NCBI GenBank assembly: GCA_028710695.1 | Contig: JAQTTP010000002.1 | Location: 92,373-124,372, forward strand | DNA: 32,000 nucleotides | Reading direction: 5' to 3' | Source of the DNA: Candidatus Iainarchaeum sp. | GTDB lineage: Archaea; Iainarchaeota; Iainarchaeia; Iainarchaeales; 0-14-0-20-30-16 | In this document: positions 1 to 32,000 of the stretch, in pieces | Position numbering within the stretch: the first letter of the stretch is position 1 | Layout: the number at the start of each line of letters is the position of its first letter | Notes under the pieces: generated by a model | Database searches by the model: none | Seen by the model: the letters and a program-made list of their open reading frames with translations, nothing else | What the model was told of the DNA's origin: nothing | Program-made: the position numbers and the translations under genes

Positions 1-601
1 CTATAACAAAAGTCTTCTTTTCTTTGTCTCTTAGCTTCAAAATAAGGTCTACTATGCTTTGCCCTGTCTTTGTATCTAAATTTCCAGTAGGCTCGTCCGC
101 AAAGATTATTTCAGGGTCATTTATTAATGCCCTAGCAATACTTACTCTTTGCCTTTCTCCTCCAGAAAGCTCTGCAGGCTTGTGCTTAAGCCTATGGCTC
201 ATCCCAACTGCTTTTAGAAGGGAAATCGCCCTTTGTGTTTTTTCTTCATTCTTTCCATCTGGGATTGTAGGAATTAGTACATTTTCCAAAACATTTAGGG
301 TTGGGATCAAATTAAAGGATTGAAACACAAATCCAAGATAATAACGTCTAAACACCGCCAAACTAAAGTCGTCTAATTCAGATATTTTTTTGCCTTTTAT
401 GTATACGTCACCAGTTGTTGGATGATCCAAAGCGCCCAAAATGTGGAGCAAAGTGGATTTTCCAGATCCTGATGGCCCAAGAATCATTATTATCTGAGAC
501 TTTTTCACATCTAGACTTACCCCATTAAGGGCATTTACTGTGGTCTCACCCAAGACATATGATTTAACCACATCTTTTGCTTGTATTATATTTTCCACCA
601 T
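1..601 (-). CDS. ABC transporter ATP-binding subunit (MacB/LolD-type), C-terminus cut by window edge
   Basis: Absent from the ORF track because it runs off the window. My minus-strand translation from ATG at 601-599 reads MVENIIQAKDVVKSYVLGETTVNALNGVSLDVKKSQIIMILGPSGSGKSTLLHILGALDHP... It has Walker A GPSGSGKS, ABC signature LSGGERQR and Walker B IIFADEPT. The start lies 5 nt after the stop of the upstream permease. Confidence 0.9.
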   Translation of the reverse strand, partial: MVENIIQAKDVVKSYVLGETTVNALNGVSLDVKKSQIIMILGPSGSGKSTLLHILGALDHPTTGDVYIKGKKISELDDFSLAVFRRYYLGFVFQSFNLIPTLNVLENVLIPTIPDGKNEEKTQRAISLLKAVGMSHRLKHKPAELSGGERQRVSIARALINDPEIIFADEPTGNLDTKTGQSIVDLILKLRDKEKKTFVI

Positions 602-606
602 AATCA

Positions 607-1752
607 TCACTCATCTCTCAATGCTTCAACAGGATCCATTTTTGAGGCCTTTACTGCGGGATATATTCCGCCAACAAGGCCAATAAATATTCCAAAAGCA
701 AATATCTCAAAAATTAAGGTCAAAGATATTACTGTGTCTATTCCAATAACAAATCCAAGTAATTTACTTATTATTGTTCCAATTATCAATGCAATTATAC
801 TTCCAACAATTGACAAAAACACAGATTCTAAAATTATCATAAAAATTATATTCTTTTTTGTCCAACCAACTGCTTTTAAGGTTCCAAGTTCCCTTGTCCT
901 TTCCATTACAGACATTAGCATTGTATTTATTATTCCAATTGCTGCAACAAAAGCAGAAATCAAAGAAACAAATACTGCAATAAGTCGCAAATTCAAAAGC
1001 AAACTATTTACTTGTTCCATCATTTCTTCTTGTCCTTGCGCTTTTAACTCATCATAACTAAATTCTATTTTTTTAGAAATTTGTGTTGCATCCGCGCCCG
1101 CATCAGGAATCACATAAAAAGAATTTACTTTGCCTTTTTTGTAAGGATAATTTTCTCTAAAATCGTCAACAGGCATTATAATTGCATTTACTGGAAATGA
1201 AGAATTAGCTTCGTATATTCCAATAACTTCAAACTTTGCAGATCCAACTTTTAAACTATCGCCAAGGCCTTTAAGATATTGCTCTGAAATATCTTTTGAT
1301 ATCATTACTACTCCATTATCCCCAGATTTTAAGCCCCTGCCTTTGTAAATTGCATCAATAAAAGCACTATAACTACTGTTTTCAAATTGGCCTGGATCTA
1401 TAGCATAAATATATGGCTGGTCAAACATAGAGCCACCGACAGCTTTATTTTGAATCTCAGTAACAAAATAATACTGTTCTGGAACAACTTCTTTTACACC
1501 TTGAATTTTGCTTAATTTTTGTTCATAACCTTCATCAATAGAACTAAATACCTGGTCCACTGCAGATTCTTGAGATACAATAATGCCCTGCATTTTTCCA
1601 ATAGTACTTTGTGCTTCGTTATTTATTCCATCAACAAAAGAAATCAATACCAATAATAAACAAAGACCAATTGCAATTCCCAAAAAAGTTAATATACTTC
1701 TGCTTTTTCTTCGGAATATATTAAGAAATGCGGACTTAGCAATCTCAAACAT
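607..1752 (-). CDS. ABC transporter permease, FtsX/MacB family (one N-terminal TM, large extracytoplasmic domain, three C-terminal TMs)
   Basis: 381-aa ORF. N-terminus is FLNIFRRKSRSILTFLGIAIG. C-terminal FtsX-like block is MSVMERTRELGTLKAVGWTKKNI...GGIYPAVKASKMDPVEALR. Paralog of the adjacent gene, separated from it by 1 nt. Confidence 0.85.
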   Translation of the reverse strand: MFEIAKSAFLNIFRRKSRSILTFLGIAIGLCLLLVLISFVDGINNEAQSTIGKMQGIIVSQESAVDQVFSSIDEGYEQKLSKIQGVKEVVPEQYYFVTEIQNKAVGGSMFDQPYIYAIDPGQFENSSYSAFIDAIYKGRGLKSGDNGVVMISKDISEQYLKGLGDSLKVGSAKFEVIGIYEANSSFPVNAIIMPVDDFRENYPYKKGKVNSFYVIPDAGADATQISKKIEFSYDELKAQGQEEMMEQVNSLLLNLRLIAVFVSLISAFVAAIGIINTMLMSVMERTRELGTLKAVGWTKKNIIFMIILESVFLSIVGSIIALIIGTIISKLLGFVIGIDTVISLTLIFEIFAFGIFIGLVGGIYPAVKASKMDPVEALRDE

Positions 1753-1753
1753 C

Positions 1754-2902
1754 TTAATTACCCCTCAAAGCTTCAACTGGATCCATTTTCGATGCAACTA
1801 TTGCGGGATATATTCCACCCAAAATCCCCAAAACAAATGCAAACAAAAAACATTGTATTACTAATGAAAAAGTTACTGCAGTATTAATTGCAAAAAAATA
1901 TTCAAACAAAGCACTTCCGACAATACCAATAACTATTCCCAAGATGCCCCCAAATATACCAATTATTGCAGATTCGAAAACAACTGAATAAATTATATTT
2001 GCCTTACTCCAACCAACTGCTTTCAAAGTCCCAATTTCTTTTATTCTTTCCATTACTGACATCAGCATTGTATTTACAACACCCAACCCAGCAATTATTG
2101 CAGCAATAAGTGTAACAACAATAACTAAATATCTTAAATAATCTAAAAAAGAGCCAACGGTTTTCATTCTTTCTTGTTGCCCAACTGCTTTCAATTCCTC
2201 ATATTTGAATTCAATTTTTTCAGCAATTGCATCAGATTCAGAAGGATCTACAGTAATAACATTAAAAAGATTTGTTTTATCCATTGCAATTCCATAGCTT
2301 TCTCTTGCACCATCTAAAGAAATTAAAATTTGTTTTTCAAGAGTGCTTGTTTCTGCTTTAAAAATGCCTTTTATCTTAAACTCCTTGCCATCCAAATCTA
2401 TTTTTGAGCCAATAGATTTTTTATAATCTTCTGCAAGCACAGTAGATATCAACACATAATCTTTATCTGAGCTTTTCAACAGTTGCCCAGAAATTAAATT
2501 TTCTTTAACTGTATTGTAAATCAATTCGTCATAATTTTCTGGATCTAGACCAATAACAGAATAACTACTTTGCGGCCCAGTTGCAACTGTTTTTTTATTA
2601 TCAATAGTTCCCACAATTTGCAAAATCTGCGGTATTGCAACTTTTACACCTTGGACACTTTCTAATTTCATTTTATAGGACATGCTCATTTCGCTTGCAA
2701 AAGGAGCTAAAGCATCCGCACTAAAAACAGTAATTCCCTGCATTTTTCCCAAAGTTGCAAAAGATTCCTCATATAAGCCATCAACAACAGAAACAAGAAT
2801 AATTAAAGAGGCAATTCCCACAATAATTCCAAGAAGAGCCAATGCAGTCCTCTTTTTTCTACGAAATATATTTAGAAATGCAACCTTAATTAAATTATAC
2901 AT
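1754..2902 (-). CDS. ABC transporter permease, FtsX/MacB family (paralog of 607-1752)
   Basis: 382-aa ORF with the same architecture and motifs (MSVMERIKEIGTLKAVGWSKANI...GGIYPAIVASKMDPVEALR). ATG at 2902 sits 1 nt after the stop of the upstream gene. Confidence 0.85.
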   Translation of the reverse strand: MYNLIKVAFLNIFRRKKRTALALLGIIVGIASLIILVSVVDGLYEESFATLGKMQGITVFSADALAPFASEMSMSYKMKLESVQGVKVAIPQILQIVGTIDNKKTVATGPQSSYSVIGLDPENYDELIYNTVKENLISGQLLKSSDKDYVLISTVLAEDYKKSIGSKIDLDGKEFKIKGIFKAETSTLEKQILISLDGARESYGIAMDKTNLFNVITVDPSESDAIAEKIEFKYEELKAVGQQERMKTVGSFLDYLRYLVIVVTLIAAIIAGLGVVNTMLMSVMERIKEIGTLKAVGWSKANIIYSVVFESAIIGIFGGILGIVIGIVGSALFEYFFAINTAVTFSLVIQCFLFAFVLGILGGIYPAIVASKMDPVEALRGN

Positions 2903-2903
2903 T

Positions 2904-4115
2904 CTAATTACCTTTCAAAGACCGCAACTCTTTCTTTTTTGTTTTATTTTTTTTGTAGAAATATATTCCAACTCCAATTCCAATTATTATAATAATATAA
3001 ACCAACCAAGCAAAAGAAATATCTTTTTTCACAATAAATAATGGGACTTCTTTTGTAAAGGTATATTCCTTGTCATATTGATCTAAATAGGAAATTTCCA
3101 CGTTTATTTTTTGGGTCCCTGTTTCAGCATTACTTAAAACATGCAAGTCAAAAATCCCTGAACTAGAATCATCTTCTTCTAATGAACCAACATAGGCAAT
3201 ATCAATTCCTTCGACTACTTGATTTTCCAATATTTTCATAGATGCGGATTTTATTGTAGACTTAGAAATATTTTCCAATTGTATGGACAAAGAAAAGTAA
3301 CCATCTTGTTTAAGTTTTGTTTCTCCAGTACTTAGAGATTTATCAATTGATGAAATTATTACAGTTGGCTTGTCTTCTACAATAAATGATACTGTCTCTA
3401 CATCGCTTATTGATCCTACTGCGTTAGCATTTAAATCAACATCAAATAATGCAGGAGTTGCATTTTTTGAAATTAAAAAAGTAAAAATTACATCTTTTGT
3501 TTGACCTGGATCTAAATCCCCCAAAAACTTTGACTTTTCGTCAAGAGCAATTAATTTATTTGTTCCAAAATCTGCCTCAACTTTAATTCCTTTCAAGGTA
3601 TTATTTCCTTCGTTTTTTACATATCCTTTTAGTTCAACCTTTTCATCAAGATATTTTTTATCCAAAGGATATTCAGTTAGAACCAAATTTATTTTATCAT
3701 AGTTTGAAACATTAATTGTTGTTTGGGTGTTAATAGTATACTTTTCTAGGCCATCTCTAAGATATTCAATTTTTACTGGTATTGAATAATAGCCCCCCTT
3801 TACAGAATCCTTAACTTTAAACCTCAATGCAAAGTTTCCAGTCTGACTAAACTTAATTACATCTAAATGATCAAGGCCAGTAATTATTTCAAAATCATTA
3901 CTAGTGGGCACAAGACTTACATTTACATCTTCTGCATCAACAGTGCTAGAAATGTTCTCTAATGTTATATTAATGCTAGCTTCACTATTCGGGTATATTG
4001 TTGTTGGATAAGAATTAGTGGAATCAACCTCAAGAATATAGGCATAATTCGAAGTCGCAGAGAATCCAAAACTCGCCAAAAGCAATACAAAAAATAAAAT
4101 CAAGAATTTTTTCAT
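2904..4115 (-). CDS. Secreted multi-domain beta-sandwich (CARDB/COG1361 'S-layer domain'-like) protein with C-terminal TM anchor
   Basis: I place the start at the internal ATG at 4115 (MKKFLILFFVLLLASFGFSA, a Sec-type signal). It is preceded by GGGGG and a TATA-like AAATATATAAAGG on the minus strand. About four repeats of a ~100-aa pattern occur (INITLENIS..., VELKGYVKNEGNNTLKGIKVEADF, FSLSIQLENISKSTIKSASMKI). Many N-x-S/T sequons. The C-terminus is a TM (WLVYIIIIIGIGVGIYFY) followed by a KKNKTKKK tail. First gene of the ABC operon. The fold assignment is inference. Confidence 0.6.
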   Translation of the reverse strand: MKKFLILFFVLLLASFGFSATSNYAYILEVDSTNSYPTTIYPNSEASINITLENISSTVDAEDVNVSLVPTSNDFEIITGLDHLDVIKFSQTGNFALRFKVKDSVKGGYYSIPVKIEYLRDGLEKYTINTQTTINVSNYDKINLVLTEYPLDKKYLDEKVELKGYVKNEGNNTLKGIKVEADFGTNKLIALDEKSKFLGDLDPGQTKDVIFTFLISKNATPALFDVDLNANAVGSISDVETVSFIVEDKPTVIISSIDKSLSTGETKLKQDGYFSLSIQLENISKSTIKSASMKILENQVVEGIDIAYVGSLEEDDSSSGIFDLHVLSNAETGTQKINVEISYLDQYDKEYTFTKEVPLFIVKKDISFAWLVYIIIIIGIGVGIYFYKKNKTKKKELRSLKGN

Positions 4116-4352
4116 TAATAAGCCCCCAATTAATATTATATAAGTATAGTCAGGAGCCTTTATATATTTTGTTTTTATGTGCAGCACATAAGGCAATAAT
4201 AACAATAGTCAGACAAAAAACAATAAAAAATTGCTTTGTGGCATTTATGCCACTGTTTTTCTTTTGGAAGACTGCAGCTTTTCCAAGAATCTTTTTTGCA
4301 AAGCAAAAAAATTCAGGGGCTAAAGCAGTTTGTGAAACAAACTGGCTTTTTC

Positions 4353-4371
4353 CTTTTCCAAAAAAGAAAAG
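4353..4371 (-). terminator. tRNA-Cys 3' trailer: short hairpin embedded in an oligo-T run
   Basis: The minus strand after the tRNA reads TACCAAGCTTTTCTTTTTTGGAAAAGG. The stem is CTTTTC/GAAAAG. The 22 nt AAGCTTTTCTTTTTTGGAAAAG are identical to the tRNA-Ser trailer. Confidence 0.5.
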
Positions 4372-4378
4372 CTTGGTA

Positions 4379-4450
4379 AGCAGGAGATGGGAGTTGAACC
4401 CACAATCGCCCGGTCTGCAGCCGGAAGCATTACCATTCTGCTACTCCTGC
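4379..4450 (-). tRNA. tRNA-Cys (GCA)
   Basis: Hand-folded 72 nt: acceptor GCAGGAG/CTCCTGC, D-arm GCAGAATGGTAATGC, anticodon stem TCCGG/CCGGG with loop CTGCAGA, T-arm GTGGG TTCAACT CCCAT, discriminator T. No encoded CCA. Confidence 0.9.
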
Positions 4451-4477
4451 CCCGAGAACAAACTTTCCCGTTAGAGT

Positions 4478-4508
4478 TGTATGTTGAACCAAAGGTTCAA
4501 GCATACTT
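4478..4508. repeat. 31-nt element copy A (TGTATGTTGAACCAAAGGTTCAAGCATACTT), an imperfect dyad
   Basis: Identical over 31 nt to 4768-4798. Arms GTATGTTGAACC / GGTTCAAGCATAC give 12 bp with one bulged G and an AAA centre. It lies between a TATA-like A/T box (4509-4523) and tRNA-Cys on the minus strand. Confidence 0.9.
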
Positions 4509-4523
4509 GCTTTTTTTTATAAG
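4509..4523 (-). promoter_or_regulatory. TATA-like box candidate for tRNA-Cys (minus strand CTTATAAAAAAAAGC)
   Basis: A/T box directly upstream (in minus sense) of 31-nt repeat copy A and about 60 nt upstream of the mature tRNA-Cys 5' end. The tRNA-Met trailer T-run lies further upstream, which argues for an independent transcription unit. Confidence 0.35.
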
Positions 4524-4526
4524 ACT

Positions 4527-4542
4527 GCGACATTTATGTCGC
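4527..4542. other. Perfect inverted repeat GCGACAT-TT-ATGTCGC
   Basis: 7-bp arms. It is a sequence relative of GTGGCAT-TT-ATGCCAC at 4238-4253, sharing the CATTTATG core. Confidence 0.7.
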
Positions 4543-4565
4543 CAGAGTTTTCTTTGGGAGGCTGT

Positions 4566-4589
4566 AGCTTTCTTTTACAAAAGAAAGCT
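4566..4589 (-). terminator. tRNA-Met 3' trailer hairpin with T-run
   Basis: The minus strand after the discriminator reads CTAAGCTTTCTTTTGTAAAAGAAAGCT. This is an 11-bp palindrome AGCTTTCTTTT/AAAAGAAAGCT with a 2-nt centre. Confidence 0.55.
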
Positions 4590-4592
4590 TAG

Positions 4593-4732
4593 TGCCAAGG
4601 GGGAGACTTGAACTCCCGTCCTCCAGATTTCTCTCCGAAATCTGGTTAAATCATCGCTTGCAAAGCAAGCTCATAATTCATAACCACGAATAGTTATGAG
4701 TCTGGCGCTCCAACCAACTGAGCTACCTTGGC
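4593..4732 (-). tRNA. tRNA-Met (CAU; elongator-type, or tRNA-Ile2 if C34 is modified) with a 66-nt intron
   Basis: Acceptor GCCAAGG/CCTTGGC, D-arm GCTC AGTTGGTTG GAGC, anticodon stem CCAGA/TCTGG with loop CTCATAA, T-arm GGGAG TTCAAGT CTCCC, discriminator A. The exons sum to 74 nt. G1-C72 and a non-GGG anticodon stem argue against an initiator. Confidence 0.8.
4629..4694 (-). other. tRNA intron at the canonical 37/38 position (boundaries ambiguous by +/-1 because of flanking A residues)
   Basis: Minus-strand sequence is ACTATTCGTGGTTATGAATTATGAGCTTGCTTTGCAAGCGATGATTTAACCAGATTTCGGAGAGAA. Internal helices are TGGTTA/TAACCA and GCTTGC/GCAAGC. TTATGAG is complementary to the anticodon loop CTCATAA. 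Confidence 0.7.
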
Positions 4733-4734
4733 CC

Positions 4735-4754
4735 TAGCCTTTTACAAAAGGCTA
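4735..4754 (-). promoter_or_regulatory. tRNA-Met 5' leader palindrome abutting the mature 5' end
   Basis: Minus strand reads TAGCCTTTTGTAAAAGGCTA: 9-bp arms with a 2-nt centre, ending 2 nt before tRNA position 1. It shares the CTTTTGTAAAAG core with the trailer palindrome. Confidence 0.6.
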
Positions 4755-4767
4755 AGTTTGCCAAAAG

Positions 4768-4798
4768 TGTATGTTGAACCAAAGGTTCAAGCATACTT
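4768..4798. repeat. 31-nt element copy B (identical to 4478-4508)
   Basis: Exactly 290 bp from copy A. It is again flanked on its minus-strand upstream side by an A/T box (GCTAAATAAAATT, 4799-4811) and lies upstream of tRNA-Met. Confidence 0.9.
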
Positions 4799-4900
4799 AA
4801 TTTTATTTAGCAAAACTGAGCCAGACTTGTAAAATTCTCATGTACAAGGATATATTCCTATCTTTAACCTTTTTTAGATAAGAAAGACTTATATTCTATT

Positions 4901-5566
4901 CTATTCCTCTAAGGCGTTATAATCATAAAGAAATTTGTTCATTCCATCCAAAATGTCTTGTTCATAAATTGTTTTTTCATTTATTACTATTCCGGGAATA
5001 TAATTTACGTCATAAAACTCTAAAATATTATCCACTGCACTAATTCCTACCTCAGAAGGAATACTAAAAATCCAAACCTTATCGCCATATTTGTCTTTAA
5101 TATCTTGTATCGCTGTTTCTAAAGGAGCACATTCATTACAGTTATAAGGATAAAAATACAAAATATAGTTTTTCACATACTGCGGACAAATAGAATTAAA
5201 CTTCTTAAGCCTCAACCACAAATCTAAATTATTGTACACATATTCTTTTTGTAATTTTTTTACTTCTTCTAAATTATCTTTGTCATCAGCAGCCAGATTA
5301 ACTTTCTTTCCCAAATCATACAAAAAATCTGACAACCCAATTAGCTGGTTCTCCATTAAATCACAAGAATTGGCATCAACCATAGTATCATAAAAATTCA
5401 TAGTTATTTTTAGATCTGTACTTTTATTGTAAATATCCAAAATATCATCATTCAAATCTGTTTTTTTCCAATCATAAACAAGATTTGCAAAAAGCAATGC
5501 AAAAAACATTACAGCAAAGGTAAATGCCAGAGCTTTATAAAATATTTTTTTCTTTCCGTTGTCCAT
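4901..5566 (-). CDS. Membrane-anchored thioredoxin-fold protein (CNEC active-site-like motif)
   Basis: N-terminal TM (FYKALAFTFAVMFFALLFANLV). C-terminal thioredoxin-like block YFYPYNCNECAPLE...NYIPGIVIN (CxxC plus cis-Pro-like). ATG at 5566 is preferred over the track's GTG at 5575, since it forms a TAATG stop/start overlap with the GT2 gene and follows GGTGGAG. Confidence 0.6.
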   Translation of the reverse strand: MDNGKKKIFYKALAFTFAVMFFALLFANLVYDWKKTDLNDDILDIYNKSTDLKITMNFYDTMVDANSCDLMENQLIGLSDFLYDLGKKVNLAADDKDNLEEVKKLQKEYVYNNLDLWLRLKKFNSICPQYVKNYILYFYPYNCNECAPLETAIQDIKDKYGDKVWIFSIPSEVGISAVDNILEFYDVNYIPGIVINEKTIYEQDILDGMNKFLYDYNALEE

Positions 5567-6828
5567 TATCTCCACCTTGTTTTGTATTTAGTAAATTGCA
5601 AAAATATTGCGCTTGCCCAGAAGAAAATCTGCGCAGGAGTATAGATTATTGGAGTTAATAATAATATAATAATATGTTTGAAAGTAATCTTCTCCTTACT
5701 CTCATAAAATCCAACAATATATGCTACAATCCACAAGATAAATGCAATTATTATTATAAAAAATAAAGACGAAAGCACATACATCGGATTTACTTCAAAA
5801 TACTTCTGTATCGCCACGAAAGGATTCGGGACTATTTTTAGATATATATACCAGTATATTTTTGTTATAAAAGTACTCAAAAAAGAGTAGAAGTTTGTTA
5901 TTAAATAATAAATTATTACTGCCAACATGCTGATTGTAACACTTACTATTGGTATCATAACTATTGAGAAAAATCCAAACTGTGGATCAAAAGCCATTTT
6001 TCTGTATTTTGCAAAGTTTATCAACGAGCCTCTGTTCCATCTTATTCTCTGCCAAAACAGTTTCTTCCAAGTTGGCATCACTTTTGTGGAAACTCTTGCA
6101 GATTTTGAACTAAAGATTTTATATCCCGCTTGTCTAATTCTAAAAGTAATCTCCATGTCTTCTGTAGGAGTTATGTCTTGGCTGTAGAACCCGCCAATCT
6201 TTTTCAACAAATTTTTTCTATATAGACTCAACGGCCCTTTAGTAACATATATTGATTCTAAGCCACCATAAGCAGTCAATAAAAAGTTAGAAAATATGTA
6301 TTCAATATGTTGAAACCATTCCACAAGCTTTTGTGGATTTTTTACAACCATCTTTGTTGTTACTGCGCCAACTGTTTTATCATCAAAATAACCAGTTATA
6401 TACTTCAGTGAATTTTTTTCAGGGAATGCATCGGCATCAACACAGCCGACTAGTTCATATTTTGCAATTTGAGTTGCCTCATTTAGACTTTCTGATTTTC
6501 CTCTTTGCCCTTTTTTCTTTACAACTCTTATGAAATTATATCTTTTTGCGAAGTTTGTTGCTAAAGAATAACTCTTATCTGTAGAGTTGTCATCTACTAC
6601 AATAACTTCAAAATCACCTTTGTGATTATTTTTCATTTCTACCAAAGATTTTAAAGTGTCCACAATTGTATTTTCTTCATTCCAAATTGGTACAACTATA
6701 GATACGCCATAATTCTTCTTAGACAGGGGGTCTTTTTTTGTTCTAAATTCAAAATATGCAAAGATATAGAGGATTACAAAGAAGAGCAAAATTCCAATGG
6801 AAAAAAGCAAAATATAATCCACGTACAT
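5566..6828 (-). CDS. Processive family-2 glycosyltransferase (cellulose/chitin/PNAG-synthase-like), integral membrane
   Basis: Carries the D,D,D,QxxRW signature: VVPIWNEE, VVDDNSTD, VDADA, TEDME, QRIRWNRG. One N-terminal TM and about four C-terminal TMs. ATG at 6828 is preferred (7 nt after the upstream stop); the track's start at 6861 is a TTG. Confidence 0.8.
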   Translation of the reverse strand: MYVDYILLFSIGILLFFVILYIFAYFEFRTKKDPLSKKNYGVSIVVPIWNEENTIVDTLKSLVEMKNNHKGDFEVIVVDDNSTDKSYSLATNFAKRYNFIRVVKKKGQRGKSESLNEATQIAKYELVGCVDADAFPEKNSLKYITGYFDDKTVGAVTTKMVVKNPQKLVEWFQHIEYIFSNFLLTAYGGLESIYVTKGPLSLYRKNLLKKIGGFYSQDITPTEDMEITFRIRQAGYKIFSSKSARVSTKVMPTWKKLFWQRIRWNRGSLINFAKYRKMAFDPQFGFFSIVMIPIVSVTISMLAVIIYYLITNFYSFLSTFITKIYWYIYLKIVPNPFVAIQKYFEVNPMYVLSSLFFIIIIAFILWIVAYIVGFYESKEKITFKHIIILLLTPIIYTPAQIFFWASAIFLQFTKYKTRWR

Positions 6829-6835
6829 TGTAAAA

Positions 6836-8509
6836 TCACTTATGACTATTAAAATAATCAAGATACTTATTAAAAAGGAGGTATTTCTCCGAACTATAAT
6901 TCACATCTGCCCCGTTGTCAAAAACAACATAAGGACTCGAAATAGAGGAAACCACTGCAAAATTATTATTTTTATCAATATAGCTTACTAACCCGGTTGA
7001 TGTAGAACCAATAGAGAATATGATATCATTGTTTTTTTCAAAATTATATCCTTGGGCCACATAAGACAATAACAGATCTTTAAAGTTCAAATGTGATAAC
7101 AAATCATAATTTTCTTCTTGTTCTAAATCGCTTGCAACAAAAATCAGAGGAACATTATAAGAAGAATGATTTTTTTCATTAAAATATCCTTTTTCTCCAT
7201 GATCTGAAACTATTACAATTAAAGTTTCATCAGACTTTCCAATTTCTTTGAGATAATTATAGAAATCATCAAAATAATAATTATAGTATTCTGTTCTACT
7301 TTGGTCTTTTAATGCAATATATTTCAAGGTATGGCCATAAATTAATTCTTGGTAAACAAATTGCTTTTCATTATTATTTGCAAGTTCTTTTAATTGGCCA
7401 AATACTGCACGATCTTCGCAAGCTTTTTCGAACTCTATCAAATGCATACAGATAAGATCTTCATCTGCACCATAATCCTCTTCTTTAAGAGTGATTATGT
7501 TTTTAAAATTATATTTAGTTATTTCGAATGGCGCACCAACATCGGAAATCAAAAAAGTTGTGTTGTAGTTGTTATCATTGAAATAATCCACAAGATTCTG
7601 TTTTTTTATTACTTTTTCAGCATACAAAGAATACCAATCACTATAAGAATATGATTCATATGGGATCAAAGTAGAAGATAGCATTGTTAACATCGCAGTT
7701 CTACTATCCTGGTTGTTTGTATAATAATTTTTATAAACTATTGAATTCTCTTTATTTTTTTCAAAAAAGTTTTTCTCCACTGGCACTTTTTTAATATCTT
7801 TATAGAACATATAATTAGGTATTTCTTCCATTACAAAAACAAATATCTTTTTGTATTTCATTTGGGGATCAAAGTTAAAATTAAGATCTTGTGAAAAACT
7901 TTTGTCAAATAAATTGAAATCATAATTAATATCAATATTCAAGTCCACAAGTTCTTTTCTATCTTCAAAAAGATATCTTATTGTATCAACATAAGGGTTT
8001 GCAAAATAATTTCCGAATATGACAGGATAAACTATTACGAGCCCAAGAACAACAAAAAAACATATTTTTATTGCTTTCCTTGAAATTATTAATTTGTCCA
8101 GCTTTATCAAATAAGCAACTACAAAAATCGCCACAAAGATCAGCAAACACAATAAGATTAGTTTATAATTAATTATCTGCTTTGCTACAAAAATCGCAGT
8201 ATCTAATTTCACAGAAAAAAATGAATATGCTTTATTTGATAAATCATTTGCAAAATAAGCATACATGAAACACTGAAGAGTATTATAAAAATACAAAATG
8301 TAGAATATTGGCGAGGTCAGTTTTCTAGAAATCTTTAATGATGCAAACAAAAATAAAAAGAAAATAAAGGCATATACCAACACGTCAAAAACATAAGAAG
8401 AAATTATCAAAGAAACATTGCTTGTAGAAAATATTTTTACGAACAGCAAACAAACTAAAGTCAGAATAATGAGTTTAAGTTTATAGTTATAGAAGTTTAA
8501 TTTACTCAT
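6836..8509 (-). CDS. Membrane-anchored alkaline-phosphatase-superfamily transferase (LtaS/EptA/BcsG-like), paralog 1
   Basis: About five N-terminal TMs, then an extracytoplasmic domain with YYTNNQDSRTAMLTMLSS and IVIVSDHGEKGYF...YNVPLIFVASD (sulfatase/PEA-transferase-type SDHGE and VPLI motifs). ATG at 8509. A TATA-like box lies 23 nt upstream. Confidence 0.7.
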   Translation of the reverse strand: MSKLNFYNYKLKLIILTLVCLLFVKIFSTSNVSLIISSYVFDVLVYAFIFFLFLFASLKISRKLTSPIFYILYFYNTLQCFMYAYFANDLSNKAYSFFSVKLDTAIFVAKQIINYKLILLCLLIFVAIFVVAYLIKLDKLIISRKAIKICFFVVLGLVIVYPVIFGNYFANPYVDTIRYLFEDRKELVDLNIDINYDFNLFDKSFSQDLNFNFDPQMKYKKIFVFVMEEIPNYMFYKDIKKVPVEKNFFEKNKENSIVYKNYYTNNQDSRTAMLTMLSSTLIPYESYSYSDWYSLYAEKVIKKQNLVDYFNDNNYNTTFLISDVGAPFEITKYNFKNIITLKEEDYGADEDLICMHLIEFEKACEDRAVFGQLKELANNNEKQFVYQELIYGHTLKYIALKDQSRTEYYNYYFDDFYNYLKEIGKSDETLIVIVSDHGEKGYFNEKNHSSYNVPLIFVASDLEQEENYDLLSHLNFKDLLLSYVAQGYNFEKNNDIIFSIGSTSTGLVSYIDKNNNFAVVSSISSPYVVFDNGADVNYSSEKYLLFNKYLDYFNSHK

Positions 8510-8531
8510 AATTTATAATTAAAATACAAAA

Positions 8532-8543
8532 GTTATATATATC
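8532..8543 (-). promoter_or_regulatory. TATA-box candidate (minus strand GATATATATAAC) for 6836-8509
   Basis: Located in the 50-nt gap between the two transferase paralogs, about 23 nt upstream of the ATG. This spacing would give a leaderless or near-leaderless mRNA. Confidence 0.4.
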
Positions 8544-8559
8544 TATCAAGAAATCAGAA

Positions 8560-10221
8560 TTACTTATCGTTAAATTCTGTTTTACTTGTTTGGTAGCAAA
8601 CCAACTGTTCTTGGAGATAATTATTATCTTTTGTTGTAGAACTTAAAATATTATACTCCCCAACATCTTTTTCTTCAAAAATGCCATTCTCAAAAGCAGT
8701 TTTGAACCCAAATGTTTTGCTTGCAGTAGGCCCAACAAAAAACAATTGTTCTTCAGGATAGTAGTCTAGCCCATATAGGTAGCTAAACAAAACAGTCTTG
8801 AAATCCAAATGCGATAATAAATTGTTGTCTTCGCGATAGGTTAAATCATTTGCAACAAAAATCAATGGAATATTATATCCTGCAGTTTTGGAATAATCTA
8901 CTTTTTCTCTAAGTCCGTGGTCAGAAACTATTGCAATAAGCAAATCTTTATCCAGGCCCTCTGCTTTTATTTTTTTGTAAAACTCTGCAAGATATTTTGA
9001 ATAATATTCTGTTTTTGACAGCCCGCTTTCTTTAATATACAAATTACTGTGCCCGTAAATAAATTCTTGCATAATAAAGACTTTTTCTTTTTTCAAATCT
9101 TCCAAAAGCCTATCTAATAACACGATATCCTCACATCCAATATCATATGGATATGGATTAAAACACATGAATTCTTTTGTCAGGGAATCATAGTTCTCTT
9201 TTATATCATTTATTTTTGACCATTTGTACTTAGCAAGCTCACAAGGGGCCGCAGTATTAGAGACATAAAAACTAGTATAATAGTTTTCGTCATTAAAATG
9301 ATCCACCAAATTATACTCTTCCATCATTGGATGGCCACACAAACTATACTCTTCAGAATAAGTATATGCTTCCGTTGGAATAAATTGAGATGATAATATA
9401 GTTACCATTGAAGGAACACTATCTTGGTTGTTTGTATAATAATTAAAATAATAATTTGAATTACCTTTTGTTATTCCAAAAAAATTCTGATCTTCTGAGA
9501 CTTTAGAGATATCTTTGTAGAATTCGCCATAAACCAGACTTTCCATGACAAAAACCACAATTTTTTTGTATTTGGACTCTTGTATAAGAGCAGGATAATT
9601 GTTTTGTTTTAAAAAAGATAGATTTGTATCACAATTAAAATCTGTCAAGGTAATTGTTTCTTTTGTTTCGGCCAGGGCATATATTGTATTCACATAAAAA
9701 TTATCAACATTAGAGACAAATATTATTGGGGTGCCGACTAATAAAAGTAAGGCCAAGAAAAGCAGAGGCAATACTGCTTTTTTTGGAAGATGAATTTTTA
9801 TAAAATTAGATAACAAATAAGAAATTACAACAGCAAGTACAAGACAAATTATAAAAAAGATCAGATAATGCCAGGGGAATAAAAATGTAAATGAAAACGA
9901 AGCATTTCCAGAATCAATTGACAAAAAAGACAACCCACGCCCAAACATATCATCCATAAAATACGAGGTAAGATATGCAGTAACTGTATGGAACAGATAC
10001 AAAAAAATAAATACAATTTTACTAAGAATAGTTGAAAGCTTATCAATCCCAATATAAATAAAGAAAAGAAGGGCATATATTCCAGAATCAAAAAGCCAAG
10101 TTGCCAAAATGTACATTGGCCTTGAACTACAAGTTAGTTTCACAGCAAGCAAGCAAATTATTGAAATAAGAATCACAAAGAAAAATACTTTCTTCCAACT
10201 CCATTTCAAAAAAAATGACAT
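8560..10221 (-). CDS. Membrane-anchored alkaline-phosphatase-superfamily transferase (LtaS/EptA/BcsG-like), paralog 2
   Basis: Same architecture as paralog 1 (YYTNNQDSVPSMVTILSS; AIVSDHGLREK...YNIPLIFVAND). ATG at 10221 (MSFFLKWSWKK) is preferred; the track's start at 10236 is a GTG. Confidence 0.7.
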   Translation of the reverse strand: MSFFLKWSWKKVFFFVILISIICLLAVKLTCSSRPMYILATWLFDSGIYALLFFIYIGIDKLSTILSKIVFIFLYLFHTVTAYLTSYFMDDMFGRGLSFLSIDSGNASFSFTFLFPWHYLIFFIICLVLAVVISYLLSNFIKIHLPKKAVLPLLFLALLLLVGTPIIFVSNVDNFYVNTIYALAETKETITLTDFNCDTNLSFLKQNNYPALIQESKYKKIVVFVMESLVYGEFYKDISKVSEDQNFFGITKGNSNYYFNYYTNNQDSVPSMVTILSSQFIPTEAYTYSEEYSLCGHPMMEEYNLVDHFNDENYYTSFYVSNTAAPCELAKYKWSKINDIKENYDSLTKEFMCFNPYPYDIGCEDIVLLDRLLEDLKKEKVFIMQEFIYGHSNLYIKESGLSKTEYYSKYLAEFYKKIKAEGLDKDLLIAIVSDHGLREKVDYSKTAGYNIPLIFVANDLTYREDNNLLSHLDFKTVLFSYLYGLDYYPEEQLFFVGPTASKTFGFKTAFENGIFEEKDVGEYNILSSTTKDNNYLQEQLVCYQTSKTEFNDK

Positions 10222-10305
10222 AAAATCACACCACACATTTTATGTTCCTGTTTGATATTTTTGCAATTTTTTCTGAGCATAAATTCAAACTTGACATAAG
10301 ACCAC

Positions 10306-11190
10306 TCAAACTAGTAAAAATATAATATATGCTAAGGGACAAATAATTATAAAATAGATTATAAATTTCTTCCAACTACCATCAATTAAAGCAACAAAAA
10401 CACTTGTAATTAAAGATAGCACACCAATGTAAACATATATTGCTAATTTTGCAGTTTCCAATAGCACCGCATCAAAAGAAAATACATCTATTGTTGTATC
10501 AAAAGAGAAATTGGATACTATGTTCAACACCCATTTCAGCACAAGAGGCACAATTACTGCCGACGATATTAGCAAGGTGTATTTCTGTATTGTAAGCCCA
10601 ACTTGCTTTTCTTTCTCAACAATTTCAGTTTCGATCAGATTTTTTGACAATTTTGTAAATAGTTCCGAGACCTCAATTCCCGATTCATAAGATATTTTCA
10701 AGTAATTTATTATCTGCCTTAACTTTACATTTTTATTTCTCTTAACAATGTTATCTAAAGCATCTTGAACTGCCGTTCCTTTTGTTATCTGAGAATGGCA
10801 GATTTTGAATTCATAAGACAAAACATTATTTGAAATTGAATTATCCGAAAAATATTTTATTATTTCTATGATATCTGTTCCTTTTGGAAACAAAGAGGCT
10901 TGTATTAAAAGATCTGAAAGCCCAAGAGTTATTTTTTTCTGTTTATAATCTTCAAGATAGATGAAAAACAAATAAAAGAACAAAAAAGAAAATAAGGCCA
11001 CAAAAATTATAAGACAAAGTAAAAGAAGTAAAGAAATTGTGCCAATAATATAAAAAAACAACAAAACACTAAATAAAAAAACAAATAATGTAAAGGAGTA
11101 TTTTATATAGTCCGAGAGATCCAGAGAATTTTTGCTTAGAATAAATTCAAAATCAGATTTTAGCTTTGAAAAATTGAAGTTTATTTGCAT
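10306..11190 (-). CDS. Type IV pilus platform protein, single T2SSF domain (TadC/EpdK-like)
   Basis: 294 aa. N-terminal TM pair, a cytoplasmic helical domain (LLIQASLFPKGTDIIEIIKYF...ALDNIVKRNKNVKLRQIINYLKISYESG), then C-terminal TMs. TAATG stop/start overlap with the upstream gene at 11190. Confidence 0.65.
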   Translation of the reverse strand: MQINFNFSKLKSDFEFILSKNSLDLSDYIKYSFTLFVFLFSVLLFFYIIGTISLLLLLCLIIFVALFSFLFFYLFFIYLEDYKQKKITLGLSDLLIQASLFPKGTDIIEIIKYFSDNSISNNVLSYEFKICHSQITKGTAVQDALDNIVKRNKNVKLRQIINYLKISYESGIEVSELFTKLSKNLIETEIVEKEKQVGLTIQKYTLLISSAVIVPLVLKWVLNIVSNFSFDTTIDVFSFDAVLLETAKLAIYVYIGVLSLITSVFVALIDGSWKKFIIYFIIICPLAYIIFLLV

Positions 11191-11954
11191 TATCTGCCCT
11201 CCTTAAGATGATAAGGCATTTGATAAACTACAAAAGAGATATAGACAATATCAATTAAAGGAAATACAGCAAAGAATAGGATCATTAGCTGAGTCGGAGT
11301 AATATTAACTTGAATTATAGTAGATCCCACTGTAACAAACATTAGATATAAAGAAGGAAGAATTGCTGTGGCTGCAATAAAAAACAAGGAATACATTACT
11401 AATTTACTTGAATACCCTTTTGCTTCAAGTTTTTGTTTATTTAGTAATTCTTGCGCCAAAGTAGTCAAAATATTATCTTTATACCCAGATTCATAAAGCA
11501 CCATTATTTGTGATAAAGACCTTTTTAGAGGGACTGAATTTATTCGTTCAGCAATTTTAAAGAAAGAATCTTGCAAATTACTGCCTTTTAAATAATTAAA
11601 CAACAACTTTTCAAAAACAATATTTATTGTTTTGTATTTTCGTGAATTTACTTTTATTGAATCCAGAAAATCAGAGTTCAAAAATAAACTTATATCCAAA
11701 TCCATTAAAAAATAAGGCAAATCTTTTTCTAGGTTCCCAATAAAATGTTTTTTCAGCAAGTAAGGCAGCACTAAGCAAAAGGCATAGATACATAAACTAA
11801 AGAACGCAGAATAAACAAGAGCATACACTGAAAAAAAAGGAAATAAAAACGCAAGGAACACAAAATATCCAATTATTAATGATTTAAACATCAACTTTCT
11901 ATATTCTTTTTCGCCCTTGTTAAAAAACAAACTTACATAAAACAATTCTTTCAT
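11190..11954 (-). CDS. Type IV pilus platform protein, single T2SSF domain (TadB/EpdJ-like)
   Basis: About 254 aa from ATG at 11954, which is 1 nt after the ATPase TGA stop; the track's start at 11963 is a GTG. N-terminal TMs, a helical domain (FFKIAERINSVPLKRSLSQIMVLYESGY), then C-terminal TMs. Confidence 0.65.
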   Translation of the reverse strand: MKELFYVSLFFNKGEKEYRKLMFKSLIIGYFVFLAFLFPFFSVYALVYSAFFSLCIYAFCLVLPYLLKKHFIGNLEKDLPYFLMDLDISLFLNSDFLDSIKVNSRKYKTINIVFEKLLFNYLKGSNLQDSFFKIAERINSVPLKRSLSQIMVLYESGYKDNILTTLAQELLNKQKLEAKGYSSKLVMYSLFFIAATAILPSLYLMFVTVGSTIIQVNITPTQLMILFFAVFPLIDIVYISFVVYQMPYHLKEGR

Positions 11955-11955
11955 T

Positions 11956-13524
11956 TCATTCACTTAAAATATATGAATTAAACATTTTACTAAACTCGTC
12001 TATCTTTAGTTCTTTATCAGCAAGTAAAAACTCAAGATAATCCCTTAATTCTTTTGCTAGCACAGAATATTTCTTTCCAAACACAAGTTCTATTTTTTCT
12101 TTAACTTTTTTGCTTTCATTTACTTGCTCAAATTCATTTTTCAAAGCATTATATTTAAACAAGATATTTACTTTTGAATTTTCAACTTCTGCAATTTCAA
12201 ACAACTTTCTTCGTTCTATTTTCTTCCCGTCTTTTATAGAGGTCCACCTTTTTTGTAGAATAATTAAATCCAATGCATTCAAATCCTGCTCAGTTAGCCC
12301 CAAATTCTTAAGCCTAGATATCGTTTCGTTCACGCTAAGCCCATGAAATGTGGCATAGCTTCCCTTTCCCTGGCCCGCAAGAATAGTATCTAAATAGGCA
12401 TCAACTTCTTCTTTAGTCCTTATTTCCCCAACAATCACTCTATCGGGCCGCATTCTTAAAGTTGTTTTTATTAAATCTGTCATATTTATTTTCTGTTCCG
12501 CATTAACTTTCAAGCAAACTCTATGGTTATGGGGGATGTTTATTTCAGGGGTTTCTTCAGTAATAATTATTCGCTCATCTAAAGGAACAAAAGAAAATAA
12601 TGAGTTCAGAAGGGTGGTTTTTCCACTCCCTGTATTTCCTGCAATAAGAACATTAATTTCTGACTGCATGGCCAAGGCAAGAAAAATTGCGAGGTCTAAA
12701 GAAATCGTGTTATTTTTTATAAGATCCAAGGGAGTCAGAGGGTTAAATCTAAATTTTCTTATGGTAATTGAAATTCCAGAATTAACAACCGGCTTAATAA
12801 TTGCATTAAGCCTTGATCCATCTTTTAAACTTGCATTTAAAATTGGGCTAGACAAAGTAATCCTTCTACCAATGTTTCTAGACATTTTATTAACTAGCTC
12901 TCGCAAATAGTTTTCATTAGTGAAATATAAATTTGAGTCATGCCAGCCTTTGTTGATTACATATACACAGATTTTTTTGTCTTTGCCATAACCATTTATT
13001 GCTATTTCCTCAATATCTTTACTATCTAATAAATAAGACAAGGGCCCAAAAGAAAATAATTCTTTTCTTATTATTTCCAACAAATATTTTTGCTGGTCAT
13101 TTTCAAGAATTATATTCTTTAAATTACAAAACTCCACAAATTGTGTTTCCAACTCTGCTTCTAAGTTCTCCGAAGGGATATCTTCTATACTTTTCAAAAA
13201 CACAGACATAAGATATTTTTCTGCATCTGATAGCTTTTTTATTTTTAGAATACAGGATCCGTCAAGATAAAAATTATCAAACTCAGCAGTATCTTTAGAT
13301 CCCGCCTTTTCAAGTTCCCAGCCCAAATCTACTGCAGAATATTCTAAAAGTTCTTTTTCTTCTTGTATTTCAGGGAACTTAAAAGAATTATATTTTTGTA
13401 AAACTTTTCGCTTTAAGTTTTTGAAAATTAGTTTTGTTTTCTTTATCTTACTTTTTTTTGCCTTTATAATTTCCATTAAAAATAAAAAAGGAAAAAGAGA
13501 ATCACTTACTTTGTGATAACTCAT
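11956..13524 (-). CDS. Type II/IV secretion-family ATPase (FlaI/TadA/EpdL-like)
   Basis: Walker A AGNTGSGKTTLLNSL. Asp/His-box region IITEETPEINIP...RPDRVIVGEIRTKEE...GSYATFHG. The start at 13524 overlaps the DsbA-like gene by 23 nt. An alternative start is M17 at 13476. Confidence 0.85.
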   Translation of the reverse strand: MSYHKVSDSLFPFLFLMEIIKAKKSKIKKTKLIFKNLKRKVLQKYNSFKFPEIQEEKELLEYSAVDLGWELEKAGSKDTAEFDNFYLDGSCILKIKKLSDAEKYLMSVFLKSIEDIPSENLEAELETQFVEFCNLKNIILENDQQKYLLEIIRKELFSFGPLSYLLDSKDIEEIAINGYGKDKKICVYVINKGWHDSNLYFTNENYLRELVNKMSRNIGRRITLSSPILNASLKDGSRLNAIIKPVVNSGISITIRKFRFNPLTPLDLIKNNTISLDLAIFLALAMQSEINVLIAGNTGSGKTTLLNSLFSFVPLDERIIITEETPEINIPHNHRVCLKVNAEQKINMTDLIKTTLRMRPDRVIVGEIRTKEEVDAYLDTILAGQGKGSYATFHGLSVNETISRLKNLGLTEQDLNALDLIILQKRWTSIKDGKKIERRKLFEIAEVENSKVNILFKYNALKNEFEQVNESKKVKEKIELVFGKKYSVLAKELRDYLEFLLADKELKIDEFSKMFNSYILSE

Positions 13525-15205
13525 AATCCACTACTTTCTTGAATGCACTATAATCTACATATCCGCCAACTATTGCGTTGCCAACAATAAATGCTGGAGT
13601 CCCATTTAACCCCAAATTGGATGCGAAATCAGCAATATTTGTCAATTCTAAGTTGTATGTAGTTCCATTGTAACAAGTGTCAAATTTAGTTAAATCTAAT
13701 CCTACTTGTTGTGCAACATCCTTTACAACATTAGCATCATACCCTTCTTCAGTAGTAATAAATATTTTTTCATGGTATTGCCAATACTTGCCTTGCTCCG
13801 CAGCACACATTGCTGCCAAAGATGCTAAATGAGCTGTTGGGTGTAAATCAGCAATTGGGTGTTGTAGGTAGTAAAAGTTTACCTTTCCAGCATCAATATA
13901 TTCGTTCTTAAGTTTTCCATAATTGTTTTTGTTGAATTCTCTACACCAAGGACATTGATAATCTGAAAATTCAATTATTGTTACTTTTGCATCTTTACTT
14001 CCTATTGAGTAGTCTTGTGACAAATTCTTTGCAAAGTCTGCCAAGTCAACTAAATAGTAGTAACCTTGAATTCCAACTGCTGCCATTGTCTGAGTCTTAT
14101 ATAGGCCCAATACGTTGTTATCTGTGTCTATATAAGGAGCAATATTTTCATAAAATGGACTTTCAGTAATTTGTCCTTCAAATACATATGCAGGAAGCAT
14201 TTCTATGCCCAAGTCTGAAATAAGTTTTTTTCCAGCAACACTATCTGCATCAACTATTTCGTCAGTAATTGAATAGTAATAATCAAACACTTCAAAAGGA
14301 TTTACATTTTGTTGCTCAAAATAGTCCAAACCAACTTTACCAATTATTTTTACAGTCATTGCTGGCTTTATTGGCTTTCCTAAATTTACATTCTGAACAA
14401 CTGAATCTATAATGTCTAAAGCAAACTTCTCGCCGTCATAAACAAACATAGGGTCTAAGCTCATGAAACCATTCAAAGCAATTGTTTGGAACTGTGAGTC
14501 AACCATGTTTTTCTTGTCTTCTGATTTATAACAAGCATCAAACTTTGTTTTGTCTAAGCCTAATTGAGTAACATAAGAGTTTATTTTTTCGTCAGTATAA
14601 ATTCCAGGAAGCTGTTGTAGATAGTAGTATTTACTAGAATAATATCCAACTGATGTTGCCCCATTGTGATCTTTGTTTGCATTTGTTAATAATAAATCGA
14701 TCATTTCTTTTTCTTTTCCTTGATCTTTAGCACATAATTCTGCTATTTTTGCATTCTTTCCTTCTTTAAAATCAAATCCGCCCAAACTCTTTGAGCTTTC
14801 TATTCCACCATATAGTTCAAACTTTATATCCACACCAGGATATTTTGCAACTAATGACTTATAATTCAAATCATAAAATGCTGCTGTGCTTGGAGACAGA
14901 TAATCCCCATATAAAGTAAATATTACCTTATCTGAAACTATTTCTGTATTATTATCATCAGTTGGTTTTACTTCTTTATTTCCAAAAGCAAAAGCCAAAC
15001 CAATTACTACAATTATTACTATTATTAATCCAAGTATAAAGTATTGATTTGTAAAAATTTGTTTTAATTTGCTGCAATCACAGCTTTTACAACATTTTTT
15101 TGGTTCTTCAACAGTTTCTGCTGTTTTTGTATCTATTTTTTTTACGGGTTTTTCAGTCTTTTTTTCCACTTTCTTTACAACTTTACTTTTCTTCTTAACT
15201 ACCAT
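13502..15205 (-). CDS. Membrane-anchored tandem DsbA-like protein (N-terminal domain lacks CxxC, C-terminal domain has CPWC)
   Basis: K-rich N-terminus carrying CCKSCDC, then one TM. The C-terminal domain has EFSDYQCPWCREF...AAMCAAEQGKYWQYH...KFDTCY...LNGTPAFIV (DsbA/Thioredoxin_4-like). The upstream domain repeats this pattern (GDYLSPSTAAF...AELCAKDQGK...KFDACY...LNGFMSLDPMFV), with SPST in place of CxxC. AAGGTGA lies 4 nt before the ATG. Confidence 0.75.
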   Translation of the reverse strand: MVVKKKSKVVKKVEKKTEKPVKKIDTKTAETVEEPKKCCKSCDCSKLKQIFTNQYFILGLIIVIIVVIGLAFAFGNKEVKPTDDNNTEIVSDKVIFTLYGDYLSPSTAAFYDLNYKSLVAKYPGVDIKFELYGGIESSKSLGGFDFKEGKNAKIAELCAKDQGKEKEMIDLLLTNANKDHNGATSVGYYSSKYYYLQQLPGIYTDEKINSYVTQLGLDKTKFDACYKSEDKKNMVDSQFQTIALNGFMSLDPMFVYDGEKFALDIIDSVVQNVNLGKPIKPAMTVKIIGKVGLDYFEQQNVNPFEVFDYYYSITDEIVDADSVAGKKLISDLGIEMLPAYVFEGQITESPFYENIAPYIDTDNNVLGLYKTQTMAAVGIQGYYYLVDLADFAKNLSQDYSIGSKDAKVTIIEFSDYQCPWCREFNKNNYGKLKNEYIDAGKVNFYYLQHPIADLHPTAHLASLAAMCAAEQGKYWQYHEKIFITTEEGYDANVVKDVAQQVGLDLTKFDTCYNGTTYNLELTNIADFASNLGLNGTPAFIVGNAIVGGYVDYSAFKKVVDYELSQSK

Positions 15206-15338
15206 AGAATCACCTTAGAATTAGTGTATTTTATATAATAAAGAATAAATAATATAAAGTATTTGGTAAAAATGCAATGGGAAACCAGGCGTAAAATATA
15301 TAAACCCACGCAAGTAGGTTTAAAAACCCGCCGAAATG

Positions 15339-15349
15339 TTTATATATAA
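15339..15349 (+). promoter_or_regulatory. TATA box candidate for tfb (TTTATATATAA)
   Basis: Preceded by the purine-rich stretch CCGAAATG (BRE-like). It is about 66 nt upstream of ATG 15415, and an AGGAG sits 9 nt before that ATG. A second TATA-like AAAATATATAAA occurs at 15293-15304. Confidence 0.5.
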
Positions 15350-15414
15350 CTTTCAATCCAAAGATATATGATTACTAATTATTTGTAATTCTAAAATCCT
15401 TAGGAGTGGTATTA

Positions 15415-16380
15415 ATGGTGGCTACCTGCCCGTCATGTAATTCAAAAAATATTAAAAAAGACAAAGACAAAGGAGAAGTTATTTGCTACGATTGTGGTAA
15501 TGTTTTCGAGGACAACATAAATTTAGCAAAAGAATGGAGAACTTTCGATTCTAGCGAATACAACAAAAAAGCAAGATCAGGAAGCCCAATGCAGTATTCT
15601 AAACTAAATAAAGGTATTTCCACCATGATTGAAATGGGTGGAAGAGATGCAAGAGGAAACAAGCTATCAAGCGACACAAAAGCACAGATGTACAGAATAG
15701 CAAGATGGCACAAGAGAACAACTGTTTCAAACTCCTTGCAGAGAAACCTTTCTATTGCTTTAACAGAGCTTAGGAGAATAGCGTCATACTTAAACATCCC
15801 TGAGCCACTAATAGAAAAAGCGGCTTTGCTTTACAGAAAGACTGTAGACAAGGAACTAATTAGAGGAAGATTGATTGAGTCCGTTGTTGCTGCTGTTCTT
15901 TATGCTGTTTGTAGAGAATCAAATGTTCCAAGAACTCTAAACGAAATGGCTGAAGCTTCAGGAATAAGCAAAAAGGATATTGGAAGAACATACAGGTTCT
16001 TAACTAAAGAGCTTGAATTAAATGTTCCTTTAACAAACCCAATATACTATATTCCAAGGTTCACTTCAGAACTTGGTTTAAGCGGAGAAGTCCAAGAAGA
16101 AGCAAGAAAGACTTTACAGAAAGCAATAGACCAAGGATTAATTTCTGGAAGAGGCCCAACTGGTGTAGCTGCTGCTGCAGTTTACATCGCTGCTTTGATT
16201 AAGGGAGAAAGAAGAACCCAGAAGCAAGTAGCAAATGTTGCAGGGGTAACAGAAGTTACAATTAGGAACAGATATAGAGAACTTAAAGAAAGATTGGGCT
16301 TAGAAGTCGAAGATGACTTCATAAACGTAGGCGGCCCAGATACAGAAATAGTAACTGATGAAAGCAAAAAGAAGCTATAA
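15415..16380 (+). CDS. tfb: Transcription initiation factor B (TFB/TFIIB)
   Basis: N-terminal Zn ribbon CPSCNS...CYDCG. Two cyclin-fold repeats with the typical IRGRLIESVVAAVLYAVCRE and GRGPTGVAAAAVYIAA blocks. ATG at 15415 is preferred over the track's GTG at 15406. Confidence 0.95.
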   Translation: MVATCPSCNSKNIKKDKDKGEVICYDCGNVFEDNINLAKEWRTFDSSEYNKKARSGSPMQYSKLNKGISTMIEMGGRDARGNKLSSDTKAQMYRIARWHKRTTVSNSLQRNLSIALTELRRIASYLNIPEPLIEKAALLYRKTVDKELIRGRLIESVVAAVLYAVCRESNVPRTLNEMAEASGISKKDIGRTYRFLTKELELNVPLTNPIYYIPRFTSELGLSGEVQEEARKTLQKAIDQGLISGRGPTGVAAAAVYIAALIKGERRTQKQVANVAGVTEVTIRNRYRELKERLGLEVEDDFINVGGPDTEIVTDESKKKL

Positions 16381-16383
16381 AAC

Positions 16384-16405
16384 TTCTTTTCTTTTTTTAT
16401 TTTTT
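16384..16405. terminator. Oligo-T tract between the convergent tfb and 16418-17260 genes
   Basis: Sequence is TTCTTTTCTTTTTTTATTTTTT, starting 4 nt after the tfb stop. Archaeal RNA polymerase terminates at oligo-T runs (established knowledge). Confidence 0.5.
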
Positions 16406-16417
16406 ATGCATAGAGGA

Positions 16418-17260
16418 TTATTTTGGCTTTCTTAAATGTTCTATCCAAACTCTAAACTTTGATTTTTTAGGGGGCTCTAACTTTTTTGCTAGTCTTTCGT
16501 GATCTTTTCTTAAACTTTCAAGAAGCCCAGAATCTGATAATCTTTTTAAATGGTCTCCAATTACAAATTTGTTTTCTTTTTTTAGCAATTTCAAAAGTCT
16601 TTGTCCAGCAAATATACTTAACTCTCTGCCAAATAATAACTGATTTGTTGCAACAAAATTTAACACATCCAAATTATTGAGAACGCCCACAGACCTCAAT
16701 ACAGATCTTTTTTTATTTGCGCCCTTCCACCATATTGATTTTTTTGTTTCTTTCAAAAGGACCTCAGGGACATTTGGATTCAAACAAATAGCTATTTGAG
16801 TATCTAAACTTGCGTCATGTATCCGAGAAACTAGCCCATTTAAAATTTTTTCTTTGTTTTGAGGAGAAATAACTGTTTCTTGAGGATCAAATAACATTTT
16901 TTTTATGATGCTTGCACCATCTATATTTGCTATTTCTTTTGGATCAAGATTTGTTAATCTCGCAAATAATTGACTTTCGGCATAAAATACATAAACATCT
17001 GTATGGTTTGGGTTCTTTGCTTGTTCATACAAGGTAGCCAGGTCCATAAACTTAAGCCCCAATATTTCATCGGCATCATGTACATTTTTTATGACCCCAC
17101 CTTCAGTTTTAATATGTATAGGTGGTAATGGCCAATTATCTACCCTTATTATACCCCTATGATCAGTAAAAACTACTTTTTGTTTGCCAGAAACTGCCTT
17201 TATTCTTGCGTCAGGATATGTTTTCTTAAATTCTGCCCAGCCATCATCACGACGTTCCAT
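16418..17260 (-). CDS. Hypothetical protein, 280 aa, no recognisable catalytic motif
   Basis: Long ORF with ATG at 17260, 23 nt downstream of the Nudix gene. The C-terminal half looks alpha-helical and repeat-like (ICLNPNVPEVLLKE...), with a basic C-terminus. It is the last gene of the pilus-2 co-directional run. Confidence 0.6.
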   Translation of the reverse strand: MERRDDGWAEFKKTYPDARIKAVSGKQKVVFTDHRGIIRVDNWPLPPIHIKTEGGVIKNVHDADEILGLKFMDLATLYEQAKNPNHTDVYVFYAESQLFARLTNLDPKEIANIDGASIIKKMLFDPQETVISPQNKEKILNGLVSRIHDASLDTQIAICLNPNVPEVLLKETKKSIWWKGANKKRSVLRSVGVLNNLDVLNFVATNQLLFGRELSIFAGQRLLKLLKKENKFVIGDHLKRLSDSGLLESLRKDHERLAKKLEPPKKSKFRVWIEHLRKPK

Positions 17261-17283
17261 CTATACCACAAACACAAATTAAT

Positions 17284-17721
17284 TTATTTTTTTCCACCAA
17301 TCTGTCCAAGCATTATTATACCCATATAACTCTTAATCATTTTCATATGGTCAAAACCAATTTCGTGTTTTCCTAAATCATCAATAGAAATCCAATCTAT
17401 ACTTTCAAAGTCATCTTCTTTTATTTGTTTTTTTCCACCAGACCAAACACAAATGTAGACCATACTTACATAATGCCCCCTGGGATCTCTTGTAGGATCA
17501 TCATAAGCCCCCAAAGTAGCAATTACATTAACATCATATCCTGTTTCTTCTTTTATTTCTCTTATTATTGCATTTCTTGTTGTTTCACCATATTCCACAA
17601 GTCCGCCTGGCAAAACATATTTTCCACTAAACGGATCTTTCTTTTTTTTCAAAAGTAAAATTTTGTTATTTTGCATAACAATACCGTCAACGCAAAGTAT
17701 TGGTCTTTTTGTTTCAGTCAT
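17284..17721 (-). CDS. Nudix hydrolase
   Basis: Complete Nudix box GLVEYGETTRNAIIREIKEETGY, matching Gx5Ex7REUxEExGU. Confidence 0.9.
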   Translation of the reverse strand: MTETKRPILCVDGIVMQNNKILLLKKKKDPFSGKYVLPGGLVEYGETTRNAIIREIKEETGYDVNVIATLGAYDDPTRDPRGHYVSMVYICVWSGGKKQIKEDDFESIDWISIDDLGKHEIGFDHMKMIKSYMGIIMLGQIGGKK

Positions 17722-17741
17722 TTTTTCACGCTCCGCAGATA

Positions 17742-18173
17742 TTATCCAAACAAGATTTCACAATGAATAGGACAATTGCCCACATTTGGATTACAGGTAA
17801 TTGTAACTTTAGTTTCCACATCATTCTGAGTAACTAATCCAGAGTCAATCTTCTTAAAAACAGACTTGTTAGAATTGAGGACGAGGCAGTCTTGTGTTAG
17901 CCCAGTCTCCTCTTCAAAATATTTAAAAGTGAAATAGGTCTCTTTAGGTATTATCACTTTATCAATAACGTATGGCTCTCCGGTTGGTGCCTTTACTGCA
18001 TATTTTATATTGCTTACAAGAGATTCATTTGAAAGATACACTTTCTGATTTTCTGTTTTCTCAATTAAAACAAGAATAATTCCAAGAATAACAGCCCCAA
18101 TTACAGCACCGACAAGCAATTTAAAGATAAAATCCTCTTGGCCTTTTTTGTTTCTTAAAAAGTCAAAGTTCAT
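17742..18173 (-). CDS. Type IV pilin-like protein with class III signal peptide
   Basis: From ATG at 18173 the sequence is MNFDFLRNKKG|QEDFIFKLLVGAVIGAVILGIILVLI. This is a basic n-region, a KG|Q prepilin-peptidase-type site and a hydrophobic helix. The C-terminus carries 4 Cys (DCLVLN...ITCNPNVGNCPIHC). The ATG is 1 nt after the stop of the platform gene; the track's start at 18182 is a TTG. Confidence 0.6.
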   Translation of the reverse strand: MNFDFLRNKKGQEDFIFKLLVGAVIGAVILGIILVLIEKTENQKVYLSNESLVSNIKYAVKAPTGEPYVIDKVIIPKETYFTFKYFEEETGLTQDCLVLNSNKSVFKKIDSGLVTQNDVETKVTITCNPNVGNCPIHCEILFG

Positions 18174-18174
18174 G

Positions 18175-20433
18175 TCAACCAAACCCTGAAACCATCATTC
18201 CTGCTACTACAGAAGATATTATGAATACCACCACCGCAATAGGAATTGTTTTTGCAATTAGTAATTTTGTTTGCAAAGAGTTATCTTCTAAAATCAAACT
18301 AACAAAGTAGGATAATATTATTACAATTAAAATTACATTTATAGTAATAATAATCATAAAGGCACCAGGAGTTGCAATGTTTCCAATTGCACTTGTGTTA
18401 AATGAAGTGGAAAGCTTTGAAAAGTCCAAACTTGACAAACCCTCCGGCATATTTTCCCCCATTTTTGACATCCCTTCTCCAAGCCCAGAAGAGGTTAAAG
18501 AATAAAGAGTCAACACAATTATTTTTTGTAGACTAACTGTGATTCCCAAAACAGCTGGCGCAATAAATGTTGCCATTGTTGCAAGCATTTCAGAAATATC
18601 AGAAATAACTTTTTTTATCAGCTGTTTAATTTCTAAAACATTTTTTATCTGTATTGATATGGATATTGCTGTCTTTGATGCAGTATGTGGGCCCAACGTT
18701 ACTGAATCCCCCATTATCTTTAAAGAATTATTTAGTTGCATAGAGGGGTTGTGTTTCATAGAACCAAAAACAGGATCAAACATTGCTTGTTCTAATGGCA
18801 ACCCAAGCAAATTAATATTATCCAAAGTTTTTGCAAATAAATCTTGACAAATAGTTAACTCAGGGAAAAAGTCTTTTGTCTTTTGCAAGGCATCTTCAAT
18901 TGGCTTTCCTTCTGCCAACCTAGAAGCTAAAATGTACAAGACCTCCCTAAATTCATCTTCCATTTTCACATAATAATCTTGGATTTTCTTTTTGTAAATT
19001 GCAGAGAAATAAAAATACACAAATATGATTAATGCAATAGTCAATGCCATTCCATAAATCACAAAGTAAGGGGTGGTATCATGCCCTGGCTGCATCATAA
19101 ACAGCATCTTCTGAGCCCTAATTTCTCCAGCCAATGCTTCTGGATCACTTGCTACTTCTGCACCTTTATTAGCTAACAAAAAGTTCGTTGCTTGCAAAAC
19201 AAAGTATGACTCTGGGTCTTTAACAAACTCGTCTGGGAACTGCTCTGCTTGCATAACTTTTGCTAAAGTAGTTCCTAATGATAGTTGTAATAATACAGAT
19301 AATACTATTCCAACAATAAAAATAATTGCGATTACAACTCTAATATCAATTTGTACTTTCCCAATTCTCATATTATTTTTCTTTGGAAGCCCAGGATAGG
19401 TATCTGGAATCACTGGAGGCTTATAGATTCTTGGAACCTTTTTGATAATATAGAGTGCAAATATAAAACAGATTCCTGGAATTAAAATATCATAAAGTAT
19501 AACTAAAACCCAAGGTTTAGCAAATGGCAAATTTGCAAACACAGACCCAATTGGAAGAATAACAATTAATAACAGAGGAAGTAAAACACCAACATAGAAT
19601 AATACTAGTGATGGCTGTGACAAAGATCTTGCATACCCTTCCATTTTTATCTTTATAGAATCCAAAACAGAGCTTATACTTTTGTCCAACATATCTGCTC
19701 TTTTTTCTTCATCATCTTCAACCATAGAAGATTTTATTAGCATTATTGCTTCTTTAAATTCTGGAGAATAAACTTTCCATCTATAAGCCAATACTTCTAG
19801 CCCTTCTCCAATAGTATTATGTACTCCAATATGGGTGTTCCACAATACTTTTTTCAAATCATCTGCAAGCTTTCCTTTTCCACGCAATGCAGCAAAATTC
19901 ACTGCTTTCTCTAAGTTAGAGCTAAGCTTCATAGACATTGCCAAATAGCTTATTATTTCTGGAACGTAAGACAATGCTGCCCTTGCTTCCTGTTCTGCAG
20001 CAATTATTGGATACCGCATAAAAAAATAAATAATTCCCGTTGCAGCCCCACCAAACACTACTAACAAAATAATTATAATGTAAAAAGTTCCTAAAGAAGA
20101 TGCTAACAAAGAACCAAGGATAAAATATCCTATTATCATCAACACAATTGCAATAACTATTGAAAAAACAGTTACTGTTTTTATTCCCGCGTTCAGGTCT
20201 TCTGGTCTAATATTCCAACCTAAAAAATCCAATGCCTCTTGATATTCTTTAGATATTTTACTATCTTTAAAATTAGGAAACTGCTTTGAAAATTTCTTAC
20301 AAAGTGAAACATACCAGTTGTCTTTTTCAATTTGGGGCTTTTCTTCGTCCTCGAATTTTATTTCTTCCCCTTTTATTCCCTTGTACAACTTACCAAGATT
20401 AATTTCAGGCATGTTTAGATCACTTTCTGTCAT
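18175..20433 (-). CDS. Polytopic type IV pilus platform protein (FlaJ/PilC-like, two T2SSF-like cytoplasmic domains), 752 aa
   Basis: Two helical cytoplasmic domains, each flanked by TM clusters: ISYLAMSMKLSSNLEKAVNFAALRGKGKLADDLKKVLW... and EFREVLYILASRLAEGKPIEDALQKTKDFFPEL... The start at 20433 overlaps the ATPase gene by 14 nt. An alternative ATG is at 20412. Confidence 0.65.
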   Translation of the reverse strand: MTESDLNMPEINLGKLYKGIKGEEIKFEDEEKPQIEKDNWYVSLCKKFSKQFPNFKDSKISKEYQEALDFLGWNIRPEDLNAGIKTVTVFSIVIAIVLMIIGYFILGSLLASSLGTFYIIIILLVVFGGAATGIIYFFMRYPIIAAEQEARAALSYVPEIISYLAMSMKLSSNLEKAVNFAALRGKGKLADDLKKVLWNTHIGVHNTIGEGLEVLAYRWKVYSPEFKEAIMLIKSSMVEDDEEKRADMLDKSISSVLDSIKIKMEGYARSLSQPSLVLFYVGVLLPLLLIVILPIGSVFANLPFAKPWVLVILYDILIPGICFIFALYIIKKVPRIYKPPVIPDTYPGLPKKNNMRIGKVQIDIRVVIAIIFIVGIVLSVLLQLSLGTTLAKVMQAEQFPDEFVKDPESYFVLQATNFLLANKGAEVASDPEALAGEIRAQKMLFMMQPGHDTTPYFVIYGMALTIALIIFVYFYFSAIYKKKIQDYYVKMEDEFREVLYILASRLAEGKPIEDALQKTKDFFPELTICQDLFAKTLDNINLLGLPLEQAMFDPVFGSMKHNPSMQLNNSLKIMGDSVTLGPHTASKTAISISIQIKNVLEIKQLIKKVISDISEMLATMATFIAPAVLGITVSLQKIIVLTLYSLTSSGLGEGMSKMGENMPEGLSSLDFSKLSTSFNTSAIGNIATPGAFMIIITINVILIVIILSYFVSLILEDNSLQTKLLIAKTIPIAVVVFIISSVVAGMMVSGFG

Positions 20434-22708
20434 ATTTCTTGTTCAAAAAAGGTACAAAGTCTTTATCCACCCAATTCTTCCAGGTAGTGTAAAGGTCGTC
20501 CCAATTCAACACATCCGCCTCTTCCATTTGTTTTTCTCTGAACAAGTGCAAAGAGGTATTTGCTATTGTTGTATTTTCTGCTTCCAACAAATCTGAAAAA
20601 TTTAATTTATTTTTCAAATCAACCAAGTATTGCTTTGTTTTTGAAACCATGCTGATTTCTTTCCAAATTTGTTCCATATTCAGTCCACTAACACTCTGAA
20701 TTTTTGTAAACAATTCTGAGTCTTTCAAATTATCTTCTAACAAATCAAGATTATCTTTTTTAGCATTATAGCTCATCAGATCTAGAAGTCCGCCCTCAGT
20801 TTCAGGATCTTCATTCCAGTGTTTTTTTACTTCTGTAATCTGTACTAATCTTCTATTTCTTTTCAAAGACCCTTTAAACCTTATTGGCCTTGAAACAGTA
20901 ACAATATCTGTTGCCTTAAAAGAAGTAGTTGGCACTTCTAAGTCATTTACAACCCTATCCCACACAGAATAAGCAGAGTCACCGTGGATTGTGCCCATTA
21001 CAACATTTCCTGCAGCACCAACCCTCATTGCTTCATACAAAACTTTTGCCTCTTTACTTCTTACTTCTCCAAGAATTATTGCACTATCTCCCAACCTCAA
21101 TGCTGTTCTTAATGCCTCATCAGGAGGAACTTCAACTCCAACTTTTGCAGTAGTAATTGCTGACTGAGTTTTCAATCTTTGGACATTATACCCTATATTT
21201 TTCATATACATTGCAGGTATTTCCAAAGTATCTTCTTGCAATAAAATTCTAGAACTCATTGGTATTTCTAGCATTAATGCACTCAATAAAGATGTTTTTC
21301 CAGATCCTCTTGAACCTGCAACCAAAATACTTGATTGCATATCCACCAAAAAGCTAAGCAAACCAGCAGATAAGGAGTTCATTCCATTTACATCTACTAG
21401 CTGTGGCAAAGTCCAAGGTGTTGTTTTATGTAACCTAAACGCAAATGCAATTCCATCAGGAGACAGAGGCGGACCAATAACTGCTACACGAGTTTCAAAC
21501 TCTGGTAAATCATAATCCAGCACAGGGTGTGTTTCATCAAAAGGCCTTCCACTCTGTGCCCTTATTTTTGAAACAACTGATTCTGCCTCTCTGTCACTAT
21601 ACAAAATATTTGTTTTACAGGATCCAAATTTAGAATGTATTAACTTTAATGGCTTATCACCAATTGGCGCATCAACATAAAAATCTGTAATATTCTTATC
21701 AGACAAAAGTATTTCTAAAATTCCATACCCCACAGTATAACGGGCAACAATTTCTGACAAGGATTTTTCTTCATCCAAAGTCAAAGGAATATTATTTGCC
21801 TTAGAAACTCCTTTTATAGTTGTTAAAAATACTCTTTCAAAATAATCTCTTGATTTTGCCCCAACAGTAAATGCTGCACTTCCTGGCTTATACTCTGCAA
21901 CAATCTCTCTTGCCTTACTAATTATAAAATACTTGTCAGGGGTCAAAGAGTATTCCGGGGGATTAGCAATATACAAATATTCAACACTATCTGGCTGTTT
22001 AAAAATTTGAATTTGGGTGTTACCAACCATGTATTCATCAACTAATACTAAACCTTCTATTTCTCCAAACAAAAGCCTAGATCCTATAAAGGACGGCTTT
22101 ATTTCCGCATTAAAAAAATACCTATATAGTTGGCTAGTATCGGGGATATTAGTTAATTTTTGCAAATAATCTTTTACCTTCTTTATTAAATCTGTTTTCT
22201 CAAGACTTTGGTAAATATATATCAAAGTTTCCAAATAAGGCATTGCCCCTTTCTGGTATTTGCTCCCAAGCTTTGTAAGCCTTAGCTTTTCTTTGTTTAT
22301 TTCATCTATTGTAGCAAGATATGCCAATATTGGATCTGATACCAAATAGTCGCTTGCTATCTTTGCCAGGGTTGCATGCCTATTAGCAGTGTATTGCTCA
22401 TTTTCGTCAGAACCATCAGAAAGATGCTCTGGCCCCCATAACCCTTGGGCAGTAAAAGTAGAATACAATTCTCCAATTTGCCTTAACAGGGTAGTTTGGT
22501 CACTATTGTAAACTCTTTCATAAACATCAGCTAATACAACCATATCTGCTTTTTGTTTAGCCAAAAAAGTTATTGCGTGAAGCCTACAGGCCTTATCGTC
22601 TGCCAAAGAAGTAGCAAATACACAATTTTTACAGTTAAATATCAGATGCTCTTGGTTGTTTATTACCTTATAAATTCCTTGCCCAACCTTATAGCCGCCA
22701 ATAATCAT
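20420..22708 (-). CDS. Large type II/IV secretion-family ATPase (FlaI/PilB-like) with long N- and C-terminal extensions
   Basis: Walker A AGSRGSGKTSLLSALM. Further core motifs are LLQEDTLEIP, GDSAIILGEVRSKEA and GTIHGDS. About 450 aa precede the Walker A, including CKNC-x13-CRLH near the N-terminus, and about 130 aa of helical extension follow the core. ATG at 22708 is preferred; the track's start at 22717 is a GTG. Confidence 0.85.
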   Translation of the reverse strand: MIIGGYKVGQGIYKVINNQEHLIFNCKNCVFATSLADDKACRLHAITFLAKQKADMVVLADVYERVYNSDQTTLLRQIGELYSTFTAQGLWGPEHLSDGSDENEQYTANRHATLAKIASDYLVSDPILAYLATIDEINKEKLRLTKLGSKYQKGAMPYLETLIYIYQSLEKTDLIKKVKDYLQKLTNIPDTSQLYRYFFNAEIKPSFIGSRLLFGEIEGLVLVDEYMVGNTQIQIFKQPDSVEYLYIANPPEYSLTPDKYFIISKAREIVAEYKPGSAAFTVGAKSRDYFERVFLTTIKGVSKANNIPLTLDEEKSLSEIVARYTVGYGILEILLSDKNITDFYVDAPIGDKPLKLIHSKFGSCKTNILYSDREAESVVSKIRAQSGRPFDETHPVLDYDLPEFETRVAVIGPPLSPDGIAFAFRLHKTTPWTLPQLVDVNGMNSLSAGLLSFLVDMQSSILVAGSRGSGKTSLLSALMLEIPMSSRILLQEDTLEIPAMYMKNIGYNVQRLKTQSAITTAKVGVEVPPDEALRTALRLGDSAIILGEVRSKEAKVLYEAMRVGAAGNVVMGTIHGDSAYSVWDRVVNDLEVPTTSFKATDIVTVSRPIRFKGSLKRNRRLVQITEVKKHWNEDPETEGGLLDLMSYNAKKDNLDLLEDNLKDSELFTKIQSVSGLNMEQIWKEISMVSKTKQYLVDLKNKLNFSDLLEAENTTIANTSLHLFREKQMEEADVLNWDDLYTTWKNWVDKDFVPFLNKKYDRK

Positions 22709-22757
22709 TAAAATCACGTAACAGAAACTGAGAGATGTAAATAATAGTTATACTTTA

Positions 22758-22767
22758 TTTATATATC
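22758..22767 (+). promoter_or_regulatory. TATA box candidate (TTTATATATC) for 22788-23828
   Basis: It ends 21 nt before the ATG and there is no SD in between, which is consistent with a leaderless archaeal mRNA. Confidence 0.4.
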
Positions 22768-22787
22768 TTATTGTCCTAATTTTATTT

Positions 22788-23828
22788 ATGGACAAATCAG
22801 AAAAGGAACTAATAAAGGCAAAGTTTTCAAAAAATATCTTTTATCCTGACAGAAAAAGCCTTGAAATGTCAACTCCAGAACTAGTTTCTAAGTACAGGGC
22901 AAGCAGATTAAAGTGCAATACAGCAATAGATCTCTGTTGTGGACTTGGAATAGATGCAATTCTTTTGGCAAAAAGCTGCAAAAAAGTTATTGCAATAGAA
23001 AAAGACAAAAAAATACTAGATTGTGCAATAAAAAACGCAAAACTATACAATACAAAGAACATTGAATTCATTTGTGCAGATTTTAAAACTCTGGATCTAA
23101 AAAAATACAACCCAGACATAATTTTTGCAGACCCATCAAGAAGAGTTGGAGAAAAAAGAGTTAAAGAATTAAGTGAAACAGAACCAAGCACAACAGAAAT
23201 TATTTCTTTATTACAAAAACAAGGATTTGAAAATTTCTGCATAGAAGTTTCAAATAATTTAGATTTAGAAAAGCTAAATTTTGACTGCGAAAAAGAATTT
23301 ATATCTCTTAATAAAGAACCAAATTGTATTTCTCTTTATTTTGGAAATCTTAAAAAGTATAATTACTCTTTTGTTGCTTTGCCAGACAAAAAAGTAATAT
23401 TTGCTGACAAAATAAATCCTGAATTTAAAACACAGGAAAACTTTAAAAAATATTTATACGAATTAGACGAAGGAATAAAAAAAATGCATTTTCAAAATGA
23501 ACTTTTAAATCATTACAACGGCTTATACGCAATAACAGATTCTTTTTTCACATCCACAAATCTAATAAAAGACCCAATCTTTAAAAACAGCTACAAAATA
23601 GAAACAGTTTTAGAAACAAGCTTTGAAAACACAGACAAAAATATTTTAATTGAAGAGCTAAAAAAATTAGATGCAAAGAAAGTCGTTTTGCGTATTAAAA
23701 TAGATCCAGACAAATATTACTCTCTAAAAAAAGATTTAGAAAAAGATTTGGAAGGCACAAAAAAGCTACATATAATTGAATTAAACAAGAAAGTTATTCT
23801 TTGCAAAAATCTTCTTCTGAGCGAATAG
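22788..23828 (+). CDS. Class I SAM-dependent methyltransferase with C-terminal extension (THUMP-like / cap-guanine-N2-MTase-like family)
   Basis: Motif I is AIDLCCGLGIDAILLA, post-I is VIAIEKD, motif IV-like is IFADPSRR. About 200 aa of additional C-terminal domain follow. Confidence 0.65.
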   Translation: MDKSEKELIKAKFSKNIFYPDRKSLEMSTPELVSKYRASRLKCNTAIDLCCGLGIDAILLAKSCKKVIAIEKDKKILDCAIKNAKLYNTKNIEFICADFKTLDLKKYNPDIIFADPSRRVGEKRVKELSETEPSTTEIISLLQKQGFENFCIEVSNNLDLEKLNFDCEKEFISLNKEPNCISLYFGNLKKYNYSFVALPDKKVIFADKINPEFKTQENFKKYLYELDEGIKKMHFQNELLNHYNGLYAITDSFFTSTNLIKDPIFKNSYKIETVLETSFENTDKNILIEELKKLDAKKVVLRIKIDPDKYYSLKKDLEKDLEGTKKLHIIELNKKVILCKNLLLSE

Positions 23829-23884
23829 GGAAATAAACCTGATTCAGTCAGGTCATACAAAGCCCAAACTCTTAACTAAACCGA

Positions 23885-23898
23885 ATAATATAAATACT
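23885..23898 (+). promoter_or_regulatory. TATA box candidate (AATAATATAAATAC) for rubrerythrin
   Basis: About 42 nt upstream of the TTG start. GAGGTGGG lies just upstream of that start. Confidence 0.45.
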
Positions 23899-23939
23899 CT
23901 TTTCTCTTTATTCTGTTAGATAATTAAAGAGGTGGGATT

Positions 23940-24509
23940 TTGAAAACTTTAGAGAACCTAACAAAAGCCTTTATTGGCGAAAGCATGGCAAGAAACAGAT
24001 ACACATTTTACGCAAAGCAAGCATTCAAAGAGGGATATGACCAAATCTCAGAAATATTCACTCAAACTGCAGAGCAAGAAAGAGAGCACGCAAAATGGCT
24101 TTTCACTTTAATTAATGAAATAAAAAAAGGAAAAAAAGAAATTGAAGTTGCGGCATCAGTTCCAACAACTTTTGGAAACACAAAAGAAAATCTAAAGGCA
24201 GCAATTGCTGGAGAAAATCACGAGCACACAAGCATGTATCCTGAGTTTGCAAAAATTGCTGTGAAGGAAGGTTTTCCAAAGATAGCAGTTAGGCTAATGG
24301 CAATAGCAACTGCTGAAAAACACCACGAGGAAAGATACAAAAAATTATTAAAAGAATTAGAGGATAAAACAATTTTCAAAAAGAAGAAAAAAATATCTTG
24401 GGTTTGTAGAAAATGTGGATACGAGCACAATGGAAATTCACCACCTGATAAATGCCCTTCATGCGGACACGAAAAGAATTATTTCGAAAGAAAATGTGAG
24501 GAATATTAA
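23940..24509 (+). CDS. rbr: Rubrerythrin (diiron four-helix bundle plus C-terminal rubredoxin-like domain)
   Basis: ExxH-type diiron ligand motifs ([28 protein letters not shown]) and a C-terminal CRKCGY...CPSCGH. TTG start at 23940 preceded by GAGGTGGG. Confidence 0.9.
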
Positions 24510-24605
24510 AGGGTAGGGTCTAAACCGCATCAGTTAGGCTACAAAGATGCAAAGAGATTTAAACAAAAAACAACATATATTTATGTTTTAAAAGGAGGAT
24601 TAAAA

Positions 24606-25376
24606 ATGGAATTAGAAAAATATTTAACAAAGTCATTTGCAACCACATTTAAAGTTAAACCATATTTGAGTTCTTTATTTGTAACAGTAGTAATTGGGGT
24701 ATTATTTATCGCAGGAATTTTTGCTTTTTTCTTTGACTTAATAAAACAATTCATGCTGACTTTAGGTAAAAGTGCGCTCACAGGGCAAATGGCAAATTCA
24801 ATGCTAGGATTTAAACTAGTTATGGCACTAGGAACTGGATTCATTATATTCTGTGTTATCTTGTGCATTTTGAATATAATTGGACAAGCATTTATTTTCA
24901 AAAAAGTTGAAGCTGAAATGGAATCAAAAAATGATGGATTCTTTGAAAGATTTGGAGCATCCATGTTATTAGGCTTAAAAGTATTTGTAGTAATGATTAT
25001 TTACTACATAGTTGTAGGAATAATTGGGGCAATAATCTTTGCAATTGGTTTAATCCCTTATGTTGGATTAGTAATTTCAATAATTTTATATGTAATATTG
25101 GGATTATATACAATCACTGGATTCTTTGCAATATATGGATTCACTGCAAAGGGTGGAATTGCAAAAGGAATAAGTGCATCTTTAACCCTGCCTTTTAGAA
25201 AAATACACTTGGTAGGTTATTCCTTTATCTTCATGATTATTGCTATGGCAATTGGCTTCGTGCTTGGCCTTTTAGGTATGATACCAGTTTTAGGACAAAT
25301 ATTGTACATTTTAGGTATGCCAATAATCACAACATACATGATGGGAATATCATATTGTATGGCAACAGAAGAATAA
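24606..25376 (+). CDS. Integral membrane protein of unknown function (about 6 TMs)
   Basis: 256-aa ORF. A strong SD (AAGGAGGA) ends 6 nt before the ATG. The protein is a run of Gly/Ile-rich hydrophobic helices. Confidence 0.7.
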   Translation: MELEKYLTKSFATTFKVKPYLSSLFVTVVIGVLFIAGIFAFFFDLIKQFMLTLGKSALTGQMANSMLGFKLVMALGTGFIIFCVILCILNIIGQAFIFKKVEAEMESKNDGFFERFGASMLLGLKVFVVMIIYYIVVGIIGAIIFAIGLIPYVGLVISIILYVILGLYTITGFFAIYGFTAKGGIAKGISASLTLPFRKIHLVGYSFIFMIIAMAIGFVLGLLGMIPVLGQILYILGMPIITTYMMGISYCMATEE

Positions 25377-25410
25377 AGAAATATTCTTCTTCTTTTTCTT
25401 TTTTTTTATC
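25368..25410 (+). terminator. Intrinsic-terminator-like hairpin plus T-run after 24606-25376
   Basis: GAAGAATA-AAGAAA-TATTCTTC (8-bp stem spanning the stop codon) is followed by TTCTTTTTCTTTTTTTTT. Confidence 0.5.
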
Positions 25411-25449
25411 TTATAGAGCAAGAACAGCGTTAGTCAGGCAAATTAAATA

Positions 25450-25812
25450 TTAAACTAACTCTAATTGTATTCTCTTTCCTGCGGAATCATAAACTGCAAC
25501 CCTATCCAATGTGTATGGATAAGACACAATTATATGTGCATTCCCTTCTGAAAAAAATGAGTGTTTATCTGCACTGCTAGGAGATGAATTCCCAGAGGGG
25601 TGTGAATGTATGGTTCCCACAATAGAAAAGTCTACTGGCTTTGTATGTTTATAATATGCAACCGAATCTTCTGTTTGATAAAATATTGGCACAGCAATAA
25701 AGTGGTCTATAACATCTTTTGTTTTTCCCAAATATGCAAAGAATTCATTAGGGTATGTTTGCTTACAGCCATCCAGTAAATCCAACAGCAAAATTCTAGA
25801 CATTTTCTCCAT
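25450..25812 (-). CDS. JAMM/MPN+ metalloprotease (Mov34 family)
   Basis: Complete JAMM motif HSHPSGNSSPSSAD (HxHx7SxxD) with an upstream Glu in YPNEFFAY. Minimal single-domain protein of 120 aa. Confidence 0.85.
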   Translation of the reverse strand: MEKMSRILLLDLLDGCKQTYPNEFFAYLGKTKDVIDHFIAVPIFYQTEDSVAYYKHTKPVDFSIVGTIHSHPSGNSSPSSADKHSFFSEGNAHIIVSYPYTLDRVAVYDSAGKRIQLELV

Positions 25813-25859
25813 ATTAGTCTTTAGAAAAGAAGGTATTAAATATTAAAACCAAAGAAACA

Positions 25860-26390
25860 TTATTCTAATTTTACTGGCAAGTTTCTTACAAGACGATATA
25901 GTCTAAACACTTTGTCTGTATAGGCCTCGATAAACGCTTTTGCTGCTTTTTCTCCAAGAATTCTATTAAGTTCTAAGGCAGCATCATTTACTATTTTTAT
26001 TTGGGCTTCTATTCCAACGTTTTGTGCCCCTATTGCTCGAATCATTCTTTCTGTTTTGTCAACAACACCAGCCATAACTTTATGTACTGCAACTCTTTTT
26101 TGGGAATCATACTTTACACTTAATCCCGCAGCATCTAATGCGTATTTAGTTGCAACTCTCGAAACAATTGGTTTTCGTCTTAAAGACATTTCCGGATTAA
26201 CTTTTCCAAAATTAGTCATTAATGCTTCCCAAGGGTTGTGGCCATACACTTTCATAAGATCTTTTTCAGGATAAGTTACTTTATTTTGGATTGCGCCCAA
26301 TATTCTTACAGTCATTGCTTCATCAGGCATTCTTTCTCCAAACTTTTTAGTCCTGTTCCTATCAACCATTCGCTTAATAAATTCGACCAT
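25860..26390 (-). CDS. Hypothetical protein, 176 aa
   Basis: Clean ORF with ATG at 26390, 23 nt after the GNAT gene stop. I recognise no motif. It looks less AT-rich than neighbouring genes by eye. Confidence 0.55.
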   Translation of the reverse strand: MVEFIKRMVDRNRTKKFGERMPDEAMTVRILGAIQNKVTYPEKDLMKVYGHNPWEALMTNFGKVNPEMSLRRKPIVSRVATKYALDAAGLSVKYDSQKRVAVHKVMAGVVDKTERMIRAIGAQNVGIEAQIKIVNDAALELNRILGEKAAKAFIEAYTDKVFRLYRLVRNLPVKLE

Positions 26391-26413
26391 AAGAAAACAG
26401 CCTGCATCAAATT

Positions 26414-26890
26414 CTAAATCTTAATTCTCATAACTTTTTGTGATTCTATAAACCCAAATTTCTTCCAGGCATCTACACCGATTCTATTATTTTTATCAAC
26501 AACAACTTCAACATATTTTATTCTATGTTCTCTAAACCAATTCATAAGGGTTTCAAATAATTTTTTTCCTATTTTCATTCCACGATATTCTGCTAACAAA
26601 TAACCATCATGCAAAAAACCCATTTGCTTAGTAACATATAATGCAGTAACAGTTTCAATTTCCCCAATATAAAATCCAATAACTTTTCTATGATATTCTG
26701 CGACCAAAATTTTAACCTTTGGGTTTTTCAAATTGTTTCTTAAAAATTTGTAAAATGCCTGGCTTGTATTTTCTCCACTTTTGTAAACCTTGCTATATCG
26801 CCTTAAATAATCAGACAATTCAGTATGCAAAGAAACCAATTCTCTTGTGTCCCGTTTATTAGCAGATCTAATCTTCACGCCCTTCTCCAT
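26414..26890 (-). CDS. GNAT-family N-acetyltransferase
   Basis: VAEYHRKVIGFYIGEI followed by the acetyl-CoA-binding motif YRGMKIGKKLFETLMNWFRE, then KFGF near the C-terminus. Confidence 0.8.
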   Translation of the reverse strand: MEKGVKIRSANKRDTRELVSLHTELSDYLRRYSKVYKSGENTSQAFYKFLRNNLKNPKVKILVAEYHRKVIGFYIGEIETVTALYVTKQMGFLHDGYLLAEYRGMKIGKKLFETLMNWFREHRIKYVEVVVDKNNRIGVDAWKKFGFIESQKVMRIKI

Positions 26891-26942
26891 AATATAAATA
26901 CAACATATCCTTTTTTATTCTGATTTTTTTATTTTTTCTTAT

Positions 26943-27554
26943 ATGGTCTTAAAAGAATTGCGAGATTGGAATACAAAAAGAAGAATAAAATCCAGCAAAG
27001 AACTATCTTTATTTGCAATACAACATGCTCGTCGAATTCTAGAACAACGAAGGCCAGAATTATTACAAGAACTAAGAAAAACAACTAGAGAAGAAGTCAT
27101 AAAACATGGCAACGGAAAAGGTTTTACCCTTGTATCGGTAGGGCAAAAAAGAACATTTGATCCAATAAGATATACTCACGCGGACGACTATCATCTAGAA
27201 GTCGGCCACGCGGGAGATGTTGCAAATTTTACCTACAAAAAAATAGGCAGAGTTATGCTATTTTCTGATTTAGCAGTAGGAAGATATCACAGAGAAAGCA
27301 ACTTAAGAAGGCTTGGGATTGCAAAACTAATGGTTGACATTGCAAAGGAAATTGCACAAAGAGAAGGCCTAACATCAATAAGAATAAGCACTGAAAAAAA
27401 GCCATGGCTAAAAGATATGTATGAAAAGTTTGGATTTCTCACTCTCAGCAGGGCCCCAAATGGCGCAACAGAAATGGTTTATATTTTTGACAAAGCAATA
27501 AGAGACAAATTTGATCCAAGAGACCCATATGCAATTTTAAAATATTTAAGATGA
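26943..27554 (+). CDS. Protein with C-terminal GNAT-like acetyltransferase domain and an unknown N-terminal ~90 aa
   Basis: RRLGIAKLMVDIAKEIAQREG (R-x-x-G-x-A motif) and YEKFGF. Divergent from the other GNAT gene across a 52-nt A/T-rich spacer. ATGA overlap with the downstream methyltransferase. Confidence 0.6.
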   Translation: MVLKELRDWNTKRRIKSSKELSLFAIQHARRILEQRRPELLQELRKTTREEVIKHGNGKGFTLVSVGQKRTFDPIRYTHADDYHLEVGHAGDVANFTYKKIGRVMLFSDLAVGRYHRESNLRRLGIAKLMVDIAKEIAQREGLTSIRISTEKKPWLKDMYEKFGFLTLSRAPNGATEMVYIFDKAIRDKFDPRDPYAILKYLR

Positions 27555-28318
27555 GGCAATTCATGAATAACAAACAATTCTACTCAACATACAATTATCC
27601 AAACCTAAAATACATTGGTAAAACTCACACAAATCTTATGAAAAAAATTCTTTCTTTTGCAAATATTTCTTTTTCTGACTTGCAAGGAAAGGATATTTTA
27701 GATGCTGGCTGTGGGACTGGAGACAAGTCAGTATTCTTTGCACTAAAAGGAGCAAAAATCACAAGCATTGATTTCTCTCCCGGACAATTACAGAAAGCAC
27801 AAGAAAATGCAAAAGAGAATAAGGTAAAAATCAAAGCTCTTGAAATGGATATTCTGAATTTAGATTCAAAAAAGTTAGGAAAGTTTGATTATATTTTTTG
27901 TTTAGGAGTTCTACATCACACAGAAGATGCAAAAAAAGGGTTTGAGAATCTCTGCAAGCTTCTAAAGCCAAATGGAATTATTGTAATTGCTTTATACCAC
28001 AAATATGCGCGCCTAAAATACAGAATCATTAGGGCCCTATTACGCCTTTTTGTTTCAAAAGATCCCGAAAAAATAATTTCTTTTTTGTTTTCAAAAAACT
28101 TTTTCGCAAAAAAGTTAAACACAATAACTAAAGAAACTCTTTATGACAGGTATGCTGTTCCTTTTGAATCTTACCACACTTTGAGAGAAGTCAAGCAGTG
28201 GTTCAAACAAAATAAAATAACAGAAATAGGACACAGCGAAAATGTTAACGGCTTTGAACCGTTTAAAGTATTTGAAAGAAAAACTTTATTTTTTGTAAGT
28301 GGAACAAAACCCAAATAG
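27551..28318 (+). CDS. Class I SAM-dependent methyltransferase
   Basis: Motif I is ILDAGCGTGDKSVFFALKG, post-I is ITSIDFS, and LKPNGIIV follows. An alternative ATG is at 27563. Confidence 0.8.
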   Translation: MRQFMNNKQFYSTYNYPNLKYIGKTHTNLMKKILSFANISFSDLQGKDILDAGCGTGDKSVFFALKGAKITSIDFSPGQLQKAQENAKENKVKIKALEMDILNLDSKKLGKFDYIFCLGVLHHTEDAKKGFENLCKLLKPNGIIVIALYHKYARLKYRIIRALLRLFVSKDPEKIISFLFSKNFFAKKLNTITKETLYDRYAVPFESYHTLREVKQWFKQNKITEIGHSENVNGFEPFKVFERKTLFFVSGTKPK

Positions 28319-28367
28319 ACAAAAATCAACCTGTTACCCTTATACAAAGAATAATTTCTCTATTTAG

Positions 28368-29051
28368 CTATTTCTTTCTAGTAGACGGAGCCAAATTATA
28401 CAAAGACGAAACCCATTCTTTGTTTGTTGGTTTTTTTTCAGCCTTAATAGGGACAAAAAATGACATTGATTTTTTTTGTTTTGATTTGTTTTGGCTTTTT
28501 TTAAGCTTTATTTGTTTCTCTTTTTTTGGCTTTTGTTTTGTTCCTTTTCCTTTTGTTTTTTTTACTGCTTTTGCTTTATTATTAAACCAAATGCTCTCTT
28601 TCTTTTCTTCTTTTTTTGCAATTGTATTTTGTGGATTTGGATACTGCCTCATTACAACTTGCATCTCATCTGCAGGACTAAAGAATTTAAAATCTTTTGA
28701 GCTTCCAAAATGCGCTATCTTTACAGAATATTTTTTTGATTCCAAATAATCTTTTAATTTCATTAAGATCTCAAAACTAAATTCATATGGCGGAATATTA
28801 TAAGCCAGGTGTACAAAAGGCATAATTATCACATTATTTGTTTTAAAGTGATCCGCCATTTCTCTTAAGTCTTTTCCAAAAGCGTCAAAATAATTCACAT
28901 CTTCTTTTCCTTCAACAGTAATCCAAGGGCAAAGAACTTTCTTTTCTTTTATTTTTTTTGTGCTGTTCAACACATCCATACTAACATTACTGCCGTTAAG
29001 CTTACAATTTCCAATTTCTAATTTCTTACAATACCAAATTAAAGCTTTCAT
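28368..29051 (-). CDS. Free-standing archaeal ThrRS-editing-domain-like protein (tRNA-Thr_ED fold) with a lysine-rich C-terminal tail
   Basis: The first ~140 aa line up by eye with my recollection of the archaeal ThrRS N-terminal editing domain pattern: MxxLxxxxxxxE..., VLCPWITVE, IIMPFVHLAYNI (compare PFAHLS), AHFGSSKDFKF (compare APFGYYKAFK). The C-terminal ~85 aa is K-rich low complexity (KKTKGKGTKQKPKKEKQIKLKKSQNKSKQKK). AAGGTGA SD. The family call is from memory and has not been searched. Confidence 0.5.
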   Translation of the reverse strand: MKALIWYCKKLEIGNCKLNGSNVSMDVLNSTKKIKEKKVLCPWITVEGKEDVNYFDAFGKDLREMADHFKTNNVIIMPFVHLAYNIPPYEFSFEILMKLKDYLESKKYSVKIAHFGSSKDFKFFSPADEMQVVMRQYPNPQNTIAKKEEKKESIWFNNKAKAVKKTKGKGTKQKPKKEKQIKLKKSQNKSKQKKSMSFFVPIKAEKKPTNKEWVSSLYNLAPSTRKK

Positions 29052-29055
29052 TTAA

Positions 29056-30588
29056 TCACCTTATTAAACTTTCAATCATTTCTTTTGGTTTCTTTATTTT
29101 CAAATAATCCAATATTGTTGGAGCAATGTTTCCTAATACTCCATTACTCTGCAACTTTATTTTTTTTCCTTCTTCAGAAATGAAAATAAATGGAACTTTA
29201 TTTAAAGTATGTGATGTATGCGGGTTCCCATTCTTATCAATCATTTGCTCTATATTTCCATGATCCGCAGTTATAATCCAAACCCATTTTTTTAGGTCTA
29301 ATTTTTTATAAATCTCTTTCAAGCAAAAATCCAGGGTCTTTACTGCCTTTATTCCTGCTTTCAGATTTCCAGTATGCCCCACCATATCCCCATTTGCATA
29401 ATTTTGTATAATAATATTAAATTTATTTTTCTTTATTGCATTAGTTACATATTCTGTAATTTCTTTTGCCGACATTTCTGGCTCCAGGTCATAAGTTCTA
29501 ACCCGCGGAGATGAAATTATTTTTCTTGTTTCACCCTTAAAAGGATTTTCCTTTTTCCCAGAGAAAAAGTAAGTTACATGCGCATATTTTTCTGATTCTG
29601 CAATTCTTAACTGTGTTAATCCTGCTTTAGAAACTATTTCACCCAAAGTATTTTTTGGAATTTCTAGATTAAACAGACACCCTTTTTTGTATTCTGGATA
29701 ATATGAAATAAAAGAAAAATAATTGGCATTTATTTTTTTAAAACCTTTTTGCACAGGTTTTTCTAGTTGCCCTAAAAACGCTTTTGTTAATTGCCTCATT
29801 CTGTCAGATCTAAAATTAAAATTAATAATTGAATCTCCGTTTTTTATTATTCCATTTTTGTCAAACAAAACAGGTTCAAAGAATTCATCATAAATTTTTT
29901 TTGAATAACTTTCTTTTATTGCAGTTCTCCAAGAATTACTTTTTTTGCCGTTGCCAGCAATATAAAGATTGTATGCTTTTTCAGTTCTTGCCCATCTTTT
30001 GTCTCTATCCATTGCATAAAATCTTCCAATTAAAGAAGCAATCTTTCCAACTTTTAATTTCTTTATTTCTCTTTCTAACTCTGCAATACATTTTCCTTCT
30101 GATTTTCTGCCTGCATCTCTTCCATCAGAGATTATATGAATATAAACATTTTTTTTCTTTTTTTCTTTTAAAAGTTTTAATAATACGATCAAGTGGTTCA
30201 TATGTGAATGAACCCCCCCATTAGAAACCAAGCCCAACAGATGTATTGATTTTGTTTGTGGAACTTTATCTATAAACTTTAACAACTTTTTGTTCTTAAA
30301 AAAAGAGCCGTCATTAATCATTTCATCAATAATTGCTAACTCTTGTTTAACAATTCTTCCGGATCCAATATTTATATGGCCCACCTTAGAACTACCCATA
30401 TATCCATCCAAAAGCCCAACATAATGCTGAGAGGCTTCTAGTTTTGACATTGGAAATGTTGAAACAAGAGAATTATAAAAGTTTAAATCTGCAAGTTCTA
30501 TTGCATTTCCTGTTTTTTTAGGATTTGCAGAGCTTAAACCCCAGCCATCAAGAATAGTAAGCAAAACATTTTTTTCAATTTTTCTCAT
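29056..30588 (-). CDS. gpmI: 2,3-bisphosphoglycerate-independent phosphoglycerate mutase, bacterial GpmI type
   Basis: ILDGWGLS, GHINIGSGRIV, GLVSNGGVHSH, ISDGRD, SEKYAHVTYFFSG, NYANGDMVGHTG, ITADHGN. Confidence 0.9.
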   Translation of the reverse strand: MRKIEKNVLLTILDGWGLSSANPKKTGNAIELADLNFYNSLVSTFPMSKLEASQHYVGLLDGYMGSSKVGHINIGSGRIVKQELAIIDEMINDGSFFKNKKLLKFIDKVPQTKSIHLLGLVSNGGVHSHMNHLIVLLKLLKEKKKKNVYIHIISDGRDAGRKSEGKCIAELEREIKKLKVGKIASLIGRFYAMDRDKRWARTEKAYNLYIAGNGKKSNSWRTAIKESYSKKIYDEFFEPVLFDKNGIIKNGDSIINFNFRSDRMRQLTKAFLGQLEKPVQKGFKKINANYFSFISYYPEYKKGCLFNLEIPKNTLGEIVSKAGLTQLRIAESEKYAHVTYFFSGKKENPFKGETRKIISSPRVRTYDLEPEMSAKEITEYVTNAIKKNKFNIIIQNYANGDMVGHTGNLKAGIKAVKTLDFCLKEIYKKLDLKKWVWIITADHGNIEQMIDKNGNPHTSHTLNKVPFIFISEEGKKIKLQSNGVLGNIAPTILDYLKIKKPKEMIESLIR

Positions 30589-30609
30589 GATAAAAAAAGC
30601 AGGTATTTA

Positions 30610-31773
30610 TTAATAAACCTTTTGAACTGAATCTAACTTCTTTTTTAGTCCAGAAATTAAAGATATCACTGTTTTCATCCTTGATTCCTTCAATAGGGTT
30701 GCATAAGCACGAATTCTTAAGATTTGTATTTGACTTTCAAGAGTTTTTCCTAAGTAAACAGATATTATCCCTGGAATCTTTACGCCCTCCAAAATTTTTA
30801 TTCCTGCACTAACGTCCCCGGTTGTTAATTCTAAAGCCGCCCAGCCAAGCCCAATTCTGGGAGAATATTTTGAATCAGAATATGCCTTTCTAAATAGCTC
30901 TCTTGCAAGTAGTTTATTTTCTTCAAACATAATTAATGCATAAGTATAGTCAACTTCAAATGTGTGGCTTTGTCGCATTAGTTCTTTAATTTTCTCTTTT
31001 GCTGCGTTTTTGTCAAGGCCTGCCAGAGTATTATATTCTGTATTAAACCTAAAATAATTTTCTAAATCGTGAGTTTCAAAAGCAACGTCTTCTTCTAACA
31101 AAGGCATAAATTTTCCTTGCATTGTTTCATATCGATAATTCCTGCCATCTAATTTTACATACAAAAAACCATGGCCATATCTGTGCCCATATAAGAAATC
31201 AACATTTTTTAAGTTCATTGTACGCAAGGTTTCCAAAAATAAAATAGTTCCAATATCACAATCTCTTTTTTTTCTAGAGTGGGCTTCAAAAAAATCAGCA
31301 ATTGTTGCTTCTGTAGAATTTATTGCAGGTAATTTTTCATTCAAAACAGCATACATCTTTCCAAGAATTTCTTCCAACTCTCTAACTGAAGTTACCTGAC
31401 GCTTATAATATGGTTTTCCCGCTCCAAACATTTTTGTAACAATTTCTTTATGAAACACAACTGCCCGATTATGTTTTTCTTTAGAATAAAGTGCTGCTTG
31501 TCTATAAAAAATTCGATCCAAAGAAAACGGCCTTTTTGACTCTATTGTAGTCCTTACTTCTTTAGTATATGCTCTTTCAACCGGTTTATGCTCACGTAAT
31601 CCTGCCCATGCCGCTAAGCCAGCAGCAACAGCCCCAACACCAATTGCTACTTTTCTTCCTACTTCTCTTAGTCTTTTAGGCATTTCAATCACATTTTTTG
31701 GGGTCTTTTGTAGGGATTTTTCTTTGGTGAACTTACGGGCTTTTATAGCCCTGTTTTTCTTTTGATGGACCAA
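30610..31773 (-). CDS. Membrane-anchored hypothetical protein; possible transglutaminase/papain-like Cys-His core plus helical-repeat C-terminus
   Basis: The track's start is a TTG at 31773; the first ATG gives MPKRLREVGRKVAIGVGAVAAGLAAWAGL at 31683 (basic n-region plus TM). RDCDIGTILFLETLR...YGHGFLYVKLDG...YET resembles a C/H/(D,E) core. The function is a weak inference. Confidence 0.5.
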   Translation of the reverse strand: MVHQKKNRAIKARKFTKEKSLQKTPKNVIEMPKRLREVGRKVAIGVGAVAAGLAAWAGLREHKPVERAYTKEVRTTIESKRPFSLDRIFYRQAALYSKEKHNRAVVFHKEIVTKMFGAGKPYYKRQVTSVRELEEILGKMYAVLNEKLPAINSTEATIADFFEAHSRKKRDCDIGTILFLETLRTMNLKNVDFLYGHRYGHGFLYVKLDGRNYRYETMQGKFMPLLEEDVAFETHDLENYFRFNTEYNTLAGLDKNAAKEKIKELMRQSHTFEVDYTYALIMFEENKLLARELFRKAYSDSKYSPRIGLGWAALELTTGDVSAGIKILEGVKIPGIISVYLGKTLESQIQILRIRAYATLLKESRMKTVISLISGLKKKLDSVQKVY

Positions 31774-31775
31774 GA

Positions 31776-31803
31776 AAACATTTTGCTGTTAGGCAAAATG
31801 TTT
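31776..31803. other. Perfect 11-bp hairpin AAACATTTTGC-TGTTAG-GCAAAATGTTT
   Basis: Lies between the tRNA-Ser trailer and the annotated start of 30610-31773. A second hairpin, AACTTTTC-TTT-GAAAAGTT, follows at about 31817-31835. Confidence 0.7.
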
Positions 31804-31846
31804 CTGGGTCAGAAGAACTTTTCTTTGAAAAGTTGCTTCTTACTGG

Positions 31847-31874
31847 AGCTTTTCTTTTCCAAAAAAGAAAAGCT
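31847..31874 (-). terminator. tRNA-Ser 3' trailer hairpin with T-run
   Basis: The minus strand after the discriminator reads TCTCTAAGCTTTTCTTTTTTGGAAAAGAAAAGCT. The stem AGCTTTTCTTTT/AAAAGAAAAGCT is 12 bp. Confidence 0.55.
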
Positions 31875-31880
31875 TAGAGA

Positions 31881-31964
31881 CGCAGGGAAAGGGATTCGAA
31901 CCCTTGCCTCCTTACGGAGACTCGGTCTCAAGCCGAGCGCGTTGGACCACTTCGCTACCCCTGC
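31881..31964 (-). tRNA. tRNA-Ser (UGA), type II with long variable arm
   Basis: Acceptor GCAGGGG/TCCCTGC (one G-U pair), anticodon stem CTCGG/CCGAG with loop CTTGAGA, variable arm TCTCCGTAAGGAGGC, T-arm AAGGG TTCGAAT CCCTT, discriminator G. 84 nt. Confidence 0.9.
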
Positions 31965-31967
31965 CTA

Positions 31968-31985
31968 GCCTTTTTCAAAAAAAGG
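31968..31985 (-). promoter_or_regulatory. tRNA-Ser 5' leader palindrome abutting the mature 5' end
   Basis: The minus-strand upstream flank is TTTTGGCAGACTGTGCCTTTTTTTGAAAAAGGCTAG. The stem is GCCTTTTT/AAAAAGGC. This flank parallels the tRNA-Met leader TTTTGGCAAACTTAGCCTTTTGTAAAAGGCTAGG. Confidence 0.6.
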
Positions 31986-32000
31986 CACAGTCTGCCAAAA

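Follow-up and report, generated by a model that had tools for sequence, protein, structure and literature searches.

In bacteria, REP/BIME elements are mobilised by RAYT (Y1/HUH) transposases. In Nanoarchaeum equitans, the tRNA genes reportedly are leaderless, their promoters stand at a constant distance, and RNase P is absent (Randau et al., 2008). A further group of repeats, BoxC/PIT/TMECO, has been described only from bacterial genomes, and the genes flanking its copies show no consensus in sequence or function (Holder et al., 2015; PMC4666352). In archaea, processing stems of rRNA and tRNA contain bulge-helix-bulge motifs, at which the splicing endonuclease cuts (Schwarz et al., 2020; PMC7714728). 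A bulge-helix-bulge has two 3-nt bulges on opposite strands with a 4-bp helix between them. In MALAT1, a U-rich strand, a stem-loop, a second U-rich strand, an A-rich tract, an RNase P site and a tRNA-like body follow one another in this order, and the A-tract can pair with a U-rich 3' trailer, leaving a bulged A (PMC8457004).

The window considered here, a stretch of 32,000 nt, contains tRNA-Met and tRNA-Cys close together and tRNA-Ser near its other end, all on the minus strand. We propose that the flanks of these genes are independent copies of a lineage-specific three-block cassette placed at stable-RNA borders, with putative terminator and leader roles, a reading to which we give about an even chance of being correct. 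No publication on this cassette family was found.

Cassette architecture and genome-wide census

Three blocks make up the cassette. Outermost is a pyrimidine (T) run; a conserved, GG.RAC.TAG-like spacer of ~12 nt separates it from a hairpin, of which the 5' arm is T-rich and the 3' arm A-rich. In many copies, a GTAG-, CTAG- or TTAG-like tetranucleotide stands immediately 5' of the hairpin, and companion hairpin cassettes (the 31-mer, short G+C hairpins) often adjoin the three blocks. The features found in the window are listed in Table 1.

Table 1. Features of the tRNA-Met, tRNA-Cys and tRNA-Ser loci, in the direction of transcription within each locus
Feature	Position	Strand	Details
A/T box	4799-4810	(-)	directly upstream of 31-mer copy 1
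31-mer, copy 1	4768-4798	(-)	13-bp hairpin, one bulged C
Outer T-run of Met leader cassette	4761-4767	(-)	CTTTTGG
Spacer of Met leader cassette	4752-4762	(-)	GGCAAACTTAG; conserved; between T-run and hairpin
Met leader T-arm/A-arm hairpin	4735-4754	(-)	9 bp; ends 2 nt before tRNA +1
tRNA-Met(CAU)	4593-4732	(-)	66-nt intron; detected by Rfam and ARAGORN -i, not by ARAGORN in default mode
Met trailer hairpin	4566-4589	(-)	11 bp, 100% complementarity; starts 3 nt past discriminator; 5' arm is a T-run
Met trailer spacer and purine tract	4548-4565	(-)	AAAGAAAA
Short G+C hairpin	4527-4543	(-)	ATAAA loop; closes Met trailer array
A/T box	4511-4522	(-)	upstream of 31-mer copy 2
31-mer, copy 2	4478-4508	(-)	
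Cys leader hairpin	4453-4470	(-)	second type; 6 bp (CGGGAA/UUCUCG); ends 1 nt before +1
tRNA-Cys(GCA)	4378-4451	(-)	
Cys trailer hairpin	4344-4374	(-)	present state imperfect; first 22 nt as in Ser trailer
Two-hairpin insert, 66 nt	4287-4352	(-)	inside Cys trailer cassette
Remainder of Cys trailer cassette	4238-4278	(-)	spacer GCAGTCTTCC, purine tract AAAAGAAAAA, closing G+C hairpin (4238-4253)
Ser(UGA) leader cassette	31965-32000	(-)	T-run, spacer GGCAGACTGTG, hairpin with T7 run
tRNA-Ser(UGA)	31881-31964	(-)	
Ser trailer hairpin	31847-31874	(-)	12 bp; starts 6 nt past tRNA
Two hairpins of other repeat families	31811-31840, 31776-31803	(-)	3' of Ser trailer (region 31776-31840)

The initial annotation had described the 31-mer, leader palindromes touching +1 and trailer palindromes with AAGCTTT(T)C. 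All three stand where it placed them, with the leader hairpins 1-2 nt away from +1, and are far beyond chance. The two copies of the 31-mer are identical (zero mismatches, with none expected in 100 shuffles). This element is a cassette in its own right: in the source genome it also stands 5' of Cys and His, and genome G002 contains it twice, once with compensatory changes in the stem. The A/T box directly upstream of its first copy is the sole TATA-like stretch in the ~75 nt from tRNA-Met. On the other side of this gene, the spacer and purine tract of the trailer, read on the plus strand, form an outer T-run, TTTTCTTT, which mirrors the hairpin arm at 8/8 positions.

The 22 nt common to the Cys and Ser trailers (4353-4374 and 31854-31875; none expected by chance) were likewise confirmed. 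The Cys leader, however, is not devoid of a palindrome as had been thought: it carries a 6-bp hairpin of a second type, which also precedes Leu-CAA and Glu-UUC (CGGGAA...UUCUCG). A 66-nt insert splits the Cys trailer cassette, which accounts for the imperfect look of its palindrome. At the borders of the insert stands a direct repeat of 9 nt (TTGGAAAAG, at 4353-4361 and at 4278-4286), and the Leu-CAA trailer contains the same insert; without it, the Cys trailer becomes a canonical 9-bp trailer hairpin followed by spacer and purine tract. At the Ser locus, the leader palindrome occupies 31966-31987 and its hairpin ends at most 3 nt before +1; this leader is cut at the contig end (32000), so that the upstream hairpin is not visible.

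The same cassette recurs across the tRNA genes of the 0.9-Mb source genome, that of a DPANN archaeon; about half of these genes bear it. Profile searches placed leader-type copies at 16-17 tRNA 5' ends and trailer-type copies at ~21 tRNA 3' ends, with few elsewhere. Trailer copies were also found 3' of RNase P RNA, SRP RNA, a C/D sRNA and an unnamed RNA, the first three of which have no leader copy, whereas leader copies occur on tRNAs only. All 34 cassettes that adjoin a stable RNA (16 at 5' ends, 18 at 3' ends) point inward and none outward; the distance between the hairpin and the mature end of the RNA is -1 to 6 nt, with the T-run on the far side. In 16/16 leader copies the A-arm ends 0-6 nt before +1. 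The kinship between leader and trailer palindromes, which had been noticed in the initial annotation, is real: the two flanks of a gene carry the same type of cassette in opposite orientations.

The T-rich 5' arms of the trailers start ~3-8 nt past the RNA and supply, close behind its mature 3' end, the run of at least 5 T that marks an archaeal oligo-T terminator. Cassette-free tRNAs mostly have a plain T-run just 3' of the gene, in the same place as the trailer T-arm. T-runs of 5-8 nt also lie within the leader hairpins of Ser, Pro and Asp. Among T-arm/A-arm hairpins of at least 11 bp, 19/20 are at or near stable-RNA genes, while control hairpins with the A-rich arm first are never tRNA-adjacent (0/22). 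Long hairpins of this kind are thus almost confined to stable-RNA genes, and the cassette was rejected as the general terminator style of the genome. The fallback suggestion of the initial annotation, a genome-specific terminator and leader style, comes nearer the truth than its main proposal (see below) but is too weak for an element confined to stable-RNA borders.

One copy lies in the tRNA-Tyr intron and orphan copies occur between genes, four of them directly downstream of a protein gene that runs in the same direction. The upstream neighbour is divergent at 7/16 leader copies. According to crude gene calls, neighbouring genes are oriented in the same way at tRNAs with and without a cassette, and the cassettes were therefore rejected as 3'-UTR elements of neighbouring genes. 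A k-turn in the hairpin GGGYTATCGAG...CGAAGATGGRCCC was also considered, and was rejected because manual pairing disagreed with the k-turn rules.

The evidence for leader structure comes from folds of single copies and not from an alignment. RNAalifold predicted no pairs in an alignment of 19 leaders, in which loop and arm lengths vary, and pair counts on a hand-made bracket string did not exceed the level of shuffles, the arms being low-complexity T/A. The cassette hairpins had been selected for complementarity, hence a comparison of arm complementarity between own and non-own arms is circular. In addition, the stems contain too few G-T or A-C mismatches for a strand-bias comparison of RNA and DNA folding.

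Flank independence, the mirror rule and distribution

It had been proposed that the 3' half of the leader pairs with the 5' half of the trailer, so that a long helix would hold the tRNA ends as archaeal rRNA processing stems do and direct a non-standard maturation. Members of the GGCTAG/CTAAGC class (Met, Ser) do allow such a helix on paper, with a single bulged A and ~9 bp, and a comparable leader-trailer helix is functional in MALAT1 (PMC8457004). However, among 12 two-sided genes, pairing between a gene's own leader and trailer is no better than between genes (permutation p 0.58 for the proposed proximal clamp, 0.99 for whole and for distal flanks), and the clamp almost vanishes in Asp, Gly-GCC and Arg-CCU (-0.7 to -2.8 kcal/mol). 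At minimum energy, leader and trailer each fold into a hairpin of their own (-61.2 kcal/mol), and forcing the clamp is ~8 kcal/mol worse (-53.1). Even the best Ser/Met clamp contains a 1-nt and a 4-nt bulge, both on the trailer strand, which is not a bulge-helix-bulge. The flanks also occur independently, with four leader-only and ~nine trailer-only tRNAs.

The processing machinery encoded in the source genome is ordinary. RNase P RNA was found over the full model (108.5 bits), Pop5 (36.3 bits) adjoins a weak Rpp30 match, and EndA is present; no match to PIN_5/HARP was found in this genome, so that neither a loss of RNase P nor a HARP substitute, for which the initial annotation had suggested a check, is borne out. 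Each cassette stands alone, and the two flanks of a gene do not pair together. These sequence analyses largely refute the clamp.

A different relation was found inside the cassette. In 15/17 informative cassettes, copies in genomes G002 and G006 included, the outer run mirrors its own hairpin arm with 0 mismatches. The mean number of mismatches between outer run and mirrored arm is 0.35 for own and 1.53 for non-own arms (permutation p<5e-5), while a direct-repeat relation of outer run to arm is not supported (p 0.98). Such a mirror is what marks a fold-back triple helix, and it shows that the unit is maintained in a form able to fold, as a single strand, into a hairpin plus a third Hoogsteen strand. 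As in intrastrand triplex repeats, the candidate third strand is a parallel (mirror) match of the purine arm and adjoins the hairpin. The rule holds on the sense strand for the leader copies of Phe, Thr-GGU, Arg-UCU and Ile-GAU; the leader outer runs in the window are only T4-5, which leaves room for 4-5 triples. In trailer copies, the pyrimidine third strand is on the antisense strand, and a triplex of RNA at these sites would depend on antisense transcripts or on DNA in single-stranded form. For archaea, evidence of a triple helix at the sequence level is rare, and this three-way co-variation provides it.

Of six further genomes of the family, five contain the leader motif; in 34 genomes from other families of the same order, it does not rise above background. 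Among ~35 tRNAs sampled from five of these other families, most had ordinary flanks; a T/A hairpin lay at most 10 nt from +1 in one and directly after the tRNA in two. The cassette as described here is specific to the family. In 6/6 family genomes, a leader hairpin precedes +1 of the orthologous tRNA-Met by 3-4 nt, with differing cassette variants, and the Cys trailer of genome G001 resembles the Met trailer of G000. Cassettes have been swapped between orthologous tRNAs within a genus. Homology to G001 stops exactly at a cassette boundary, where a contig of G002 also ends. Such comparisons show that genes exchange cassettes and that further cassettes insert into existing ones.

Promoter position and competing explanations

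Genes without a leader cassette, tRNAs and other stable RNAs alike, have A/T-rich boxes centred ~25-33 nt before the mature 5' end. In contrast, tRNAs with a leader cassette are A/T-poor there (including around -26 to -30) and A/T-rich only upstream of ~-65. The palindrome or the outer T-run was considered as a TATA box itself, and rejected on distance, the palindrome centre being ~12-13 nt from +1; such a promoter would also make no sense for the inverted 3' copies.

Under the reading that we favour, each trailer copy would place a stop of the oligo-T kind, which is the terminator signal of archaea, a few nucleotides past the mature 3' end, and from outside would present two T-runs to incoming transcription. 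The leader copy may have pushed the promoter at least 65 nt upstream, and would then be part of the transcript, as a long and structured leader for ordinary RNase P to cut off. Removal by RNase P would explain why leader copies are found on tRNAs only. The cassettes would arrive by insertion or gene conversion targeting the base of terminal helices, and would then be kept or co-opted. Several observations fit this scheme poorly. The T-runs of 5-8 nt in the Ser, Pro and Asp leader hairpins should stop archaeal RNA polymerase just before the tRNA, which is awkward for a transcribed leader, and a plain terminator requires neither perfect arm complementarity nor a mirror third strand, which leaves part of the design without an explanation. 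The antisense position of the third strand in trailer copies, the lack of a Y1/HUH match in the genome and the missing correlation of cassettes with neighbour orientation, as judged from crude gene calls, also count against it. If correct, a repeat that displaces promoters has produced two classes of tRNA genes in one genome, near-leaderless and with a long structured leader, and offers a testable system for how archaeal stable-RNA transcripts start, end and are insulated.

In a first rival explanation, the cassettes are purely selfish or neutral repeats that insert at helix bases in DNA or RNA, or spread there by gene conversion, with no host role and a triplex fold that serves only their own propagation. 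We consider this unlikely, though the mosaic arrays and the variants swapped at orthologous sites, the 66-nt insert with its 9-nt direct repeat, the homology breakpoints at cassette edges, the copy in the tRNA-Tyr intron and the orphan intergenic copies all speak for it, and bacterial BoxC/PIT triplex repeats showed neither promoter nor terminator activity (PMC4666352). It has more difficulty with the tRNA-Met leader hairpin, kept at the same offset in 6/6 family genomes despite sequence turnover, and with trailer T-arms that lie exactly where cassette-free tRNAs bear a T-run. As to a mobilising enzyme, no match to the Y1/HUH transposase (PF01797) was found in the genome, which is estimated to be 86% complete. 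Retention of the element in a genome of <1 Mb implies some function, or a very successful parasite of RNA processing sites.

A second rival takes the triplex as the function of the leader cassette. Cleavage by RNase P at +1 would release an upstream RNA with its 3' end tied up in a U.A-U triple helix and out of reach of exonucleases, as in MALAT1; the two U-rich strands around a small stem-loop would be ENE-like, the A-rich arm would be a genomically encoded A-tract, and before cleavage, by analogy, this arm might pair transiently with the U-rich trailer. The order of parts is identical to that of MALAT1 (PMC8457004), the A-arm ends next to +1 at every leader copy, RNase P is encoded, and the four leaders named above obey the mirror rule on the sense strand. 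The orphan copies just past protein genes also suit this scheme, and the drawn clamp with its bulged A resembles the MALAT1 pre-cleavage helix. However, it leaves aside the roughly half of copies that are trailers, with the third strand antisense to the stable RNA. At the leader copies with a divergent neighbour there is no upstream mRNA to protect, the T4-5 runs of the window allow few triples, and the clamp lacks gene-specific fit and is impossible in three genes. We regard this cap as rather improbable.

Alternatively, the cassettes may act as DNA-level boundary elements. Negative supercoiling in the wake of heavily transcribed stable-RNA genes would extrude H-DNA or a cruciform from them, and they would serve as a supercoil sink or as a two-sided barrier to polymerase. 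Inverted flanks come naturally to a strand-symmetric role, H-DNA is defined by homopurine/homopyrimidine mirror repeats (PMC4666352), and the cassettes keep to the most heavily transcribed class of genes. Yet a mirror repeat suffices for H-DNA, which makes the complementary A-arm superfluous, and the fixed offset of 0-6 nt suggests a link with RNA ends and not with DNA topology; this explanation is very unlikely. The leader-trailer clamp of the initial annotation, contradicted by the pairing, folding, flank and enzyme data given above, is hardly credible.

Comparison with known systems

The cassette-free tRNAs and stable RNAs of the source genome, with an A/T box ~25-33 nt upstream that implies very short or no leaders, resemble the leaderless tRNA genes of Nanoarchaeum equitans. 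Here, however, RNase P is kept and about half of the tRNAs have a long structured leader cassette. With REP/BIME elements the cassette shares the form of a short palindromic extragenic repeat in mosaic clusters with other hairpins, but REPs have neither a mirror third strand nor a fixed position at RNA gene ends, and no Y1 transposase was found here.

The bulge-helix-bulge stems of archaeal rRNA and tRNA precursors (Schwarz et al., 2020; PMC7714728) are comparable in that the flanks of stable RNAs are complementary in principle and EndA is encoded. In contrast to such stems, the cassette flanks form local hairpins, have no gene-specific complementarity and do not contain two 3-nt bulges 4 bp apart.

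The 3' end of MALAT1/MEN-beta has the same linear order as the leader cassette, followed in both cases by a tRNA-shaped RNA (PMC8457004). MALAT1 is one vertebrate locus and has been proved by experiment, whereas the cassette is a candidate predicted from sequence, half of its copies are inverted on the 3' side, many leaders have no upstream gene, and the runs in the window allow 4-5 triples. That the leader cassettes are a prokaryotic counterpart of MALAT1/MEN-beta, with an RNase P-made end and a U.A-U (C+.G-C) triplex, in a mobile unit that colonises tRNA ends and introns, is therefore a doubtful proposition; if true, RNase P-made, triplex-capped ends would exist outside vertebrates and their viruses.

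Finally, the BoxC/PIT/TMECO repeats are, like the cassette, dispersed intergenic three-block repeats of which one strand can fold into a triple helix, and in both the genetic context of the copies is unusually variable (Holder et al., 2015; PMC4666352). The cassette differs from them in being archaeal and T/A-rich, in its conserved spacer of ~12 nt, and in its placement, flush with the ends of stable-RNA genes and pointing inward.

Cassettes at stable-RNA genes

Judged from sequence, the tRNA flanks in the window belong to a triplex-type hairpin cassette, specific to one family, which flanks stable-RNA genes and consists of an outer T-run, a spacer of about 12 nt and a T-arm/A-arm hairpin. Every flank piece listed in the initial annotation is present on the minus strand, and three points of its description (the tRNA-Cys leader, the tRNA-Cys trailer and the tRNA-Ser leader) had to be corrected. 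Both copies of the 31-mer, which are identical, are preceded by an A/T box. The tRNA-Met leader comprises CTTTTGG, the spacer GGCAAACTTAG and a 9-bp palindrome that stops 2 nt short of +1; the leader and trailer of tRNA-Ser(UGA) are of the same types, the leader being cut off at the contig end, and the tRNA-Cys and tRNA-Ser trailers share an exactly identical stretch of 22 nt. The tRNA-Cys leader, previously described as non-palindromic, ends in a hairpin of a type common to Leu-CAA and Glu-UUC. The tRNA-Cys trailer is interrupted by an insert, and deleting this insert in silico restores a canonical cassette. A 9-nt direct repeat on either side of it resembles a target-site duplication, and the same insert also occurs in the Leu-CAA trailer.

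Features of the window and of the source genome (contigs C3 to C26; C15 is JAQTTP010000002.1)
Feature	Position	Strand	Remark
31-mer (hairpin repeat)	window 4768-4798	minus	upstream of tRNA-Met leader
31-mer	window 4478-4508	minus	upstream of tRNA-Cys leader
tRNA-Met(CAU)	window 4593-4732	minus	66-nt intron
tRNA-Met intron	window 4633-4698	minus	RUGAUGA-like boxes AUUAUGAG, GCGAUGAUU
tRNA-Met trailer hairpin	window 4566-4589	minus	
tRNA-Cys leader hairpin	window 4453-4470		
Trailer insert, tRNA-Cys	window 4287-4352		66 nt, two hairpins, inside A-arm
Trailer insert, Leu-CAA	C19 about 91660-91745		66 nt, two hairpins, inside A-arm
Second hairpin family	window 31776-31803; C3:40006, C3:66560, C15:73782, C23:18696, C5:10611 and others		AAACATTTTGC-loop-GCAAAATGTTT
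Stable-RNA genes without leader cassette (examples)	C23:21537, C19:92869, C19:29951, C5:1156		A/T box about 25-33 nt before mature 5' end
Rpp30-like frame and Pop5	C5:40102-40781		
Candidate RNA	C26:54683-54900	minus	about 215 nt, outside the window

The source genome (0.90 Mb, 27 contigs, 32% G+C, estimated 86% complete) holds 38 tRNA candidates (ARAGORN, introns allowed), of which 32 without long introns were confirmed by Rfam. Profiles built from tRNA flanks placed leader-type copies next to the 5' ends of 17 tRNAs and trailer-type copies next to the 3' ends of about 21; these copy numbers are lower bounds, because contigs stop exactly at cassette boundaries (window end, 32000; end of contig C70 in the related genome G002) and cassette repeats thus break assemblies. 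Few strong matches lie away from tRNAs. RNase P RNA, SRP RNA, a C/D-box sRNA and one structured RNA downstream of the 23S rRNA are each directly followed by a trailer copy, and four orphan copies each lie just 3' of a co-directional protein gene. No link was found between cassette presence and the orientation of neighbouring genes. T-arm/A-arm hairpins of at least 11 bp lie at or near stable-RNA genes in 19 of 20 cases, so that a general terminator style of this genome is rejected; among control hairpins with the A-rich arm first, 0 of 22 are tRNA-adjacent.

Several other elements were observed. The candidate RNA, 3' of the 23S rRNA end, combines a TATA-like box of its own with paired 5' and 3' ends, and a canonical trailer cassette follows it immediately. 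It matches no Rfam family, 5S rRNA included, and may represent either a 5S rRNA that is divergent or interrupted or a novel RNA. The second dispersed hairpin family, with flanking CCAGA/TCTTGG-like arms, occupies at least eight intergenic sites, between tandem and convergent genes alike. An upstream hairpin with conserved halves TATCGAG ... CGAAGATA occurs in the leaders of Ser-GCU, Lys-CUU, Glu-CUC, Arg-CCU and Leu-UAG, as well as beside tRNAs in other families of the order (genomes G010 and G016; loci L063 and L061), sometimes 3' of the tRNA, and its arrays contain a recurrent, very stable GCGAAGC mini-hairpin motif. Introns of tRNA-Trp are known to carry C/D guide RNA, and the tRNA-Met intron may do the same, since its counterparts in relatives retain more distinct AUGAUGA / UGAUU boxes at this position; the orthologous intron of the related genome G003 holds a T-arm/A-arm hairpin instead.

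Orientation and mirror symmetry

A three-block search found 34 cassettes adjoining a stable RNA, 16 of them on the 5' side and 18 on the 3' side. All 34 point inward and none outward: the hairpin lies nearest the RNA, offset by -1 to 6 nt, and the T-run lies farther out. Trailers are therefore leader-type cassettes in inverted orientation, and this accounts for the kinship between leader and trailer palindromes noticed earlier.

The outer pyrimidine run is the mirror image, rather than a direct repeat, of the pyrimidine arm of the hairpin, and read 5' to 3' it matches the purine arm in parallel register, T-for-A and C-for-G. Of the 17 informative cassettes whose gap has the canonical length of about 12 nt, copies from two other family genomes included, 15 match this mirror perfectly; the tRNA-Met trailer in the window matches at 8/8 positions, whereas the tRNA-Met and tRNA-Ser leaders, with outer runs of only T4-5, are uninformative. 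The Ser-GGA trailer has one mismatch under mirror and direct reading alike, and the imperfect match of a G001 copy (locus L006) is probably an artefact, the chosen outer run being the 3' end of a neighbouring tRNA. A direct repeat would leave 1-3 mismatches in most of the 17. Shuffling outer runs among cassettes abolished the fit: mirror mismatches averaged 0.35 for own and 1.53 for non-own runs (p<5e-5), and the direct reading was not supported (p 0.98). Such three-way co-variation is what a pyrimidine-motif fold-back triple helix requires, the BoxC/PIT/TMECO repeats of bacteria being a published example (PMC4666352).

Probable transcription of leaders, and tRNA end maturation

In cassette-free tRNAs, and likewise in RNase P RNA, SRP RNA and the C/D sRNA, an A/T-rich box is centred some 25-33 nt upstream of the mature 5' end. 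This spacing implies little or no leader, so these RNAs are probably transcribed almost leaderless, though RNase P is encoded. Leader-cassette tRNAs are A/T-poor at this distance and A/T-rich only upstream of about -65; in tRNA-Met and tRNA-Cys the displaced box abuts the 31-mer. Leader cassettes are thus most likely transcribed and then cut off by RNase P, from which the restriction of leader copies to tRNAs would follow, although T-runs of 5-8 nt within some leader hairpins are awkward for this reading. Overall, on the 3' side the cassette probably serves (or is tolerated) as a transcript-end element, and on the 5' side as a leader that RNase P removes.

It had been proposed instead that the leader 3' half pairs with the trailer 5' half, clamping the tRNA ends for a non-standard maturation route. 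Neither the clamp nor the route is supported. Leader and trailer cassettes occur independently of each other, and in 12 two-sided genes the mean duplex energy of the proximal clamp was no stronger for own (-5.76 kcal/mol) than for non-own pairs (-5.94 kcal/mol; p 0.58), with no advantage for distal parts and whole flanks (p 0.99). The leaders and trailers of Asp, Gly-GCC and Arg-CCU can barely pair. Minimum-energy folds of pre-tRNA-Ser, -Met and -Cys form separate local hairpins around the cloverleaf, forcing the clamp on pre-tRNA-Ser costs about 8 kcal/mol, and bulge-helix-bulge geometry is absent from the clamp as drawn. The genome encodes intron-bearing tRNAs, EndA and an RNase P RNA that aligns across the full archaeal model, including the specificity domain, traits that mark the source as a small DPANN-type archaeon; a search of the genome found no HARP-type protein. 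A clear Pop5 gene is directly preceded by a weak Rpp30-like frame (17 bits, 201 aa), and the two are probably the RNase P pair, with a divergent Rpp30.

Turnover and likeness to known systems

The leader motif is present in five of the six other genomes of the family and only at background level in 34 genomes from other families of the order; tRNAs sampled from five of those families have mostly ordinary promoters and T-runs. Among public genomes, the only named one with the exact leader motif is labelled Candidatus Diapherotrites, and the other archaeal match is an 'uncultured archaeon' MAG. All six family genomes place a leader hairpin 3-4 nt upstream of +1 at the orthologous tRNA-Met, but they build it from differing cassette variants and upstream hairpins. 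Trailers also vary, the Cys trailer of the related genome G001 resembling the Met trailer of the source genome, and homology between these two genomes breaks off exactly at an orphan cassette, where a G002 contig ends too. At the sequence level, this variant turnover, the trailer swaps, the breakpoint and the Cys trailer insert show a recombining mosaic repeat family, which is probably mobile; a Y1 transposase was not found in the source genome (estimated 86% complete).

By position, the leader cassette shares the order of parts of the MALAT1 3' end: ENE, A-rich tract, RNase P site and tRNA-like RNA. MALAT1 cleavage requires a leader-trailer helix with a bulged A (PMC8457004), and a switch of this kind at leader cassettes keeps a small probability, though it leaves the inverted 3' copies unaccounted for. 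Architecturally, the nearest published counterpart of the triplex-type cassette is the bacterial intrastrand-triplex repeat; those repeats have no known function and no known tie to RNA genes, whereas the cassettes described here bracket stable-RNA genes.

Follow-up and report, generated by a model that had tools for sequence, protein, structure and literature searches.

A ten-kilobase surface-gene block of Candidatus Iainarchaeum, probably a juxtaposition of independently inherited units

We analysed a ten-kilobase gene block (4901–15205) in a 32,000-nucleotide stretch, hereafter the window, from Candidatus Iainarchaeum, a small-genome archaeon. The block is best read (probability about 0.68) as several independently inherited units whose juxtaposition is genus-specific, not as a single system. 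Unit 1 would be a DsbA-like protein with its own promoter-like region, probably a general extracytoplasmic disulfide catalyst. Unit 2 would be an autonomous core for type IV filament assembly, of Epd/Tad type, with pilins and peptidase presumably encoded elsewhere. Unit 3 is a candidate swap-prone slot, holding different extracytoplasmic decoration genes in close relatives and an extra transferase paralog in the window. Unit 4 is a triad of transferase, family-2 glycosyltransferase (GT2) and thioredoxin-fold (Trx-like) protein, for which a separate leaderless promoter at 8532–8543 is probable. This separately conserved three-gene cassette is probably responsible for the synthesis and chemical decoration of a surface sugar polymer, and the triad, more than the whole block, is the unit of interest.

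Layout of the block and its oxidoreductase and pilus genes

A check of open reading frames confirmed the eight consecutive minus-strand genes described from the sequence, and Pfam searches upheld nearly all of the proposed family assignments. The minus-strand run is longer than the block, extending from 607 to 15205 with 11 protein genes and 2 tRNAs. Co-directional tight packing is no more than expected by chance here, since close spacing is the norm across the window: 11 of the 13 same-strand pairs elsewhere have gaps of −14 to +47 nt. The largest gaps within the block, 84 and 50 nt, lie on either side of the gene for transferase paralog 1. The junctions listed by the sequence-only reading are as it gave them when its start codons are used, except that the DsbA/ATPase overlap and the gap before the first transferase have been revised. 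No pilin or prepilin peptidase gene was found in the block.

Table 1 Features of the block (window coordinates).
Feature	Coordinates	Strand	Basis
Membrane-anchored DsbA-like oxidoreductase, 567 aa	13502..15205	-	Pfam, TM helix, CPWC
Type IV filament superfamily secretion ATPase, FlaI/TadA/EpdL-type, 506 aa	11956..13476	-	T2SSE
First platform protein, TadB/EpdJ-like, polytopic membrane protein with a single, divergent T2SSF domain	11190..11954	-	Paralogy
Second platform protein, TadC/EpdK-like, one T2SSF domain	10306..11190	-	Pfam T2SSF 3.1e-07
Transferase paralog 1, five N-terminal TM helices and predicted extracytoplasmic alkaline-phosphatase (AP)-superfamily domain	8560..10221	-	Sulfatase
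TATA-like box	8532..8543	-	Read directly, compared with L045
Transferase paralog 2, first triad gene, AP-superfamily domain	6836..8509	-	Sulfatase, AF2 model, Foldseek
Membrane-embedded family-2 glycosyltransferase (GT2), 420 aa from ATG 6828	5566..6828	-	Pfam, motifs, TM
Membrane-anchored thioredoxin-fold (Trx-like) protein, 221 aa	4901..5566	-	Pfam sub-cut-off, AF2, Foldseek

The DsbA-like protein matched Thioredoxin_4 (PF13462, 1.6e-30) and DSBA (PF01323, 2.4e-18) in Pfam, and scored 125 bits against the NCBIfam Rcas_1661 family, under the 190-bit cut-off. It has a single N-terminal TM helix (residues 56–74) and a C-terminal domain with CPWC. Read directly, the upstream sequence contains a TATA-like box of its own and a GGTGAT Shine-Dalgarno-like site, and an oligo-T tract lies 3' of the stop codon. 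A 23-nt overlap with the ATPase gene (13502–13524) had been claimed, but it is an artefact of taking the longest ATPase ORF, which extends to 13524. Close homologues of the ATPase are 503–509 aa long, and L045 has an in-frame TAA immediately 5' of the ATG matching ATPase M17; we therefore place the start at 13476, 25 nt past the DsbA stop, with the oligo-T tract between. The sequence upstream of the ATPase gene shows no convincing promoter, so that read-through from the DsbA gene is possible. In relatives, terminator-like hairpins or T-runs separate the two genes. Their adjacency occurs only in L037–L040, L045 and L047, and is absent from L041, L048 and L049.

The ATPase matched Pfam T2SSE (6.7e-38) and NCBIfam FlaI (5.8e-57) and TadA (7.2e-51), the latter two under their cut-offs. 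The first platform protein (ORF 11190–11963) gave no Pfam match at E ≤ 0.01 (T2SSF, E = 0.031); a BLASTP match to the second across the T2SSF region (1e-06) indicates that the two are paralogs. Its orthologues in L048 and L049 show weak T2SSF matches, and TM helices are predicted in the window protein. The start of the second platform gene overlaps the preceding stop as TAATG, as read directly at the junction. The Epd/Tad-like pilus core recognized earlier is thus borne out as one ATPase with two single-domain platform paralogs.

Conservation of the units across relatives

At ATPase identities of about 51–54% (L041, L048 and L049), the ATPase and two platform genes stand alone between tRNA-synthetase genes, with neither DsbA nor glyco genes near the pilus core. 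The juxtaposition is kept only in near relatives, whose ATPases are 69–91% identical to that of the window, and there it appears to be ordinary short-range synteny. Within this range, the slot between the platform gene and GT2 is swapped, holding either one transferase or a GtrA/GT2/PMT_2/choline-kinase-like cassette, while the order DsbA-ATPase-platform-platform ... GT2-Trx-CARDB persists down to 69% ATPase identity. Retention over that distance could reflect weak selection for co-location.

The triad itself recurs in seven other Iainarchaeota-type loci (L002/L042, L003, L004, L005, L007, L022/L043 and L050), each with one transferase. No pilus or DsbA gene lies near it in the available DNA, which covers 5–10 kb upstream in six of the seven loci; the L004 contig starts about 225 bp ahead of the triad, and there the downstream 10 kb were checked. 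The triad adjoins ribosomal L21e and RIO1 in L042 and L050, and its order in L007 is Trx-GT2-Trx-transferase. The neighbourhood comparison therefore sustains the link between transferase and GT2 and confines the pilus adjacency to near relatives.

The sequence-only reading had joined disulfide catalysis, pilus motor and polymer pathway in one array, and had named loss of this adjacency in relatives carrying the individual genes as evidence against itself; the adjacency is missing in just such relatives. That the eight genes form one co-regulated adhesion module, in which a decorated exopolymer and the pilus motor and platform act together with disulfide catalysts, is consequently unlikely. Such a module would account for the co-directional, closely packed genes, for the gene order held to 69% ATPase identity, and for the TM predictions, by which every product except the cytoplasmic ATPase is a membrane or surface protein. 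However, the close spacing is a genome-wide norm, the adjacency is gone at about 51–54% identity, the triad is located elsewhere in seven other loci, the middle genes are exchanged among close relatives, the DsbA/ATPase overlap is an artefact, and a conserved promoter-like element interrupts the block at 8532–8543.

This TATA-like box, noted earlier inside the block, is present and conserved. It is centred about 28 nt upstream of the ATG at 8509, a spacing that fits a leaderless transcript, and the region 8525–8549 is 96% identical in L045 despite a different upstream gene, indicating that the element travels with the gene for transferase paralog 2. Operon boundaries here are drawn from sequence motifs in an AT-rich genome in which TATA-like strings are common.

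The slot upstream of this element is occupied in the window by transferase paralog 1 (ORF 8560–10236; Pfam Sulfatase, 8.8e-08), which keeps every invariant residue of the family and groups with P0010 and P0015, separate from paralog 2. Its start is more likely the ATG at 10221, behind a GGTGTGAT Shine-Dalgarno-like site; the preceding gap is then 84 nt, not the 69 first noted, matching the L001 gene call. A segment of about 1.75 kb with this gene (8550–10304) is absent from the 91%-identical relative L045 as a clean indel, so that a single transferase follows the platform gene there before the contig ends; the gene is a presence/absence polymorphism. In L037, APH/choline-kinase-like, GtrA, DPM-synthase-like GT2, methyltransferase and PMT_2 genes replace the transferases, followed by GT2-Trx-CARDB as in the window.

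These exchanges bear on the improbable alternative that the transferases, paralog 1 especially, put phosphoethanolamine- or phosphocholine-type groups on pilins or S-layer proteins. PptA belongs to the EptA/LtaS alkaline-phosphatase superfamily. In Neisseria, this membrane phospho-form transferase modifies the type IV pilin PilE (PMC4010543), a precedent for such chemistry. The transferases directly follow the pilus core in the window and L045, and a choline-kinase-like gene takes the same place in L037. Nevertheless, no pilin gene is near, and in the seven other loci the transferase is linked to GT2 and Trx-like genes whose available flanks contain no pilus gene. The paralog-1-type transferase of L044 adjoins ribosomal L21e, and the 10 kb upstream are free of pilus genes; this contig ends about 70 nt past the transferase gene, short of where any GT2 could show.

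Predicted chemistry of the triad

Transferase paralog 2 matched Pfam Sulfatase (7.7e-12), and its AF2 model (pLDDT 87) combines an AP-superfamily domain with five TM and two interface helices. The predicted metal ligands are E228, D436 and H437, and the predicted nucleophile is S269. In an alignment of 23 sequences, the invariant E, S, H and DH residues have LtaS-like spacing, and H393 and the cysteine pair C354/C364 are also invariant. Foldseek matched the model to 3lxq, PbgA/YejM and LtaP/LtaS; BcsG was absent among the 50 matches listed. The description of two LtaS/EptA-like transferases is therefore sound as to superfamily, membrane anchor and LtaS-like fold, but the family did not match the curated LtaS and EptA models, and its identity to any solved LtaS, PbgA or EptA structure is only about 12%. 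Donor, acceptor and activity as transferase or hydrolase are predictions. The transferase gene is linked to GT2 in eight archaeal genomes (the window and seven others) and two bacterial loci, while about 25 of the 35 genome loci of the family have no such GT2 in the available flanks (up to 10 kb each side, contig permitting).

It is very unlikely that the Sulfatase-domain proteins are nutrient-scavenging hydrolases (sulfatases or phosphodiesterases) unrelated to the GT2 product, as the Pfam family and the top PDB sequence matches, to sulfatases and phosphonate monoester hydrolases, might suggest. Those PDB matches are confined to some 50 residues surrounding the DHG metal motif, the C/S-x-P-x-R formylglycine motif is absent (the nucleophile region reads QDSRT), and the five-TM anchor with interface helices is a hallmark of LtaS/PbgA/BcsG-type lipid-headgroup transferases. 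The GT2 linkage in archaea and bacteria also argues against it.

GT2 (ORF 5566–6861) matched Pfam Glyco_tranf_2_3 (3.1e-28) and Glycos_transf_2 (4.9e-28), and has two TM helices at its N terminus and three or more at its C terminus. The motifs DD, DADA (DxD), TED and QRIRW, conserved in four orthologues, provide every processive-synthase motif (D, DxD, TED, QxxRW), in keeping with the earlier designation as a processive GT2. Its best NCBIfam match was PgaC_IcaA (6.6e-39; 134 bits against a 422-bit cut-off; residues 32–383). The best PDB match was 6yv7 (2.1e-15), a crenarchaeal mannosyltransferase that has been implicated in making N-glycans and is not known to be a polymer synthase; BcsA chains were also matched.

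Matches of GT2 to two lipid glycosyltransferases, Glyco_transf_21 and ceramide glucosyltransferase, point towards an LTA-like or lipoglycan scheme, in which GT2 glycosylates a scavenged archaeal lipid to give a glycolipid anchor and the paralogs act as polyglycerolphosphate primase and polymerase. In Listeria, LtaP and LtaS are the primase and polymerase of the polyglycerolphosphate chain. The fold resembles both, the metal and nucleophile pattern has LtaS spacing, and the two paralogs are old (34% identical). We nevertheless regard this scheme as doubtful: GT2 has the complete processive-synthase motif set, and our literature search found no account of LTA-like polymers in archaea. L045 (to its contig end) and triads elsewhere have a single transferase, so that a two-enzyme scheme is not conserved.

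The Trx-like protein (ORF 4901–5575) scored 20.4 bits against Pfam Thioredoxin, under the 23.5 cut-off, and Foldseek matched its AF2 model (pLDDT 76) to thioredoxins. Its N-terminal TM helix leads into a helical domain, in which the pair C68/C127 is conserved, and then into a Trx domain carrying CNEC and a cis-Pro. The proposal of a thiol-disulfide protein at each block end is thus correct as to the CPWC and CNEC motifs, with the Trx-like assignment lying below the Pfam cut-off. A AGGTGGAG Shine-Dalgarno-like site and a TAATG overlap predict translational coupling to GT2, and in relatives the Trx-like gene always directly adjoins the GT2 gene. The family has 734 cluster representatives; among the 151 best-scoring near-full-length ones, CxxC is present in 132 and the cis-Pro in 150. 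This partner thus belongs to a widespread, unannotated family.

Taking the triad as a synthase-dependent polymer-making and -decorating cassette, GT2 would polymerise and translocate a beta-linked glycan, or glycosylate a lipid, at the membrane. Using Ser269 and the metal site, the transferase would strip a membrane lipid of its phospho-headgroup, of phosphoglycerol or phosphoethanolamine type, and move it onto the emerging glycan at the outer face, much as BcsG modifies BcsA cellulose and OpgB modifies OpgH glucans. The Trx-fold protein may be an extracytoplasmic accessory subunit, with CxxC chemistry dispensable in some lineages.

Comparison with known systems

The pilus core resembles the Methanococcus maripaludis Epd and bacterial Tad cores, which likewise have a FlaI/TadA-type ATPase followed by two single-T2SSF platform paralogs. 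The combination of one ATPase and two platform paralogs has been published for EpdL with EpdJ and EpdK, and epdJKL forms its own locus without pilin genes, as does the core in relatives of the window (PMC4371748). The window core differs in that no gene for a pilin, a prepilin peptidase or a Tad accessory protein (TadZ, RcpA etc.) was identified for it in the window, the ATPase falls under the NCBIfam equivalog cut-offs, and the platform proteins are very divergent.

PgaC/IcaA are poly-beta-1,6-GlcNAc synthases, and 6yv7 is a minimal cellulose-synthase-like archaeal GT2. The window GT2 shares size, TM layout and GT-A motifs with these and NodC, whereas its 134 bits are far under the 422-bit PgaC/IcaA equivalog cut-off, and the window lacks PgaD, IcaD and a PgaB-type deacetylase. 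LtaS, LtaP and PbgA are among the best Foldseek matches of the transferase (E 1e-12 to 1e-10), with full-length alignment to PbgA; the E...S/T...H...DH pattern with LtaS-like spacing and the tandem paralogs, as in LtaP/LtaS, are further likenesses. Identity is, however, about 11–14% with no match to a curated LtaS model, the nucleophile is Ser rather than Thr, a linked gene encodes a GT2 synthase, and the extra paralog is dispensable in the close relative L045.

The GtrA, DPM-synthase-like GT2 and PMT_2 genes in the L037 slot recall GtrA/GtrB/GtrC (and CsbB/GtcA/YfhO for LTA). Gtr-type glycosylation, an alternative decoration of a surface glycan from outside, is absent from the window and serves only as comparative evidence that decoration genes occupy the slot.

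Compared with the E. coli Bcs system, the window lacks the PilZ domain, BcsB, BcsC, BcsE and BcsF; its GT2 is minimal (about 420 aa) and nearer PgaC/IcaA and 6yv7; the transferase metal ligands are E/D/H, as in LtaS; the partner is a thioredoxin-fold protein; and the archaeal host has ether lipids and lacks an outer membrane. The likeness to BcsA/BcsG lies in the pairing of a processive membrane GT2 with an AP-superfamily Ser-nucleophile transferase of five TM and two interface helices, BcsG having the same architecture as the window transferase, with Ser278 as nucleophile (PMC11379886).

Gene calls and packing of the block

All eight minus-strand ORFs that the sequence-only reading had assigned to a single surface block were found. 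Pfam supported its family calls of DsbA/Thioredoxin_4, T2SSE, T2SSF, Sulfatase (twice) and GT2, with Thioredoxin remaining below threshold. The host is a DPANN archaeon of low GC content (~31%), and the nearest loci were from Iainarchaeota/Diapherotrites MAGs. The junctions between the genes stood as first described, apart from a 23-nt overlap between the DsbA-like and ATPase genes and the start of the first transferase, both of which we corrected. The overlap arises only with the longest ORF, which encodes 522 aa versus 503–509 aa in the closest ATPase homologues. In L045, the relative with a 91% identical ATPase, a TAA stop directly precedes the ATG equivalent to ATPase M17, and the T-rich lead-in to ATGGAAA is the same in the two genomes and similar in L037, a relative with ~69–70% ATPase identity. 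The ATPase start was therefore placed at 13476, 25 nt past the DsbA stop. The spacer is an oligo-T tract in the window, and a hairpin plus T-run occupies this position in L045 and L037. In agreement with the gene call on L001, ATG 10221, downstream of GGTGTGAT, is the probable start of the first transferase and leaves a gap of 84 nt. Plus-strand ORFs within the block (e.g., 12536–12910) were rejected as shadow ORFs antisense to minus-strand genes that have strong support.

The minus-strand run covers 607–15205, and 11 of the 13 same-strand pairs outside the block in the window are separated by −14 to +47 nt. Tight co-directional packing is thus nothing special to the block, whose largest internal gaps lie on either side of the first transferase gene.

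The flanks of the block hold further features. Between the block and tRNA-Cys sits a tRNA gene with a 68-nt intron, which was missed by ARAGORN. Just 5′ of each of these two tRNA genes lies a copy of a 42-nt direct repeat. The copies are 93% identical and contain a palindrome, and the repeat may be a common tRNA promoter or processing element. Farther along, a surface protein gene (signal peptide, C-terminal TM helix, faint CARDB/Rib-like repeats) precedes two MacB/FtsX-type permease genes; L037 likewise carries the surface protein gene after GT2 and the Trx-like gene, and its locus stops short of the permease position. On the other side, the gene for a 280-aa protein is missing at that position in L040 and L045 and has a 30% identical counterpart in L037, which marks a second variable slot beside the TFB gene.

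Features of the window and the evidence for them
Feature	Position	Strand	Size	Evidence
DsbA-like	13502–15205	−	567 aa	C-terminal PF13462 (106.9 bits) and PF01323 (67.1 bits), both above cut-offs; CPWC
Secretion ATPase	11956–13476	−		T2SSE PF00437, 6.7e-38, above gathering score
Platform 1	11190–11954	−	257 aa (longest ORF)	No Pfam match at E ≤ 0.01; T2SSF E = 0.031; BLASTP 1e-06 to platform 2
Platform 2	10306–11190	−	294 aa	T2SSF PF00482, 3.1e-07
Transferase paralog 1	8560–10221	−	558 aa (longest ORF)	Pfam Sulfatase
Transferase paralog 2	6836–8509	−	557 aa	Pfam Sulfatase
GT2	5566–6828	−	431 aa (longest ORF; 420 aa from ATG 6828)	Pfam GT2 families
Trx-like	4901–5566	−	224 aa (longest ORF; 221 aa at these coordinates)	Pfam Thioredoxin 20.4 bits vs 23.5 cut-off; CNEC
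TATA-like box	8532–8543
Segment extra to L045	about 8550–10304		~1.75 kb	Clean indel
Surface protein, two permeases	607–4205	−	433 aa (surface protein)
tRNA-Cys	4378–4451
tRNA, anticodon CAU	4593–4732	−		Rfam 57.7 bits
Direct repeat	4478–4519 and 4768–4809		42 nt
TFB	15406–16380			Pfam
Variable gene beside TFB	16418–17260	−	280 aa	No Pfam match
Second filament-like locus	17742–22717	−
Pilin-like ORF in that locus	17742–18173		146 aa	Class-III-like signal RNKKGQ

Pilus core and DsbA-like gene

The DsbA-like protein combines a thioredoxin fold, the CPxC motif and its family matches with one N-terminal TM helix and an extracytoplasmic position. The ATPase has the Walker A and T2SSE features of the FlaI/TadA family, and its top NCBIfam models are FlaI and TadA, both below the equivalog cut-offs. 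Many DPANN homologues of 573–603 aa (e.g., P0070–P0079, P0090, P0091) carry a fused 4Fe-4S ferredoxin domain, which the window ATPase does not have. The similarity of platform 1 to platform 2 spans the T2SSF region, indicating that the two are paralogs, and the platform 1 orthologues in L048 and L049 gave weak T2SSF matches. Neither platform protein matched any NCBIfam model. Two adjacent single-T2SSF platform paralogs, as in EpdJ/EpdK and TadB/TadC, also occur as orthologue pairs in L041, L048 and L049.

Searches for class-III-signal pilin ORFs found none within the block; the sole class-III-like ORF in the window belongs to the second ATPase locus. Likewise, no prepilin peptidase was found within the window. 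In M. maripaludis, pilin and prepilin peptidase genes lie away from epdJKL. The pilus core would build its filament from pilins encoded elsewhere, and the DsbA-like protein may serve as a general oxidase. The second type IV filament-like locus lies across the TFB gene from the block and is syntenic in L037 and L040. It encodes a T2SSE ATPase of 765 aa, a ten-TM protein of 752 aa in which two stretches weakly match T2SSF, and the pilin-like protein, which has a TM helix.

ATPase homologues are plentiful in DPANN (4955 at E ≤ 1e-20). A metagenome scan with the ATPase protein returned three loci only, its patterns being too specific, and wider neighborhoods were obtained through four contig look-ups. 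ATPase-T2SSF-T2SSF forms a three-gene unit on three independent contigs (L041, L048 and L049; 51–54% identity). In L048 and L049, PheRS genes in divergent orientation lie on one side of the unit and a CysRS gene in convergent orientation on the other; the PheRS genes also stand upstream of it in L041. No DsbA or glyco genes were present within 8–10 kb of the pilus core at these three loci.

Transferases, GT2 and thioredoxin-like protein

Across 23 aligned sequences, the two window paralogs among them, the transferases share invariant E228, Q267-D268-S269, H393 and D436-H437-G438, as well as a cysteine pair, C354/C364. Their spacing mirrors the metal and nucleophile set of LtaS (E255/T300/D475/H476). 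By this spacing, E228, D436 and H437 are predicted metal ligands and S269 the predicted nucleophile. The AF2 model (pLDDT 87) shows five long N-terminal TM helices, in agreement with hydropathy, two short helices that separate TM3 from TM4, and an extracytoplasmic alkaline-phosphatase-superfamily domain. Foldseek matched the model to 3lxq, full-length PbgA/YejM and LtaP/LtaS at ~11–14% identity. BcsG has the same layout of five TM and two interface helices and likewise a Ser nucleophile, through which pEtN is moved from PE onto nascent cellulose (PMC11379886).

The curated LtaS, EptA, OpgB and BcsG models did not match the transferases. Among NCBIfam models, paralog 1 had no match and paralog 2 one spurious weak match (E = 0.0034), and a PDB profile search at E ≤ 10 gave only ~50-residue sulfatase matches around the DHG motif. 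The formylglycine motif C/S-x-P-x-R is missing, the nucleophile region reading NNQDSRT. That the transferases are plain hydrolases is disfavored by this motif and architecture evidence.

The transferase family is small (52 proteins in a word-indexed search), and a scan of GTDB species genomes gave 35 loci. Beyond DPANN, it occurs in Myxococcota (Polyangiales), Calditrichota, Bacteroidota and Acidobacteriota (L012–L016, L019–L021, L024–L030, L032, L034), a patchy spread that suggests inter-domain transfer.

GT2 has every motif expected of a processive beta-glycan synthase (VVDDNS, VDADA, TEDME, QRIRW), and four orthologues keep its D, DxD, ED and QRxRW residues. Its catalytic domain is framed by hydrophobic segments, two on the N-terminal side and at least three on the C-terminal side, which could form a channel. 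The best curated model was PgaC/IcaA (TIGR03937, residues 32–383), where GT2 scored 134 bits against a 422.3-bit cut-off and so failed equivalog status. Its best solved relatives were 6yv7 and BcsA chains.

The start of the Trx-like gene overlaps the GT2 stop (TAATG) and is preceded by a AGGTGGAG site. Its AF2 model (pLDDT 76) combines one TM helix with a helical domain and a thioredoxin fold that bears CxxC and cis-Pro, and Foldseek returned thioredoxins at target-normalised TM-scores of 0.5–0.6. An exhaustive profile search at E ≤ 1e-3 gave 734 cluster representatives of ~210–235 aa. Among the best-scoring 151 near-full-length representatives, an N-terminal TM helix and cis-Pro were each present in 150, C68 and C127 in 149, and CxxC in 132. 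The large family (P0175 and P0179–P0327 among its members) is membrane-anchored, ~220 aa long and marked by an extra conserved cysteine pair, with no Pfam model above threshold. Forterrea-type orthologues (L005, L022, L043) have lost CxxC and still adjoin GT2. We dropped the idea that the Trx-like CxxC forms the C354–C364 pair of the transferase, because this pair is invariant in lineages whose Trx-like protein has no CxxC, and because the Trx-like gene remains with GT2 where the transferase is replaced (L037).

Gene neighborhoods and a proposed three-gene system

Profile searches of locus ORFs identified the transferase-GT2-Trx-like triad in L002/L042, L003, L004, L005 and L022/L043; a look-up from a 38%-identical Trx-like homologue added L050–L052. 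The order is rearranged in L007 (Trx-GT2-Trx-transferase). GT2-transferase adjacency is conserved in L002/L042, L003, L004, L005, L007, L022/L043 and L050, as well as in bacterial L021 and L029, in which a giant GT2 (>1100 aa) adjoins the transferase. About 25 further family members, mostly from Myxococcota and other bacteria, had no such GT2 within the locus DNA searched. Where gene calls exist, the neighbors of the triad are ordinary housekeeping genes, namely ribosomal L21e, Rpb4 and RIO1 in L042 and L050. In L044 a paralog-1-type transferase occupies that L21e-side position at a contig end. In L043 (Forterrea-type), the triad is directly followed, at 13669–14881, by genes for a phospholipase C that is Zn-dependent and for a low-molecular-weight phosphatase, a hint that lipid headgroups are metabolized in this neighborhood.

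No homologue of the window ATPase, platform or DsbA proteins was found in the sequence surrounding the triads, which extended 5–10 kb upstream in six loci; L004 offers almost no upstream sequence. The sequence-only reading had proposed one composite module, whose gene adjacency was expected to recur in relatives carrying the individual genes. This expectation failed on both sides: the three pilus-core loci have no DsbA or glyco genes, and in seven triad loci the DNA examined contained neither a pilus nor a DsbA gene. Comparative genomics thus speaks against the single module, and against PptA-like modification of pilins by the transferases (PMC4010543); we disfavor both.

Comparison with the closest relatives located the point of exchange. 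L045 has the order NUDIX-TFB-DsbA-ATPase-platform-platform, followed directly by the second-transferase orthologue (85%); the window differs by a clean indel carrying the first transferase. L037 keeps both DsbA-ATPase-platform-platform and GT2-Trx-CARDB. Its slot between platform 2 and GT2 holds APH/choline-kinase-like, GtrA, DPM-synthase-like GT2, methyltransferase and PMT_2 genes and no transferase of the window family. The juxtaposition within the block is therefore genus-level synteny, and the block center is a slot in which extracytoplasmic decoration genes can be replaced. Exchange of this cassette among close relatives suggests surface variation like that of O-antigen and capsule loci. 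The TATA-like box that had earlier hinted at an internal promoter is centered ~28 nt before ATG 8509 and is 96% conserved with L045 despite a different upstream gene, which fits a putative leaderless promoter of the triad's own.

Collectively, gene order across relatives shows the block to be made of separately inherited units, with the triad as a conserved, putatively functional neighborhood. The ten-kb "array" is no real unit, and each of its families is already of a known kind. As a caution for annotation, genes packed tightly and in one direction are poor evidence for an operon or composite machine in a compact DPANN genome: such packing is no more than background here, and gene order breaks down within the class.

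We tentatively propose a hitherto undescribed three-gene system of Iainarchaeota (DPANN), to which we assign a probability of roughly 0.3. It would consist of a minimal processive GT2, a five-TM AP-superfamily phosphotransferase and a dedicated membrane-anchored Trx-fold subunit, yielding a beta-glycan or lipoglycan with membrane-lipid headgroups; decorating genes would be swapped between close relatives (phosphotransferase versus a Gtr/PMT_2/choline-kinase-like cassette) at a surface-variation hot spot beside the pilus operon. In the mechanism that we consider most likely for the triad, GT2 would make and export a beta-glycan or glycosylate a lipid, with the Trx-like protein as a probable extracytoplasmic accessory. 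The AP-superfamily enzyme would take up a headgroup from a membrane lipid as a phospho-enzyme at Ser269, then pass it on to the product on the outer side. The upstream slot could supply extra or alternative decorations, namely an additional transferase (paralog 1) in the window and, in L037, Gtr/PMT_2-type glycosylation with possible choline chemistry. An LTA-like synthesis in which the two transferases act as primase and polymerase is disfavored, as a second paralog is dispensable in a close relative.

Little is understood of the cell surfaces of DPANN. If a GT2 of the synthase type and a transferase of the lipid-headgroup type form a conserved pair in archaea, this would offer a first lead to archaeal phospho-decorated glycans or LTA-like polymers, and the Trx-fold partner is a testable new candidate accessory of synthase-dependent glycan secretion. 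Swapping of decoration genes, if confirmed, would bear on host attachment or virus evasion. The literature on archaeal LtaS-like systems and Iainarchaeota surface loci yielded nothing specific, and we found no report there of an archaeal transferase-GT2-Trx triad. If the proposed three-gene system is real, archaea would have their own counterpart to phosphoethanolamine-cellulose or lipoteichoic acid. The triad is alike to BcsA/BcsG and to OpgH/OpgB, and differs from each in its partner protein and its host.
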